Shown here piece by piece: positions 1 through 64,000 of a stretch of DNA of 64,000 bases (the stretch's first letter is position 1; every line of letters begins with the position of its first letter). The DNA lies in IMG/VR virus record IMGVR_UViG_3300032322_002561, positions 1-64,000 of that record. The stretch is one strand, 5' to 3'. The notes under the pieces were generated by a model that worked only from the letters and a program-made list of their open reading frames with translations, was not told the origin of the DNA and did no database searches. Position numbers and translations under genes: made by a program.

Positions 1-359
1 TCTAATACACGTCTTGAGAATTGTTCGCGAGCTTCTATGTAACTACATTCAGCCTTGGACCTACAGTAGTATAATATTTCGCGAGTGAAGTTGCCTGCGC
101 CTAAGCGTTCTACGTCTTGGTTTAGTTCTGTGTTGCTGCCGTAGTATGTCTGCCAGTCTGATTCGATTTTGCCACGTATTCGTTTGCGTTTCTTGTTGCC
201 ATTCTTGAGTTTTACTGTCTTGTATGTTGTTCTACTAAATTTTGCTAGTTTTTTTCCAATATACTTCCTGCCGGTCAAGTTATTTGTGATCAAATAAACA
301 AAACCAACACAATCTTCGGGCAGGGTATCAACTGTTTTGCTTTCGAATAGCCATGACAT
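1..359 (-). CDS. GIY-YIG family endonuclease (runs off the window start)
   Basis: Hand translation from ATG at 359: MSWLFESKTVDTLPEDCVGFVYLITNNLTGRKYIGKK...YYGSNTEL...FTREILYYC...IEAREQF. GFVY/YIG motifs plus conserved Arg/Glu. Absent from the ORF track. Confidence 0.85.
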   Translation of the reverse strand, partial: MSWLFESKTVDTLPEDCVGFVYLITNNLTGRKYIGKKLAKFSRTTYKTVKLKNGNKKRKRIRGKIESDWQTYYGSNTELNQDVERLGAGNFTREILYYCRSKAECSYIEAREQFSRRVL

Positions 360-371
360 TTGTATTCATAG

Positions 372-1472
372 TTAGTTGGTTTCCCAGCCCACTGCGTAAT
401 TTTCGTCTACTACCTTGCTTGAACATTTTTGTCTACACTCTACCCAGGTCTTGTCGCTGTTGCGAAATCCTTGACTGCACAGATTCCAAAGTGGATCGGC
501 AATGATTTCCTCAAAACTGCGATTATTCAAATTCATTTTGTCACGGTGTTGAGCAAAAAAACTATGCTCCCAGGCAATGGTTTTGTTTCCTTCGCTGAGA
601 GTATGATATGGAAAACTCAACCAACTGCAGGGGAAAACCACGCCTTCGGCATTGACATATATGCCGCGGTTGCCAATTTCACATAAGGGAATTATGGGCG
701 ACTCGGCATATTTGTGCGATATTTCTATGTATTTTTGTCGATTGTGTGTTAGATATTCTAAGATGTTTTGTGTACGCCCGCTTAGATTCACAGTGTGTCG
801 CTCATATCTATGACTGGCACTAATCCACTCAGACCTTGGTTGCAGGCTATCTTGCGCACCGCCATAGCCGCCATATTTGTTGCCAAACTTGGTGCTTTTG
901 GTAATTTGTAATCCGTCCATGCCCAGGGCCTGTGCCTGCGCAGTGATGCGAGCTATGTGATCCTGATTGAAACTGAACATTATCATGGCCCAGTTCATGA
1001 ACACTGCCTTGTTGACTTGTCGCACAGTGGTAATGCCAGTCATGATACTGTCAAAATCGCTATTGACTCTGTAAAGATTGTTGGTGGCATTGTCGTAGCC
1101 ATCAATGCTGAAATTTATGGTATCCCGATCATTCAGCACCGAGGCCAATTCAGCCCACCACTCGGCCTTTTTGTAACTGCCATTGGTTATGGTAAAGATA
1201 TGAATTTTGGGATTAATAGACTTGATGTACCTACAGATGTCTATGTATTCTTTGCAGTAGATGGGATCGCCCACGTCACCACACATGGTGACTCGACGCA
1301 CTTCGGTCTGTAACCGCTCGGGTGTAAAAAATTTTTTCACAAAATCCAAGGTCATATTTTTGTTCAACCAAGGAGTATCCGGGTGTTCAGTTCTTGGACA
1401 CCGCGGACACCGTACTGCACAGACCGCACTGGGTTCCAGATGCCAGTGATAAAATTGCCAGTTTATAGCCAT
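372..1472 (-). CDS. Radical SAM protein with C-terminal twitch/SPASM-like domain
   Basis: CAVRCPRC (CxxxCxxC), CGDVGDP, ITNG, and C-terminal CEIGNRGIYVNAEGVVFPC...ECRQKC. Confidence 0.9.
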   Translation of the reverse strand: MAINWQFYHWHLEPSAVCAVRCPRCPRTEHPDTPWLNKNMTLDFVKKFFTPERLQTEVRRVTMCGDVGDPIYCKEYIDICRYIKSINPKIHIFTITNGSYKKAEWWAELASVLNDRDTINFSIDGYDNATNNLYRVNSDFDSIMTGITTVRQVNKAVFMNWAMIMFSFNQDHIARITAQAQALGMDGLQITKSTKFGNKYGGYGGAQDSLQPRSEWISASHRYERHTVNLSGRTQNILEYLTHNRQKYIEISHKYAESPIIPLCEIGNRGIYVNAEGVVFPCSWLSFPYHTLSEGNKTIAWEHSFFAQHRDKMNLNNRSFEEIIADPLWNLCSQGFRNSDKTWVECRQKCSSKVVDENYAVGWETN

Positions 1473-1981
1473 AAATCAACTCGTTTAATGGTATAATCCG
1501 CACTGAGTTGCACAATCTTTTCGGCCACTTCTGTTGTGGATAATTTTGGTACATTGTGATGAGCAATCATGTCAGTGTCTATGGGTCCTGGATTAAACAT
1601 CTTTATGTCACACTTTGCTGTTGGCCACATGCCATCACACATGCCTTGCAGTATCTGTTTGTGTGTGCGATAGTGCCAGTATTCGCGGTCTTTGTTGATT
1701 TCTATACGTGGTTGTGTGATAGCTTTGCTGCCAATGTTTACAATGCATTTTGTCTGGTCCTGTTGCCAGCAATCAAAAAAATATTCTAACACTGCACACT
1801 GACCCCAACCATCATAGGCACAATTATACACACGATCAAAATCCTTGAACTCATAGCCCCACTGCGCAACGGCAAGTATGTTGTGACCGGTTGATCTCGA
1901 CACACAAACCACATGGTCCAATGCGTGAACATGGGACAAAGCCTGCGCTAACCCTTTTGTGCCAGTGATCAAAATCTTCAT
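1463..1981 (-). CDS. Minimal short-chain dehydrogenase/reductase-like Rossmann protein
   Basis: N-terminal KILITGTKGLA, IVNIGS, YRTHK (YxxxK), PGPIDTDM. Confidence 0.7.
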   Translation of the reverse strand: MKILITGTKGLAQALSHVHALDHVVCVSRSTGHNILAVAQWGYEFKDFDRVYNCAYDGWGQCAVLEYFFDCWQQDQTKCIVNIGSKAITQPRIEINKDREYWHYRTHKQILQGMCDGMWPTAKCDIKMFNPGPIDTDMIAHHNVPKLSTTEVAEKIVQLSADYTIKRVDLWL

Positions 1982-3498
1982 CAGTGGTCACCTAACTCTT
2001 CTATTTTTTCACGCGGTGCAGTTTTATTATAGTAGGTATTGCAGATTATTTTCAGTATTTCTAATTCTTCGCGAGCACGAGTAATTGGGTAACCCAACTT
2101 GGCACTGTGCTCTTGAACCTCTAGTCGACGTCGTATGCGCTCTTTGAAAGTAAGTTCAGGATTGTTGAGATTGATCCAGTTACGCCCATAAATCCAATCT
2201 TGGTCATGACCTTCTACAGCCATGATTTTTAAATCTGGCCATTCAGGCACAATGTTCAATTTATCCTGTTGTAACTCCAGTCTACTACCATGATCGAGAC
2301 TGCCGGTGTAGCCCCATCTAATGACCATAATGGTACCAGCCAGCATGTACACCTGATAACGCTCTAGAAATTCCAGCATTTCTTTGTGATCTGCTAGAGT
2401 TTCTGTGGGATAACCAATAAACATCAAAAACACATTGTTTATACCATACTTGGCACACATGCGTATGTGATGATCAAGGTCTTCGTTGTCAAATTCTTTA
2501 CCCATGGCTTCTCTTATTCGCCAACTAGCATGCTCAACACCACATACCAAAACACCAGCGCCGGATTGTGCCATTTTGTCATAGAATCTTTCAGGCATGT
2601 CCTTGCGTTTTCTTATGTTGAATTGACTCAGCCAACTGGGCTTGAATTCGTTATCTTGTTGTTTTAATTCAATCAAACTGTCCAGCAAATTTTCAAATTC
2701 TGGCAAAACTCCGTTAATGACTGAGTCAGTAAATTGTATTACCTGCACATTGTGTGATTGATATTGAGTGTATATTTCCTTGGCTACATCAGATCCACGT
2801 CGGTATCGATACTTGGGCCAACGATGTGGTACATCACAAAATTTGCATTTCCTTACGCATCCTCTGCTGGCTGTGACATAGATGCCCGGATCTCTATGAT
2901 AGATATAGTGTTCAGGTTCAATTTGATCGTACACCGGGTACGGGATAGCGTCAAGATCTGCAATTTGTTCAGTGGGTTCCCAATCTATGCCGGGTCCCGC
3001 TGTCACGCCTTTCAAAAAATGATCAAACACCACTTCGCCGTCACCCGACAACACATGATCAATCAATTGCTTGTTGTAAAGATGCCTGCCAAAAGTGACA
3101 TCGCCATAAGGTGTGGTCAAACCCTGCCCACCACTGACTACTGCGACATCAATCAAAGGTCGCAGTCGTGTGATAAGGATCTCGGCAAATCTTGTGCTGA
3201 ATTTGCTGAATACACTGAGACAAATCAAATCATGTTTGGCGTCTACAATACGATTGATCTGTTGGGATAGCCAGATATCAAAAGATTCTGGCAACATTTG
3301 GTCTTGATCAACTCGCCACTTGCGTTCGCACAGCAACCAGTCGTGTTGATTTAGAGCATGATACAGCGCCAAGTTAAAATCATAAATTTTGTAATTTACT
3401 GAATTTTGTTTCATGACACCGGCCAAGGCCGCTGCGGCTGCAGGAGGTCTTTCAAGCTCTTGACTGGGGCACACTATAAAAGCTACATTTTTATACAT
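1981..3498 (-). CDS. Cobalamin-binding (class B) radical SAM enzyme, putative methyltransferase
   Basis: N-terminal B12-binding-like domain (PPAAAAALAG...DFN...VVSGG), SRGCVRKCKFC, FTDS, GVEH, FIGYPTET. Confidence 0.88.
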   Translation of the reverse strand: MYKNVAFIVCPSQELERPPAAAAALAGVMKQNSVNYKIYDFNLALYHALNQHDWLLCERKWRVDQDQMLPESFDIWLSQQINRIVDAKHDLICLSVFSKFSTRFAEILITRLRPLIDVAVVSGGQGLTTPYGDVTFGRHLYNKQLIDHVLSGDGEVVFDHFLKGVTAGPGIDWEPTEQIADLDAIPYPVYDQIEPEHYIYHRDPGIYVTASRGCVRKCKFCDVPHRWPKYRYRRGSDVAKEIYTQYQSHNVQVIQFTDSVINGVLPEFENLLDSLIELKQQDNEFKPSWLSQFNIRKRKDMPERFYDKMAQSGAGVLVCGVEHASWRIREAMGKEFDNEDLDHHIRMCAKYGINNVFLMFIGYPTETLADHKEMLEFLERYQVYMLAGTIMVIRWGYTGSLDHGSRLELQQDKLNIVPEWPDLKIMAVEGHDQDWIYGRNWINLNNPELTFKERIRRRLEVQEHSAKLGYPITRAREELEILKIICNTYYNKTAPREKIEELGDH

Positions 3499-4090
3499 TG
3501 ATTATTTGTTTTATTTCGTCTATTAGGTCTTGATGACTGTCCAAACTGCCTATGTAGGCTTCGTCTCGATAGTCATCTTTGCCCTGATGTGTTTTTACAT
3601 GCACGAAGCGTCGCTGTTGCCGGTACCACCACCAAAAGTTTTTCTTAGAAGGCAGTGTGGCAAAATAAAAATTTCCTGGAAAATGCCAGATCAACTGACT
3701 TTGAAGTTGTGTGGGTGCATTGGGTTGCTGCTGTATAAAACCTGGAAAATAGTCAGGTCTATAGTGCCCTTCGGACAGCATCCACGAACTCATCAGGATA
3801 TCGTTGACGTGCATTGTAGTTATCTCAAGACTTTGATCTGACGTGATATGGCCGTTGTTATCAACCACAGTGTGGTGTTGACTTTTGTTGTAGTAGTGAA
3901 TTATAAGTTGATTTTGTTCCTGTGCAAGATCTAGAGTGAATCTGCACCGCGGATTGGTATTGGTTATTTTTTGATCCAATACAAGTTGATCATTTTCATA
4001 TATTTTTATCGCCGGCCACTCTACGCTGAATTGGGGACAAAAAGTCAAGCACACTTCAAGTGGACTGTCTATATTGACATGTTTGATCAT
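3491..4090 (-). CDS. Hypothetical protein (beta-rich), coupled between gp46 and the B12 radical SAM
   Basis: 199-aa ORF overlapping both neighbours; no motif recognised. Confidence 0.65.
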   Translation of the reverse strand: MIKHVNIDSPLEVCLTFCPQFSVEWPAIKIYENDQLVLDQKITNTNPRCRFTLDLAQEQNQLIIHYYNKSQHHTVVDNNGHITSDQSLEITTMHVNDILMSSWMLSEGHYRPDYFPGFIQQQPNAPTQLQSQLIWHFPGNFYFATLPSKKNFWWWYRQQRRFVHVKTHQGKDDYRDEAYIGSLDSHQDLIDEIKQIINV

Positions 4091-5850
4091 GATATATCAA
4101 TGTCAGTATTGTAACTGGTAAAACCGCCTTCTTTGATGACCTTGAGTATGTTTTCTACACGACCACTTAACTCGTCTCGGTGGCTGACCAGCCAAATTGA
4201 TTTGTGCCGTTCGCGACTCATGTGTTTGAGCAAGGCCAAGCTATTCTCTACACCCTGTGTGTCCAAGCCCGAGTCAATCATTTCGTCTATGAACAACACA
4301 TTGATGGGCTGGTACAAACTTTCAAACACATCGCGGAAAGCCCACGACATAGAAAGAATCAACCTGTTGCGTTCGCCACGACTTAAATTGTCAAAATCCA
4401 GTTCACGTCCTAGCTCTTCAATGCTGACAGTGAGATCGTTTTGGAACACCACAGTGTGCGGCAGGCCAATACGATCCAAGTAATGCGTGAGTCTGGCATT
4501 GAGATAACTCAGGTTCTGTTCAATGATCTTCTTGCGCACAAAGCTATCTTTGCTGGTCAACAGTTTGAGCAAAAACTCTTGATGTTCCTGTAATTTTGTG
4601 AGTTCATTGAGCGTGTCATAGCTCACAGTCTGCAGGGCCTGCCCTTGCATGTCCGCTATCTGCTCACCATAAGGATCTGTTTCGGCCTGCTTGTCTGTCA
4701 ACTGGTTTTCCAAGACCGCTAAACTGCTACGATGATGTATGGCATCCTCTTCCTTGTCATAGAACATAGACGGTGGTTTACCTAACGTGCCCAAGGAGGC
4801 GTGGGCAGTCTCAAGTTCTGAAAGGAGCTGTGCATGTTCCTGGCACGCTTCTCGCGCTCTTGCCAGATCAGTCTGTTTACCTTCCAAGACCTGTTGGTGC
4901 TTACTGTCGTGGAAAGCCTGCCCGCAGGTGTGACATGTGTGACTTTCAAGAGTCGCAATCTCCTTGCCAAGCTTCTCAATGCTTTTGTTCTCGCGATCTT
5001 TATCAAGCTTCGTGCGGGAGATCTGTCCAGCCAGGTCGTTAAGATCCTTGCGCTTCTGATCCCATACTTTGTGTGCCTTGTGGGCCTTGACCTCGGCTTC
5101 AATGTCGATCTTCTTGAGCTCTTCGAGCGCGGTCGTGAGTTTTTCAATCTCTTCTTCATGTTTGGTGGTCCATAGTTGTTGCCGCCTACGCAAGGCTTCG
5201 ATCTGTTCTTCTATGCGCTTGTTGGCTTCTTGCACAGCACGTATGCGGAATTCTTCTTGCTGTATGCTTTCTTTGGTCAGTCTGTTTTGTTCTTTGATGG
5301 CATCTGCACGCTCACTGAGCAAGGTTATGCCTAGCAGTTGTTCAATGATGGTTCTTTGATCATTGGCTTTGAGGCTCAAGAAAGGCTCAGTATACGTGTT
5401 CAAGGCCAAGATGTGTTTGAACATGTCATGACTGAGACCCAGAACATGTTCGATGGCATCCTGTGTTTCACGACTGTCGCCCTGTGCTTCATCGGTAATG
5501 GCTTGTTCTTCATTGTTGACATAGAACTTGAGGACGTTGGGTTTACGACCACGCTCGATCTTATATTCCTTGCCGGCCACCAAAAAATCCAAACTGACCA
5601 ACATGTTCTTGCCGTTGGTCTTGTTGACCAGATTGTCTTTGCGAATGTTGCTGAGAGCCTGACCGTACAAGGCATAGCTGAGAGCGTTGATGATTGTGGT
5701 CTTGCCTGTGCCGTTTCTGCTACCGTCGCCACCCAGGTCCAGATTTTCTCCTAGGACCAAGGTTAGATCTCTACGATCAAAGTCTACGGCCTGGGTGTTG
5801 TTGCCCACACTCATGAAGTTTTTAACTGTAAGATTTTTTATCTGTATCAT
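4087..5850 (-). CDS. gp46: Recombination endonuclease ATPase subunit (SbcC/Rad50-like, T4 gp46 homologue)
   Basis: Walker A NGTGKTT, coiled coil with zinc hook CHTC, signature LSRGE, Walker B LFIDE, VSH. Confidence 0.95.
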   Translation of the reverse strand: MIQIKNLTVKNFMSVGNNTQAVDFDRRDLTLVLGENLDLGGDGSRNGTGKTTIINALSYALYGQALSNIRKDNLVNKTNGKNMLVSLDFLVAGKEYKIERGRKPNVLKFYVNNEEQAITDEAQGDSRETQDAIEHVLGLSHDMFKHILALNTYTEPFLSLKANDQRTIIEQLLGITLLSERADAIKEQNRLTKESIQQEEFRIRAVQEANKRIEEQIEALRRRQQLWTTKHEEEIEKLTTALEELKKIDIEAEVKAHKAHKVWDQKRKDLNDLAGQISRTKLDKDRENKSIEKLGKEIATLESHTCHTCGQAFHDSKHQQVLEGKQTDLARAREACQEHAQLLSELETAHASLGTLGKPPSMFYDKEEDAIHHRSSLAVLENQLTDKQAETDPYGEQIADMQGQALQTVSYDTLNELTKLQEHQEFLLKLLTSKDSFVRKKIIEQNLSYLNARLTHYLDRIGLPHTVVFQNDLTVSIEELGRELDFDNLSRGERNRLILSMSWAFRDVFESLYQPINVLFIDEMIDSGLDTQGVENSLALLKHMSRERHKSIWLVSHRDELSGRVENILKVIKEGGFTSYNTDIDIS

Positions 5851-5857
5851 TAGTTAT

Positions 5858-5886
5858 AATATAACAAAAACAGCCAACAAAGTCAA
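5858..5886 (-). promoter_or_regulatory. Sigma70-like promoter for gp46 (TTGACT-N17-TATATT, extended -10 TG), near-leaderless
   Basis: Minus strand TTGACT 5886-5881, 17-nt spacer, TGnTATATT ending 5858, ATG 7 nt later, no SD. Confidence 0.6.
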
Positions 5887-6413
5887 TTACTGAGTTTTTC
5901 TGACAGCAAAGCCAGCTCTCTACGTTTGAGATCAATCAAATTATGGTAGTTGTGTTCTAGTCGGTTCTGATTCAAACGCATATATTGTTGTATCTCCACC
6001 AGTGGAAGACTACAAAAATCTCTGATGGTTTTAGATACTGCCAAAAATCTTGATTCGCTATCGACAATAGAATCGTAGGTTTCGTCGATGAGATCTGACC
6101 AAGTCTCAAACCCTTTGCGTTTTAAAAGATCCAAGGTGTTTGGGGCACCCACTATAATAAACATACGTTTGCAGGATATTGGACGCAGGGTTTTTTCGCT
6201 GATATAAGGGTACGGATAGTCAAACACAGTCTCAACCACAATATCAAGTGCAATGTATTGATAAAAATTGGCCTGGAATCTGGTTTGATTAGCTTGACCA
6301 GCCACAATGTGAGAAGAAATAGATTGCTTGGGAGGAGTACAATCAATCGATGATCCGTAAACAAACTTATCGTTGCACCTAGAGTCTGACGGAGAAACAG
6401 TGATGATGTACAT
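5883..6413 (-). CDS. GT10-like glycosyltransferase family, C-terminal half
   Basis: LDIVVET...YISEKTLRPI...FIIVG...LKRKGFETW...IDETYD motif, shared with five full-length paralogues in the window. Confidence 0.65.
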   Translation of the reverse strand: MYIITVSPSDSRCNDKFVYGSSIDCTPPKQSISSHIVAGQANQTRFQANFYQYIALDIVVETVFDYPYPYISEKTLRPISCKRMFIIVGAPNTLDLLKRKGFETWSDLIDETYDSIVDSESRFLAVSKTIRDFCSLPLVEIQQYMRLNQNRLEHNYHNLIDLKRRELALLSEKLSN

Positions 6414-6955
6414 TATATTTTAATGGTCATTGCTATATGCGTGGTAATCAAATCTTTGACAGCATTATATACAGCATAGCGATGGCTACGACGCGATCCT
6501 GCCATCATGCATATTGCATGCGTGTCAATGCTGTCAATATTGACTTCCACGCTGTTATATTCTTTAGAACTGTAGTTGCCTGGATTGATAAAAGTTTCTA
6601 TCACTGTGGGCCGATCATTTGGGTGTGATCGACTTAATAACTGATCTATTTCTTGACCTATGCCAAAGTGATTGGTGTAGAATAACATAGTGTATAGCGG
6701 AAGATTCAAAGAACACCATACAGTAAAAAGATTATTGAGATTTATACCATGACCATGCCAGTAAAAATCAGTATCAAACTGCACTATTACATATCTGTCA
6801 TTGGAGGCATAGTGTTCTTTTTTTGTAGCGGACAATCGCGAAATTAGCGATTCAATTTTACCACAGTCAAAACTTTTAGTTCCAATAATGTCTATTAAGT
6901 TGTAATGTTTTTCTAGTACTTTTTTAAAATCTTTATCCAGCAACGGTTCAACCAT
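6413..6955 (-). CDS. Hypothetical protein, probable N-terminal half of a split GT10-like gene
   Basis: 180 aa ending in CMMAGSRRSHR, matching the mid-protein R..HR motif of the paralogues; TAATG overlap with the next ORF; AT-rich. Confidence 0.55.
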   Translation of the reverse strand: MVEPLLDKDFKKVLEKHYNLIDIIGTKSFDCGKIESLISRLSATKKEHYASNDRYVIVQFDTDFYWHGHGINLNNLFTVWCSLNLPLYTMLFYTNHFGIGQEIDQLLSRSHPNDRPTVIETFINPGNYSSKEYNSVEVNIDSIDTHAICMMAGSRRSHRYAVYNAVKDLITTHIAMTIKI

Positions 6956-6956
6956 G

Positions 6957-7970
6957 TCACAATCCCTGATATATTTTTAACAAAAGTTTTGGATCGTAGA
7001 ATTCACTTTCAATATTGGTGAGCTGATCAGTAACAATTTGATCCACACTTTCAAATTTTACTTCGCCTGGGGCCATGTCAGTATCTACATCGGTCTTTTT
7101 TACAGGAATTAGGGCCATTTCTCTCAATGCATAATCTTTGATAAAAGTGTCTTTGATAAAACCGGCTTCTTCGTAGCTGATATCAATGTCCAGTTGCACA
7201 CGTACATGCATGTTAGGTGCCAGCAAGGTGGGCGCATTGTCAATAACTTCACTAAGTTTGAGCACACGATACAGGGGTTGGCCTGGCCACGCATGATATT
7301 CAGGAGCACCGCCCCATTCCAGGATCATCATGCCACGTGCGGCATCGCCTGCATCAGCATAGTTGTGTGGGAAACAGTTGCCTATATAGTGGATGTTCTT
7401 TTTCTGCTGACGCAAGTGGAAATGTCCTGAAAACACCTTGTCGAACTGACCAAAGTGATCCATTTGAATCTCTCCATGATCGGGCATTTCCACCATGGCG
7501 TTCATCTTGAAATGCGGCAGTTCAAAGTGCCCAAACATGTACTGACCTCGGAGTTTGGGTATGCGTTTGTGATCATCTCCGACCAGCCATGGAGCAATTA
7601 CCACATCACCATCTTGGAACCAGTCATTGACGATCTGGATGTTGGGTATGTGTCGCGCCCACTCTGTGCTGTAGATATCACGTTTGTCACGATAGTACAA
7701 GTCGTGATTGCCCGGAATAAAGTAAAAGCGATCAAAAGCCGCACTCAATTTCTCCAAACTACGCAGACTGTACTGCAAGGTCTGCATGTTGATTGCGGCA
7801 CGCTGGTGGCTCCAGTCTCCTAGGAACATGCCGGTTTCACACCCATTTGCTTTTGCAGTGGCAATAAACCAATCAATAAAATCACTACAATCTTGATTGT
7901 GTTGTAGGCTGTTTGACTTTAGGCCAAAGTGTATGTCCGTGCAGACTGCTACTTTTTTAAATAAACTCAT
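6957..7970 (-). CDS. gp47: Recombination endonuclease nuclease subunit (SbcD/Mre11-like, T4 gp47 homologue)
   Basis: Metallophosphoesterase motifs DIHFG, GDWSH, GNHD, GHFE, SGHFH. Confidence 0.95.
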   Translation of the reverse strand: MSLFKKVAVCTDIHFGLKSNSLQHNQDCSDFIDWFIATAKANGCETGMFLGDWSHQRAAINMQTLQYSLRSLEKLSAAFDRFYFIPGNHDLYYRDKRDIYSTEWARHIPNIQIVNDWFQDGDVVIAPWLVGDDHKRIPKLRGQYMFGHFELPHFKMNAMVEMPDHGEIQMDHFGQFDKVFSGHFHLRQQKKNIHYIGNCFPHNYADAGDAARGMMILEWGGAPEYHAWPGQPLYRVLKLSEVIDNAPTLLAPNMHVRVQLDIDISYEEAGFIKDTFIKDYALREMALIPVKKTDVDTDMAPGEVKFESVDQIVTDQLTNIESEFYDPKLLLKIYQGL

Positions 7971-7976
7971 TGAACT

Positions 7977-8005
7977 AGTATACTAGTCTTCAGATATAAT
8001 CACAA
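7977..8005 (-). promoter_or_regulatory. Sigma70-like leaderless promoter for gp47 (TTGTGA-N17-TATACT-N6-ATG)
   Basis: Minus strand TTGTGA 8005-8000, TATACT 7982-7977, ATG at 7970; the -10 lies inside the 14-bp palindrome 7974-7987. Confidence 0.55.
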
Positions 8006-8891
8006 CCTCACTGGCAATCATGTTTGGATTTTTCTTGCCTGAGTTTTGACGTGTCCATGACGGATTGAGTCCGTTCATTTCTAAAATGTCATCGCGAATG
8101 TTTTGATTTTTCTTTTCCAGATTCAAGATCCTGGTAAAGCTGTTGGTAATGGCCGCGGTGTAGTAGGCAAAAGGATTTTGACTCTTGCTCTCATCAAACT
8201 GTAGACCAATCTGGCTGAGCTGTAGGAGTGCTTGTCCACGCATTTCCTCGTTGTAGGTATAGCCACGCCAGTTGCTACGTGTGGCATAGCGTTCACATAG
8301 TTTCATGAACATCATGGCCAGCTTGCGTGTCATTTGTCCGTGTTCGCGACAAAATTCTCCGTGCTCAAGATCGCCCCGCCAATGACTCTTGCCCACTAGA
8401 AATGGCTGTTTGTTTTCGTCTAGGCGATAGTGATAGAACGGGGGAAAGTTGAGTCGCACATGAGTGGGATCCAAGATTGGTTCATCCACAATGTCGTCTA
8501 GGCTTGCATCCATGGGATCATCGAGTTCAAGAATGTCTTCAATTTTCTTTTTCTTGGTCTGTGTCTTGGGCACTTTCTTGGGTGCCATGGGTATGTGTTC
8601 CCAGCAGGTTACTCGAAACACTAGATCAGTGTTGGGGATTTTTTTTGGGTCAATCACTGTGCCAGTTTCACGCTTGATGCGATCTGCGCGATTTCTACGT
8701 GCTTCGGCTATGGTTCTTTGATTGATCTTTTCCACTGTGGGCAGGATGATGTCATACTGATGATCAAGCACAGAGTCTCGATATGTGCAATATGTGTTTT
8801 TACTCAAGTGTATTTCTTTTAAAATATCTCGATTGTTGAGATAATTTACTTTGGGTGATGTTTTTGGAATCGCTACAGGTGGTGTTACCAT
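7983..8891 (-). CDS. gp55: Sigma factor for late transcription (T4 gp55 homologue) with a large internal insertion
   Basis: NYLNNRDILKEI N-terminus; WRGYTYNEEM...FDESKSQNPFAYYTAAITNSFTRILNLEKKNQNIRDDILE; adjacent to gp47; AGGAG SD. Confidence 0.88.
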   Translation of the reverse strand: MVTPPVAIPKTSPKVNYLNNRDILKEIHLSKNTYCTYRDSVLDHQYDIILPTVEKINQRTIAEARRNRADRIKRETGTVIDPKKIPNTDLVFRVTCWEHIPMAPKKVPKTQTKKKKIEDILELDDPMDASLDDIVDEPILDPTHVRLNFPPFYHYRLDENKQPFLVGKSHWRGDLEHGEFCREHGQMTRKLAMMFMKLCERYATRSNWRGYTYNEEMRGQALLQLSQIGLQFDESKSQNPFAYYTAAITNSFTRILNLEKKNQNIRDDILEMNGLNPSWTRQNSGKKNPNMIASEVVIISED

Positions 8892-8911
8892 CTAAAATTT
8901 CTCCTAGCAAG

Positions 8912-8919
8912 TATTTATT
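8912..8919 (-). promoter_or_regulatory. Late-promoter-like AATAAATA upstream of gp55
   Basis: Minus strand AATAAATA 8919-8912, followed by the AGGAG SD (8905-8901) and ATG 8891. Confidence 0.5.
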
Positions 8920-8974
8920 GTAGCACAAAAACGACACTTGTCAACCGTTCTTAAACTACGTGGTTAAAAAAATG

Positions 8975-8982
8975 GTTAAATA
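8975..8982 (+). promoter_or_regulatory. T4-type late promoter (GTTAAATA)
   Basis: TAAATA core 18 nt before ATG 9001, with an AAGGA SD between. Confidence 0.6.
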
Positions 8983-9000
8983 CACTACAAGGACCACGAC

Positions 9001-10230
9001 ATGGCAACAACATTTTTTCCTGAAGATCAAGATCCAGACCTGGACCCTGAACTGCCGCAACCAGAGCAAGAGCAGTTTGTGGAAGAATTCACGCCTGAGC
9101 CCTTGACTGTCCCCCCAGGAGCCGATCCTGATGAAGAATTTGTAGAAAGTTTTGAGCCACTTAATCAAGAGTTGCCCGAGGATCAATTTGTTGAGCGTGA
9201 TGGGCTTTTTGTGTTGGCATCCGAAGCAGAACCAGTGCCCGACGAGGATGGATTTATAGAAACCCCGGGTGGCTTGAGAGTACTGAAAGAGGATCTGGAT
9301 GCCGAGCAGGACGAAGCTGTATTCCGTCAACAACAGGAAGACCAAGGAGTACCACAAGCCCTGAATGTTGACAGCGAAGAAAGCCTCAATCAGCTTAATA
9401 TTCAGGCCAAGGTCAAACAAGCGCAAGACCAAGCCACAATACAGCAAAGATACAATCAGACCACTCAGGGCGATTGGCGTGTACGCATACGTTTGGCACC
9501 AGGCGCCAATTATCTCTACAATGACACCACCAATGCTCTGCTGGCTCCATTGCGTGCCAGTAATGGTGTTATATTTCCTTATACGCCCACAATAAGCACC
9601 AGTTTCAATGCCAACTATGACAAGTATGATTTGACACACAGCAATTATCGTGGCTACTTTTACAAAAACAGCAACGTGGGCGACATACAAATCATTGGAG
9701 AATTCACAGCTCAGGACACTGCCGAAGCCGAATATCTCTTGGCCACAATTGTGTTTTTTAGATCAGTCACCAAGATGTTCTACGGCAAAGACACTTTTCG
9801 TGGAGCACCTCCGCCCTTGGTAGAACTGTCGGGAATGGGCCAATATCAGTTCAACAATCATCCTTGCCTGTTGGCCAGCTTCAATTACAGCCTGCCCAAA
9901 GATGTTGATTACATTAGAGTCACGCCCAACAATCAAGGCATAAATCTAAGCCCCAGACGCAATCAAGTCAGTAGCAGTCCTGGTAGCACCATACAAAGCG
10001 TGTTGCGCAGATTGGAAACAATTGGTGTTCCGAGGGGCGCAGTTGGACAACCCGGCGACCTGGGTGTGGTGACCAGCACAGTAAATGGTACTGGACAAAG
10101 TACCTACGTGCCTACCAAGATGGAAATTCAAATTACCTTGTTGCCAGTTCAGACTCGCCAACAAGTCAGTCAACAATTCAGTGTCAAGAATTTTGCCAAT
10201 GGTAACTTACTCAAGGGAGGATTCTGGTAA
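9001..10230 (+). CDS. Baseplate/tail-tube initiator-like protein with acidic N-terminal extension
   Basis: GVIFPYTPTI...THSNY...FTAQ...FFRSVTKMFYG...PPPLVELSGMGQYQF tube-like domain; first gene of the baseplate cluster. Confidence 0.65.
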   Translation: MATTFFPEDQDPDLDPELPQPEQEQFVEEFTPEPLTVPPGADPDEEFVESFEPLNQELPEDQFVERDGLFVLASEAEPVPDEDGFIETPGGLRVLKEDLDAEQDEAVFRQQQEDQGVPQALNVDSEESLNQLNIQAKVKQAQDQATIQQRYNQTTQGDWRVRIRLAPGANYLYNDTTNALLAPLRASNGVIFPYTPTISTSFNANYDKYDLTHSNYRGYFYKNSNVGDIQIIGEFTAQDTAEAEYLLATIVFFRSVTKMFYGKDTFRGAPPPLVELSGMGQYQFNNHPCLLASFNYSLPKDVDYIRVTPNNQGINLSPRRNQVSSSPGSTIQSVLRRLETIGVPRGAVGQPGDLGVVTSTVNGTGQSTYVPTKMEIQITLLPVQTRQQVSQQFSVKNFANGNLLKGGFW

Positions 10231-10529
10231 TGGCCAACTATGACGCAACCAGTCCCTATTATCTAACTCAGTACAGTCAGTTCTTTTTGGATGTCATGAT
10301 CAATCGACCAATTCCGCAGGAAAGTGATGACTTGCAACTGACCATTAATCTTACCTATCAGTATAGACCCGATCTTCTGGCCTATGACTTGTATGGTACA
10401 GGGTCTTTATGGTGGGTGTTTTATCAACGCAATCCCAATACTTTGACCAAACCTCCCTTAGACTTCAAGGCTGGCACCAAAATATATCTTCCAAAAGAAT
10501 CTACTCTGAAATCAACTCTGGGCTACTAA
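10230..10529 (+). CDS. gp53: Baseplate wedge subunit (gp53-like, LysM-like)
   Basis: YRPDLLAYDLYGTGSLWWVFYQRN...G..IYLP motif, 99 aa. Confidence 0.8.
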   Translation: MANYDATSPYYLTQYSQFFLDVMINRPIPQESDDLQLTINLTYQYRPDLLAYDLYGTGSLWWVFYQRNPNTLTKPPLDFKAGTKIYLPKESTLKSTLGY

Positions 10530-10532
10530 GGC

Positions 10533-13520
10533 ATGGCAGATCCAATCATTCCAGACACGCTATCAGACGGCGACGGCGATCTTGGACTAGATCCAGAAAC
10601 CATCACTCTTGAACAGAGTCAAGGTGTAAACGAATACGAATCTGAACTACAAGGCGAATTGTTGCAGGAACCGTTGCAGTTGCCGCCCGGTGCTGAACCC
10701 GATGAAGTCACAGCTCTAGATGAAAGTGATGGTCCCATACTGCTCAACGAGCAAGCTCCCAATCTTACCACATCAGCCGGCGCTGGAGCCAATGATGACA
10801 ATCAGGGACTTGGTGCCTCCTTGGGATTTTTTAACAACAATGGCTCGCCCAGCAGATCAGGCTCAACCGGAGCCACGGGCAAAATTACACCACAACCCAA
10901 TGTGTTGGATCGTTTTGCCACTTATACCTATACAGCCAGCGTGTATCTCATGAGTCCAGAGCAGTTGGACATATACACAAAAACTGGCAAGCGTTCGGTG
11001 CAAGGCTATAATCTTTTGTTTCAAAGTGGTGGAGCACCCAACAACATTGGTGGAGCCCAAGGAGCTCTCAGTGCTGAAGGGTTAGCAGCCAGTCTGGGGC
11101 TTGAAGGAGCCACTAGTCCAAGCACACCCACATCACAGCAGACAGATTCAGGACGCAATCCTTTTTTTCCCTTGGACTATTACATAGACTCTATTACCTT
11201 GAACAACAGTCTGTTTGGTCGCAGCACCAATGCCGCTCACAGCACTGTGGACATGAAATTTACTGTGGTTGAACCCAATGGCATTACCCTAATTGACAAC
11301 ATGTATCGTGCTGTGCAGGATATTGCACCACGCACAGCCGCTGGTAGTATAAACTATGCTGCTGCAGTGTATCTCATGGTGATAAGATTTTACGGACAAG
11401 ATCTCAACGGTGTTGTACAACGTGTGGGTGCGGCCGATCCAGGCACTGGTCTCAGTGATCCCAACGCTGTGGTAGAAAAATTTATTCCCTTCAAAATTAA
11501 AGAAATAAAATTCAGTGTCAGCAACAAGTTGGTTACCTATGATTTTGAAACAGCTCCAATTGGTCAAATGATTGGAGCCGGCACACGTCGCGGCACAATA
11601 CCGGCCGATATTGAACTCAGTGCCACCACGGTGGGGAAAATGCTTACTGGTGATGTTGAATACAGTTCAGCCACCAGCAGTTCCAATGCTCCAGGAGCCA
11701 GCACCACAGCAGCCAATACCACACCCACAGATGGACGTGCCAGCTCCACACAGCCAAACAATGAAACTCCAGAATCACCACCCAAGGCCAACAATGCACC
11801 CAATACCAAACGCACAATCAAGCAAGGCCTCATGGCGGCCATGAACGAATTTCAAAAAGAACTAGTCAAGAAAAAAATTTACGATGTGGCCGATGAATAC
11901 ATCTTGGAATTTGCCAACGGGGCTGAAGCCATACGCGATGGTAAAATTTCTAAGCCCGACAAGAAAGTCAACAAAAGTGCCACGCCCATGAGCGAAGCAC
12001 CCAGCCAAAACAGTCAAACTGCCAGCCCTGACAAAAGTGCCATGGATGTAACTGCACGCAACTGGGGTGTCACAGCCGGCATGCAACTGGTACAAGTGAT
12101 TGATTTAATCATACGCAACAGCAGTTACATCACTGACCAGGCCTTAGTCACCATTGACGAAGATTCTGGCAAGCCAGTGCCCAATCCCAAGGCTGGCACA
12201 CGCGGCATGAAGTGGTACAACATACTCATGGAAACCACACAGTTGGACTATGACAAAAAACGCAACGACTTTGCCTATAGAATCAAGTACATCATAGTGC
12301 CTTATACCTTGACCGACTTTGACAGTCCCTATTTCCCCATTGGCAATTTTAGAGGCCTGCACAAACGCTATCCCTATTGGTTCACCGGTGAAAACACACA
12401 GGTCTTGGACTATCAGGCTTCGTTCAACAAACTTTATGTGCTCACTGTGTCAGGACCACCTGGTAGCACCGGCTTGGAAAATGTACGCAAAAAGTACACC
12501 TCCAGCATGCGAGACATTGCCTATTATCAGTATCAAGCACGCAGTACAGAATCGGCTCAGGGAGCCGAGGGCAAGGCCAACGAACTGGCAGCGTCGGCGG
12601 CCGAGTACTTGTATAATCCCAGCGACAATGGCAATGCCAAGATAAGAATCATAGGCGATCCAGCCTGGATACAACAGGGCAGTGTGGCCAATTCTATTGA
12701 TCCCAAATCACTCAAATACGGACCATTTTTACCGGATGGTACCATCAATTTTGATGTCAATGACATAATGTTCGAAATCGCCTGGCAAAAACCGCAAGAC
12801 TATGATCTAGCATCTGGCATAGCCGATCCCTACAAGGCCACCAGTCGCACATTTGGCGATCGAACACCCATACAAAGCGTGGTATATCGTGCCAAGAGTG
12901 TGGTCAGCGAATTCAAGCAAGGTCGTTTTGAAACCACGTTGGAAGGCACCTTGTATCAGTATCCAGTGCCCAGCGGAGCAAACAAGGCTTCGACCGCCAG
13001 CAATCCTGTGCCTAATACTTCAATAAATTCTGCCGACCTGGTCAATGATGGCAGCGATGGTGAATCTAACTCCTCTGGCTTGAGTTCAGAGCTGGTGCGT
13101 GAACCCTTGGATGAACAAACTGGCAACACTGGCGATAGAATCAGCGGAGACCAATTCCAAGGCGAGGAAGAACTAGTGCAACTGGGCTATAATGATTTCA
13201 GTCAAAGTGCTGAATACGAAAATTATGGTGGCCCTGGGCTTGTAGCCGAGCCCGATCTTGCCAGTATTGATCCAGGAACTGGATCGGGAGAATTTGTGGC
13301 AGACTCGCCCACCAGTGCTGACACAGCCTCACCTGCCGAACCCGATGCCGAAGTAGAAAGCAACGGTGTTATTGTGGGCACAGGAACCGGACAAGCTATT
13401 CCGGTCAGTGGTAGATTAAGCGCGGCTCAGCGTGCGGAGATAAATCAAAACACACTGGGTTTTGATATAGAACTCAATCCAGTACCGGTAAATCCACAAA
13501 TCATTGCAAGAGATTGGTAA
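10533..13520 (+). CDS. Baseplate hub-like protein with acidic disordered termini
   Basis: Position between gp53 and gp5; C-terminal IRIIGDPAWI...YRAKSVVSEFKQGRFETTLEG hub-like motifs. Confidence 0.6.
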   Translation: MADPIIPDTLSDGDGDLGLDPETITLEQSQGVNEYESELQGELLQEPLQLPPGAEPDEVTALDESDGPILLNEQAPNLTTSAGAGANDDNQGLGASLGFFNNNGSPSRSGSTGATGKITPQPNVLDRFATYTYTASVYLMSPEQLDIYTKTGKRSVQGYNLLFQSGGAPNNIGGAQGALSAEGLAASLGLEGATSPSTPTSQQTDSGRNPFFPLDYYIDSITLNNSLFGRSTNAAHSTVDMKFTVVEPNGITLIDNMYRAVQDIAPRTAAGSINYAAAVYLMVIRFYGQDLNGVVQRVGAADPGTGLSDPNAVVEKFIPFKIKEIKFSVSNKLVTYDFETAPIGQMIGAGTRRGTIPADIELSATTVGKMLTGDVEYSSATSSSNAPGASTTAANTTPTDGRASSTQPNNETPESPPKANNAPNTKRTIKQGLMAAMNEFQKELVKKKIYDVADEYILEFANGAEAIRDGKISKPDKKVNKSATPMSEAPSQNSQTASPDKSAMDVTARNWGVTAGMQLVQVIDLIIRNSSYITDQALVTIDEDSGKPVPNPKAGTRGMKWYNILMETTQLDYDKKRNDFAYRIKYIIVPYTLTDFDSPYFPIGNFRGLHKRYPYWFTGENTQVLDYQASFNKLYVLTVSGPPGSTGLENVRKKYTSSMRDIAYYQYQARSTESAQGAEGKANELAASAAEYLYNPSDNGNAKIRIIGDPAWIQQGSVANSIDPKSLKYGPFLPDGTINFDVNDIMFEIAWQKPQDYDLASGIADPYKATSRTFGDRTPIQSVVYRAKSVVSEFKQGRFETTLEGTLYQYPVPSGANKASTASNPVPNTSINSADLVNDGSDGESNSSGLSSELVREPLDEQTGNTGDRISGDQFQGEEELVQLGYNDFSQSAEYENYGGPGLVAEPDLASIDPGTGSGEFVADSPTSADTASPAEPDAEVESNGVIVGTGTGQAIPVSGRLSAAQRAEINQNTLGFDIELNPVPVNPQIIARDW

Positions 13521-13523
13521 CAC

Positions 13524-15023
13524 ATGGCAGAAGAGATACAACGCAGTCGCGGTAGACCTGGAAATTATCGACAAGATCGCGGTGGCACACCAGCCGAATA
13601 TGGTCCCTATCTGGGCATTGTAAAAAACAACGTGGACCCAACTCGGTCAGGACGTTTACAGGTTTACATTGAAGCCTTTGGAGATGGCGGCGAAAAAGAC
13701 GACAACAAGTGGACCACAGTCAGTTATTTGCCGCCGTTTTATGGAGCCACACCCCCGGGCGGCAGCGCACGCGAAGGCACTGGCGGATATCCAGGCAATC
13801 AAAACAGCTATGGCATGTGGTTTACCCCTCCCGATGTGGGAGTAACTGTGGTTTGTATATTTGTCAATGGTGATCGCAGTCAGGGCTATTACATAGGTGC
13901 TGTACCAGAAAACGGCATCAACCACATGGTGCCAGCTATAGGTGCCGAAGCCAAGTACATTCCGGGCAATGCCAATCAGAAAACATATTTTGCTAATGCA
14001 CCCTTGATGCCAGTTACAGAAATCAACAACAACAACATCAAGATTGATAACAACGCAAGATTTTTTGATCAACCCAAACCCATACAAAGTGTGGTAGCTG
14101 CCAGTTTTTTCCAACAAGGTGTGGCCAAAGATATCGAGCGCGGCCCCATACGCAGTAGCAGTCAACGTGAAAGTCCCAGTGCTGTGTTTGGCATCAGTAC
14201 TCCGGGCATTCCCATTTATCAAGGCGGACTAACACCCAAGGACGCCAGACAAAAACTCAATTCAGGCACAGTCAAGCCCAACGACATCAACGTGATTGGT
14301 CGCATGGGTGGGCATACATTTGTCATGGACGATGGCGACATCGATGGCAACAATCAACTGTTTAGATTGCGCACAGCCAAAGGTCATCAGATCATGATGA
14401 ATGACACAGGAAATTTTTTACAAATCATGCATGCCAACGGACAAACCTGGATTGAACTAGGTGTGGAAGGCACTGTGGATGTATTCAGTACCAACAGCGT
14501 GAACATACGCACTCAAGGCGATCTCAATTTGCATGCCGATCAAGACATCAACATGTATGCCGGGCGTGACATAAAAATGAAAAGCGCAGCCAGTACCACA
14601 ATAGAATCTGCAGTGAACTTGTCTATGATTGCGCAGGCTTCGGTAGCCATATACAGCAAGGCCACAGTGGCAGTCAAGGCCGATGGTAGCTTGGCCTTGC
14701 AAAGCGAAGGCGGAAGCTGGAATGGAGGTGGAAGTTTGGCATTCACTGGCGGCGGAATTGATTTAAATGGACCAGCAGCGGCTTCTGTGGTGGCGCCAAC
14801 TCCCATACAAAAAACCACGCTGGATGACACAACATTTAATACCAGCACAGGTTGGCAGGTAGAAGCCGCAGCCTTGGAAAGCATTGTGTCTAGAGCACCC
14901 ACACATGAGCCCTATCCCTATCACAACAAGGGTGTCGATGCACGAGTAACATTTGAGGAAGGATCTGCACCACCGCCAGCCAGTGAACCTGTGCCGTCTG
15001 GTGTGGAGATACAGGCGCTATGA
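13524..15023 (+). CDS. gp5: Baseplate central spike (gp5/VgrG-like OB fold plus beta-helix, no lysozyme domain)
   Basis: GIVKNNVDPTRSGRLQVYI...WFTPPDVGVTVVCIFVNGD...YIGAVP; GHTFVMDD; RTAKGHQIMMND; beta-strand repeats. Confidence 0.85.
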   Translation: MAEEIQRSRGRPGNYRQDRGGTPAEYGPYLGIVKNNVDPTRSGRLQVYIEAFGDGGEKDDNKWTTVSYLPPFYGATPPGGSAREGTGGYPGNQNSYGMWFTPPDVGVTVVCIFVNGDRSQGYYIGAVPENGINHMVPAIGAEAKYIPGNANQKTYFANAPLMPVTEINNNNIKIDNNARFFDQPKPIQSVVAASFFQQGVAKDIERGPIRSSSQRESPSAVFGISTPGIPIYQGGLTPKDARQKLNSGTVKPNDINVIGRMGGHTFVMDDGDIDGNNQLFRLRTAKGHQIMMNDTGNFLQIMHANGQTWIELGVEGTVDVFSTNSVNIRTQGDLNLHADQDINMYAGRDIKMKSAASTTIESAVNLSMIAQASVAIYSKATVAVKADGSLALQSEGGSWNGGGSLAFTGGGIDLNGPAAASVVAPTPIQKTTLDDTTFNTSTGWQVEAAALESIVSRAPTHEPYPYHNKGVDARVTFEEGSAPPPASEPVPSGVEIQAL

Positions 15024-16168
15024 GTCAATACACATTTATTGATCCAGACACCGGCAGAGAATTCACGGTCAAGGGCGGTTCAGGTCTTACAGAAGCACAG
15101 GCCTTTGACATTTACAATCAACAACGTGACACTGGTGCGCTGGTAAATCTCAAACCCGGGGACATACTCAGTGCCGCCAGTCAAGTTTCTGCGGGATTCG
15201 CAGGGGCCTTGTCGCAAGTGGCACAGGGCTTGGCCGGTATTGCAGGAAGTGCCACTGGAGCCCTGGGCGGCGCCATAAACAAAGTCAAACAAACAGCCAC
15301 TGGTCTTATTTCAGCACCAACCTTGAGCAATGGACTAACCGGTGCGTTGGGTACAGCTCGCAGTGTGGCCAGTCAGGCCTTGTCTGGGATAGCCACGGCT
15401 GCCAAGTCTTTGCCAGTCACAAATGGTATCACAGTGGCCAACTACGCCAAGCAGGCCACAGCCTTGATGCCAATCAAGGGCGTTGTGTCCAATATTACAG
15501 CATTGTCGTCACTGCCGGTAACAGGACTCACCAACAACAATGTTACTGCCACCTTGGCACAGGCGCAAAAGCTTACTGGACAATCATCCTCGGCAATTTC
15601 AAACTCCCTGGGTGTAGGCAAATATGGTCTTAGTTGCACACAACTAGAACTAGCAGGGGTGGTCAAACCAGGCACCTATAGCAAGTACTTGGCATCAGGC
15701 ACTGGCAATCTTACATCGGTGTTAAACAGTCCGGCTGTGTGGACTGGTAAAAATGGCATCAAAAATGTGGATAATCTTTTGAGTTCCACAGTGAGTCAAG
15801 ACAAAATACAACAAACGCTCATGACCAATGGTCTACAGAGTGTGGCACAATTGGGCATTCCGGTGAGTCAGTTAAATCCACAACAGTTGGCAGGCACTGC
15901 TCTTAATGCGGCCAAATCTGCTGCGGACACAGTGTCCTGGGCCACCGGTGCCCTGGGCGGTTCAGCTAAGACAGAATATGATACCACTGCTAGAGATGCG
16001 GCTTATGCCGTGGATTTCAGTGAGGAAAAAATTGACACTGCCATGAGTGATCAAGAAGTTCCTCCTGCAGCCACACAAACAGTAGATCGTAACACACTTG
16101 ATGCCGCGGTGAATCGTATCATAGGTAACAAGAAAATCCCCACAGTTGATTATACCAGTGATGCCTGA
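15020..16168 (+). CDS. Virion protein, Ala/Gly-rich with a degenerate lysozyme-like segment
   Basis: ATGA-coupled to gp5; GVGKYG...LELAGVVKPG...WTGKNGI segment. Confidence 0.55.
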   Translation: MSQYTFIDPDTGREFTVKGGSGLTEAQAFDIYNQQRDTGALVNLKPGDILSAASQVSAGFAGALSQVAQGLAGIAGSATGALGGAINKVKQTATGLISAPTLSNGLTGALGTARSVASQALSGIATAAKSLPVTNGITVANYAKQATALMPIKGVVSNITALSSLPVTGLTNNNVTATLAQAQKLTGQSSSAISNSLGVGKYGLSCTQLELAGVVKPGTYSKYLASGTGNLTSVLNSPAVWTGKNGIKNVDNLLSSTVSQDKIQQTLMTNGLQSVAQLGIPVSQLNPQQLAGTALNAAKSAADTVSWATGALGGSAKTEYDTTARDAAYAVDFSEEKIDTAMSDQEVPPAATQTVDRNTLDAAVNRIIGNKKIPTVDYTSDA

Positions 16169-16170
16169 TC

Positions 16171-16178
16171 TATAAATA
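16171..16178 (+). promoter_or_regulatory. T4 late promoter consensus TATAAATA
   Basis: Exact consensus, 5 nt before the gp25 ATG. Confidence 0.8.
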
Positions 16179-16183
16179 TTGAC

Positions 16184-16558
16184 ATGACCACATTTATTGG
16201 ATTCAACACCATTGGACAACGCAAAAAATTCACCCTAGTGGATTTTCCCTTAATTCAACGCGATTTGCTCAATGCTTTTAACATACGTCAAGGCGAGTTG
16301 CCTGGTAGACCAGCCTATGGAACTGTGATGTGGGACTTTATTTTTGAAAATCAAATTGAAGAACTACAACGCAACGTTGAGATTGAAGTACAACGAGTGG
16401 CCGGCGGCGATCCTAGGATCCAAGTCAGCAACGTACAGGTATTCCCACAAGAAAACGGTTTGTTGATACAGTTACAAATCACTATTTTACCCACCACTAA
16501 CGCAGAAATTCTCAGCATATTTTTTGATCTGCAACAACGTCGTGCCAGCTACATCTAA
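16184..16558 (+). CDS. gp25: Baseplate wedge subunit (gp25/GPW family)
   Basis: LIQRDLLNAFNIRQGELPGRPAYGTVMWDFIFE...DPRI motif, 124 aa. Confidence 0.9.
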   Translation: MTTFIGFNTIGQRKKFTLVDFPLIQRDLLNAFNIRQGELPGRPAYGTVMWDFIFENQIEELQRNVEIEVQRVAGGDPRIQVSNVQVFPQENGLLIQLQITILPTTNAEILSIFFDLQQRRASYI

Positions 16559-16579
16559 AACTCTGCCGTTTTAGATCTC

Positions 16580-16587
16580 AATAAATA
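16580..16587 (+). promoter_or_regulatory. Late promoter (AATAAATA)
   Basis: TAAATA core in the 50-nt gap before gp6. Confidence 0.65.
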
Positions 16588-16608
16588 CTGTCAACAAGGC
16601 TGGTATAC

Positions 16609-19600
16609 ATGGCAAAAACCACAAGACAAACTGCAATATTTGGCGTAGAGGACTGGAAGCAGATCTATCAAACCTATCGTGAGGCTGATTTCCAGAGTTA
16701 TGATTTTGAAACTCTGCGCAAGAGCTTTATTGATTATCTGCGCCTGTACTATCCTGAAACTTTCAATGATTATATTGAAAGCAGCGAGTTTATTGCCCTG
16801 CTAGATGTGATTGCATTTATGGGTCAAAGTCTGGCCTTTCGCACCGACCTAAACACACGTGAAAATTATCTAGACACCGCCGAACGCAGGGATTCGGTCA
16901 CACGTTTGGCCAACTTGATCAGCTATACTGCCAAACGCAACACAGCCGCTTCAGGATTCTTAAAAGTGTTTAGTGTGCAGACCACAGAAAATGTGATAGA
17001 CTACACCGGCACCAATCTCAGCAATGTCACAGTGGATTGGGCAGATCCCACTAATCCAGACTGGCAGGAGCAATTTACCACAATTATCAATGCGGCCTTG
17101 GTAGACAGTCAAAAAATTGGTCGCCCTGCTAATCGTCAAACCATTCTGGGTGTGCGAACCGACGAATACAGCATTAATCTTGTGCCTGGGTTTTTGCCAG
17201 TGATTCCCTATAATGCCACCATAGATGGCATTGCCATGCCTTTTGAAGCTGTAACTTCAACATCGGTAGATCGTGACTACATTTATGAACCTTCTCCAGT
17301 GGCCAGTTCGGTGTTTAATGTGCTGTACAAAAATGATCAACTGGGATTTGACAGTGCTAATACTGGCTATTTCTTTTATTTCAAACAGGGCACACTACAA
17401 AACCAAGACTTCAATCTCAGCGAGCGCATAGCCAATCGAACTGTGAACATCAACATAGAAGGCATCAACAACGAAGATCGTTGGCTGTTTCAACTAGACA
17501 ACGTGGGCAATATTTCGCGTGAGTGGACCTATGTGGAAAATATCTATTCTGCAGCCGTGGAACAAACGGCCGGTCTAAGACCCATTTACTCTACCACAAG
17601 TCGTGCCAACGATCAAATCACCATGGTATTTGGCGATGGTGTTTTCAGTGAAATTCCTGTGGGCATATTCCGCGCCTATGTGCGTGCTTCAAACGGCTTG
17701 CAGTATATTATCAACCCAGAAGAAATGCAAAACGTTGTGTTGCCTATAAGTTATATCAGTCGGTCTGGCAATCTAGAAACCATTACCTTTACTTGCGGCA
17801 TCACAAGACCTGTCAGCAATGCACAAAGTCGAGAACCCATTGCAGAAATCAAGCAACGTGCACCAGCTAGATACTACACACAGAATCGCATGGTCAACGG
17901 TGAAGACTATAATTTGTTTCCGTTTACCTTGTACAACAGCATCATAAAGAGCAAGGCTGTGAATCGTGCCAGCATTGGCACCAGCAGATATCTTGACCTA
18001 GTGGACAATACCGGCAAGTACAGTTCAACCAACAGTTTTGGCAGCGATGGCGGATTATGGAATCAAGACATACTGCCCACAATCTTGTTTTCTTGGACCA
18101 ATCGCAATGAAATTGCCGATGTAATCACCAATCAAATTCAGCCCAAGATCTTGGAAAGCACCATGAAGCAATTTTATTATGCAAACTTCCCAAGGCAATT
18201 GGTCAACAAATTTGATTTTGTATGCCAATCTACCACAGCTACCTTGAACACAATCACAACCAGTAGCACAGAATTTTTTGCTTTGGCTGCTAAAGGACAA
18301 ATTGTGGCAGGCTCGCCCATAGTGTTTACAGACACCTTGGGTGGACTCACTGCTGGGTTGCCATATTTTGTACGCACCATCAATGCTACAAATTCAACTT
18401 TTACAGTCAGCACGGCTCCCAATGGACAAAACAGTATTTTGACCACGGCCACGGGTGCCATGAATGCCACAGTGACCTTGACCACAGGCGGCACAAACTG
18501 GAATCAAAGCACTACATTGGCAAACGAAACCACAGGGTTTTTTAGAAATGCCGCACTAGAACCAGTGTCGGTGGGTGAATCCAATTCCACTGTGGTAAAA
18601 TATGCTGTGGTTGGCAGCCTTATAAGATTTACGCCACCCACAGGCTACTACTTTGATGTCAACAATAGATTGCAACTGGGAGTGCCAACTAGAGCCGGAG
18701 AAAGTTTGGAAATTTGGGCCAGCCCCATACGCATCATAGGCGATGGCGATGGCGATGGTCTGGGCAATTTGTCTGATGGAAGTGGACCAGTGATCTTGAA
18801 CAATTTTGTGCCAACTGGTGCTATCATGGACATTGTTATTCCAGTGTTTGCCACAGATCTTCCACTGAGTATTCAAACACAAATGACCGAACAATTTTTG
18901 TTGTTTAGAAATTTTGGTCTTGGCTACGACAACGACGGTTCAATAACCGGAGTACCATACTCGTGGTACTTGATAACATCTACCAATCTTGATGTAGATG
19001 CCACCTGGAGCGAACAGTATGCTGGCAATACCACTGGAGCCAATTTAGATGCAAGTTGGCTGATTCAATTTGTAGTGGTAAATCAAAATTATACCATAAC
19101 CTTTCGTGGACTCAGCTACAGCTTTGGCAGTGTGCTACAAACACGCTTCTTTTTCTATGATGGACAACAAATATATGACAGTCGCACCGGTACAGTGATC
19201 AAGGACTATATCAATGTGCTGGCTGTAAATACTCGGCCAGACTCTGCCTTGCCCTTGAGTGGCGATATCATAATGAACATAACTGGTCAGCCAGTTGAAA
19301 GTGATGGCTATGTTGATGACTTCCAGGTTCAAGTGGGATTCAGAGACAGCGACAATGATGGCATTCCTGACAATCCAGATTTCTTTGATGAGATTGTGGC
19401 GGCCAATATTAACTCCAATCAAAAATATGTGTTTTTTCAACAGACCGTGGATTTTGATAACTTACAACGTTATCTCTTGGTAGAACCTGGAGTAGTCAAC
19501 AGTGATTATGCCACGCTGGATGATATTGAAGCAGAAAAATTCAAATGGAGTCCGGGTCAGGTATTTTATGCATATACCGAAAATACATTCTATCGACTCA

Positions 19601-20304
19601 GTAGAGAAGTCACAGGCAATTTGATCTTGACCGAAGTCACAGGATGGCTGGCTCGTGTTGGACGACAAAGTTTGTACTATCAGTATCGACACAATTCGCC
19701 CTTGACTAATCGTATTGATCCAGGCACCACCAACATCATTGACCTTTACGTGGTCACACAGGAATACTACACAGCCTATCAGAACTGGTTGCGTGATACT
19801 ACCAATACCATACTGGAACCCGAACAACCCAGCATAGATGATCTTAACACAGCTTATCAAAATCTCAACGACTACAAGATGCTGAGTGACAACGTGGTCC
19901 TTAACTCTGTAACATTTAAACCCCTGTTTGGCGCCAAGGCCGAGGCCACACTGCGTGCCACCGTCAAGGTGATTCGTGCGCAAGGATCAACTGCCAGCAC
20001 CAGTGAAATAAAAAGTTCTGTAGTGGCACAAATGAACAGCTATTTCAGCATAGATAAATGGAATTTTGGAGATACATTTTACTTTTCAGAACTGGCAGCT
20101 TTTCTGCATAGACAATTGGGTAGCATTGTAAGCAGTGTGGTTCTAGTACCTCTGGATCCTGAAAAATCCTTTGGCGACTTGTATGAAATACGCAGTCAGC
20201 CCAATGAAATTTTTGCCAATGCTGCTACAGTCGACAACATTGACGTGATTGAAGCTTTGACCAGCACCAATCTACGCACAGCCCCAGGTAGTGGAGTGAT
20301 TTAA
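16609..20304 (+). CDS. gp6: Baseplate wedge protein (gp6/baseplate J family)
   Basis: DFETLRKSFIDYL...FNDYIESS...LLDVIAF...ENYLDTAERRDSV...ISY; ITMVFGDGVF; AP..Y.TQNRMVNGEDY. Confidence 0.9.
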   Translation: MAKTTRQTAIFGVEDWKQIYQTYREADFQSYDFETLRKSFIDYLRLYYPETFNDYIESSEFIALLDVIAFMGQSLAFRTDLNTRENYLDTAERRDSVTRLANLISYTAKRNTAASGFLKVFSVQTTENVIDYTGTNLSNVTVDWADPTNPDWQEQFTTIINAALVDSQKIGRPANRQTILGVRTDEYSINLVPGFLPVIPYNATIDGIAMPFEAVTSTSVDRDYIYEPSPVASSVFNVLYKNDQLGFDSANTGYFFYFKQGTLQNQDFNLSERIANRTVNINIEGINNEDRWLFQLDNVGNISREWTYVENIYSAAVEQTAGLRPIYSTTSRANDQITMVFGDGVFSEIPVGIFRAYVRASNGLQYIINPEEMQNVVLPISYISRSGNLETITFTCGITRPVSNAQSREPIAEIKQRAPARYYTQNRMVNGEDYNLFPFTLYNSIIKSKAVNRASIGTSRYLDLVDNTGKYSSTNSFGSDGGLWNQDILPTILFSWTNRNEIADVITNQIQPKILESTMKQFYYANFPRQLVNKFDFVCQSTTATLNTITTSSTEFFALAAKGQIVAGSPIVFTDTLGGLTAGLPYFVRTINATNSTFTVSTAPNGQNSILTTATGAMNATVTLTTGGTNWNQSTTLANETTGFFRNAALEPVSVGESNSTVVKYAVVGSLIRFTPPTGYYFDVNNRLQLGVPTRAGESLEIWASPIRIIGDGDGDGLGNLSDGSGPVILNNFVPTGAIMDIVIPVFATDLPLSIQTQMTEQFLLFRNFGLGYDNDGSITGVPYSWYLITSTNLDVDATWSEQYAGNTTGANLDASWLIQFVVVNQNYTITFRGLSYSFGSVLQTRFFFYDGQQIYDSRTGTVIKDYINVLAVNTRPDSALPLSGDIIMNITGQPVESDGYVDDFQVQVGFRDSDNDGIPDNPDFFDEIVAANINSNQKYVFFQQTVDFDNLQRYLLVEPGVVNSDYATLDDIEAEKFKWSPGQVFYAYTENTFYRLSREVTGNLILTEVTGWLARVGRQSLYYQYRHNSPLTNRIDPGTTNIIDLYVVTQEYYTAYQNWLRDTTNTILEPEQPSIDDLNTAYQNLNDYKMLSDNVVLNSVTFKPLFGAKAEATLRATVKVIRAQGSTASTSEIKSSVVAQMNSYFSIDKWNFGDTFYFSELAAFLHRQLGSIVSSVVLVPLDPEKSFGDLYEIRSQPNEIFANAATVDNIDVIEALTSTNLRTAPGSGVI

Positions 20305-23300
20305 TGGCACGCACACGGTCAGTAGATTTTTTACCAGAAATATTTAGAACCGAAGCCAACAAACAATTTTTGTCGGCTACATTGGACAATCTCATTCAAG
20401 AACCCAAGTTCAAAAAGACTCAGGGGTTCATTGGACGCACTGTGGGACCTGGTGTCAACCCCAATGACAAATACGTGGTTGAACTTGATAAAACCAGAGC
20501 TGACTATCAGCTTGAACCGGGTGTAGTCAGTCTTAGACCCGACACCAACGAAATACAAGAAGTAATAACCTATCCTGGCATGGCCGATGCCATATCATTT
20601 CAAGGTGGTCAGGGAAATCGTGCCGATCGCCTGTACGAGAGTGATTACTATACTTGGGATCCGTTTGTAGACTTTGACAGTTTTGTAAACTACAGCCAGT
20701 ATTATTGGGTGCCCAACGGACCAGACGCAGTTGATGTGTCGGCCACGGGTGTTCCCATTACCAACAGTATCACAGTCACACGTGAAAATGGCGTGTACAC
20801 ATTCAGCGGAGTAGTAGGCGACAATCCAACTCTGGAACTAGTGCGTGGCGGAAATTACACCTTCAACGTGGCACAAAACGACAAAGAAACTGTGAACTAT
20901 CGTGTGACCAACAAAGGCAACAGCAGTTACACAATTGATTATCAAGACAATCCTTCCTTGACCTTGGTGCGTGGTAACACCTATGTGTTCAATCTAACTC
21001 TGCAGGGAATTTTTCCGTTTTGGATCAAGACACAGCCGGTGTTGGGCTTGGCCAATGCCTTTAATACTGGAGTCAGTCGAAATGGTAGTACCATAGGTTT
21101 AATTACCTTTACAGTACCACAAGACGCCCCCGACACTCTGTACTATATTGCAGAAAATCAAATCAACATGCAGGGCGTGCTCAACATTGTAGACGGCATA
21201 CCAGGCACAGGGCCAGGCTTTTGGATTCAGACCAGTCCTGGTGTTACGGGGCAAGTCCCCACAGCACCAAATATTTCCAGCAGAGATGTGTTTGGAGTCA
21301 TTAACAACGGTGAGGATCTTGGCACAGTAACGTTTAATGTACCCCTCAAAACAGCACAACAATACTACTATGATCTTCCAGATTTTGGCACACCTGTAGA
21401 TCTTGTGACAGATTTGAAATTTGATCAGATCAATAATCAACGCTTGGATGTGTTTCTGGCCGAATATGGCGGCATTGACGGTGTCAGTGCTTTGGCCAAT
21501 AGAACCTTGATTTTCACCAACCCATTGACTGATGCTGTTGACGGTGGCTGGCAACGCACAACAAGATTTGACCCTTTAGGTCAGGATGTTGCCAACAATG
21601 GTTTGTTGGGCAGTTTTGATTCCACTCTGTACAGTCAAACTTCAGAGATACCTGTAGATCAACGTTATCAACTGTATCAAATTACCTTGGATATCAGCAA
21701 CGGATATGCTTATATGCAGTTGAATCGCATTGCCGATATTCCTGTATTGAACAAATTTACTATAAGATACGGCGATGTGTACAGCAGTACTAACTGGCTC
21801 AAAGACAGCAGCGGAAGATTTCAACAGATACCGTTGCTGACTGCTGTGAATGATATTCTATACTATCAAGACGGTAATGACCCTGAAATTTTTGGCGAAA
21901 TAAAGCTGATAGATGTAGAGGGAAGAACCACGCTTGACATCAACGATATCATTGGTAAAAAGAATTATACCAGCCCCAACGGTGTAGTATTCACCAATGG
22001 ATTAAAGGTAGTTTTTCGTGGTCTAGTTGAGCCTCCCAACTATAGCTCGGGCAGTGTAGTATTTGAATGTTCGGCCACGGCTGATGAAATCAATGCTATA
22101 ACCACAACCAACACAGACATACTGTATGTGGGTCAGGAAGTTTCGTTCCAGGCACCCACACTGGGCGGTCTTGTAGCTGGACAAACCTACTATGTGCAAA
22201 GCATTGTAAATCAGTTTCAGTTCACTGTGAGTGACATGATCGGTGCTGGTGCTGTGGCCTTGTCCACAGCCACAGGGCTCATGACAGCGGTCAGTGTGAA
22301 TTATCGTGAATATTATGTAGCCGGTGTTGGCACTGAAATAAATTTGATTCCGGTCACAGAACTTAATCTATATGAACCCTATGTGACTGATGCCAACGAC
22401 AGCACCGTGATTCGGGAACCCGCAACACCCGACTATATCACTATAGATCGAAACAGCATGAGCCGCAATCCCTGGAGTAGAAGCAATCGCTGGTTCCATG
22501 TAGATGTGATCAATGCCACGGCTGCCTACAACAACACTGTGCCAATACTGGACAACAATCGTAGAGCCAAACGTCCAATTTTGCAATTTAGACCCAACAT
22601 CAGACTGTTTAACATGGCACCTGAGTGTGTGGAACCAGTGGATATCATAGATTTTGTAGTGGCCGATGCATTTGGTACTGTGCAAGGCAGCACCGGATAT
22701 ACCGTAGACGGATATGAATTGGTCAATGGTAGTCGCATTATTTTTGCAGCAGACACCGATGCCGAAGTGCGCAACAAAATTTGGTTGGTAGAATTTATCA
22801 TACCCAACAGCGCCACCCTGATCACGGCAGATAATTTGTCGCCTGGGTTGGTGTACACAATTATATCGTTAGGCAACACCGATTGGAACGCAGTGGCTGG
22901 CACCACTGGAATCAGCTATGCTGTTGGCAACATTATCACTGTGGCAGAAGTTGGAACTGGTACTGGTCTGGCTGAATTTAATCAGCCTGTGATTAATTTG
23001 ACATTGGCTCCAGATGGTGTTGTTGCGCCAGATCGTGCCACACATACCATGAATGGTGAAACTGGACAAGGCATTTCATATTGGTATGATGGGGTTGAGT
23101 GGATAGTGGCTCAACAAAAACTTGGTGTCAATCAGGCACCCTTGTTCAATGTGTACGACGCGGATGGAGTCAGCTTCAGTGATCAAATAAAATATCCGTC
23201 CAGCGATTTTGTAGGTAGCAAACTGTTCAGCTATGCACCTGGTGAAACCGGTATTCTTGATCCTGTGTTGCAGATTCCGCTCAAGTATCTTACTCTTGAA

Positions 23301-26300
23301 AACGTGGGCGATATTGTGTTTGATAACAATCTCTACAAGGACACATTTGTTTACACACGTGAAAATGTTAGTGTGACTCTAGACATCAGTTCAGGATCTG
23401 CTAGAGAATACAATGTGTCCATGGGCGTGTCTAGCACAAACGGCATAAACAGTACAACGAGCACGACATCTGTCTCAACTTTGACTGCTACCGGTACTGA
23501 AGAGTTTGCACGTCTTATAGGTTGGCAAAATGCAGTGACTACCAGCAAGACCTACCAGCAGTTTAAATTTATCTATGACGGAACCACGCTCAAACTGGAT
23601 GTGGTTGTGCTTGATCAATTTGCCAGCGCGGTTCCTGTAATAAAAATTTATGTTGGCAGTCAGTTCCAAGACCCCAGCACGTACATCTATGCTACCAACA
23701 CTGACAGCACCACAATTACACTCAACAAAGAGTATGTGCTAGGCGATATTGTTGAAGTCTTGGTGTTGAGTGATCAGGTCAGCAAGGTTGCATTCTATCA
23801 AGTACCCTTGAATTTGGAAAACAATCCGCTGAACATAAACAGTCAAAGTTTTAGTCTGGGCACCATAAGACAGCACTATCAAAGCATCTGTGAAAATTTA
23901 CCAGATATTTCAGGCGCAATTTCTGGGGCCAATAATACCAGAGACTTGGGTGACATTGGACCGTATGGTTTGATTATTTTGCAACAGAGTGCACCGTTGA
24001 CGTTGGCTGGATATTTCTTGCGCAGTGAAAAATACAATATTTTTAATTCTCTAACTTATAACAGCCGAGAGTATATCAAATACAAAAATCAATTGTTGGA
24101 ATCAGTGACCCAACAACAAATTAATTTTCAAACAGCAGGAGAAATATTAGATGCAGCCATAGCTGACATCACCGCTGGTCGAGTAGAAACACAGTCGTTT
24201 TACTGGAGTGACATGTTGCCGTCGGGTGCTGTGTATATTCAAAACACATACACGGTGTCGTTTGTTACTACCAATGTATTTGACACCGTGCAGGTATACA
24301 ACTTTGCTTCAGCCAACTATCTGGGACTCAGTGTGTATGTGAATGACGTGCTTATTACTCGTGGCATGGACTACGTAGTGGCCACTGACGGACCACGTTT
24401 GACTATTATCAAAATGTTAGAAATTGGTGACACAGTGACTATACGTGAATACAGTTCCACTTATGGCACATTCTGTCCCAATACTCCTACCAAAATGGGA
24501 CTGTATCCGGCTTATCTGCCAGAAATAACCACACAACGCACTACCACAGGTGAACAAACTGTCTTGATTGGTCATGATGGTAGTGTCACAAAAACTTTTG
24601 GTGACATACGTGATCAAGTATTGTTGGAGTTTGAAACTCGAATCTACAACAACATCAAACTGGATGGCAACCCTTGTCCCTTGTTAGCAACCAACGTACT
24701 ACCTGGACAGTTCCGTGTCACCGGTTACAGCACAGATGAAATCAACAATATTTTGAACACAGAATTTTTGAGCTTTGTGGCCACTAACAAACTAAACTAT
24801 CGCGAACAAGATTATAATGCCAACAATGAATTCAGCTACAATTATAGTGGTGCTCAAGGCCGACTCGACAACAAAAATTTGCTAGGGGCCTGGCGTGGTA
24901 TCTACAGATACTATTATGACACGCAACAACCAGAATCTACGCCTTGGCAAATGCTGGGCTTCAGTGAAAAACCTGTCTGGTGGGACGTGACTTATGGCAC
25001 TGTACCCTACACCAGTGAAAACTTTGTGTTATGGGATGACTTAGAAGCTGGCTTGGTGCGTGATCCAGCTGGTGCTTATATTTTGCCTGAATACGCACGC
25101 CCAGGCCTAAGCGAAGTCATACCCACTGGTGATGAAGGACAATTATTGAGCCCATTCAACAGCGTGGTAGGCACTTTTGATCAAAATCAATTCCGCAAGA
25201 GTTGGAGCCTAGGAGATGGATCTCCAGTGGAAGCTTCGTGGTGGAACAGTTCTAGTTATCCATTTGCAGTCATGCGCTTGTTGGCTCTTACAAGACCGGC
25301 CAAGTTTTTTGCCTTGTTTGCTGATAGAGATTTATATCGTTACAACACAGAGTTTGATCAGTTCTTGTACAATAACCGCTATAGATTGGATGCCAACGGC
25401 GTTGAAGTTTACGGCGACGGTATCAGCAAGGCCAGTTATATCAATTGGATAGTTGACTACAATCGACAAAGCGGTTTAAACAGCACGGAATTATTAACCA
25501 ATGACTTGGCCAATCTTGATGTGAGGTTGTGCTACAGAATGGCCAGCTTCTCAGACAAGAAATTCATAAAGCTATTCACTGAAAAATCCAGTCCAGAGTC
25601 TACCAATACCAGTTTCCTGATTCCAGACGAAAGCTATGCCTTGCTGTTGTACAAAAATCAACCATTTGATCGAGCCAGTTACAGTTCAGTGCTGATACAA
25701 CAAGTTCCGGGCGGATATGCAGTGTTTGGCTACAGCACCTATCAGCCCTATTTTAACATCTTGCAAAGCCAGGCCACTGGAAAACTACGAACCATTAGCA
25801 CAGCTGGAGTCAGTGTGCGAGTTCCTACCTTCTACACCAGTCGTGTTGCACAGATACCATATGGTTATGTGTTCACTGACATCACAGCAGTCAGTGACTT
25901 TTTGTTGAGTTATGGCAAGTATCTTGAAGGGCAAGGACTTAGCTTTACCAACACTGCCAATGGTTATCAGCTGGACTGGAATCAAATGGTAACTGAATTC
26001 CTGTACTGGAGTCAACAGGGTTGGGAAGACAATTGTCTTATTGCTATCAATCCCTTGGCACTCAAGCTCAGTGTCAGTAAACCCTTTGCCGTGGTTGACG
26101 ATATACAGGCACAGACTTCAGAAAATATTTTATTGGATCAAAACCGCAAAGAGTTACCTACTCGCAATCTCAATATTGTGCGCATGGGCAATGAATTCAC
26201 AGTGGAGCCAGCCAATGATCAAACCCTAAGTTTTATAGATCTAAAATATACCAGCTACGAACACATGATTGTGCTAGACAATGTGTCAGTATTTGGTGAT

Positions 26301-29300
26301 TTGATCTACAATCCCCCTACCGGAGCCAGGCAAAGTCGTCTTAATCTTGTAGCTGTGACCACTACCGAGTGGAACGGCAGTGTGGATGCTCAAGGCTTCA
26401 TAATAAATCAGGACAATGTGGAGCCCTGGAGCGGTCATAGAACCTATGCCAAGGGCGAAATTGTCAAGTACAAAGACAACTATTGGTCAGCTGCTACAAT
26501 TGTTCAGCCCAGTGAAGTTTTTGATTTTAATGACTGGTTGCAGAGCGATTACACACAGATTGAACTTGGACTTTTACCCAACCTTGCCAACAAAGCCGAT
26601 CAATTGGTCAATTCCTACAACATTAACACAGCCAATCTTGAACGCGATACGGATCTATTAAGCTATGGATTGATTGGATTCCGACCAAGGCAGTACCTGG
26701 CCGCAATTAATCTTGACGATGTAAGCCAGGTCAACGTTTATCGACAGTTCTTGGGCACCAAAGGCACGCTGTTGTCAGCTGAATTATTCAAACAGGTCAA
26801 TCTAGGCAAAGAGTTAGCCGAATATGAAATTTTTGAAAATTGGGCAGTGCAACGAGCTGTGTACGGTGCCAATGCCAATCGCAGCTATTTTGAATTACGG
26901 TTAAATCGAGCTTTGCTCAACGCCAGTCCCAGTCTGGTGCAAGTTGTGGCATCTCAACAAACCAGTGAAGCTGATCAGTCCATACAAGTGGGCGATATTT
27001 GGCGTCAAAGTTACAAAATCAACAGCCCGGACATATTGCCTACCACGGTAGCTGTACCCGCAGACACTGCCTTGCCCACAGCTGGCTATGTGAATCTTGA
27101 CGATGTTGATATCACAGTGTTTGACATCAGTGACAGTGCCAGCCTTGAAGCCAATCTAAACGAAATTGGTGTTGGTACCAGTATCTGGGTAGCCAAGGTC
27201 AACAATTACGACTGGGACATATATCGTGCCGAAGCTGTACCGGGCACTATAAGTCACGTATGCGATAATCTTGACGGTACCAGTCGTGTGATTTTTACTC
27301 TGCAACATGGTATCACAGTTGGACAACAGGTTATTATAAGATTTTTTGACAGTGAAGTTGATGGAGTTTACACAGTTCTAAGTGTCAGTAATCTCAATAC
27401 CATCAACATAGCATTTAGGTTTACAGGCAGTAGAACCGTGGTGAATGGTATCGGCTTGGCCTTTACACTGCAAACCATGAGAGTTGCACAGGCCAGTGAT
27501 GTGATTGACCTGCCTTATGCCAATCAAATTGCAGATGGAACCACAACCTGGGTCGACGACGATGGCAACGGTCGTTGGGTAGTTTTGCAAAAACAAAACG
27601 TATTCACACCGGTTAGTGAGCTTTCACCACAGATACTGGATGCAGAAGAAAATTACGGAGTGGTGGTAAAACAAGCAATTGACAAATTTGCTGCATTTGT
27701 TGGCAGTCCACGTTATGGTTTTGGCACAGGTACTCAAACGGGTGCTGTTTACACCTATGTAAACAACTTTGGCACTGCTTATCAACCTATTAGTCCTGTG
27801 GAAAGTGGTGATGCCATAATCACTCTTGCTACTACGGGTGTTAGAAATCTTGGAGCCAGCATCGCAGTGGGTAGTCAGGCCTGGCTAGCAGCCGGTGCTC
27901 CAGGTAGTCTGGGCGGTGCTGGCCAAACCAACAGTGGGTATGTCACTGTGATTTATCGAGATTACAACACATATCAGGCAGGTGACAATCCCTATGTGGT
28001 ATGGCAATTACTGACCACACCTGGTAACATCAACACTGATCAAGGTCGTTTTGGTGCTGGCATAACCATGTGTGCCAACGAAAACTGGTTGTATGTGGCA
28101 GAGCCAGATGTAAATCGTGTTTATGCTTACAACCGCATAAATTACCAATATCAGTTTTTGTCGGCCTTGGGTGACGGCATCACCACAAGCTATGACATTA
28201 GCAACAACATACAAATTGACGAAGCCACACAGATTCAAGTCACAGTGAATGGTGTGTTACAGGTATTAAACGTGAACTACACAGTGAATATTTCATTTAC
28301 CACTGTGACCTTTACCACAGTCCCCAGCGCAGGTTCTGCTGTGCTAATTGCAAGACCATTCTTGTTACAGCTGGATTACGCTCAGTATTACAGCTTGACT
28401 GCCACTGGAGCGACAACTGGTACAGGTGCCTTGTTTTCAATCAATCGCATACGTGGCACCGTAGAAGTTGGTATTCAAGCCGGCGGTTCAGGTTATACCA
28501 ATGGTGAGACACTGACTATACCAGCCACCAGTTTTGGAGGAGGATCTTCGCCAGCCAACGATGTTACCTTTGTTATAACTGTGGTAGCTGGCAAAATTGT
28601 TCAGCTGACCGGTGTTTCCTATACTCCGCCTGCCTTGCAGAGCACATTTAGTTTGAATGAACTTTTCTTCACTGCTACCACCTTAAACAGTTTTACAGTG
28701 TTGGTAAATGATGTGATACAAAGGCCACACATTGACTACACCTTCAATGCTGGCACGCAGGATTTATCATTCCTTGTAAATCCAGGTGCCGGAGCAATTA
28801 TAAAAGTTCGTGCTGACAGTTATTTTAACTACGTGGGAGAAATCCCCACAGCTGGACTTGGTTTGCAACCTGGAGATGATTTTGGCGCCGCATTGAGTTG
28901 CACCACAGATGGTAGACAAGTCATGATTGGTGCTCCCAACTGCACCGTTGATGGCGAAGTTGAAGCCGGTTGTGTATATGTGTTTGACAGAAATGTTCAA
29001 CATTTTATCTACACACCGAGCTCCACACCTACCTTTGTGCTGGCTGGTTCAGGATTGACGCCGCTGGCTGTGAGTGTGAATGGTCAGTATTTGATTGATG
29101 AAGCCACTACAATTGTAGGCAATCCAGGCACGTACAGTGTCAGCGGTAGCACAGTGACTATCAATCAAACACTGAATGTGGGTGACAGTATTGAAATAGA
29201 AACAGACCAGTTTCGTCTATTGCAACGAATCACACAGGAACAGCCTGCACAGTACAGCAACTTTGGACAAGCAGTTGATCTATGCTCGTATAATTGCAGT

Positions 29301-32300
29301 CTTTATGTTGGAGCTCCAAACAGTAGTCTACAGGTCATTAAAGGTGGCGTGGTTGAGCGCGAAATAAATCAAGCACGTGTTTATGGTATTATAACCTCCA
29401 CAGTGTCCAATCCCACGCTTACAGCTGGTGATACCCTGCGGGTCAACAATGTTGATGTGATTATACCATCTGCCCCAAACAACAATATTGTGGGCTTGGC
29501 CAGTGCTATTAATTCTACCGCTCCAAATGCCACAGCCACAGTTACCTCAGCTGGATATCTGACCATATCTGTGACCAATATTGATGCGGCTGTGCCCGGA
29601 AACTTGTTGCAAGTGGCACCAGGCAGTGTGGGTTCAGCTTGGGCGGCCTTGGGCTTTGATATATTCAGTTACACACAAACCATATTAAGTCCCTACGCAG
29701 TTGATTTTGCTGGGTTTGGAACCAGCATTAGCTTGGACGAAACAGCAACAACCTTGATAGTAGGTGCTCCACAAGGCACCATGTATCTCATCACAATTTT
29801 TGATGATGGTACCACAGATTTTGATGCCAATGCCACAACCTTCTTTACAACCATATTGCAAAGCGGTGCGGTGTATACTTACAACTTGTTGAATTCTGCC
29901 AACAGCAGTGCCAGCAATCCTGACAAGTTTGTGTTTGGTGAACAAATCAGTATCACTGATGTGGCCTATCTTGATCAGCTGGGAGCGTCAGTGGACTACT
30001 TGAGTGGCAGTCTTTGGTTGGGTGCGCCCGGCAGTGATGTGGGCGACAGCAGCACCAGTAACTATGGAAAAGTGTTTGTTTGGCAAAATGCTGAACGACA
30101 AATGACCTGGATTCCAAAATACATTCAACAACCCACTGTGGATGTAAGACTGTTGAATTCAATATTTCTGTATGATAGAATAACATCTTCAACCACGGAG
30201 TTCTTGGATTTCTTCAATCCCTTGCAAGGAAAAATTCTTGGCGCTGCCCGACAAAATATTGACTATATTGGTGCCGTTGATCCAGCATTTTACAACGTGG
30301 GTCCACAAAATATTCTTGGGACCACATGGGCCGCCAATCACGTGGGAGAAATTTGGTGGGATATCAGCACGGTGAGATTTATTGATCCCAATCAGGATTC
30401 CATTGTGTATGCATCAAGACGTTGGGGACAAATTTTTCCTGGCAGCACAGTTGACATCTATCAGTGGATCGTGAGCACGGTTCCGCCAGCTGAATATGCT
30501 GGCCCTGGAACTCCAGCCAGTCTTGTAAGCTATACTATTAACACAGTGCTCAGTGATGATGGCTCATTCAACACGCAGTATTTTTACTGGGTACGCGGAT
30601 TACCCACAGTGGCCACACAAAAAGGCAAGACACTCAGTACCAACAGTATCAGCAACTATATTGCTGATCCACGTTCTACGGGCATAGCCTATCTTGCACC
30701 CATAAACTCCAGCACTTTTGCATTGTACAACTGTGAGAATCTTATAGAAGCACAGGACACTATTCTCAACATTGAGTTTGATCAACAACTCAACAACGAC
30801 AATGTACACGTTGAATATGAGCTGGTGGCGCAGGACAAATCCAACAGTTTCTTGAGTGACAATCTGTATAGAAAACTGCAGGACAGTTTCTGTGGTGTTG
30901 ACAGCTTTGGAAATCTAGTTCCAGATCCTACCTTGAGTCCTGCAGAACGGTACGGAGTACAATTTAGACCCAGACAAAGCATGTTTGTCAACAGATTTGT
31001 TGCACTCAAGAACTATATCACTCGAGTGAATTCAATTCTGCGTCAGTATCCTGTGAGTGAAAATAGAGTTTTGTCATTGTTGAACAGCAAAGAGCCACTG
31101 CCAGGAGTCAACAGTGGCCTCTACAATGCCAGTGTACCCACCAGAGAAATACTAGATTTCCAAAACATCTATGCCGTGCCACTGGGCTACAAGTATCTTG
31201 TGGTCAGCGATGATACCAATCGCGGTTTATGGACCATATATCAGGTCAGCCCCAATCCCACGATCTTGGACAGTTTCACCAGCACAGGATCTTTCATAAG
31301 CGGCAATACTCTCAACATTGGAGTATTGACTTCTGGAACCATTACCGTGGGTCAACTTGTGACTGGCATTGGAGTTGAAAGTGGCATTATTATTGTCAGC
31401 AACATTAATGGTGGCAGCTCAAGTGGATCAGTTTGGGTTATAAGCAAAATAACCAATGTGCCCACAACCAATATCAATGGTGCCGCACCACGTGAATTGA
31501 TACTGTTCAGGGTACAAAACTTCAACACACCTGATTACTGGAGTTATATTGATTGGTATTTGCCCGGTTACAACAGCAGTATCAAGCCCGTGGCCGAAGT
31601 CAATAACTTTTCTGAATTGACTACCTTGAATGTACCTATAGGTAGCAGTGTGCAGGTTAAAGCCAATGCACAAGGCAAATTTGAAATTTACCTACGCACC
31701 GATGTGGGTTACGAGCGTGTGGCCCTGCAGGATGGAACCATAGAAATTTCTGCTGAAATTTATGACTATGCATTGGGACGTTTTGGTTTTGACCTTGAAG
31801 TGTTTGACGCACAATATTTTGATCAAGAACCCGTGATTGAAACAAGAAAAATAATTCAGGCTATTAATGAAGAATTATTTGTTGGTGATCTAGAAATAGA
31901 AAGAAATCGAGCTTTGGTGTTGATGTTCAACTATGTGTTGAGTGAATTTTCAGCACCTGAGTGGTTGGTCAAAACCAGCCTGATTGATGTGGCGCACAAA
32001 ATTCGCGAACTGTTACCGTTCCAAAATTTCAGTCCAGACAATCAAGAATTTGTAGTGGACTATATTCAAGAAGTAAAGCCTTACCATGTGCAAGTTCGTG
32101 AATTCAATTTGCAATACTTTGGCAGTGATACCTTTCTAGGGGATCTTGTAGATTTTGATTTGCCAGCCTACTATGACACTACATTGCCAGTACCACAATT
32201 TGTGAGTCCTGTGTTGACTCCTTACGCCATAGCCACCAATGATGTAAGCAATGTATTAAGCAATGTTCCGCCCACCAGTCAGTTATGGGAAACTTGGCCT

Positions 32301-35300
32301 TATAATCAGTGGTTTGCCAACTACCTTTTGACCCTGACATCAGTGCGAGTGGCACGCCAGGGTTCTGGATACACCACTGTACCACAGATTACATTTGAGG
32401 GCGGTGGCGCAACTACACAAGCCACTGGAGTGGCTGTGATAAACAGCGTGGGTCAGGTTGTAGCCATCAATGTGACCAACCCCGGCAGCGGCTATAGATC
32501 AAGACCCACAGTCAATATCACAGGTGGTAATGGCTCCGGTGCAGAAGCCTACGCTGTGCTTGACAATCCCTTGGTTCGCGAATTCAAAACTACAATAAGA
32601 TATGATCGAGTCCAATATCAAACCAGCGTGCAAACCTGGAACAGCGAATCAACCTATTTAAATGGAACACTGGTTCGTTATGACAATCAAGTTTGGTCAG
32701 CCAGCAACATCGACGGCAGTTCTGCAGTGACCGGACCCACGTTTGATCTTGAAAACTGGACCCTGGTAGATGCAGCCACATATCAATATCCAGGATCTGG
32801 AGCAAACACTGGTCTAACCGGTGTAGATCGCACAGCAGGTTTGTATGTGCCTGGATTTAACAATCCTGGTCTAGACCTCCCACTCTTGGTTGACGGTATT
32901 GATTATCCAGGAGTACAGGTCTGGGGTGATTATTTCACTGGTACAGAGCAACTTGATGCCATATATCAAAGCAGTTTTAGTGATGTGTTTTTGGGTACCA
33001 GACCATCAGATATCAATATAGATGGTGGACAATTTGTAGGACCCTACGAAGGGCATGCTCCAGAAGAATTGGTTAATGGCAGTGAATATGACACGCTGGA
33101 TTTGAGAGTTTATACAAGGCCCGGCAGTGACTGGCAACTAGACGGTCATGGATTCCAGATAAAAAATATCAACTATATCTATCGTCCTGTCACCAGCAGT
33201 AGTCTTAGCTATGCTGGCCAGGTTGAACACCCTGTGGAACTTGTGGTCAGTAATCAAACCACAGGTAAAGTTTACAATTTTGGTGTGGATTATTTTATCA
33301 ACTATGCCACACAAAGAGTGGAAATTGTGGCTGGCAAGGCCTCCACGGGCGACATCATCAACATCAGTGTGTATGAACTAGGTGGCGGCGCTCAACTTTA
33401 TAGAGTAAATTACGTTGGTGATGAAATTCCTGAAGGCGAGTTTTTTGTTCCGGTGAGCAGTGCTGAAATACTGACTATAGCGGTGTTTGTCAACGGTGAT
33501 ATTTCACCAATTCCAAGCTGGGAGCCCTACATAGATGTGCCAGCCTGGGACATCCTTGAAGCCTATCCAGTCAACAGCATTGTTGAGGACTCAGGCACAT
33601 ATTACCAGGCCATTGACACTGTGCCAGCAGGTACCAGCATAGCTGATCAAGATTACTGGGTAGTCTACGTTCCAACCTTGTTGAGCAAGGTCACCATGCC
33701 AAATCCTCCGCTGTCTGTTGAAGGTGTTTCTGTAGTAGTGTTTGGCTATAACTATGTGGCAGCAAATCAACTCATTCGTGGACGTCAATACACTATTAGT
33801 AGCGTGGGCAACACCGAGTGGACCACGCTTGGAGCTGTCAACGATAATGTGGGCACCACATTTATAAGAAATAACATTGATCTAGGATCTTATGGTACTG
33901 GAGTGGCCACCACCAACTTTACCTGGAGTGTGCCAGTCACTCAGCAGGCCACTGTGACACCGGCCGTGATCAACATTGGTGGTGTACAACTTGTCAATGA
34001 AATGACTGGTACCAATCCTGCCAATATTATTGTCAATGTGAATGGAATCAGACTTATTCCTCCCGCTGGTATTGAGTGGATTGGCGACGGAAGCAGTGTG
34101 AGTTTTGGTTTGCCACAACGTCTGGGCGCCAGTTTCCAGCAGAGCACTATTAATGCTACGCAAGACATTCAGGTCTGGATTGATGCCATACCGCAAAGTC
34201 AGGCCGCAGGCGATTACTCGGTGACTAACTGGGATGGCAGCAACACTCCAGGTCGACAAGTGGTGTTTGCTATCCCCCCAGTACCTGGCGCAAGAATTTT
34301 AATTTCTGTCAGTACTTTGGCTGACTACAAGGTAATCACCAACAATATTGGTCCATTCCTGGCCTTGAACATAGCACCAACACTGGGCGATTTGATCAGC
34401 ATCACCAGCTGGAATGATACCAGCCAACAAAATTTGTTGACTCAAGTGTTTGTAGGACCCATTGTGTTAGGCACAATTATTGAAGAACCTTTTGACAGCG
34501 GAGACTTTGATGCTGGCCTAATCACAGGCGGACCAGGCACATTTGACTACAGCGTGGGTGCCAGTGTGGCAACCAATCAACTGTATCTTGAAGGCACAGA
34601 CATCACTGGCACCAGATTGTGGGTGACCTTGAATGGTGAACGTCTGTTTGAAGGTCAAGATTTTGTGATCACCAACAACGAAATAGTGTTGGCTCAAGGC
34701 GCCATAGCACTCAGCGATGTCTTGGCAGTAACACAATTTACTAACAGTGTGGTACCTGAAAGCTGTGCTTTCCGTGTGTTCCAAGACATGCGTGGCACAC
34801 AAGCCACATATAGAATAACTTTGGCAACCACCACGGTGTTGACTCAGGATCTTGCTGCAGATGACGACGTCATCTATGTTGAAAATGCAAGACTTTTAAC
34901 AGAGCCCAATCTAGTTGAGGGACGTCTCGGTATCATCACCATCAATGGTGAAAGAATCATGTATCGAGTGCGTGACATTGCCAACAACACCTTGAGTGAG
35001 CTACGTCGTGGCACAGCAGGCACAGCCGCAGCTCCGCATCAAGCTGGAGTAGATGTCTATGACCTGGGCCGCGGAAATATCCTGGCACCACAATATCAGG
35101 ATTTTGTTGAAAAAGATTCCACGTACGGGGATGGCAGTACCACAGTATTTGATGCGCCAAGTTTGACCACGTTTGATTTTGGCGATAGCTCTAGTATATT
35201 TGTTGAAAGTATTGAAGTCTATGTGGGCGGAACACGTCAATACACGCTGGGACCCAATCGTTTTGGTGACATTATTCCATGCCAATATCCCTATACCGTA

Positions 35301-35501
35301 GTAGATGTAAATCCTGTGACCATTGAATTTTATACCGATAGTGATCCAATTGAACCAGTGTTGCCACCACCACCCGGTGTAGAAATTACAATTTTACAAC
35401 GTAAAGGGCTGGGCTGGTACGGCCCCGGCGTAGAGGAAACCACTGGAAGAGCCCTGCAAGAAACCAACACTGCGCAAGCAAGGTTTTTGACTGATAGATA
35501 A
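20304..35501 (+). CDS. Giant multidomain baseplate/structural protein (gp7-like), 5065 aa
   Basis: Uninterrupted ORF after gp6; RSVDFLPEIFRT N-terminus; FG-GAP-like blades, GSGYT repeats, multiple beta modules. Confidence 0.8.
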   Translation: MARTRSVDFLPEIFRTEANKQFLSATLDNLIQEPKFKKTQGFIGRTVGPGVNPNDKYVVELDKTRADYQLEPGVVSLRPDTNEIQEVITYPGMADAISFQGGQGNRADRLYESDYYTWDPFVDFDSFVNYSQYYWVPNGPDAVDVSATGVPITNSITVTRENGVYTFSGVVGDNPTLELVRGGNYTFNVAQNDKETVNYRVTNKGNSSYTIDYQDNPSLTLVRGNTYVFNLTLQGIFPFWIKTQPVLGLANAFNTGVSRNGSTIGLITFTVPQDAPDTLYYIAENQINMQGVLNIVDGIPGTGPGFWIQTSPGVTGQVPTAPNISSRDVFGVINNGEDLGTVTFNVPLKTAQQYYYDLPDFGTPVDLVTDLKFDQINNQRLDVFLAEYGGIDGVSALANRTLIFTNPLTDAVDGGWQRTTRFDPLGQDVANNGLLGSFDSTLYSQTSEIPVDQRYQLYQITLDISNGYAYMQLNRIADIPVLNKFTIRYGDVYSSTNWLKDSSGRFQQIPLLTAVNDILYYQDGNDPEIFGEIKLIDVEGRTTLDINDIIGKKNYTSPNGVVFTNGLKVVFRGLVEPPNYSSGSVVFECSATADEINAITTTNTDILYVGQEVSFQAPTLGGLVAGQTYYVQSIVNQFQFTVSDMIGAGAVALSTATGLMTAVSVNYREYYVAGVGTEINLIPVTELNLYEPYVTDANDSTVIREPATPDYITIDRNSMSRNPWSRSNRWFHVDVINATAAYNNTVPILDNNRRAKRPILQFRPNIRLFNMAPECVEPVDIIDFVVADAFGTVQGSTGYTVDGYELVNGSRIIFAADTDAEVRNKIWLVEFIIPNSATLITADNLSPGLVYTIISLGNTDWNAVAGTTGISYAVGNIITVAEVGTGTGLAEFNQPVINLTLAPDGVVAPDRATHTMNGETGQGISYWYDGVEWIVAQQKLGVNQAPLFNVYDADGVSFSDQIKYPSSDFVGSKLFSYAPGETGILDPVLQIPLKYLTLENVGDIVFDNNLYKDTFVYTRENVSVTLDISSGSAREYNVSMGVSSTNGINSTTSTTSVSTLTATGTEEFARLIGWQNAVTTSKTYQQFKFIYDGTTLKLDVVVLDQFASAVPVIKIYVGSQFQDPSTYIYATNTDSTTITLNKEYVLGDIVEVLVLSDQVSKVAFYQVPLNLENNPLNINSQSFSLGTIRQHYQSICENLPDISGAISGANNTRDLGDIGPYGLIILQQSAPLTLAGYFLRSEKYNIFNSLTYNSREYIKYKNQLLESVTQQQINFQTAGEILDAAIADITAGRVETQSFYWSDMLPSGAVYIQNTYTVSFVTTNVFDTVQVYNFASANYLGLSVYVNDVLITRGMDYVVATDGPRLTIIKMLEIGDTVTIREYSSTYGTFCPNTPTKMGLYPAYLPEITTQRTTTGEQTVLIGHDGSVTKTFGDIRDQVLLEFETRIYNNIKLDGNPCPLLATNVLPGQFRVTGYSTDEINNILNTEFLSFVATNKLNYREQDYNANNEFSYNYSGAQGRLDNKNLLGAWRGIYRYYYDTQQPESTPWQMLGFSEKPVWWDVTYGTVPYTSENFVLWDDLEAGLVRDPAGAYILPEYARPGLSEVIPTGDEGQLLSPFNSVVGTFDQNQFRKSWSLGDGSPVEASWWNSSSYPFAVMRLLALTRPAKFFALFADRDLYRYNTEFDQFLYNNRYRLDANGVEVYGDGISKASYINWIVDYNRQSGLNSTELLTNDLANLDVRLCYRMASFSDKKFIKLFTEKSSPESTNTSFLIPDESYALLLYKNQPFDRASYSSVLIQQVPGGYAVFGYSTYQPYFNILQSQATGKLRTISTAGVSVRVPTFYTSRVAQIPYGYVFTDITAVSDFLLSYGKYLEGQGLSFTNTANGYQLDWNQMVTEFLYWSQQGWEDNCLIAINPLALKLSVSKPFAVVDDIQAQTSENILLDQNRKELPTRNLNIVRMGNEFTVEPANDQTLSFIDLKYTSYEHMIVLDNVSVFGDLIYNPPTGARQSRLNLVAVTTTEWNGSVDAQGFIINQDNVEPWSGHRTYAKGEIVKYKDNYWSAATIVQPSEVFDFNDWLQSDYTQIELGLLPNLANKADQLVNSYNINTANLERDTDLLSYGLIGFRPRQYLAAINLDDVSQVNVYRQFLGTKGTLLSAELFKQVNLGKELAEYEIFENWAVQRAVYGANANRSYFELRLNRALLNASPSLVQVVASQQTSEADQSIQVGDIWRQSYKINSPDILPTTVAVPADTALPTAGYVNLDDVDITVFDISDSASLEANLNEIGVGTSIWVAKVNNYDWDIYRAEAVPGTISHVCDNLDGTSRVIFTLQHGITVGQQVIIRFFDSEVDGVYTVLSVSNLNTINIAFRFTGSRTVVNGIGLAFTLQTMRVAQASDVIDLPYANQIADGTTTWVDDDGNGRWVVLQKQNVFTPVSELSPQILDAEENYGVVVKQAIDKFAAFVGSPRYGFGTGTQTGAVYTYVNNFGTAYQPISPVESGDAIITLATTGVRNLGASIAVGSQAWLAAGAPGSLGGAGQTNSGYVTVIYRDYNTYQAGDNPYVVWQLLTTPGNINTDQGRFGAGITMCANENWLYVAEPDVNRVYAYNRINYQYQFLSALGDGITTSYDISNNIQIDEATQIQVTVNGVLQVLNVNYTVNISFTTVTFTTVPSAGSAVLIARPFLLQLDYAQYYSLTATGATTGTGALFSINRIRGTVEVGIQAGGSGYTNGETLTIPATSFGGGSSPANDVTFVITVVAGKIVQLTGVSYTPPALQSTFSLNELFFTATTLNSFTVLVNDVIQRPHIDYTFNAGTQDLSFLVNPGAGAIIKVRADSYFNYVGEIPTAGLGLQPGDDFGAALSCTTDGRQVMIGAPNCTVDGEVEAGCVYVFDRNVQHFIYTPSSTPTFVLAGSGLTPLAVSVNGQYLIDEATTIVGNPGTYSVSGSTVTINQTLNVGDSIEIETDQFRLLQRITQEQPAQYSNFGQAVDLCSYNCSLYVGAPNSSLQVIKGGVVEREINQARVYGIITSTVSNPTLTAGDTLRVNNVDVIIPSAPNNNIVGLASAINSTAPNATATVTSAGYLTISVTNIDAAVPGNLLQVAPGSVGSAWAALGFDIFSYTQTILSPYAVDFAGFGTSISLDETATTLIVGAPQGTMYLITIFDDGTTDFDANATTFFTTILQSGAVYTYNLLNSANSSASNPDKFVFGEQISITDVAYLDQLGASVDYLSGSLWLGAPGSDVGDSSTSNYGKVFVWQNAERQMTWIPKYIQQPTVDVRLLNSIFLYDRITSSTTEFLDFFNPLQGKILGAARQNIDYIGAVDPAFYNVGPQNILGTTWAANHVGEIWWDISTVRFIDPNQDSIVYASRRWGQIFPGSTVDIYQWIVSTVPPAEYAGPGTPASLVSYTINTVLSDDGSFNTQYFYWVRGLPTVATQKGKTLSTNSISNYIADPRSTGIAYLAPINSSTFALYNCENLIEAQDTILNIEFDQQLNNDNVHVEYELVAQDKSNSFLSDNLYRKLQDSFCGVDSFGNLVPDPTLSPAERYGVQFRPRQSMFVNRFVALKNYITRVNSILRQYPVSENRVLSLLNSKEPLPGVNSGLYNASVPTREILDFQNIYAVPLGYKYLVVSDDTNRGLWTIYQVSPNPTILDSFTSTGSFISGNTLNIGVLTSGTITVGQLVTGIGVESGIIIVSNINGGSSSGSVWVISKITNVPTTNINGAAPRELILFRVQNFNTPDYWSYIDWYLPGYNSSIKPVAEVNNFSELTTLNVPIGSSVQVKANAQGKFEIYLRTDVGYERVALQDGTIEISAEIYDYALGRFGFDLEVFDAQYFDQEPVIETRKIIQAINEELFVGDLEIERNRALVLMFNYVLSEFSAPEWLVKTSLIDVAHKIRELLPFQNFSPDNQEFVVDYIQEVKPYHVQVREFNLQYFGSDTFLGDLVDFDLPAYYDTTLPVPQFVSPVLTPYAIATNDVSNVLSNVPPTSQLWETWPYNQWFANYLLTLTSVRVARQGSGYTTVPQITFEGGGATTQATGVAVINSVGQVVAINVTNPGSGYRSRPTVNITGGNGSGAEAYAVLDNPLVREFKTTIRYDRVQYQTSVQTWNSESTYLNGTLVRYDNQVWSASNIDGSSAVTGPTFDLENWTLVDAATYQYPGSGANTGLTGVDRTAGLYVPGFNNPGLDLPLLVDGIDYPGVQVWGDYFTGTEQLDAIYQSSFSDVFLGTRPSDINIDGGQFVGPYEGHAPEELVNGSEYDTLDLRVYTRPGSDWQLDGHGFQIKNINYIYRPVTSSSLSYAGQVEHPVELVVSNQTTGKVYNFGVDYFINYATQRVEIVAGKASTGDIINISVYELGGGAQLYRVNYVGDEIPEGEFFVPVSSAEILTIAVFVNGDISPIPSWEPYIDVPAWDILEAYPVNSIVEDSGTYYQAIDTVPAGTSIADQDYWVVYVPTLLSKVTMPNPPLSVEGVSVVVFGYNYVAANQLIRGRQYTISSVGNTEWTTLGAVNDNVGTTFIRNNIDLGSYGTGVATTNFTWSVPVTQQATVTPAVINIGGVQLVNEMTGTNPANIIVNVNGIRLIPPAGIEWIGDGSSVSFGLPQRLGASFQQSTINATQDIQVWIDAIPQSQAAGDYSVTNWDGSNTPGRQVVFAIPPVPGARILISVSTLADYKVITNNIGPFLALNIAPTLGDLISITSWNDTSQQNLLTQVFVGPIVLGTIIEEPFDSGDFDAGLITGGPGTFDYSVGASVATNQLYLEGTDITGTRLWVTLNGERLFEGQDFVITNNEIVLAQGAIALSDVLAVTQFTNSVVPESCAFRVFQDMRGTQATYRITLATTTVLTQDLAADDDVIYVENARLLTEPNLVEGRLGIITINGERIMYRVRDIANNTLSELRRGTAGTAAAPHQAGVDVYDLGRGNILAPQYQDFVEKDSTYGDGSTTVFDAPSLTTFDFGDSSSIFVESIEVYVGGTRQYTLGPNRFGDIIPCQYPYTVVDVNPVTIEFYTDSDPIEPVLPPPPGVEITILQRKGLGWYGPGVEETTGRALQETNTAQARFLTDR
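27648..30085 (+). repeat. Seven FG-GAP-like beta-propeller blades within the giant protein
   Basis: NYG..FVGSP; NLG..AAGAPG; RFG..YVAEP; DFG..MIGAP; NFG..YVGAP; GFG..IVGAP; QLG..WLGAPG. Confidence 0.75.
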
Positions 35502-35505
35502 CACG

Positions 35506-35513
35506 GATAAATA
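35506..35513 (+). promoter_or_regulatory. Late promoter (GATAAATA)
   Basis: TAAATA core 7 nt before ATG 35521. Confidence 0.6.
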
Positions 35514-35520
35514 ATACACC

Positions 35521-35676
35521 ATGTCGAATACAGTACCAAATAAACCAAATTCAGTGCCCAGCACAAACACCAATAAAACCCGTCGTCCCAATGAAGCCGG
35601 TGCATTTCATGTGCAAGCACATGTGAAAATTTTTGATCCTGCTACCAAGACAGTTTACGTGGAGAAACGAGCATGA
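35521..35676 (+). CDS. Small 51-aa virion-associated protein (not in ORF track)
   Basis: MSNTVPNKPNSVPSTNTNKTRRPNEAGAFHVQAHVKIFDPATKTVYVEKRA*; own late promoter; ATGA overlap with 35673. Confidence 0.7.
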   Translation: MSNTVPNKPNSVPSTNTNKTRRPNEAGAFHVQAHVKIFDPATKTVYVEKRA

Positions 35677-36278
35677 TTCAGCCAGGATTTGCACGCATTG
35701 AGGGATTCGTAAAAATACATGATCCTGTCACAGGCGAAGTCCTGGTAGACAAAAAGAATGCCATTCACTACGAAAATATTTCTATCGCTCTAGCTCAAAC
35801 TCTTAGTGATAGAAATCTTGGGTACATCTACAGCATGGCCTTTGGCAACGGTGGCAGCAGTGTGGATCCCACAGGAGTTATCACATATCTGCCGCCCAAT
35901 ACTACGGGACAAAATGCCGACTTGTACAACGAAACCTACAGCAAAGTAGTCAACGACAATTCGGCATCAAATACCGATCCTGAAAACAACAAAATGACAG
36001 TGTTGCACACCCCGGGCACAGTCTATACTGATATTTTAGTGACCTGTTTGTTGGATTATGGTGAGCCACCAGAACAACAGGCATTTGACAACAGCACCAA
36101 TTTCAACGGGGAATTTGTGTTTGATGAACTTGGGCTCAAATCATGGAACGGCGCCGTGGATAATTTGCGCTTGATCACCCATGTTATTTTTCACCCGGTT
36201 CAGAAGAGTTTGAATAGGCAGATACAAATTGATTACACTTTGCGCATTCAAACCCTGAGCAACATAAACGCTGTATAA
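35673..36278 (+). CDS. Baseplate/tail-fibre attachment protein
   Basis: MAFGNGG...VTCLLDYGEP...FVFDELGL...LITHVIFHPVQKSLNRQIQIDYTLRI; sits between the giant protein and the fibre gene. Confidence 0.6.
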   Translation: MIQPGFARIEGFVKIHDPVTGEVLVDKKNAIHYENISIALAQTLSDRNLGYIYSMAFGNGGSSVDPTGVITYLPPNTTGQNADLYNETYSKVVNDNSASNTDPENNKMTVLHTPGTVYTDILVTCLLDYGEPPEQQAFDNSTNFNGEFVFDELGLKSWNGAVDNLRLITHVIFHPVQKSLNRQIQIDYTLRIQTLSNINAV

Positions 36279-36290
36279 ATATGGTATAAT
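36274..36290 (+). promoter_or_regulatory. Late promoter TATAAATA (36274-36281) with an adjacent extended -10 TGGTATAAT (36282-36290)
   Basis: Exact T4 late consensus overlapping the stop codon, followed by TGnTATAAT and an AGGA SD before ATG 36308. Confidence 0.7.
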
Positions 36291-36307
36291 AGGAACAGGT
36301 AACTGAC

Positions 36308-38107
36308 ATGGCATATACAATTACACTAACTGATGGCACCTTGTTTGCCACAGTCGCAGACGGTACTGTTAATCAGACCGCTGGATTTTCAAGCACTGCA
36401 CCACTTACTCTTATCGGTAAAAACTACGCAGGTTACGGTGATTTCTTAGATGAAAACTTTATTCGCTTGCTTGAAAACGGCAGCAATACCACAGCCCCGC
36501 CCTCTCCACTAACTGGGCAACTTTGGTGGGACAAAGCCAACAATCTTTTAAAGGTCTACAACGGCGCCACTTTCAAAACCATATCTGCAGCCACAGCTAG
36601 TTCCACAGCACCTGCCTCCAATGTGGTTGGTGATCTATGGTATGACACAGTAAATCAACAGTTGAAAGTATGGACTGGTAGTGCCTTTTTAGTCATTGGT
36701 CCTGCATATTCAGCTGGGCAAGGTACTTCGGGCGCTATCCCTGAAACCATTACTGACTCTGTAGGTGCCACCAAGTTTATTACCAGTTTATATGTCAATA
36801 ACAATCGTGTTGGTATTGTGTATGACACTAGTTCGTTTGTACCTCAGGCCAGTCTACAATCTACCTTCCCCACAATTTTTCCTGGTATCACACTGACCAC
36901 CACAAACAGTGCTCAGTTTGCAGGCACCGCCAACAATGCTACCTATCTCAACAGTTTGACCTCCAGTCAGTTCATGCGCAGTGATACCAACACCAGTACC
37001 ACTGGTGTGTTGCGTGTGCTCAATAATTCAGGCATGTTTGTGGGTGCAGGTAATGCTACCAATATCACACAAAGCGGCAACGATGGTCTTATTAGCGGTA
37101 CAATCAGCACAGGTAATGTTATAATTCAAGCCAACGTGGGCGGAGTGCCATATGTTGTGGCTACAGCTCAGGGTGCCAGCGGTAACCTGGCCATTGGTAA
37201 CGCAGCCACAGTGGGCACCACACTCAGTGTAGGCGGCAACATTACTGGCGGCAATTTGGTCACAGCAGGAGTCATCACAGCCACAGCCAATATCACTGGT
37301 GGAAATATTTTGACAGCGGCTCTAGTGCAAGGCGGAAATGTCAGCGCAGTTGCCAACGTACAGGGCGGCAATCTACGCACCTCGGGCATAATCAGTGCTA
37401 CTGGCACAATTACTTCGGCAGCAAATATTTCTGGTCAATTCTTTATAGGTAACGGTAGCCAACTTACTGGTTTAAGTGCTGCGGTTAGTGTACAAAAGAT
37501 ATCCAGCGGCACTTCAGAAGTCAACATTGGTGTACCTAACGGCAATGCCAATGTATCAATCGCAGGTACCTCCAACGTGGCAGTGTTTACCACAACTGGT
37601 GCTATCCTAACTGGCTTGAGTGTGCCCAGCATTGACAAAACAGGTACCAACGCCGTGGGTAATATTGGATCAGTCAGCAACTACTTTAACCGCATATTTG
37701 CCACAGCAACTACAGCACTCTACGCTGACGTGGCCGAGCGATTTGAAGCAGATGAAATTCTTGAAGCCGGTACTGTGGTTGAACTGGGCGGCGCTAAAGA
37801 AATTACTCGTGCTCAACAGGAATTAAGTGAGAATGTGTTTGGAGTCATAAGTACACGTGCAGCTTATTTGATGAATGGTGGTGCTGGCAATGACCATACA
37901 CATCCCCCAGTGGCAATGACAGGACGTGTACCAGTACAAGTTATTGGTACTGTACGCAAAGGCGATCGTTTGGTCTCAGCTGGCAATGGAATAGCCAGAA
38001 GTGCCAAGATTGGTGAAGCCACTGCATTCAATGTGATTGGCAGAGCATTAGTGGACAAGCACACGCCAGATCTTGGAACACTAGAAGCCATTGTCACAAT
38101 AAAATAA
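36308..38107 (+). CDS. Tail fibre protein with C-terminal autocleaving intramolecular chaperone (peptidase G2-like)
   Basis: LIGKNYAGYG...PLTGQLWWD anchor; GNITGGNL-type beta repeats; YADVAERF...GVIST...VAMTGRVPVQV...KGDRLVS. Confidence 0.85.
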   Translation: MAYTITLTDGTLFATVADGTVNQTAGFSSTAPLTLIGKNYAGYGDFLDENFIRLLENGSNTTAPPSPLTGQLWWDKANNLLKVYNGATFKTISAATASSTAPASNVVGDLWYDTVNQQLKVWTGSAFLVIGPAYSAGQGTSGAIPETITDSVGATKFITSLYVNNNRVGIVYDTSSFVPQASLQSTFPTIFPGITLTTTNSAQFAGTANNATYLNSLTSSQFMRSDTNTSTTGVLRVLNNSGMFVGAGNATNITQSGNDGLISGTISTGNVIIQANVGGVPYVVATAQGASGNLAIGNAATVGTTLSVGGNITGGNLVTAGVITATANITGGNILTAALVQGGNVSAVANVQGGNLRTSGIISATGTITSAANISGQFFIGNGSQLTGLSAAVSVQKISSGTSEVNIGVPNGNANVSIAGTSNVAVFTTTGAILTGLSVPSIDKTGTNAVGNIGSVSNYFNRIFATATTALYADVAERFEADEILEAGTVVELGGAKEITRAQQELSENVFGVISTRAAYLMNGGAGNDHTHPPVAMTGRVPVQVIGTVRKGDRLVSAGNGIARSAKIGEATAFNVIGRALVDKHTPDLGTLEAIVTIK

Positions 38108-38119
38108 AAGGAAACTAGA

Positions 38120-39088
38120 ATGACGTATGTAGCTGGTGGTTTGATTCAAGCCACAGATTATAATGGGTTTGTAAGTACCACTGCAGGGGCAAACGTCAAC
38201 GCCACATGGAGTACCGGAGTAAGCGATGCTGGATACGGTCAATCGGCATTGGCCACAGTGTCTGCTGCCACCACAGTAACTGCCACACAGTGGGCCAGCC
38301 TGGTCAATACTATTACCTCTATGGCCAATCATCAAGGTACTGTTCCAAGTGCATCAAGAACTGCACCAGTGACTGGCAATCTAATACAAATTTTTGCTGG
38401 TATAAACACAGACCTTACCAATTTGTACAGTAATCGTGGAAACGCAATTGCATCTGGAGCACAGTTCACAGGCTGGACCGGCACAAATTCTAAAACCACT
38501 ACCACCACTGGTGCAACCTGGACCATTACCTTTACCAATACCATTACATTTGCCAGTGTTGATGCTGCCAGATATTTTTGGAACGCTGGTGGCCTTGTCA
38601 AAATTGACGTAAGCAAAACAGCCACTGGACAAACTGGTGATCCTGAGTGGAATGATCTTGCCAATACTTTGTGTGGTGATATCTGGATTTCAGGTCGTAT
38701 TGCTGGTGGTGCACAAACCATTGGTGGTGTAATTTATACCGGAGTGACCAAGATTGGTGGCACAGGCACTCCAGCAACTTTGGCAACCACATCTGGTTGG
38801 TATAATTTGACCACAACAGATACCATAATTTACAAACAGTTTGCTGACACGGCACCCTATACCAGCAACTTTATTCAACATTCGGCTCGCACAGCCGGTT
38901 CAGGAACTCAGCTTATTATCACTACATTATGGTCAGCCAGCGACGGAGATCCAATTTCGGGCGGCACTGCCAGCTCGGGTGCAACTCCTGGTACAGCACC
39001 CACTACAATTGTAACTTACTACCCGCCTAGCACCACTTACCTGACTCAAACCTGGGGAATCCCTGCAGTAGCAGCCACCACGGTTTAA
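38120..39088 (+). CDS. Virion structural (tail/fibre-associated) protein
   Basis: Thr/Gly-rich, MTYVAGGLIQATDYN start, ARYFWNAGG motif; last gene of the late operon. Confidence 0.6.
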   Translation: MTYVAGGLIQATDYNGFVSTTAGANVNATWSTGVSDAGYGQSALATVSAATTVTATQWASLVNTITSMANHQGTVPSASRTAPVTGNLIQIFAGINTDLTNLYSNRGNAIASGAQFTGWTGTNSKTTTTTGATWTITFTNTITFASVDAARYFWNAGGLVKIDVSKTATGQTGDPEWNDLANTLCGDIWISGRIAGGAQTIGGVIYTGVTKIGGTGTPATLATTSGWYNLTTTDTIIYKQFADTAPYTSNFIQHSARTAGSGTQLIITTLWSASDGDPISGGTASSGATPGTAPTTIVTYYPPSTTYLTQTWGIPAVAATTV

Positions 39089-39107
39089 TCAAAACAGCCG
39101 TAAATTC

Positions 39108-39136
39108 TTTACTTTTACAGCAGTATCTTGTATAAT
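39108..39136 (+). promoter_or_regulatory. Sigma70-like leaderless promoter (TTTACT-N17-TATAAT-N6-ATG) heading the glycan operon
   Basis: TTTACT 39108-39113, TATAAT 39131-39136, ATG 39143. Confidence 0.65.
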
Positions 39137-39142
39137 CAGAAG

Positions 39143-39448
39143 ATGAATACCAACGACTTGATAAATCACGCCCGTGCTAGATTTGACCATGAAGTGGCAC
39201 GACGTGTGTTAAAGGAAAAGTACGAAGCCAAAATGTTGTTTGCCCATTGTGGTGGAATGTTCCGGGCTGGTCCAGAATTGATCAACATCTTAAATTGTTG
39301 TACTTGTAACAAGGCTGTGATTTTAGATTTATATGAAACTCCGGTGAGTGTGGATGTTCTTGAACTTAAAAAGTTGGCCGAGCAACGCTGGCAAGAACAA
39401 ATGACTGCCTGGCAAATCGAATTTGAGGAAACATCAAAAAAAAGATGA
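39143..39448 (+). CDS. Hypothetical protein (about 101 aa)
   Basis: Start reassigned to ATG 39143; ATGA-coupled to the next gene. Confidence 0.7.
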   Translation: MNTNDLINHARARFDHEVARRVLKEKYEAKMLFAHCGGMFRAGPELINILNCCTCNKAVILDLYETPVSVDVLELKKLAEQRWQEQMTAWQIEFEETSKKR

Positions 39449-40248
39449 CCACGGGTGCATTGATATTTGCCTTCAACAATGAAAAAATTGATTATGTAAG
39501 TTTGGCTGCTTGGAACGCAAAAAACATACAACGCCATCTGGGCATTGGCACAGCAGTTGTTACCGATGCAGACACTGTTCCTGATGCGTTTGAACATGTG
39601 ATCAAAATTGATCCTGATATGACAAACACCGAGTCAAGATATTTTGAAGATATCAAAACTTCGGTAACCTGGCATAATCGCAATCGCATGGACGCATTTG
39701 AGGTGTCGCCATGGCAAAAAACTATTTTGCTAGATGCTGATTATGTGGTGGCCAGCAACAGTCTATTGCCAACACTGGAATGCAAGCAGGATTTTTTGTG
39801 CTACAAGGATGCATATGATGTTTCGCACGTGACTGATTTTAGTGGCCTCAACTCCTTTGGTTCCATGTGTTTGCCCATGTGGTGGGCCACGGTAGTTGTG
39901 TTTGAGAGGTCACGCAAAGCAAAAATGATATTTGACTGTATGAAAATGATTAAACAACATTGGTCACACTATAGAAATCTGTACGGCATACAAAAAAAGA
40001 CCTACCGAAATGACTTTGCCTTGAGCATAGCCCTGGGCATAGTAAGTGGACAAACCTGGCGGGCAGAATCGTTGTCAGGTAGCATGGCCTCAGTCATGCC
40101 TGAACATGAATTAACACAGCTGGATACGGATCACTATCAAATACGGTATCAGAATCGTGATAACCAACCGCGCACAATATCTTGGAAAAACATGGACTTT
40201 CATGCCATGGGCAAAAGCCACCTGGAGGCCATAATTGCGTCCCATTGA
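39445..40248 (+). CDS. GT-A fold glycosyltransferase (GT8-like)
   Basis: SPWQKTILLDADY (DxD), AVVTD, MWWATVVVF. Confidence 0.7.
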   Translation: MTTGALIFAFNNEKIDYVSLAAWNAKNIQRHLGIGTAVVTDADTVPDAFEHVIKIDPDMTNTESRYFEDIKTSVTWHNRNRMDAFEVSPWQKTILLDADYVVASNSLLPTLECKQDFLCYKDAYDVSHVTDFSGLNSFGSMCLPMWWATVVVFERSRKAKMIFDCMKMIKQHWSHYRNLYGIQKKTYRNDFALSIALGIVSGQTWRAESLSGSMASVMPEHELTQLDTDHYQIRYQNRDNQPRTISWKNMDFHAMGKSHLEAIIASH

Positions 40249-40987
40249 AGAACAAGGCTACCTTGTGGTGGCCACACAACATTATGTTCACAACGCTGTA
40301 AAATTGATAGAAAGCTTTAGGCAACAACATGCCACGGCGCGAGTGTGTCTGCTGACTGACCAAGCTCTTGAGCACAAACTTTTTGATCATGTTAGAATCA
40401 TAGACAATCCCAATCTTGAAAATGCCTGGGCCAATGACTGGCAAGTATTTCGAAAATCTCCATTTAGAGAAACCATCAAACTTGAAGCTGACATGTTGAT
40501 AGCATCACCTATTGATCACTGGTGGTCTTTGTTTAGACATCGTGATGTTGTTATCAGCACCGGTTGCCGTAACTGGCACGGTGAACTCAGCACAGCTAGA
40601 CAATATCGTAAAACTTTTGATGCCAATTGTTTGCCTGATGTCTATAATGCCATCACCTACTGGCGTTTGAGTCAAACAGCCAAGGAATTTTTTGATTGTG
40701 TTCGTGACATATTTGAAAACTGGGAACATTATAAAAAGCTGATTAAATTTCCTGAGTCAGTGCCCAGTACCGATTTGGTTTATGCCATGGCGGCGGTAAT
40801 TGTAGGGCAAGACAAAGTTACCATGCCCTTTACAACATACCCACAGGTGGTGCACATGAAGTCGCATCATGCTGGCACACAAGGCAGGGATTGGACCAAA
40901 GAATTGGTATGGGAAATGGATCCATTGCGCATAAACACTGTGGCACAGTGGGGAGCCTTTCACTATCATGTCAAGGATTGGATATGA
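40235..40987 (+). CDS. GT-A fold glycosyltransferase (GT8-like), paralogue of 39445
   Basis: SPFRETIKLEADM (ExD variant), CLLTD, VYNAITYW. Confidence 0.65.
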   Translation: MRPIEEQGYLVVATQHYVHNAVKLIESFRQQHATARVCLLTDQALEHKLFDHVRIIDNPNLENAWANDWQVFRKSPFRETIKLEADMLIASPIDHWWSLFRHRDVVISTGCRNWHGELSTARQYRKTFDANCLPDVYNAITYWRLSQTAKEFFDCVRDIFENWEHYKKLIKFPESVPSTDLVYAMAAVIVGQDKVTMPFTTYPQVVHMKSHHAGTQGRDWTKELVWEMDPLRINTVAQWGAFHYHVKDWI

Positions 40988-41325
40988 ATCTTGAAGAATT
41001 AGTAGATATTTTAACCAACACCCCAAAACCGCAACCGGTATTTTATCGTCTTTATCATGACGACCATGGCAATGCCTTGTTTTACAGTATGCAAGATGTG
41101 CCGGGCAAATATATTGAAATTGATCGCGATACCTATGCAAAAAACAGCATGCGGGTGAGAGTAGTCAATGGAGAATTACAAGAAGTGGCCTGGCGAACGG
41201 TCACTAAACTTGTGCCAAGCACTAGTGGTACCGCCTGTCACAAAACCAATGTGGCCGTGGTAGTTGATACAGATACCAACATAAAATGGAGTATGAAATG
41301 CACAGAGTTGATGTCGCAGACTTAG
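40984..41325 (+). CDS. Hypothetical protein
   Basis: Start reassigned to the ATGA overlap at 40984; FYRLYHDD.G..LFYSM. Confidence 0.6.
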   Translation: MNLEELVDILTNTPKPQPVFYRLYHDDHGNALFYSMQDVPGKYIEIDRDTYAKNSMRVRVVNGELQEVAWRTVTKLVPSTSGTACHKTNVAVVVDTDTNIKWSMKCTELMSQT

Positions 41326-42224
41326 ACTGTATATTTTTAACATATGATGAACCAAATCGCGAGGAAAATTGGGTCAAAATTAAGAACATGGTACCATGGG
41401 CCCAGCGTGTGGATGGTGTTAAAGGGTCTGACGCCGCTCACAAAGCCGCCGGCGAAGCAAGTAGTACCGAGCGTTTTATTCTTATTGATGGCGACAACAT
41501 TCCAGATTCTGCGTTCTTCAATCTCACACTAGAATTCCCCACAGCAGAATACGAGCAGGCAGTGTTTCGTTGGCGTGCAAGAAATCATATCAACGGACTC
41601 ATGTACGGCAACGGTGGTTTGAGTTCGTGGACTCGTACCTTTGTCAAGAATATGCGCACACACGAAGCCACTGACGGGCGCAGTGAAACCGAAGTTGAAT
41701 TTTGTTTTGATCCCCTGTATTGGCCCATGTATAACTGTTATTCAACCACGTATCCCAATGGTTCGGCATTTCAGGCCTGGCGTGCAGGATTTCGTGAAGG
41801 TGTCAAGATGTGCCTGAACAAAGGTGCTCGTCCCACCGTGGACGAATTCCGTGAACGAGTACATCATAGAAATCTTGATCACCTGACCATATGGCACAAC
41901 GTAGGTGCTGATGTTGACTACGGATTATGGGCCATGGCTGGTGCCAGGCAGGGCACTTACATGACCATGTTGACCGGCTGGGATCATCGTGAGGTTCAAG
42001 ATTTTGATAAACTTGCTGAGTTATGGAAAACTGTGGCCAACACTGATCCACGCTTGCTGGCCAATCGCGTGGGGCCTGATCTTGGCGGCGAGTTAGATTT
42101 GCCAATGAGCATGCTAGATGTTGATCAAAGCAAGTTCTTCAAACATCACTATCGAAGTAATTGGCACAATATGTCGGTCATGACTAGAGAAATTGATGTA
42201 ATAAGACAGCAGGAAGGTTGGTAA
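41298..42224 (+). CDS. GT-A fold (GT2-like) glycosyltransferase
   Basis: CIFLTYDEPN...GVKGSDAAH...FILIDGDN (DxD)...INGLMYGNGG; GGAG SD before ATG 41298. Confidence 0.7.
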   Translation: MHRVDVADLDCIFLTYDEPNREENWVKIKNMVPWAQRVDGVKGSDAAHKAAGEASSTERFILIDGDNIPDSAFFNLTLEFPTAEYEQAVFRWRARNHINGLMYGNGGLSSWTRTFVKNMRTHEATDGRSETEVEFCFDPLYWPMYNCYSTTYPNGSAFQAWRAGFREGVKMCLNKGARPTVDEFRERVHHRNLDHLTIWHNVGADVDYGLWAMAGARQGTYMTMLTGWDHREVQDFDKLAELWKTVANTDPRLLANRVGPDLGGELDLPMSMLDVDQSKFFKHHYRSNWHNMSVMTREIDVIRQQEGW

Positions 42225-42233
42225 AACAGTATC

Positions 42234-43178
42234 ATGCCCGAGCAAAATTATCTTGAACTCAAGTTAGAAAATGATTTATTACTGGAAACCTCAGAGTTTG
42301 TGAAGTTTTGTGTGGCTCATCAACAACAACATATTGTGCTACGGGTCAACAACGAAGCTCACTGTTTAACTTATTGTGGCGTGTATGATATTCTTGATCA
42401 GTTTGATTTTGCTTCTGTAACCATAATAACTGCCAATGCCTTGGAACAGCATCCGCAATACAAAATTGAAAAAAAAGTATGGACGCACTGGCTTCAAAAT
42501 ATTAAAACATTTGATTTTAATTATGATTATGCCTGGAATGAACAGAAACTGTTTGGGTGTTTTTATGGTAGACCCAGTGCGCCAAGACTGGGTATTGCCA
42601 CACACTTGGCTCAGCATCATTCCAGCCGATCACTTATACGCACCAAATTTGATTTTGAACGAGAAGAATCTCGAAAACTTTTTGATTTGCAAAGACTGTT
42701 TGCCTGGCAACCAGAAATTATAAATCATTTACATTTGCTGAACAATCAACAATATATTGGTGATCAATACTATGATCGCGGTCACTACGATCAAGCCAAC
42801 ACTCTCAGTCACATGTATAAACATTTTTTGATTGACATTGTAGCGGAACCAGTTTGCGAAGGGCAAAGTTTTTACCCCACTGAAAAAGTTGTACGAGCCA
42901 TGTTGTGTAAGCGGCCATTTATTGTCATGGCATCACAAAATTATTTGGAATACTTGCGTCAAATGGGGTTTCATACATTTTTTGAATTTTGGAATGAAGA
43001 ATACGATGCTTATGATGCCAAGAATCGCTACATGAAAATACTAGATCTGATAGATCATTTGGCCAAAAAAACACATGCTGAAATGGTAGATCTTTATTAT
43101 GCAATGACCTTTCAGCTAGAGCATAATTATAAGTTGATTGTCAGTCAATCTTATACCACAAAAATTTTACCAATATAA
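42234..43178 (+). CDS. GT10-like (GT-B) glycosyltransferase-family protein
   Basis: IDIVAEP...YPTEKVVRAM...RPFIVM...LRQMGFHTF...EEYD. Confidence 0.6.
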   Translation: MPEQNYLELKLENDLLLETSEFVKFCVAHQQQHIVLRVNNEAHCLTYCGVYDILDQFDFASVTIITANALEQHPQYKIEKKVWTHWLQNIKTFDFNYDYAWNEQKLFGCFYGRPSAPRLGIATHLAQHHSSRSLIRTKFDFEREESRKLFDLQRLFAWQPEIINHLHLLNNQQYIGDQYYDRGHYDQANTLSHMYKHFLIDIVAEPVCEGQSFYPTEKVVRAMLCKRPFIVMASQNYLEYLRQMGFHTFFEFWNEEYDAYDAKNRYMKILDLIDHLAKKTHAEMVDLYYAMTFQLEHNYKLIVSQSYTTKILPI

Positions 43179-43179
43179 C

Positions 43180-44208
43180 ATGTCCAAACAAGTATTGATC
43201 ACAGGCGGTGCTGGTTTCATTGCACATCACATGATTGAGCATATCATACAGACCACGACCTGGAACGTGATTTGCCTGGATCGTCTTGATTTCAGCGGAA
43301 ATTTAAATCGTCTGCACGAGATATTAGCAAAATTTTTGCCGCAAGATCAAAGTCGAGTCAAGATTGTGTATCATGATCTCAAAGCTGAAATTAATTCTAT
43401 GATTGCGGCCGATATCGGGCAGGTAGACTATGTGTTGCATCTTGCGGCCAGTAGTCATGTTGATCGTAGCATATCAAGACCCATGGATTTTGTCATGGAC
43501 AACGTGGTTGGTACTGTGAATTTGTTGCAGTGGGCCAGAACACAAAACAATTTAGAAAAATTCATGTATTTCAGCACGGATGAAATTTTTGGTCCTGCAC
43601 CTGCTGGTGTGGCCTACAAAGAACGAGATAGGTACAACTCTACAAATCCTTATTCAGCCAGCAAGGCTGCTGGCGAGGAAATGTGTGTGGCTTTTGAAAA
43701 CACCTATGGCCTACCCATAGTGATCACACATACCATGAATGTGTTTGGTGAGCGGCAACATCCAGAAAAATTTATTCCACTGTGTGTGCGCAAGGTCCTG
43801 GCTGGTGAAACCATCAAGATTCACAGCAACAAGGACCGCACACAAGCTGGTAGCAGACACTACATTCATGCCAAGGATGTGGCTGCAGGTGCCATGTTTA
43901 TTTTAAATGTCAGCCCTGACAATGTAGTTAAAGATTACGGCGGAGCTCGGTGTCCCAAATTTAATTTGGTAGGTGCTGAAGAAATTGATAATCTTGCTCT
44001 GGCTCAATTGGTGGCGCAGTCTGTGGGGAAACCTTTGCATTATGAACTTGTGGATTTTCACAGCAGTCGCCCAGGGCATGATCTTAGATATGCACTCAAC
44101 GGTGATTTCATGGCTTCCCTGGGCTGGAAGCCAACAATCAAACTGTCGGATCGCATTCAGCAAGTGGTAGCATGGACCCTGCAAAATCCGCAATGGATAC
44201 AATCATGA
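43180..44208 (+). CDS. rmlB: dTDP-glucose 4,6-dehydratase
   Basis: ITGGAGFI, HLAASSHVDRS, STDE, YSASK, HPEKFIP, RPGHDLRY; start reassigned to ATG 43180. Confidence 0.92.
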   Translation: MSKQVLITGGAGFIAHHMIEHIIQTTTWNVICLDRLDFSGNLNRLHEILAKFLPQDQSRVKIVYHDLKAEINSMIAADIGQVDYVLHLAASSHVDRSISRPMDFVMDNVVGTVNLLQWARTQNNLEKFMYFSTDEIFGPAPAGVAYKERDRYNSTNPYSASKAAGEEMCVAFENTYGLPIVITHTMNVFGERQHPEKFIPLCVRKVLAGETIKIHSNKDRTQAGSRHYIHAKDVAAGAMFILNVSPDNVVKDYGGARCPKFNLVGAEEIDNLALAQLVAQSVGKPLHYELVDFHSSRPGHDLRYALNGDFMASLGWKPTIKLSDRIQQVVAWTLQNPQWIQS

Positions 44209-45056
44209 CCAAGCCTGTGTTACCTTTTGTGGAAATCATGGCCACACAGGCCTGCAATATCAGTTGTACAGGTTGTACAAATTACAGTGATCTCAATCAC
44301 AAAGGATGGTTGTCCTGGGAACAAGCTCGAGCACAAATTACGCCATGGCTACAACGAGTCGACATTCCTGATTTTGGTATTCTTGGTGGAGAACCTTTGT
44401 TGAATCCTGAAATACGCGACTGGATCCGTGGCATAAGAGAACTCATGCCCAAGGCACAGATAAGATTTACCACAAATGGGTTATTGTTAGACAAGAATCT
44501 TGATATCGTTGATTTAGCAGCAGAAGTGGGAAACATTGTTTTTAAAATTGGAGTACACACAGACAGTTTAGCCATTGAACAAACAATTGATTATATTTTA
44601 AATAGATTTGATTGGCAACCAGTGACCGAGTTTGGTATCAATCGGTTACTCACTAAAAACAAATTTAGATTTCAAATAAATCGGCCAACTACTTTTTGGA
44701 AAAGTTTTCGAGGTGACTATACAAACATGCAACCTCACAACAGTAATCCAGCCGAGGCTTTTTCAATTTGTTGCCAGAAGACTTGTCCATTACTATATCA
44801 AGGAAAAATATACAAATGCAGCACCAGTGGTTTACTGTTAGATGTGTTAGAAAAATTTGGGCACCAAGACAACACCGAGTGGCTTCCGTTTATTAGCCAA
44901 GGATTACAGCCAGATTGCACAGATCAACAATTACAAGAATTTTTGAATAATTTTGGACGTCCACACAAGATCTGTGGCCAATGTCCAACACAAAAAGATC
45001 TGGGCAGTAAAATAGTGCATCTACAAAACGTGCATACCAAAAAAATCAAATCATGA
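44205..45056 (+). CDS. Radical SAM protein with C-terminal Cys cluster
   Basis: CNISCTGC, LGGEPLL, TTNG, C..TC.LLYQGKIYKC...ICGQC. Confidence 0.88.
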   Translation: MTKPVLPFVEIMATQACNISCTGCTNYSDLNHKGWLSWEQARAQITPWLQRVDIPDFGILGGEPLLNPEIRDWIRGIRELMPKAQIRFTTNGLLLDKNLDIVDLAAEVGNIVFKIGVHTDSLAIEQTIDYILNRFDWQPVTEFGINRLLTKNKFRFQINRPTTFWKSFRGDYTNMQPHNSNPAEAFSICCQKTCPLLYQGKIYKCSTSGLLLDVLEKFGHQDNTEWLPFISQGLQPDCTDQQLQEFLNNFGRPHKICGQCPTQKDLGSKIVHLQNVHTKKIKS

Positions 45057-46102
45057 ACACGTGCTTGCCAATATCTGTACAAACACAAGATCGAAAAATT
45101 TATCGTAAAGATAGATTAGTTGCGGCCTTTTTTCAAGCACGAGAACAGAATAAAAATTTAGAAATAGATTTTTACCCTGAGGGTAGTTGTGCCACGTCAT
45201 TGCGATTGTATGAAATTTTGGATGAACTTTGTGAAAAATACAATTTTGATAAATCACGAATCACAATCAAAACTGCCAATCTTTTAGAACAACATGATCA
45301 CTACCGTATAGTTTGTGTTCCTAGTTACTGGTATGAGATTCGGGAAATCCAGGCCTGGGTGACCAAGAATTCCATAGATACTGGAATTATGCCCACGCGG
45401 CATTTTGGTTGCTTTGTGAGTAGAAGTACCTGGTCCAGACTATGGGTTTCCACGTATCTTAACAAACATCACGCAGATAAAACTTTGCAAACTTATCACT
45501 ATGATCGTACCAGACAAAACTACAATGGCAACGGCTATGTGGGTCTTGATGATCTTTTTCAGTTTGGTTGCAATATCATACCTGACTGTGCAAATTTTTT
45601 GACCACGTGTCCTAGAACCATTGATCTTGATTTTTTAAAAACGTATAAAAATGCAAAATCGTTATTTCAGCACGGCGACAGTTACTATCCAATTCAAGTA
45701 CCTGCCAACATGAATTTGCTGAACTACTATCATGACATATTTGTAGACATTGTTACAGAACCAAATGTCATGGGCACAAACTTTTTAGTCACTGAAAAAC
45801 TTTGGAGATGCATTGTGGCCAGGAGACCTTTTATTGTGCTTGGTACTGCAAACTATTTGCATAATTTGAGAAAGTTGGGATTTGACACTTTTTATCAGTA
45901 CTGGGACGAGAGTTATGATGGACAAATTGGACAAACCAGAATTGGTCATATGCTAGAAGTTATTGACAGGTTGGCGACTTGGGATACTGAACAATGCAGT
46001 CAGACACTCAACCGCATGCAACCCATACTTGATCATAATTTACAAGTTTTTAAATCGCTTGATTACAACAAACTTGCCAAGGTATTTGACATCAATGACT
46101 GA
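45053..46102 (+). CDS. GT10-like glycosyltransferase-family protein
   Basis: VDIVTEP...VTEKLWRCI...RPFIVLG...LRKLGFDTF...DESYD. Confidence 0.6.
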   Translation: MNTCLPISVQTQDRKIYRKDRLVAAFFQAREQNKNLEIDFYPEGSCATSLRLYEILDELCEKYNFDKSRITIKTANLLEQHDHYRIVCVPSYWYEIREIQAWVTKNSIDTGIMPTRHFGCFVSRSTWSRLWVSTYLNKHHADKTLQTYHYDRTRQNYNGNGYVGLDDLFQFGCNIIPDCANFLTTCPRTIDLDFLKTYKNAKSLFQHGDSYYPIQVPANMNLLNYYHDIFVDIVTEPNVMGTNFLVTEKLWRCIVARRPFIVLGTANYLHNLRKLGFDTFYQYWDESYDGQIGQTRIGHMLEVIDRLATWDTEQCSQTLNRMQPILDHNLQVFKSLDYNKLAKVFDIND

Positions 46103-47489
46103 TAAATCAGATTTTTACTCAGCCGCCGAACACATGCGTGATGTGCTAGGCAAAGGCATGTGCCTGGCCAAGTGGAAACAGGTAAGCCTGCACTTGCCTA
46201 CCGGACTCAATAATTCATGTTATCACCCACCTTTGCATGAAATACCAGCTGATTTGTTGACTTCCAATCCCAGTGCCTTGCACAACACTCCTTACAAAAA
46301 ACAGCAAAGACAGATCATGCTACGTCAAGAACGTCCGCAAGAATGCAGTTATTGTTGGGCCATGGAAGACAACGGCAAACTCAGTGACAGACATTATAGA
46401 AGTGGTGAGCCTTGGGCTGCCAAAGATTTTGATACGATCATAAATTCCACAGGAGATGAAGATGTTTTACCTAGTTATGTTGAAGTCAATTTTAATCATG
46501 CTTGTAATCTTAAATGTAGTTACTGTAGTCCACAATTCAGTTCAACCTGGCAGCAAGAAGTGGATCAGCTTGGCGCTTATCCTACTAGCACTCAACACAA
46601 TGATCCTGATTATTTTAGGGGTCGCCGTAAGCCTATTCCTGTTCGCGAACATAATCCATACGTAGAAGCCTTTTGGCAGTGGTGGCCTACTTTGTATCCA
46701 GAGTTAGAACATTTTAGAATGACTGGTGGTGAGCCGCTCATGGACCGGAATACCTATCGTGTGTTTGATTATGTGCTAGAGAATCCTAGCAAAAAATTGC
46801 ATCTAAATGTGACCAGTAATTTCACTGTGGAAGAAAATTTGTGGAAAAAATACAAAGACTATGTGCGAAGGCTGTGTGACACTGATGATGTCAAACTGGA
46901 ACACTTCATGCAGTATGTCAGTCTTGATGCCTGGGGCGCACAGGCCGAATACATCAGACACGGTCTAGATTTTGAATTGTTGTGGGATCGAGTCAATCAA
47001 TACCTGGAAGAAATACCTTATAGAAACAGTTTGACATTTATAGTGACCATGAACAATTTGAGTGTAACCACACTGGCAAATTTGTTTGCTGGCATCCTTG
47101 GGTTAAGACAAACCTACAGCAAAACCTATCAACGTGTATGGTTTGACACACCAGTATTGCGTCAACCAGAGTGGCAAAGTCTACAGATTCTACCTGAAAG
47201 TTATGCTGAAAAATTAGAACACTTGTGGGCCTGGATGATTCGACAAACAGAACGTCCTGAAGATCCATTTCACGGTTTCAAGGATTATGAAATTGCCCGG
47301 CTGGATCGAGACATAGCCTGGATGCGTAGTGGTCAGAACCTGGACCCTGCAGTATTACAGTCCAGAAAAGCTGACTTTTACAGATTTTTCAACGAACATG
47401 ATCGCAGGCGCGGCACTGACTTTTTGAAGACTTTTCCTGACATGGCCTCTTGGTGGAAGGAGTGCGAATATCATGCTAGGCAATCATAA
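46095..47489 (+). CDS. Radical SAM protein with N-terminal twitch/SPASM-like domain (subtype A)
   Basis: CLAKW...SCYHP...CSYCW; CNLKCSYC; TGGEP; start reassigned to ATG 46095. Confidence 0.9.
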   Translation: MTDKSDFYSAAEHMRDVLGKGMCLAKWKQVSLHLPTGLNNSCYHPPLHEIPADLLTSNPSALHNTPYKKQQRQIMLRQERPQECSYCWAMEDNGKLSDRHYRSGEPWAAKDFDTIINSTGDEDVLPSYVEVNFNHACNLKCSYCSPQFSSTWQQEVDQLGAYPTSTQHNDPDYFRGRRKPIPVREHNPYVEAFWQWWPTLYPELEHFRMTGGEPLMDRNTYRVFDYVLENPSKKLHLNVTSNFTVEENLWKKYKDYVRRLCDTDDVKLEHFMQYVSLDAWGAQAEYIRHGLDFELLWDRVNQYLEEIPYRNSLTFIVTMNNLSVTTLANLFAGILGLRQTYSKTYQRVWFDTPVLRQPEWQSLQILPESYAEKLEHLWAWMIRQTERPEDPFHGFKDYEIARLDRDIAWMRSGQNLDPAVLQSRKADFYRFFNEHDRRRGTDFLKTFPDMASWWKECEYHARQS

Positions 47490-48585
47490 AGTGGTTGTTG
47501 ACGAGTGGGCTGAAGTCTGGGACCTACTACGGCCTTATGCAGATGCAAGTTTTTGGCGTTGGGAAGACGTACCGCTTGATCCAGATACCATATATGTTGT
47601 GGGACGAGTGGTACTCAAACAAAATTGGATCAGTATTACTGAGTGGGCAAAGCGTCATCCTGGTAAGATAATTTTTAGTAATCCAGCCGAAGGTAGTCAA
47701 ACCATACTGTTACAGTTACAACGCATGCGCATTGTTGATTTGGTAAAAAATGGTTCGATAGGTTTGTTGACTTCAGGAGATCTTGAACCAGGCTGGAAAT
47801 ATTGTCAAACCGACTGTTACTTTTCCAATATTGTAGAATATTTAGAAAACATAGATGCCCACACATATTCAAGTCAGGTTAGAGAAAAAATTCAAAAACC
47901 TTATAATTTTTTGATGCTGAATGGTCGACTACGGCCACATCGTAAGGCCTTGATCGACGCACTGCGTGAAAAAAATTTATTGGATCGGGCCCTATGGACC
48001 AATCTTGGCAGCAGAGTTGAAATGGAGTTTACCAGTCAACTGCAAACCAACAAATTAGAATCCATAAGATTGTTGCCGCCCGAATACGAAATTGAGCGTG
48101 CAAGGCCCAATCTAACTGCCAGCATGTACACTGACGGTGGATTTGTCAAACACCAATTATTCAATAATACCTGGGGCGATGCCATTGTAAATCCACAGGC
48201 CTATATTGACACCTATTTTAGTCTAGTTACGGAAACCATATTTGATTATCCTTACACTTTTAGAACAGAAAAAATTTGGAAACCCATGATCATGCAACAC
48301 CCCTTTGTGGTGGCGGCCAACACAGGTTATTATCGAGATTTGCGAAAAGCTGGGTTCCGTACTTTTGATCATTTAATTGATGAAAGTTTTGATCAAATTG
48401 ACAACAGTGCCGACAGAATTTCGCGTATAATACAAGTTGTTGATGCAATAATTTCTAATGGTGCAGATGAATTCTTAAAAGCCAGTGAAGATGTATGTAA
48501 ATATAACTATCTGCACCTGCGCGAACACAATCAACGTGAGCGTGATCAATTGCCTATGAAATTAACCCAGTATATCAATGAATGA
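47473..48585 (+). CDS. GT10-like glycosyltransferase-family protein
   Basis: LNGRLRPHR; FSLVTET...RTEKIWKPM...HPFVV...LRKAGFRTF...IDESFD. Confidence 0.6.
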   Translation: MLGNHKVVVDEWAEVWDLLRPYADASFWRWEDVPLDPDTIYVVGRVVLKQNWISITEWAKRHPGKIIFSNPAEGSQTILLQLQRMRIVDLVKNGSIGLLTSGDLEPGWKYCQTDCYFSNIVEYLENIDAHTYSSQVREKIQKPYNFLMLNGRLRPHRKALIDALREKNLLDRALWTNLGSRVEMEFTSQLQTNKLESIRLLPPEYEIERARPNLTASMYTDGGFVKHQLFNNTWGDAIVNPQAYIDTYFSLVTETIFDYPYTFRTEKIWKPMIMQHPFVVAANTGYYRDLRKAGFRTFDHLIDESFDQIDNSADRISRIIQVVDAIISNGADEFLKASEDVCKYNYLHLREHNQRERDQLPMKLTQYINE

Positions 48586-49918
48586 TTTAGAATTTCGTCG
48601 TCAAGTATTGGACACTAAAAGTGCCAGCTTTTGTGCGGCCAAATGGTACAATGCCACCATATGGTTGGGCTCAGGTCAGACCACTAGTTGCCATCATCCA
48701 CCAGCACACACTATTGGAGAAGAGTTTCGAATCAACCCGCGGGCAATTCATAACACTGCTCAAAAAAAAGAAGATCGTCGCATGATGTTGGCTGGTGAAA
48801 GACCACCTGGATGCGAGTACTGCTGGAAGATCGAAGACATGGGCGTGGATGCTGTGAGTGATCGTGTGTACAAAAGCAAAATTTATCCTATCGAGGCCCT
48901 GGATCAAGCATTTGGCACACCGGTCGAAGCCGACGTGAATCTTCGCACGCTGGAAATTGCTTTCGATCGCACTTGTCAATTTGCCTGCTCGTACTGTAAT
49001 CCAGCGTTCAGTAGCACCTGGGTCAAGGACATCAAGAACAACGGAGCCTATGAAAATTTAATCAGCGACGGGCGCAATCATTTTACACACGAACACGACA
49101 GTGCTCAACTCTATCGCTTTGGCGAAACCAATCCCTATGTTGAAGCCTTTTTTGCCTGGTGGGAAACAGACCTGCATCGTACTTTGCAAGAATTAAGAAT
49201 CACTGGCGGTGAACCAACCATGAGTGGCGAGCTATGGAAGTTGATTGATTGGTTCAAAGACAATCAAGGCAAGAGCCAAACACGCTTGGCCATCAACTCA
49301 AATCTGGGCATGGATCGTCTCCGGTTGTTGGACTTTATCAAACGTGTGGAAGGTATTCCGCACCTGGAAATTTACACCAGCATGGAAGCCACTGATGCTC
49401 AAGCCGAATACATCAGAGATGGTCTGGATTACGATCTATGGATGCACAATGTACAAGAATTGTTGGAACACGATGACATACGTGCTGTGCATTGTATGTG
49501 TACTATCAACGCCCTGTGCCTGGACAGCCTACCAGATCTGCTGGATCAATTGATGCGACTCAAACAGGTTTATACCCGTGAGCGTGTGAACTTTACATTG
49601 AACATATTGAGATTCCCCAGCTTCCAGAGTGCCCTGGTCCTGCCAGATGCCATACGTACACAGTACAGACACAATCTTGAAACCTGGTTGAAACTCAATC
49701 AAGCCAATCCCTTGTTGCACGAGCATGAAATCAATCACATGCAGAGATTGATCGACTATCTTGATGTGGTCAAGACCCCGCACAGTGACACATTTGAAAT
49801 GCCAAAACTGCACAACGATTTTAAAAAATTCTATCAACAATATGATCAACGACGCAACAAAAACTTTGTTGATACTTTTCCTAACCTAGCCGATTGGTTC
49901 AATGACATACCAGTATAA
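48578..49918 (+). CDS. Radical SAM protein with N-terminal twitch/SPASM-like domain (subtype A)
   Basis: CAAKW...SCHHP...CEYCW; CQFACSYC; TGGEP. Confidence 0.9.
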   Translation: MNDLEFRRQVLDTKSASFCAAKWYNATIWLGSGQTTSCHHPPAHTIGEEFRINPRAIHNTAQKKEDRRMMLAGERPPGCEYCWKIEDMGVDAVSDRVYKSKIYPIEALDQAFGTPVEADVNLRTLEIAFDRTCQFACSYCNPAFSSTWVKDIKNNGAYENLISDGRNHFTHEHDSAQLYRFGETNPYVEAFFAWWETDLHRTLQELRITGGEPTMSGELWKLIDWFKDNQGKSQTRLAINSNLGMDRLRLLDFIKRVEGIPHLEIYTSMEATDAQAEYIRDGLDYDLWMHNVQELLEHDDIRAVHCMCTINALCLDSLPDLLDQLMRLKQVYTRERVNFTLNILRFPSFQSALVLPDAIRTQYRHNLETWLKLNQANPLLHEHEINHMQRLIDYLDVVKTPHSDTFEMPKLHNDFKKFYQQYDQRRNKNFVDTFPNLADWFNDIPV

Positions 49919-51161
49919 CAGTGCAGACCTAGTCAAGCCGGTAGAGCTGACTGAACGTGAAGAATTTTTACTAAAAGATAGTAAAACATTCTGCATCTAT
50001 CCTTGGATACACTTGCATGCCTATCCCACAGGTGAAGCCTATCCTTGTTGCCATGCTGAAATGAAACCCGGGGTTGTAGGAAACTGTCGCGAAAAAACCC
50101 TGGCAGAGATATGGGTTGACGAACCCATGCAACGACTACGCAAAGACATGCTGACAGAAACACCCAACCCGGCATGCACAAGATGTTATGAACAAGAACA
50201 AGCCGGATTCTTCAGTGGCAGAAAAAGTGCCAACAAGCATCACGGACACCATATCAAGAAGTTGGAATCAAATCCATTTGAGATGACCTACTGGGACATA
50301 CGATTCAGTAACTTGTGCAATCTCAGTTGTCGTAGTTGCGGGCATATTTTCAGTAGTAGTTGGTACCAAGATCAAGCTGTGCTGGCTGGCCCTGAATGGA
50401 AGAGCAACAATAAGCCTTTGAACTATGCTGGACGTACCGAAACCGACATCTGGGAACAATTGATTCCGCATCTTGATCATGTGGAACAGATTTACTTTGC
50501 CGGTGGCGAACCGCTCATGATGGAAGAGCATTACAACATTCTTGAGGAACTAGAACGCCGTGGCAGGTTTGATGTGCGTTTGATTTACAACACCAACTTC
50601 ACACACGTCAAGCTCAAAGATCGCTGGGTGTTTGATTATTGGAAAAAGTTTAAATCAGTGGCAGTGGGTGCCAGCTTGGATGCCATGGGTCTGCGTGCCG
50701 AATACATTAGGAAAGGCACAGTATGGAAGACGGTTGAAAACAATCGACGCCAGATGCTGTTGGAATGTCCACATGTGGACTTTTATATCAGCCCCACCCT
50801 CAGTATATTAAATGCCTGGCACCTGCCCGATTTCCATCGTGACTGGAGCGAAAAAGGTCTGATCAGACCACAGGATCTCAACGTGAACATACTGCAAGAC
50901 CCGGCCTACTATCGCATAGATATCGCACCTACGGAATACAAACAGAAGTTGCGTAAAAAGTTTGAAGAACATCTGGCATGGTTACAATCACAAGACATGT
51001 TGAATCGTGCCAGCGTGGGATTTGAAAGTGCCATAAACTTCTTGATGAACACTGACAACACTGCACTGATACCCAAGTTTTGGGACAAGACCAATCAACT
51101 TGATAGCATACGCAATGAAAATCTATTGCGAGTCATTCCTGAACTTGAGGCTCTTAAATGA
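49902..51161 (+). CDS. Radical SAM protein with N-terminal twitch/SPASM-like domain (subtype B)
   Basis: CIYPW...PCC...CTRC; CNLSCRSC; AGGEP; YNTN. Confidence 0.9.
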   Translation: MTYQYNSADLVKPVELTEREEFLLKDSKTFCIYPWIHLHAYPTGEAYPCCHAEMKPGVVGNCREKTLAEIWVDEPMQRLRKDMLTETPNPACTRCYEQEQAGFFSGRKSANKHHGHHIKKLESNPFEMTYWDIRFSNLCNLSCRSCGHIFSSSWYQDQAVLAGPEWKSNNKPLNYAGRTETDIWEQLIPHLDHVEQIYFAGGEPLMMEEHYNILEELERRGRFDVRLIYNTNFTHVKLKDRWVFDYWKKFKSVAVGASLDAMGLRAEYIRKGTVWKTVENNRRQMLLECPHVDFYISPTLSILNAWHLPDFHRDWSEKGLIRPQDLNVNILQDPAYYRIDIAPTEYKQKLRKKFEEHLAWLQSQDMLNRASVGFESAINFLMNTDNTALIPKFWDKTNQLDSIRNENLLRVIPELEALK

Positions 51162-52378
51162 ACTTGCCACACGATCAATTTTGTGTATTACCTTGGATCA
51201 GCTTAGAAGCCAGTCCCATTGGCACTGTGAGACCTTGTTGTTTAGCTGACGACGAAATTGTAGATGAACAAGGCGAAAAATTCAATTTGTCTTCAGCCAA
51301 CTTTGGAAGCATACAATCTAGTCGTCACATGACACAGCTCAGACAAGATTTCTTGTCGGGTAAAAAACCACAAACTTGTAGAAAGTGTTGGAACGAAGAA
51401 CGTGCTGGTCGTACCAGCAAACGCATGCACACTCTTGACAGACTCAAACATATTTTGCCCGATCAGGAGTGGACGCAGGATGCCAAACCCTTGATGTTCT
51501 TGGATCTCAAATTGGGCAATATCTGTAATTTGAAATGTAGAATTTGTGGCTCCTGGAGCTCCAGTCAATTTGCCACAGAAGAATTGGCTGACATGCCTTT
51601 GGAAACCGACAAAAAAACTACCTTTCCCTATCAAATGTTGCGTGCGGGATCATGGCCCAGAGACAACAAACAATTTTGGCAACAAATTGACCAGCACCTA
51701 CACGATATTAGGTACATTGAATTCACTGGTGGTGAACCATTCATGATTCAAGAACACTTTGACATGTTGCAAGGCATAGTAGATCGCGGCATTGCGCATC
51801 AAGTGGAAATACACTACAACACCAATGGCACTCAATGGCCCGAACAGGCCGAACAAATATGGCAACATTTTCGCACAGTGGAAATTGCATTCAGCATCGA
51901 TGACATTGGTGAAAGATTTGAATATCAACGTAGCAACGCTGTCTGGACTGAAGTATGTGCGAATCTTGAAAAATTCAACAAGTTAAAACAGCGACATTCA
52001 AATATTGTGCTACAAATTTGTACCACAGTGAATGTTTTCAACATACGGTATCTTGATCAAGTGGCTGCTTGGATTGACTCTCATAAAGAAAATTTTAACT
52101 TTGTGTACTGGAATATCATGCATGATGCCTGGTATTTCAGTATTTCTACCTTGCCAGACACAGTGAAAAAATCCTTGACAGAATACTTGACGTCTGTTGC
52201 GATACCAGAACAGTACAAATCAGAAATTCAAGGCATAATTGAATTTATGAATCGTGGTGCTTCCACAGATGGATTCATGTTAAAATTAAAAATAAAAGAT
52301 CTAGATCGCAAGCGCGGTCAAAATCTTGCTCTAGTAGAGCCAGAGTTTGCTCAATTGATTGACTATGCCGGCCCCTAA
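51158..52378 (+). CDS. Radical SAM protein with N-terminal twitch/SPASM-like domain (subtype B)
   Basis: CVLPW...PCC...CRKC; CNLKCRIC; TGGEP; YNTN. Confidence 0.9.
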   Translation: MNLPHDQFCVLPWISLEASPIGTVRPCCLADDEIVDEQGEKFNLSSANFGSIQSSRHMTQLRQDFLSGKKPQTCRKCWNEERAGRTSKRMHTLDRLKHILPDQEWTQDAKPLMFLDLKLGNICNLKCRICGSWSSSQFATEELADMPLETDKKTTFPYQMLRAGSWPRDNKQFWQQIDQHLHDIRYIEFTGGEPFMIQEHFDMLQGIVDRGIAHQVEIHYNTNGTQWPEQAEQIWQHFRTVEIAFSIDDIGERFEYQRSNAVWTEVCANLEKFNKLKQRHSNIVLQICTTVNVFNIRYLDQVAAWIDSHKENFNFVYWNIMHDAWYFSISTLPDTVKKSLTEYLTSVAIPEQYKSEIQGIIEFMNRGASTDGFMLKLKIKDLDRKRGQNLALVEPEFAQLIDYAGP

Positions 52379-53672
52379 GCAAAGACCTGAAACCCTGTGC
52401 ATGGCTCCGTGGACGCATACCTATCTTAGTCCACAGACCGAACGGCGCATGTGTTGTGCCAGCCGAGAACCTGCGCAAAACTTTGAGCAGTACATAGACA
52501 CGTCCTCAGGCACAGGCGAATATAGTCCCGTGGCTCTTGATGAACACTGGAATAGTGAACACATGAGAAGTGTGCGACTGCGTATGATGCGTGGGGAAAC
52601 CCTGCCCGAATGTGAAGTATGCAACAACAAGTTATTGAACACTGATGTATATCGAGACTATTTCAATAGACTGTTCGAGCACAAGTATGAGGAATGCATG
52701 CGTGCTACGGATCGCTATGGATTTACCAAGGTGCGCCCTGTGAGCTGGGATTATAGATTCAGTAACCTATGTAATTTTAAATGCAGAATGTGTGGAGACA
52801 TGTTGAGCTCTAGCTGGGAAACTGAACAGCGTCAACATGACATGATTGACTGGTCAGATAAAAAAAATACCTGGATGCGTCCTGAGGTTCGTGAACGTAT
52901 TTCACTCTATCAAGACACGCAAATTGAACATGAATTTGCACTGGCTGTGGAACAACATCGAGTAGAAGAAGTGTATTGGGTCGGTGGTGAGCCACTCATG
53001 TATGAACAGCACTGGCGTTATATGCGTCGTATCATCGAACTAGGCGATGGTCCTCGAGTGTATGCCAGATACAACACAAATCTCAGCAGGATAGACTACA
53101 AAGGAACAAATCTTTACACAGACATTTTGGCACACATACGTGATTGGCAGATATGTGCCAGTCTGGATGGGACTGGAGCCACCGGTGAATACATTAGAAC
53201 AGGCTTAAACTCTGAATCCTGGTTGGCAAATTTTGTGCAAGGTCGTCGGCTGGCCTCTCATCGCAGGCAAATGCGTATAGACTTTACTTTGACTTTGCCA
53301 GGACTTTTCCAAGTCGAGAACATAAACAGTCTTGCACAAAGTCTAGATGTAGATGTTCTAGCCAAGGTTGTTTTCAGTTTTACACCAGACATTATCATGA
53401 GTCCTTTGGCCTTGCCTAGACAGTTATTAGACGATACAGTAGACCGTTTGGCGGATCGTATACCAGCCGGTGCCTTGAAGGATGTGTTGTTACAGCTCAA
53501 ACAGCGACCTACATTTGCGGAACAATGGCCCACTGAGTGGCAGGCTGGACTTGCAAAAGGCAAGCGTCGTGTGTTAAAATTAGAACAAATACGTGGTGAT
53601 ACCTATACCATGGCAGATATACTCAGACCCAATCAGGAAATATATGACTGGTACCAAGCAATCGCTACTTGA
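52365..53672 (+). CDS. Radical SAM protein with N-terminal twitch/SPASM-like domain (subtype B)
   Basis: CMAPW...MCC...CEVC; CNFKCRMC; VGGEP; YNTN. Confidence 0.9.
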   Translation: MPAPKQRPETLCMAPWTHTYLSPQTERRMCCASREPAQNFEQYIDTSSGTGEYSPVALDEHWNSEHMRSVRLRMMRGETLPECEVCNNKLLNTDVYRDYFNRLFEHKYEECMRATDRYGFTKVRPVSWDYRFSNLCNFKCRMCGDMLSSSWETEQRQHDMIDWSDKKNTWMRPEVRERISLYQDTQIEHEFALAVEQHRVEEVYWVGGEPLMYEQHWRYMRRIIELGDGPRVYARYNTNLSRIDYKGTNLYTDILAHIRDWQICASLDGTGATGEYIRTGLNSESWLANFVQGRRLASHRRQMRIDFTLTLPGLFQVENINSLAQSLDVDVLAKVVFSFTPDIIMSPLALPRQLLDDTVDRLADRIPAGALKDVLLQLKQRPTFAEQWPTEWQAGLAKGKRRVLKLEQIRGDTYTMADILRPNQEIYDWYQAIAT

Positions 53673-54699
53673 TGTTGTAGAAATAGATCTAGGTACCGCA
53701 GAAGATCGTTTGCGTGTGTATGCCAACATCTATGACAACAGTCTCAGTCGCAAATGGCTAGCGGCCTTGAATGATTTGCTGATCAATCAATACCACCTGG
53801 AAAAGAACTACTGTTTTTTTGGATTTGCCGATGGTCCCAGGAACGGACCTTATCTGTTAGAACAAATCAATAACAGTATACAAGCTATTAACAAGTCCGG
53901 TATAGGCTATCACATTGACGATTATTTTGATATGGCCAACAGTGTGGATGAGTCAGACGATGTTGATCACAATCATTTCAATCAACTACACAGATACTTT
54001 GAAGACTTGCAAGGCGGCAGTGGCCACATCAGTGATTACTACTGGCAAGCTGACAACGCCACACGTTGGCATATTAGACAACTGAACTTGTTGTGCCATG
54101 AATTTGAAAGTTGGCAACTGAGCTGGCGGAAAAAACACACGGCACCGATGTGGCAACGACCCAGCCAACTCATGTGCTGGCTGAGTGCGCCACGTTTTGT
54201 TTTAGATGAAGCGGATTACGAACTGTTTGGCATAGAAACAATAAATCGTAGCCTGGGCGGAGTATATGTAGGCGTCAACAAAGCAGTTGGCAAACATCAC
54301 TGGGAAGTGTTTCAGGATGAAGGCCGCGACAGCAGGATAGGCGAGCTGACTACTACCAGCCTTAAAGCTCAAACTGAAGCCGCTGGAGACTTTGACATAG
54401 AGTGGGCCAACAATCCAGGCACATTTCCTTGGCAGATAAAACAACTAAAAGAGTTTCGCGAATGGCTAACGGTCAATGGCTTTGATCCCGAAGATCGTAG
54501 CTTGACCATTGGACATCCGCAGGTGGGACAAGTGGATTTAATCCGCAGTTTTGGCTCGGAAGATTATCAAGAGATTTGGGCGCAGTTAAATACTCATTTA
54601 AATGTGCATGCTATTCGCACCAGCACTGCACGTGCCACTTATGAATATTTGTGGTCTGACCCAGACTACATGCAACAACAACTGAGGAACATGAAATGA
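53644..54699 (+). CDS. Hypothetical protein (His/Glu-rich, LHRYFE and LCHEFE motifs)
   Basis: About 351-aa ORF coupled on both sides; start uncertain. Confidence 0.7.
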   Translation: MTGTKQSLLDVVEIDLGTAEDRLRVYANIYDNSLSRKWLAALNDLLINQYHLEKNYCFFGFADGPRNGPYLLEQINNSIQAINKSGIGYHIDDYFDMANSVDESDDVDHNHFNQLHRYFEDLQGGSGHISDYYWQADNATRWHIRQLNLLCHEFESWQLSWRKKHTAPMWQRPSQLMCWLSAPRFVLDEADYELFGIETINRSLGGVYVGVNKAVGKHHWEVFQDEGRDSRIGELTTTSLKAQTEAAGDFDIEWANNPGTFPWQIKQLKEFREWLTVNGFDPEDRSLTIGHPQVGQVDLIRSFGSEDYQEIWAQLNTHLNVHAIRTSTARATYEYLWSDPDYMQQQLRNMK

Positions 54700-54797
54700 A
54701 ATGGATTCGTAATCTCATCGAACGTATACGTCTTGAAATACGCTATAGAAAAAAACTAAAAGAACTACGCAAACGCGATCCGTTCATTTATAAATGA
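54696..54797 (+). CDS. Small basic 33-aa protein ending DPFIYK (not in ORF track)
   Basis: MKWIRNLIERIRLEIRYRKKLKELRKRDPFIYK*; ATGA overlaps at both ends. Confidence 0.65.
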   Translation: MKWIRNLIERIRLEIRYRKKLKELRKRDPFIYK

Positions 54798-54952
54798 TCA
54801 CTCCTTGTGTAAACATCTGTATCATGACCAATGGCGTGTGCGAAGGGTGTGGTCGCACCATTGATGAAATTGCAGAGTGGACCTTGTATACCGATCAAGA
54901 GCGGCTGACAATCATGCAAAGACTAGGACATGAGCAACATACTGGGAATTAG
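54794..54952 (+). CDS. DUF1289-like small Fe-S protein (not in ORF track)
   Basis: MITPCVNICIMTNGVCEGCGRTIDEIAEW...ER: the PC...C...C.GC.RT.DEI..W pattern. Confidence 0.85.
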   Translation: MITPCVNICIMTNGVCEGCGRTIDEIAEWTLYTDQERLTIMQRLGHEQHTGN

Positions 54953-56384
54953 TGCTGGATTTCATGATGCTGCTGTTACAGTAATTGATCGCCATGGCGA
55001 CATACTGTTTGCTGCACACAGTGAGCGTTTTAGCAAGAAAAAAAATGATGCCAATCTGCATCCTAATCTCATGATGGACGCTATGCATTACGGTGATATC
55101 AATCACATTGCGTACTATGAACGTCCCTGGCTAAAACAATTACGTAGACTACGAAGTGGCGAAGGCATACAGTGGGATCAACTCACTGTCAAACAAATAT
55201 TAACAAAACAACTGGGGTCAGCTGTGTGGCCTCAAATAAGCACTCACAATCATCACCTGTGCCATGCGGCTGCAGGTTTTCAAACCAGCCCATATGATCG
55301 TGCCACATGTGTGGTCATAGATGCCATTGGCGAATTTGACACAGTTTCAATCTGGGGAGCAGAATATGATAGTAAAAATCAAGCAAAGTATAAGAAACTT
55401 TGGAGCCAGAGTTACCCGAGGAGCATCGGGCTCTTTTATAGTGCAATTACTCAGCGAGTTGGCCTACACCCGCTAGATGAGGAATACATCACCATGGGCA
55501 TGTCCGCTTGGGGTCAGCCACGATATGTAGCGGAATGTCGCGCCCTGTTGGCGGATAACCTGCACATAGGCATAGACCCCAACTGGTTGCCTGACGCAGT
55601 CAATGAAGACATAGCTGCATCAGCACAGATTTTAACAGAAGAATTGATATATACGATTATACGTCGTGCTAAGGATTTTGATTGGAGCACCAATCTGGTG
55701 TACCAAGGCGGCGTGGCTTTGAACTGTCTTGCTAATAGAAAACTCGGTGAATATTTTGAAAACATTTGGATCATGCCTGCTCCTGGCGATAGTGGCAATA
55801 GTCTTGGCGCTGCCGCATTGGCCCACGGAAAACGTTTACGCTGGAGGCATGCGTTTCTTGGCCACGAAATCCCAGGAGAATATCCTGTTGGCGCCGTCGT
55901 TGATCATCTACTATCAAATCAGATCGCTGGAGTTGCTAGTGGACGAGCCGAGTTTGGACCTCGAGCCCTGGGAAACCGAAGCCTCCTCGCCGACCCCCGA
56001 GGAATACATATAAAGGATCAAGTCAATGCGATCAAACGCCGCCAAAAGTTTAGACCATTTGCGCCAGTTATCCTCTCAGAGCATGTGGATGAATTTTTTG
56101 ATATGCCCCGGGGTTGGAGTAGCAGTCCTTATATGCAGTCAATCGCAACTTGTCGCCGTCCTGACTTATTTCCTGCTATCTGTCATGTGGACAACACTAG
56201 CCGAGTACAGACTGTTGCGGCTGACGGCTCAGGCATTAGACGTCTCTTAGAGGCCTGGTATGCACGCACAGGCTGTCCCATGTTGCTGAACACCAGCTTG
56301 AACATACGCGGTGAACCCATGGTCAATGATCGTCGAGATGCAGATAGATTCGAACAACTATACGGTGTGAAAGTTTTTAGTTAA
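54930..56384 (+). CDS. O-carbamoyltransferase (NodU/CmcH/TobZ family)
   Basis: GFHDAA, ERFS, HHLCHAA, DAIGE, GGVALNC, EFGPRALGNRS, FRPFAP, RVQTV, LLNTSLN. Confidence 0.95.
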   Translation: MSNILGISAGFHDAAVTVIDRHGDILFAAHSERFSKKKNDANLHPNLMMDAMHYGDINHIAYYERPWLKQLRRLRSGEGIQWDQLTVKQILTKQLGSAVWPQISTHNHHLCHAAAGFQTSPYDRATCVVIDAIGEFDTVSIWGAEYDSKNQAKYKKLWSQSYPRSIGLFYSAITQRVGLHPLDEEYITMGMSAWGQPRYVAECRALLADNLHIGIDPNWLPDAVNEDIAASAQILTEELIYTIIRRAKDFDWSTNLVYQGGVALNCLANRKLGEYFENIWIMPAPGDSGNSLGAAALAHGKRLRWRHAFLGHEIPGEYPVGAVVDHLLSNQIAGVASGRAEFGPRALGNRSLLADPRGIHIKDQVNAIKRRQKFRPFAPVILSEHVDEFFDMPRGWSSSPYMQSIATCRRPDLFPAICHVDNTSRVQTVAADGSGIRRLLEAWYARTGCPMLLNTSLNIRGEPMVNDRRDADRFEQLYGVKVFS

Positions 56385-57406
56385 AGATAAGTTTCAAGAC
56401 CGCCACGTCTGCGTAAATCCTGAGTGCAACAACTTATGCCACCATCCCAAAAATAACTGTGACGCAGTTCTGAAATAATAGGGTTGATTCGGTGACGTTT
56501 GCAGTAATCAAATACTTCGCGATTGTAGGCACTGAATATCACATTTTCTTCATCTAGCACAAGACAGTTGACATCAAACACCGTTTCAGCCACAAAGCCA
56601 GTCCACTTGTTCAAATAGGTGTCTACAAATTGAGTGAACTCAGGTGTGGGAGTTTGTCCTTGCACATACCAGGCCCCAGGATTTGATTCGTATTTGAACT
56701 TGCCTACCTCCATGGCGGCCCAAATTGAACTATCCCAGATTTTACATATATCCCAGCCAGGAAAATCTCTGGCAAGATCAAGATTAACATCGTGCTTGCT
56801 GCTCAACAACACGCCTGGCTTGAGAATAGCAAACACGGCATCGCCGTGACCATCTGTGACAGCTTCGTGTATTCTATACTCTGGCCCCAGCACATTGTCC
56901 ACAATCCAGCGTGTTTGTTCTGGCTTCAAGAAATCACTGTTGTCAAAAAACACATCACGGCCCACACGCACAATACACGAAGCCGACGCACCATTCAAGA
57001 TACAATCTGGATCCCAAGCACTGCGATGTGGGTTAACCACCGATTCTGAAAACTTGGTGCAGACCTTGTCCAGTTCTGGCACTGCCAACACACGCAACAA
57101 ACGATCACCTAGAGTAATTTGCCAATCTCTGGGAGTCAAGGGCGGTAGTGGAGCTCCCCCGCCTTCGGTTTGAAACCACACAAATTCATCTTTGTTAGGC
57201 AGTTCAGGTCTGTGAACCAGGGCACCATACTGTTCAATTGTACGTTGCAGATTGTCAAGATCTTCCTGGGTTTCAGCCAGGATCTGTTGTAGTTGACAGC
57301 GTACCTGAGCATTGTCAATGAAATCAAAGTAATCGGGCGTGTAAGCACGACCCACAATGACTTCTTCAAGTGGTTGCCACGAGGTGTATGAATTAACTTT
57401 GGCCAT
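56381..57406 (-). CDS. Amidinotransferase-family (pentein) protein
   Basis: VNSYTSWQPLEEVIVGR, PRD, RVGRD, GHGDA, C-terminal GGISCCTQD. Confidence 0.85.
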   Translation of the reverse strand: MAKVNSYTSWQPLEEVIVGRAYTPDYFDFIDNAQVRCQLQQILAETQEDLDNLQRTIEQYGALVHRPELPNKDEFVWFQTEGGGAPLPPLTPRDWQITLGDRLLRVLAVPELDKVCTKFSESVVNPHRSAWDPDCILNGASASCIVRVGRDVFFDNSDFLKPEQTRWIVDNVLGPEYRIHEAVTDGHGDAVFAILKPGVLLSSKHDVNLDLARDFPGWDICKIWDSSIWAAMEVGKFKYESNPGAWYVQGQTPTPEFTQFVDTYLNKWTGFVAETVFDVNCLVLDEENVIFSAYNREVFDYCKRHRINPIISELRHSYFWDGGISCCTQDLRRRGGLETYL

Positions 57407-58589
57407 GGATTTTTTGATGCAAGTTATTTAAACGATCTAATTTTGATGTTGCAAATAGTCGTTGATTGTGATCAAGATCCGCCTGGCACTGTTTGTATAG
57501 ACTATCTAGACCCTGACTATGCGCCTGTTTGATAGCTTCGCACAATTTGATCCATCTATGAGTGTGATTGGGTTCTAGATCATATGTGTTATCTAACACA
57601 TCGTCAAACACTCGATATCCTAGATCACGCAATTGTTGTAGACTGCCAGCACCGCCAGCAACAAAAAACAACTGACCATGTTTGATGGGTTTAAATGTTT
57701 TTTCCGTGATAAAAGCACCGCCGCTTTGATCTACATCAAATTGACTTTCTAACACAATGTTGCAATAGCTGTCAACATGGTATTTGAATACGGTAATTCC
57801 ATGATCATTGCGTTGATCCTGCGTGAGATCGTCGCTGAAGTAGGGTGTTTGTGATACAAACTTCTCCAGTGACCAACGCAATTGTGAAATACTGTCAATC
57901 TCCAGCGGGTTGTCGCAGGTGCTGTCTTGATCAGTGGGTTTTTCGCAGTAACTCCAGTAACTGTTTTCCAACAAATTGTTTTTTTTCAAATCAGCCATGA
58001 TTGTGGCTCGCCACCATTTGTGCAGTCTAGACAGCACTGTGAAATCTTTCGAACGTGGTCGTGTGTGTATGGGCAAAGGTGCTTCACGGTTACGAGCATG
58101 ATACCAAAGTTCAAAATCTACAAAATACACAAAATTTTCTAGATTCTCGGCTGCGCTGTTGCTGCTCACAAACACATAACAATTTTTAGGTAGTGCATGT
58201 TGTTGCACCAAGCTGTCAAGTCTTGATTTTATGCGTTGCGGGTTGTCGCCCTCATGATACAAAAATAACACACGCAGTTGATGTTGTTTGAGTCGGTTGC
58301 GCACAGCAGACCCCATGAGTTCAAAATAGTCAATTTCAAAATCAAAAAATCCTATACCAATGGGATAAAAAGTATTTTCTGGCAGTGATGATTGCAGTTC
58401 ATGAATATTGATTTTGGCTCCATGTACTTGACAATATTCTTCCAGGCGCAAGGGAATGGTGTAGGGCCAGTGTTGTCCAAATTCTCTCCAGCTTTGAGTA
58501 TACGGCCGGCCCTGATGTCGAGCTAGAGCTGGATATATTTTGCCCTTGATGGTTCTGTCTGCTACAAAATTAAATTCTAAATTCATCAA
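57393..58589 (-). CDS. GT10-like glycosyltransferase-family protein
   Basis: CNIVLES...FITEKTFKPI...LFFV...LRDLGYRVF...DNTYD. Confidence 0.6.
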   Translation of the reverse strand: MMNLEFNFVADRTIKGKIYPALARHQGRPYTQSWREFGQHWPYTIPLRLEEYCQVHGAKINIHELQSSLPENTFYPIGIGFFDFEIDYFELMGSAVRNRLKQHQLRVLFLYHEGDNPQRIKSRLDSLVQQHALPKNCYVFVSSNSAAENLENFVYFVDFELWYHARNREAPLPIHTRPRSKDFTVLSRLHKWWRATIMADLKKNNLLENSYWSYCEKPTDQDSTCDNPLEIDSISQLRWSLEKFVSQTPYFSDDLTQDQRNDHGITVFKYHVDSYCNIVLESQFDVDQSGGAFITEKTFKPIKHGQLFFVAGGAGSLQQLRDLGYRVFDDVLDNTYDLEPNHTHRWIKLCEAIKQAHSQGLDSLYKQCQADLDHNQRLFATSKLDRLNNLHQKIHGQS

Positions 58590-59667
58590 ACATTCCTAAA
58601 AGTTCGGTCCAAAGCCGTTGACTAAATCCACCGTTGTAAAAATGATCAAAGTTATGCTCTACCACGGGCAAGCATCTGCGGTGTATTTCTTGACGCTCTT
58701 GCTGGCTCAAATTGTCAAGGTCTTTAAGTAATTTTACAATCTTTTCCATGCGCAGTCTATCATCGATTTCTTCATCATAGCTTTCATCAAATATGTCACC
58801 AAAGGTTTGGAATCCATATTCACGCATGTATGCCAAACTGCCTGCTGGTGCTACCAACACAAAAGGCATTTCTAGAGCAATGGCCTTGAAAGTTTTTTCT
58901 GTGATATGCAAACGGCGTCCAAAATATACAGTTTCTGTGGCCACGTATATCAAACTGTCAGCAGACTCTTCAAAATTGGTAAGCCAACAGCTGGCCATGT
59001 GTTGTGTGTCCTCGCCGCTGAACAATCTTGGCAATGTGGCTGCGGCAAACACTTGCTCAATGTCGGGATATATGTTATTATACTTAGAAGCAACTTGTGC
59101 TATATCAATGTTTTCGTACACACATGTTCTTGGAGCACTGATATGATTGTGCGCTAGATCATGTTTGAACACGTTATAAAGAAACAATACTCTATGATCA
59201 CGCTTGCCACCTACTATGCGATTGGGACTGATAAAAGTACGACTGGGTCGACGATTGCGAGCTCGAGCGATCAGAAAGGTTTTATCGTATCCACGGAACC
59301 AGTCCTGACTGGCCCAGCCGTGGAAAAAGTAGTAATGTGGAGTCCAGCCATACTGTTTGCACATAGCATCCACAAATTCTCCGCGTTCACTGACCACAAT
59401 GTGTCCAGGTGGTGTGTTTGGATATAAAATATCTCGATTACGTCTTTTTACATCTTGAAACAGGGGTTCGTGTAGATCCAGCCACACTGGTTCTTGATCA
59501 TGCATGTAAACATAGTCGGTTTCTATGATGTCATCCCTACCAAGATTAAATAAATGATCCTTGTCAGTGTGCCCAAACGGGTCACAAAAAAACAATCTTG
59601 TGCCTGGTCTGTGTTGTGCAAACCAAGGCCAAAATGTATGGTTGTAAATTTCATCAATTCTAATCAT
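58570..59667 (-). CDS. GT10-like glycosyltransferase-family protein
   Basis: KRDHR; IYVATET...HITEKTFKAI...MPFVLV...MREYGFQTF...DESYD. Confidence 0.6.
   Translation of the reverse strand: MIRIDEIYNHTFWPWFAQHRPGTRLFFCDPFGHTDKDHLFNLGRDDIIETDYVYMHDQEPVWLDLHEPLFQDVKRRNRDILYPNTPPGHIVVSERGEFVDAMCKQYGWTPHYYFFHGWASQDWFRGYDKTFLIARARNRRPSRTFISPNRIVGGKRDHRVLFLYNVFKHDLAHNHISAPRTCVYENIDIAQVASKYNNIYPDIEQVFAAATLPRLFSGEDTQHMASCWLTNFEESADSLIYVATETVYFGRRLHITEKTFKAIALEMPFVLVAPAGSLAYMREYGFQTFGDIFDESYDEEIDDRLRMEKIVKLLKDLDNLSQQERQEIHRRCLPVVEHNFDHFYNGGFSQRLWTELLGMFDEFRI
59546..59552 (+). promoter_or_regulatory. Possible internal late promoter TTAAATA for the 998-aa gene
   Basis: 113 nt upstream of ATG 59666, inside the antisense gene. 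Confidence 0.3.
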
Positions 59668-62662
59668 GTTTGACGTATTTTATATTGGGACTAAACCAAA
59701 TTTGTTTGCGCATGAGAAACCGTGTCGTGATATCACGCATGCACAGGAATTAAGTGGCACACGTTTTTGTTGGGTAGTGGATTATTTAACCGACTACACA
59801 GGCTTTGATTTTTTATGGGAACCCCCGCCCTGGCAGGCAGATTTTACACATGTTTGGCCCAGTCAGTGGGATCAGTACCATGCGGCATATTTGATTCCAA
59901 AACATGCCACAAGTCTTGATTATCACGCACACACCCAAACTCTTTGGCCCAAAAAGTTTCTAGACAATTATCAAACATTGGTGCCTTGTCAGTTTGATTA
60001 TTCATGGGTGCCACACCCGTGGGAACCACCATACATTTATGTGTTTGGTAATCAACACTATGCCAGCACCATCATGCCCACGGTGGAATATTATACACCA
60101 GGTGCCACAGAACGAAAGTTTGTTGATGACATAGCGGCTAGACTGTTGCCCTGTCGTGATAATTGGGAAATTCTTGAACCCATAGACCAAGAATCCTGGG
60201 ACTGGTCTTGGAGACCCGATCCAGGAGAACCTGCCTATATCTATGTGTTTGGCAATCAATGGAATCCGCCTGAATTCAAAGCCAGCGTGCGTTATGTTGT
60301 GCCCGGTGCCACACAAGTCAAATACATGGATCAGCGTACACGTCGACTACCACAGCCCGAACTGTTCCGTCACAATTTGCCTGTAGCAAAATTTGACTAC
60401 TCATGGGAACCCAATCCGTTTGATCCGCCCATGACCTATGTGTTTGGAAATCAATGGAATCCAGCAGTGCTAGAGCCCACGATAGTTTACAGCACTGGCG
60501 GCACAGAAATCAAGTATGTGGATGACATTGTGGCCACGATAGCCCAGGAAATGACATCATGGACTCTGTTAGACGATATAGAAACATTTGATTACAGTTG
60601 GAGACCCAATCCCACAGATCCGCCTTATATCTATGTGTTTGGAAATCAGTGGCTGACTCCTGAGCAACGTCCGGCTTTGCGTTATGCTGTGCCTGGAGCC
60701 ACTGAAATCAAATACATGCACGAACCTCGTGCTAGACGTGTAGGCAATCCTGAACTGTTTGTGCAATTGTATCCTTGTAACTTTGACTGGTCATGGGAAC
60801 CTGACCCTGGAAGCCCGCCTTATATCTACGTGTTCGGCAATCAATACTACCCCGCTGAAGTCATGCCCACAGTAGAATATCATGCGCCAGGTGCCACCGA
60901 GCGGAAATACATGGACGTGCCCGCACAGCTATTGCCGGATGACACATCGGCCTGGAAACTGTTGCATACCTGTGAATGGGACAAAACCTGGCGTCCAGAA
61001 CCAGGAAGTCCGGCCTACATTTATGTGTTTGGTAATCAGTGGTGGCCAGCAGAAAAAATGCCCACAGTAGAATATCACATGCAGGGTGCCACGGAACGCA
61101 AGTACATGACAGCGCCTGTGGCTCAACTACCTGTAGACATGACACAGTGGCATGTGCCCGAGGGCGTAGACGTGCGTGACATGGATTTTTCTTGGGTGCC
61201 CGATCCTGGTGAACCGCCTTACATATATCAGTTCGCTACACAACATCAAAAAACTGGTGGACCACAATACCGTGTGCCAGGCGCTGTTGAAGTCAAATAC
61301 TTGGATATGATGCGTGCCACAGTCACTAAAGAAGCTGTGCCCATATTTGAAATTGATCACTTGGATGGCAATGCCGGGCAGATTCCCAATACGGTGCGCC
61401 GCGTGCGTTACTTTGACAACTATCGAGACACCTTGATTCGCTTGGCTAAAAACCTCAAAGGCGAATACGAACATATATGGGTGTGCAGTAGCGTTTGTGA
61501 TTACACAGACTTTGACTTTAGTTGGCATCCAGAAATCTGGCAAAGCACCATGTTACATGTGTTTGCGTCAGACGGGGAAAAGTTTGGTGACACATTTTAC
61601 ATGCATGTGCCTACCTTTGCTGAACGTGCTGAGAAAAAAGAGTTGTTAGAATGGTACAGTGTAAACTATGTGTCACGTCGGAACGTGCCACGCAGGCCCT
61701 TGCCGATGATACAACACAATCATGACACACATGTCGAAGCAGTCAAAACCATGACATGGTCTGGGCCTTTGGCAGTGTTTGCCACAGAACCTGTAGAGCG
61801 AATTCCTCCTGTGCCACTATGGCGAGAAAAGACTAAAACGGTTGTGCCACTGAGTAAGGGTGCTAGTCAAGTCATAGTGCCCAAGGTGGCAGTGCCCTAT
61901 ATCAAAACTCAGTTGTATGATTATCCCTACATAGACAAGACACAACGACATCTTTGCAAAGAACAACCCTTGGACATAGTCTTCATTGACAACGGCGAAC
62001 CCAATGCTGAATCTAATTATCAGCACCTGGTGGAAGTGGCCAGCCTGACTTGGCGCAATCGTATACACCGCAGTACAGGAGTCACAGGCCGTGTGGCCGC
62101 ATATCATGCCGCAGCTGAACTAAGTAGCACACCTTGGTTTTTTGCTGTGTTTGCCAAGTTGCGTGTTGATAAAGATTTTGATTGGTTATGGCAACCAGAC
62201 CGTATGCAGGAACCCAAGCACTATATCTTCCATGCGTTTAATCCTGTGAATGGCTTGGAGTATGGGCACCAGGCCATGATTGCCTACAACAAACGATTGG
62301 TCCTGGCCAACCCAGGCACAGGACTTGACTTTACCTTGGATTCAGCACACGAAGTAGTGCCTATACTATCAGGTACGGCCCACTATACAGATTCGGCTTG
62401 GATGGCCTGGCGCACTGCGTTCCGCGAAGTAATCAAACTGCGTCACAGTTTGCCCAATGTAGAAAACGAATACAGATTAAACAAGTGGCTACAAGAAAAC
62501 AACGACAATGATCGTGCGATGTACAGTCATTTGGGTGCGCAGGATGCTGTGGAGTATTACGAATCTGTTAAAGGGGATGAAACAGAACTACGCAAGAGCT
62601 ATGACTGGGCCTGGTTGGCCAGTTATGCTTTGATCAAACGCAATCTAACAGCGAGTCAATAA
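59666..62662 (+). CDS. 998-aa protein: tandem about 65-aa W/Y/P-rich repeats plus a C-terminal GT-A-like domain lacking DxD
   Basis: Seven FDxSWxPxPxxPxYIYVFGNQ repeats; C-terminus aligns by eye to the 41298 GT (IVFIDNGEPNAE..., NPVNGLEYGH..., AWRTAFREVIKL). Confidence 0.85.
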   Translation: MFDVFYIGTKPNLFAHEKPCRDITHAQELSGTRFCWVVDYLTDYTGFDFLWEPPPWQADFTHVWPSQWDQYHAAYLIPKHATSLDYHAHTQTLWPKKFLDNYQTLVPCQFDYSWVPHPWEPPYIYVFGNQHYASTIMPTVEYYTPGATERKFVDDIAARLLPCRDNWEILEPIDQESWDWSWRPDPGEPAYIYVFGNQWNPPEFKASVRYVVPGATQVKYMDQRTRRLPQPELFRHNLPVAKFDYSWEPNPFDPPMTYVFGNQWNPAVLEPTIVYSTGGTEIKYVDDIVATIAQEMTSWTLLDDIETFDYSWRPNPTDPPYIYVFGNQWLTPEQRPALRYAVPGATEIKYMHEPRARRVGNPELFVQLYPCNFDWSWEPDPGSPPYIYVFGNQYYPAEVMPTVEYHAPGATERKYMDVPAQLLPDDTSAWKLLHTCEWDKTWRPEPGSPAYIYVFGNQWWPAEKMPTVEYHMQGATERKYMTAPVAQLPVDMTQWHVPEGVDVRDMDFSWVPDPGEPPYIYQFATQHQKTGGPQYRVPGAVEVKYLDMMRATVTKEAVPIFEIDHLDGNAGQIPNTVRRVRYFDNYRDTLIRLAKNLKGEYEHIWVCSSVCDYTDFDFSWHPEIWQSTMLHVFASDGEKFGDTFYMHVPTFAERAEKKELLEWYSVNYVSRRNVPRRPLPMIQHNHDTHVEAVKTMTWSGPLAVFATEPVERIPPVPLWREKTKTVVPLSKGASQVIVPKVAVPYIKTQLYDYPYIDKTQRHLCKEQPLDIVFIDNGEPNAESNYQHLVEVASLTWRNRIHRSTGVTGRVAAYHAAAELSSTPWFFAVFAKLRVDKDFDWLWQPDRMQEPKHYIFHAFNPVNGLEYGHQAMIAYNKRLVLANPGTGLDFTLDSAHEVVPILSGTAHYTDSAWMAWRTAFREVIKLRHSLPNVENEYRLNKWLQENNDNDRAMYSHLGAQDAVEYYESVKGDETELRKSYDWAWLASYALIKRNLTASQ
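59783..59789 (-). promoter_or_regulatory. Possible internal late promoter (G)TTAAATA for the minus-strand cassette
   Basis: 115 nt upstream of ATG 59667; same octamer as at 8975. Confidence 0.3.
59993..61320 (+). repeat. Seven tandem about 195-nt coding repeats
   Basis: Recurrent TATGTGTTTGG(T/C/A)AATCA; GCCCACAGTAGAATATCA occurs in two units. Confidence 0.9.
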
Positions 62663-63710
62663 CATACTCAACTTCTAGATCTGTCAGTTCAGGATAGATA
62701 GGCAAACACAGGGTTCTGCGACTCAAGGCCGACGCAACACTGAGTACATCGGGTCCTGGAAATTCATCGTAAGCTGGTAGCTCATGCAAGGGTTCCCAAG
62801 ACAAAATCTTGGTTTCAATTCTGCGTATTTCAAGATTGCGTTGTAGGATATCACGCTTGTCTACATCAATCACAAACTTGTTGACAGCATGAGTTCTATG
62901 ATTGGTCTCGTCTATGAGACTGCGTGCTCGAGTACCACGCAAGCGTTCCAGCCAATACCCTGCAATTTTACTACGTCTGCGTTGCCAGTCATCTAAGTAC
63001 CGGGTTTTGACCATGAGTTGGGCACAGTCAACTTCACTCATTCTTGAATTGGTGCCAATCATTTGATGATTTGGTTTACCATTGTTGCGCCAACTTCGTG
63101 CAAAATCCAACATATTAATATCATCAGTAACTATGGCACCACCGTTGCCGTAACTGTTGAAATTTTTCATAGGGTCAAAACTTATGGCTGTTACATTGCC
63201 CACACGTCTACATGCATCACTGAGCCAGTGCTGAGCACCATCTTCAATTATGATAGCATTGTTGTTCAAGTATTCGTGTTTGTTGATGCTTTGCCCATAC
63301 AAGCCCACGGCCACTGTGGCCTGTACACTTTGTTCACGATCAATTTTCTTATGATCCATTTGACCGTAGGCATCGGTATCTACTATGGTCACAGTCCAGC
63401 CAGCACGTTGAAAGGCATTTATAGTGGCCACATAAGTCATGGCCGGTATCAACACACGCGGTGGCCTAGGCATGTAACCTTGAGTGGCATAATATTCGGC
63501 AATGATTTCCAAGGCTTGTGTGCCCGAATGACAGGTTACAGCATATTTGGTACCGTTCTTTTTGGCTAGCCAATTTTCTAATTCGGCTGTGTAGTTGCCG
63601 TCCATGAGTCGACCACTGCGTAAAACTTCATCAGTGGCATCTAGTATTTCTGTTCTGAGATTGTTATACTGTTTTTTGATTCCAGTAAACGGAATTTGCA
63701 AGCCATTCAT
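62634..63710 (-). CDS. DegT/DnrJ/EryC1/StrS-family PLP-dependent sugar aminotransferase
   Basis: SGTQAL, PAMTYVAT, IEDGAQ, SFDPMKNFNSYGNGG (catalytic Lys), GTNSRMSE, LCLPIYP; start reassigned to ATG 63710. Confidence 0.93.
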   Translation of the reverse strand: MNGLQIPFTGIKKQYNNLRTEILDATDEVLRSGRLMDGNYTAELENWLAKKNGTKYAVTCHSGTQALEIIAEYYATQGYMPRPPRVLIPAMTYVATINAFQRAGWTVTIVDTDAYGQMDHKKIDREQSVQATVAVGLYGQSINKHEYLNNNAIIIEDGAQHWLSDACRRVGNVTAISFDPMKNFNSYGNGGAIVTDDINMLDFARSWRNNGKPNHQMIGTNSRMSEVDCAQLMVKTRYLDDWQRRRSKIAGYWLERLRGTRARSLIDETNHRTHAVNKFVIDVDKRDILQRNLEIRRIETKILSWEPLHELPAYDEFPGPDVLSVASALSRRTLCLPIYPELTDLEVEYVIDSLLDCV

Positions 63711-64000
63711 GATATATTTGAAATCCTTGTTCGACATCTACCTGTGGATCATATCCAAAATCTCGCTGTGCTGCTTCTATATTTAACGCACCGCGGCTGG
63801 GGAAATCCGCATCTTTGTCGTGAATTTCAATGCGCCCGCGACCTATCAACTCAACTATTTTTTGTGCGGCTTGTAAAAGTGTAACACTGTGACTCTTGGT
63901 GATGTTGTATGTTTTGTTTACTGCGTTTAAACTCAGTGCGGCACCCATTATGCCACGAGCGGCATCATCTACATAGGTAAAGTCCAAGGTTTCAGAAGCA
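63664..64000 (-). CDS. NAD-dependent NDP-sugar epimerase/dehydratase, C-terminal part (5' end outside window)
   Basis: ETLDFTYVDDAARG...YNI...RGALNI..A...FGY.P.V.VEQG. Confidence 0.85.
   Translation of the reverse strand, partial: ASETLDFTYVDDAARGIMGAALSLNAVNKTYNITKSHSVTLLQAAQKIVELIGRGRIEIHDKDADFPSRGALNIEAAQRDFGYDPQVDVEQGFQIYHEWLANSVYWNQKTV

What the first reader, a model, noticed from the sequence alone, without database searches (positions are those of the whole stretch)
56381..59668. Opposite-strand three-gene cassette bounded by a shared double stop (TTAA) and a shared double start (CATG)
At 56381-56384 one TTAA supplies the stop of the + carbamoyltransferase (56382-84) and of the - amidinotransferase (56383-81). 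At 59665-59668 one CATG supplies the ATG of the + 998-aa gene (59666) and of the - GT gene (59667). There is zero intergenic DNA at either junction, so the promoters and ribosome-binding sites of the divergent pair must lie inside each other's coding sequence. This suggests a near-precise inversion or captured cassette, or a deliberate antisense switch. Flipping the block would make 39143-62662 one co-directional operon, although a simple inversion does not exactly restore TAATG-type junctions.
Basis: partly seen in the sequence, partly recalled or inferred. Interest (0 to 1): 0.7.

Follow-up and report, generated by a model that had tools for sequence, protein, structure and literature searches.

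The report
Conserved head-to-head phage gene junction
Two sugar-transferase genes of an uncultivated jumbo phage (about 340 kb by estimate) start back to back on one shared CATG; related phages keep this junction, so it is an old, fully compacted layout, not a flipped cassette or a DNA switch.

Summary
The geometry is real. TTAA (56381-84) holds both stops. CATG (59665-68) holds both ATGs.

The window is the first 64 kb of a 236-kb IMG/VR phage record with a T4-like late sigma factor. The block encodes two GT-B glycosyltransferase paralogues and an amidinotransferase. It lies inside a sugar-modification cluster.

All 55 related loci keep the same gene order and orientation. CATG is kept in 41 of 45 distinct junctions; the other four have 1-3 nt spacers. 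It is also kept in relatives whose GT is only 41% and 32% identical. The 17-nt core occurs in at least 119 viral contigs. No flanking inverted repeats and no strand-switch joints were found. Inversion, capture and a DNA switch are therefore not supported.

The TTAA stop overlap is ordinary: at least 7 of 38 convergent junctions here have it, and the site varies among relatives.

TAAATA is the phage's late-promoter core by footprinting. It lies 113 nt upstream of the 998-aa gene and 115 nt upstream of the GT, each time inside the partner gene, and unusual codon choices preserve it. Both starts lack a Shine-Dalgarno motif and sit in an AT-rich, unstructured core under synonymous constraint.

Transcription was not observed. 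Antisense cross-talk remains speculative.

The parts
54930..56384 (+). NodU/CmcH-type carbamoyltransferase (484 aa). It is the last gene of the plus-strand sugar-modification operon.
   Evidence: Pfam Carbam_trans_C 1.6e-47 and Carbam_trans_N 3.4e-36. PHROG 1601 1.3e-91.
56381..56384 (.). TTAA shared by two convergent stop codons.
   Evidence: The same TTAA is in 6 of 42 distinct relatives. Thirty-four relatives have 0.5-4.6 kb of other genes inserted here, and one has a 26-nt spacer containing a hairpin.
56381..57406 (-). Amidinotransferase-family protein (341 aa).
   Evidence: phmmer against PDB: AGAT 2jdx 8.8e-14, StrB1 1.7e-10, SxtG, HsvA. Catalytic Cys, His and Asp are aligned.
57425..57431 (-). 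TTAAATA late-promoter-like motif 18 nt upstream of the amidinotransferase ATG, inside the 3' end of the 398-aa gene.
   Evidence: It is kept 15-21 nt upstream in most of 41 distinct relatives, including L005, which lacks the 398-aa gene.
57393..58586 (-). Paralogue of the GT (397 aa from ATG 58586; the longest ORF starts at TTG 58589). It overlaps the GT stop region by 17 nt.
   Evidence: BLASTP against GT365 gives 9e-12 over the ITEKTFK...YD.E region. The gene is absent from about 10 relatives.
58570..59667 (-). GT-B fold glycosyltransferase (365 aa). It is the first gene of the minus-strand unit.
   Evidence: AF2 pLDDT 93.7. VIA Z 11.5 to T4 beta-glucosyltransferase, 10.7 to H. pylori alpha-1,3-fucosyltransferase and 10.4 to T4 alpha-glucosyltransferase. 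More than 3000 homologues, with start and length conserved.
59546..59552 (+). TTAAATA late-promoter-like motif 113 nt upstream of the R998 ATG, inside GT365 codons 39-41.
   Evidence: It is present at the same position in 34 of 45 relatives, against 31% expected from codon usage.
59647..59686 (.). AT-rich core around the shared starts (codons 2-7 of both genes) under synonymous constraint. It has no Shine-Dalgarno motif on either strand.
   Evidence: Synonymous diversity is 0.24 here against 0.50 elsewhere (Mann-Whitney p = 9e-5). The 50-nt windows centred on the starts have 26% GC and an MFE of about -3 kcal/mol, against means of -8.2 and -8.6. Metagenome contigs of relatives pile up on 59623-59688.
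59665..59668 (.). CATG shared by two divergent start codons.
59666..62662 (+). 998-aa multidomain protein. It has an N-terminal Rossmann-like start, about six beta-rich 'W.PDP..PPYIYVFGNQ' modules and a C-terminal GT-A-like domain.
   Evidence: AF2 pLDDT 77.8 with strand E3-6. Foldseek: Mimivirus R699 4.6e-4, PBCV-1 A64R probability 1.0, LH3, RmlT, GtrB. Homologues range from 534 to 2047 aa according to module number.
59783..59789 (-). TTAAATA late-promoter-like motif 115 nt upstream of the GT365 ATG, inside R998 codons 40-42.
   Evidence: TAARTA is present in 41 of 41 relatives and TAAATA in about 20 of 45. The R998 Leu41 codon is TTA in 43 of 43 relatives. It is the only one of 39 conserved Leu columns with no synonymous variation.
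62634..62662 (.). 29-nt convergent overlap between the 3' ends of R998 and the DegT aminotransferase gene.
   Evidence: Similar overlaps occur in many relatives.
62634..63737 (-). DegT/DnrJ/EryC1-type sugar aminotransferase.
   Evidence: Pfam 6.1e-55. A TAAATA lies 42 nt upstream at 63780-63785 and is kept in 16 of 41 relatives.
7983..8891 (-). Context: phage late sigma factor (T4 gp55-like). It is the presumed reader of the TAAATA promoters.
   Evidence: phrog_12791 9.6e-75 and phrog_234 7.9e-24.

Best explanation
This is an old, stable, maximally compacted gene layout in the glycan-modification module of a T4-like jumbo phage. It is not a rearrangement.

Layout. The minus-strand unit (GT-B glycosyltransferase, its paralogue, amidinotransferase) and the single plus-strand gene (a 998-aa GT-A-like multidomain protein) abut as closely as two conserved N-termini allow. 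The two ATGs interlock as CATG. At the other end, the two stops interlock as TTAA whenever no accessory gene lies between them.

Why zero intergenic DNA is tolerable (inferred). This phage's late promoters are very short. They consist of a TAAATA core of the T4 TATAAATA type, read with a gp55-like sigma, and need no -35 box. Such a promoter can be written inside a Leu-Asn or Tyr-Leu codon pair of the neighbouring gene.

Predicted transcription (inferred). One such motif lies 113 nt upstream of the 998-aa gene, inside the GT. One lies 115 nt upstream of the GT, inside the 998-aa gene. A third lies 18 nt upstream of the amidinotransferase. With T4 spacing, transcription would begin near 59558 (+) and 59777 (-). 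That would give leaders of about 108-110 nt.

Predicted translation (inferred). Translation would start without a Shine-Dalgarno motif in a shared, AT-rich, weakly structured core of about 40 nt. The first six codons of each gene double as the other gene's pre-start region.

Shown: the geometry, the true starts and stops, the deep conservation, the motif footprint, the codon-level constraint, and the folds of the proteins.

Inferred: that the motifs fire, where transcripts begin, and how ribosomes are recruited.
For: - Geometry and true ends.
- Conservation of order, orientation and CATG: 41 of 45 distinct junctions; GT 41% identical; GT 32% identical; at least 119 contigs.
- Not a switch: no inverted repeats at the block ends, no strand-change joints, no compositional anomaly.
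- TAAATA as the late-promoter core. A late sigma gene is present. TAAATA-containing 7-mers lead the list of those enriched upstream of genes. Thirty-eight of its 98 occurrences lie within 60 nt upstream of a gene in sense orientation, against 8 of 98 in antisense. The genome holds 98 copies against 204 expected from composition. It is kept 17-25 nt upstream of a virion-protein gene in almost all of the roughly 40 distinct relatives with a usable upstream region, down to 43% identity, while the flanks diverge.
- Embedded motifs at the focal genes: positions 113, 115, 18 and 42 nt upstream. Retention is 34 of 45 and about 20 of 45, against 31% and 16% expected. TAARTA is present in 41 of 41. Leu41 is TTA in 43 of 43, unique among 39 conserved Leu columns. 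The amidinotransferase motif is kept in most of 41 relatives and also in a relative without the upstream gene.
- Start region: no Shine-Dalgarno motif, halved synonymous diversity in codons 2-7 only, low GC and low predicted structure.
- Stop/stop 4-nt overlaps are a known modal class, and divergent overlaps are known to be rare (PMC2174442).
Against: - No RNA data exist for this phage. The RNA runs held only relatives, as contigs without direction. No transcription start has been seen.
- About 10 of 41 relatives have no TAAATA within 260 nt on either side of the junction yet keep CATG. These motifs therefore cannot be the only route to expression.
- At the GT-side site more than half of the relatives read TAAGTA. 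That variant is only modestly enriched upstream of genes (8 of 37 in sense, 2 of 37 in antisense).
- The motifs fall on conserved Leu-Asn and Tyr-Leu residues, so part of their persistence is protein-level.
- Leaders of about 110 nt are longer than the usual 0-45 nt seen after TAAATA in this genome.
- No homologue of the T4 co-activator clamp gp45 was found in the incomplete record; gp33 was not searched for.
- Reduced synonymous variation next to start codons is common in any gene.
- The related sequences are not independent, so the counts overstate the number of events.
Confidence: 0.6

Rival explanations
1. Regulatory reading. The layout is as above, but the face-to-face embedded promoters are used for control. 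RNA polymerases from the two promoters converge over about 220 bp (59558-59777). The two mRNAs carry perfectly complementary 5' ends that cover both start codons. Transcriptional interference or RNA duplex formation would then set the ratio of the GT-A-like protein to the GT-B unit.
For: Both motifs point toward each other at nearly equal distances of 113 and 115 nt. All relatives with TAAATA on the GT side also have it on the R998 side. Zero to 3 nt spacing is kept down to 32% GT identity, which suggests that insertions are not tolerated. PMC2174442 mentions reciprocal antisense regulation as a possibility for complementary-strand overlaps.
Against: No RNA evidence exists. About a quarter of the relatives lack both motifs but keep the junction. 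Deletion bias plus two conserved N-termini explains the tight spacing without any regulation. Any overlap of divergent units gives complementary RNAs as a by-product.
Confidence: 0.15
2. Read-through only. Neither gene has a promoter of its own. The GT unit is reached by minus-strand transcripts that begin upstream of DegT and run antisense through R998. R998 is reached by plus-strand transcripts of the long upstream operon that run antisense through the three-gene block. The internal TAAATA sites are by-products of conserved residues.
For: No convincing terminators lie between the units, and none of the strong sigma-70 consensus promoters lies upstream of either focal start. A TAAATA lies 42 nt upstream of DegT. 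Some relatives lack the internal motifs.
Against: Leu41 is TTA in 43 of 43 relatives, and motif retention is two to three times the codon-usage expectation. The amidinotransferase-proximal TTAAATA is conserved even without the upstream gene, so internal promoters are used in this block. One relative has a hairpin between the convergent genes, so read-through is at least sometimes stopped. Three kb of convergent antisense transcription would be costly.
Confidence: 0.15
3. Recent inversion, captured cassette or invertible DNA switch.
For: The three genes are antiparallel to the long plus-strand operon on their left. Flipping them would give one direction from 39143 to 62662.
Against: All 55 related loci, and a relative at 41% GT identity, have the same orientation. 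The junction sequence itself is conserved. No inverted repeats flank the block. None of the neighbours scanned against Pfam matched a recombinase family. The contigs show no strand-change joints. Composition shows no anomaly.
Confidence: 0.02
4. Artefact. The overlaps come from choosing the longest ORFs or from mis-assembly, and the true starts lie downstream, as in the database call at TTG 59702.
For: The database's own gene call for R998 is 986 aa. Logan unitigs break at the CATG.
Against: Codons 1-12 evolve as coding sequence, and the TTG is not conserved. The structure model begins with a strand at residues 3-6. The same junction occurs in two independent assemblies and in at least 119 other contigs. 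The unitig break coincides with the ultra-conserved core shared by co-occurring relatives, seen as depth spikes.
Confidence: 0.02

Closest known systems
Short gene overlaps in compact prokaryotic and phage genomes (4-nt stop/stop and start/stop overlaps; rare divergent overlaps), as analysed in PMC2174442 and PMC2716372
   Same: TTAA is the classic 4-nt overlap of termination codons on complementary strands. Such overlaps recur in this genome, in at least 7 of 38 convergent junctions. CATG is the head-to-head counterpart for two ATGs.
   Different: Divergent overlaps are strikingly under-represented in general, and many are mis-annotations. Here both starts are supported by conservation from residue 1. 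The 2-nt start/start overlap is kept in a family seen in at least 119 viral contigs, down to 32% identity of one partner.
T4 late promoters (TATAAATA at -10, no -35 element, read by gp55 with gp33 and the gp45 clamp; from my own knowledge of T4 biology)
   Same: A gp55-like late sigma gene is present. A TAAATA core matching the last six bases of the T4 motif is enriched and footprinted upstream of genes, including a virion-protein gene. Such a short element can sit inside coding sequence.
   Different: The conserved core is 6-7 nt (often GTTAAATA), not TATAAATA, which is not enriched here (7 copies). No gp45 homologue was found in the incomplete record; gp33 was not searched for. No transcription start was mapped. 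The leaders predicted at the focal genes, about 110 nt, are long.
Face-to-face promoters with complementary 5' RNA ends (IS10 RNA-IN/RNA-OUT; coliphage 186 pR/pL; from my own knowledge)
   Same: The two predicted promoters point at each other. The predicted transcripts are complementary over both translation starts.
   Different: Here both RNAs would be mRNAs for large enzymes. The overlap would be about 220 nt. Nothing has been shown at the RNA level. This is a resemblance in layout only.
Site-specific invertible segments (Hin/Gin/Cin G segments, fimS)
   Same: A block of genes lies in the opposite orientation to its neighbours, with sharp boundaries.
   Different: There are no inverted repeats, no recombinase, no orientation heterogeneity and no alternative orientation among relatives.
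Virus-encoded glycan machineries (chlorovirus PBCV-1 A64R, Mimivirus R699 and sugar-nucleotide enzymes; T4 DNA glucosyltransferases)
   Same: The cluster combines an NDP-sugar 4,6-dehydratase, a DegT aminotransferase, a carbamoyltransferase, an amidinotransferase, five or six radical SAM enzymes, and GT-A-like and GT-B proteins. Structural matches include A64R, R699 and T4 BGT/AGT.
   Different: The acceptor (virion protein, DNA or host surface) is unknown. The matches are at fold level only (identity 6-14%). The repeat-module architecture of the 998-aa protein has no solved counterpart.

Membership tests
4-nt stop/stop convergent overlap | Both stop codons are the true ends of real genes. | tested here: met
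   Homologues align to residue 484 of the carbamoyltransferase and residue 341 of the amidinotransferase.
4-nt stop/stop convergent overlap | Four shared bases hold two complementary-strand stops, and the pattern recurs in the genome. | tested here: met
   TTAA at 56381-84. At least 7 of 38 convergent junctions show a -4 overlap.
Divergent start/start overlap | Both start codons are the true N-termini. | tested here: met
   Residue-1 conservation and third-position variation in codons 2-13 of both genes. Homologue coverage is 100%. The model has a strand at residues 3-6. No proteomic proof is available.
Invertible DNA switch | Inverted repeats at both boundaries of the segment. | tested here: not met
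   None of the 25 longest of 39 inverted-repeat pairs in 55800-60300 has its two arms at the two boundaries, 56381 and 59668.
Invertible DNA switch | Both orientations exist in a population or among close relatives. | tested here: not met
   All 55 loci have one orientation. The source-sample contigs show no strand-change joints. Only contigs could be laid, not raw reads, so rare variants could be missed.
Invertible DNA switch | A recombinase or invertase gene nearby. | tested here: not met
   Pfam scans of the long ORFs (100 aa or more) between 36 and 64 kb gave no recombinase family.
T4-type late promoter | The phage encodes a gp55-like late sigma factor. | tested here: met
   Window 7983-8891: phrog_12791 9.6e-75 and phrog_234 7.9e-24. 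No Pfam match was found.
T4-type late promoter | A short AT-rich -10-type motif is conserved upstream of late (structural) genes, without a -35 box. | tested here: met
   TAAATA is enriched in sense orientation (38 of 98 against 8 of 98). It is footprinted upstream of the virion-protein gene across almost all of the roughly 40 distinct relatives with a usable upstream region.
T4-type late promoter | The motif is present upstream of the focal genes. | tested here: inconclusive
   It is present at 113, 115 and 18 nt upstream, with codon-level constraint. It is absent on both sides of the junction in about 10 of 41 relatives.
T4-type late promoter | Transcripts start about 6 nt downstream of the motif. 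| not testable with these tools
   No RNA run holds this phage, and only contigs of relatives could be laid.
T4-type late promoter | The co-activator clamp gp45 is encoded. | tested here: inconclusive
   PF09116 and PF02916 were not found. The record is only 68% complete, and the control search for one family found nothing anywhere.
Amidinotransferase (AGAT/StrB1/SxtG/HsvA) | Sequence similarity over the fold, with the catalytic Cys, His and Asp. | tested here: met
   2jdx 8.8e-14. Aligned segments are GRDVF/GRDIF, H.DA/HIDA and S-C-C-T/H-C-W-T. Pfam itself gave no hit.
GT-B glycosyltransferase | Two-Rossmann-domain fold. | tested here: met
   Model pLDDT 93.7. Z is 11.5 to T4 BGT, 10.7 to GT10 FucT and 10.4 to T4 AGT, over residues 1-365.
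GT-B glycosyltransferase | Donor and acceptor specificity. | not tested
   No Pfam family matched any of the 38 family members scanned.
Antisense pair of the IS10 RNA-IN/RNA-OUT type | Two convergent promoters shown to give complementary 5' RNAs that affect each other. | not testable with these tools
   Only the motif layout is available.

The most novel reading that the evidence does not exclude
The interlocked CATG and the two promoter-like motifs embedded face to face form a built-in reciprocal antisense and transcriptional-interference device. It would fix the stoichiometry or timing of a giant GT-A-like enzyme relative to the GT-B/amidinotransferase unit during late infection. It would be conserved across a large clade of uncultivated freshwater jumbo phages.
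Probability: 0.15. Interest if true: 0.6.

Novelty: new member of a known kind. Interest (0 to 1): 0.33.

Why it matters
- Evolution of layout. The case shows how far a phage genome can be compacted. Two conserved N-termini interlock on one palindromic tetranucleotide, and the layout stays that way over deep divergence. This appears possible because the promoters are short enough to be written into codons.
- Annotation. Automatic gene callers systematically move the start of the 998-aa gene to an internal TTG or truncate the gene. They therefore hide the overlap, create false 'intergenic' gaps and remove the first beta-strand of the protein.
- Phage transcription. The TAAATA footprint gives a testable late-promoter definition for an abundant, uncultivated phage clade. 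It includes a class of genes that look leaderless.
- Limits. The function of the glycan cluster is open: the acceptor could be a virion protein, DNA or the host surface. The junction itself does not indicate a new kind of mobile or switchable element.

Tried and rejected
- RNA evidence. Two run searches found no RNA run holding this phage. Laying four RNA-labelled runs at 80% likeness gave only short pieces of relatives. These concentrated on the conserved core and carried no 5'-end information.
- DNA orientation check. Only Logan contigs were available. The TTAA is bridged exactly. The CATG is reached from both sides by unitigs that end 10 nt past it. No inverted joints were seen.
- Reference phages. 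The INPHARED collection gave no DNA or protein match.
- Pfam. It gave nothing for the GT, its paralogue, the amidinotransferase or R998.
- Sigma-70 promoter scan of 54.5-64 kb. It found 15 sites against 18 expected, none close to the junction. The genome's strong TTGACC-17-TATAAT promoters lie almost all on the minus strand of 65-236 kb.
- Exact T4 motif TATAAATA. There are only 7 copies, so it is not enriched. ATAAAATA next to the GT start is not enriched either.
- Leaderless expression of the two focal genes. I considered and rejected this. The class seen elsewhere is TAAATA-N4-6-ATG. The GT has AAAATA-N8-ATG, and R998 has no match.
- Other searches with no result: the gp45 clamp, Rfam and Tandem Repeats Finder on R998.

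Full report
**Observation**

The window reads TTAA at 56381-56384 and CATG at 59665-59668. The ORF table places four codons on these tetranucleotides:
- the stop of the + ORF 54930..56384;
- the stop of the - ORF 56381..57406;
- the ATG of the - ORF 58570..59667;
- the ATG of the + ORF 59666..62662.

The window is the first 64 kb of a 236,309-base IMG/VR virus record that CheckV rates 68% complete. Relatives reach 320-350 kb. This is an uncultivated jumbo phage.

**Are the ends and starts real?**

- The 365-aa protein has more than 3000 homologues. Most are 361-372 aa and cover residues 1-365.
- Homologues of the carbamoyltransferase and the 341-aa protein align to their last residues.
- The database's own call for the 998-aa gene is 986 aa, starting at TTG 59702, which avoids the overlap. 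That call is wrong:
  - In 43 distinct relatives the protein begins MFD[VI]FY.G.KPN.
  - Codons 2-13 vary mainly at third positions. Mean entropy by position is 0.47/0.38/1.04 for R998 and 0.13/0.04/0.70 for the GT.
  - The TTG is present in only 25 of 43 relatives.
  - The AF2 model puts the first beta-strand at residues 3-6.
- Similar mis-calls (an internal TTG start, or a truncated gene) occur in distant relatives.

**What the genes are**

- 54930..56384 is a NodU/CmcH-type carbamoyltransferase.
- 56381..57406 belongs to the amidinotransferase family. AGAT scores 8.8e-14, and StrB1, SxtG and HsvA also match. The catalytic Cys, His and Asp are aligned.
- 58570..59667 folds with pLDDT 93.7 as a GT-B glycosyltransferase. 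Z is 11.5 to T4 beta-glucosyltransferase, 10.7 to a GT10 fucosyltransferase and 10.4 to T4 alpha-glucosyltransferase.
- 57393..58586 is its paralogue (9e-12).
- The 998-aa protein has a short Rossmann-like N-terminus, about six beta-rich modules and a C-terminal alpha/beta region. It gives weak but coherent GT-A matches: Mimivirus R699, PBCV-1 A64R, LH3, RmlT and GtrB.
- Around them lie an NDP-sugar 4,6-dehydratase, five or six radical SAM enzymes and a DegT aminotransferase.
- Upstream lie virion and baseplate genes and a gp55-like late sigma factor.

The block is part of a sugar-modification module next to structural genes.

**Inversion, cassette or switch?**

I fetched 55 related loci with GT identity of 57-100%.
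- All have the same order and orientation: DegT, R998, GT365, G398, AT341, CT.
- So do relatives at 41% GT identity.
- Among 45 distinct junction sequences, 41 read CATG. Four have CAT-A-ATG, CAT-AA-ATG or CAT-TAA-ATG.
- CATG is also shared where the GT is only 41% and 32% identical.
- No inverted repeats sit at the block ends.
- No recombinase is nearby.
- Composition shows no shift.
- The source-sample contigs show no strand-change joints.

The block is not a lone anomaly either. DegT is also on the minus strand and overlaps the R998 3' end by 29 nt. R998 is therefore a single plus-strand gene wedged between minus-strand units. A recent inversion, a captured cassette and an invertible switch are not supported.

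**The convergent end is ordinary and variable**

At least 7 of 38 convergent junctions in this genome share 4 nt between stops. This is the known modal overlap class (PMC2174442). Among 42 distinct relatives:
- six have the same TTAA;
- two have short spacers, one with a clear hairpin;
- 34 carry 0.5-4.6 kb of other genes between the amidinotransferase and the carbamoyltransferase.

**How can a divergent pair work with no spacer?**

Real divergent pairs elsewhere in the genome have 75-230 nt spacers. Those spacers hold sigma-70 consensus promoters (TTGACC-17-TATAAT) and AAGGAG ribosome-binding sites. Such promoters lie almost all on the minus strand of 65-236 kb. None lies upstream of either start at the junction.

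A second signal emerged. TAAATA-containing 7-mers lead the list of those enriched upstream of genes. Of the 98 TAAATA copies, 38 lie within 60 nt upstream of a start in sense orientation, against 8 in antisense. The genome holds half the number expected from composition. In the non-coding region upstream of the virion-protein gene at 9001, TAAATA is kept 17-25 nt before the ATG. This holds in almost all of the roughly 40 distinct relatives with a usable upstream region, down to 43% identity, while the flanks diverge. With the gp55-like sigma, this identifies TAAATA as the late-promoter core. It matches the last six bases of T4's TATAAATA (the T4 motif is from my own knowledge).

In the focal block such motifs lie in four places:
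- 113 nt upstream of the R998 ATG (59547-52, +, inside GT codons 39-41);
- 115 nt upstream of the GT ATG (59788-83, -, inside R998 codons 40-41);
- 18 nt upstream of the amidinotransferase ATG (57430-25, -);
- 42 nt upstream of DegT.

Codon choices preserve them.
- The R998-side motif is kept in 34 of 45 relatives, against 31% expected.
- The GT-side site reads TAARTA in 41 of 41 relatives.
- R998 Leu41 is TTA in 43 of 43. It is the only one of 39 conserved Leu columns with no synonymous variation.
- The amidinotransferase motif is kept in most of 41 relatives, including one that lacks the upstream gene.

**The start region**

- Neither gene has a Shine-Dalgarno motif.
- Synonymous diversity in codons 2-7 of both genes is 0.24, against 0.50 elsewhere (p = 9e-5). 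It returns to normal by codons 8-20.
- The 50-nt windows centred on the starts have 26% GC and an MFE of about -3 kcal/mol, against means of -8.2 and -8.6.
- Contigs of many relatives pile up on 59623-59688 in every metagenome laid.

Each gene's first six codons thus double as the other's pre-start region.

**Best explanation (confidence 0.6)**

This is an ancestral, maximally compacted junction. Deletion pressure has removed all spacer until the two conserved N-termini interlock. This is tolerable because late promoters are short enough to be encoded within the partner gene, and because initiation uses an open AT-rich site. With T4 spacing, transcripts would begin near 59558 (+) and 59777 (-).

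Weaknesses:
- No transcript was observed.
- About 10 of 41 relatives lack TAAATA on both sides of the junction.
- TAAGTA is only modestly enriched upstream of genes.
- Leaders of about 110 nt are long for this genome.
- No gp45 homologue was found in the incomplete record; gp33 was not searched for.
- The related sequences are not independent.

**Rivals**

- The two promoters face each other, and the predicted RNAs are complementary over about 220 nt, including both starts. Reciprocal interference is possible but untested (0.15).
- Pure read-through from distant promoters is also possible (0.15).
- Inversion or a switch (0.02) and artefact (0.02) are very unlikely.

**Verdict**

The TTAA is ordinary. 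The conserved CATG start-sharing is a tidy, deep example of a rare but known overlap class. Its practical consequences are for gene calling and for defining late promoters in this clade.

Noticed in passing
G000:C1 79675(-), 105344(-), 141879(-), 143810(-), 152464(-), 158464(-), 178973(-), 180184(-), 207127(-), 214951(-), 226327(-), 228096(-), 124281(+), 221569(+); in the window 16173(+): A class of genes has TAAATA followed by 4-6 nt and then the ATG of a long ORF. This holds for 19 of 98 TAAATA copies, against 2-12% for composition-matched hexamers. With T4 spacing the A of the ATG would be the transcription start, so these late mRNAs may be leaderless.
   Followed up: partly
window 8892-9000 and loci L060-L138: A divergent spacer carries two promoter types. 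A sigma-70-type TTGACA-16-TACAAT serves the late-sigma gene on the minus strand. A TAAATA plus an AGGA ribosome site serves the virion-protein gene on the plus strand. Both are footprinted across distant relatives.
   Followed up: yes
window 59666-59702; L058 3790-4273; L139 386-424: Automatic gene calls place the start of the R998 family at an internal TTG (codon 13) or truncate the gene. This hides the CATG overlap and leaves false intergenic gaps of up to 481 nt.
   Followed up: yes
window 59950-61300 (R998 residues about 100-540): Homologues range from 534 to 2047 aa according to the number of about 65-aa 'W.PDP..PPYIYVFGNQ' beta-rich modules. There is no DNA-level tandem repeat. Metagenome contigs show skips such as 60054 to 60863 and 60262 to 60853, which may be module-number variants or relatives.
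   Followed up: partly
window 20304-35501: A single 5065-aa ORF lies on the plus strand among virion and baseplate genes. I did not examine it.
   Followed up: no
G000:C1 65000-236309: About 40 near-consensus sigma-70 promoters (TTGACC-17-TATAAT, often TGn-extended) are followed by AAGGAG and an ATG. Nearly all are on the minus strand. The 9-64 kb structural and glycan module lacks such promoter-plus-AAGGAG units.
   Followed up: partly
window 56381; loci L004-L057: The amidinotransferase/carbamoyltransferase junction is an insertion hot spot. Thirty-four of 42 relatives carry 0.5-4.6 kb of extra genes there. L004 has a 26-nt spacer with a GC-rich hairpin flanked by A and T runs, which looks like a two-way terminator.
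   Followed up: partly
window 39445-54699 and 372-1472: The density of radical SAM and SPASM enzymes is unusual, with at least six (44172, 45963, 49902, 51158, 52359 and 372-1472). They lie beside a sugar dehydratase and several ORFs with no family match.
   Followed up: no
window 59665 (metagenome runs X4, X5): Contigs of relatives in two RNA-labelled libraries carry ATTA inserted after 59665, which gives CAT-TA-ATG. This is a 2-nt spacer whose sequence (TA) differs from the AA seen among the fetched loci.
   Followed up: no
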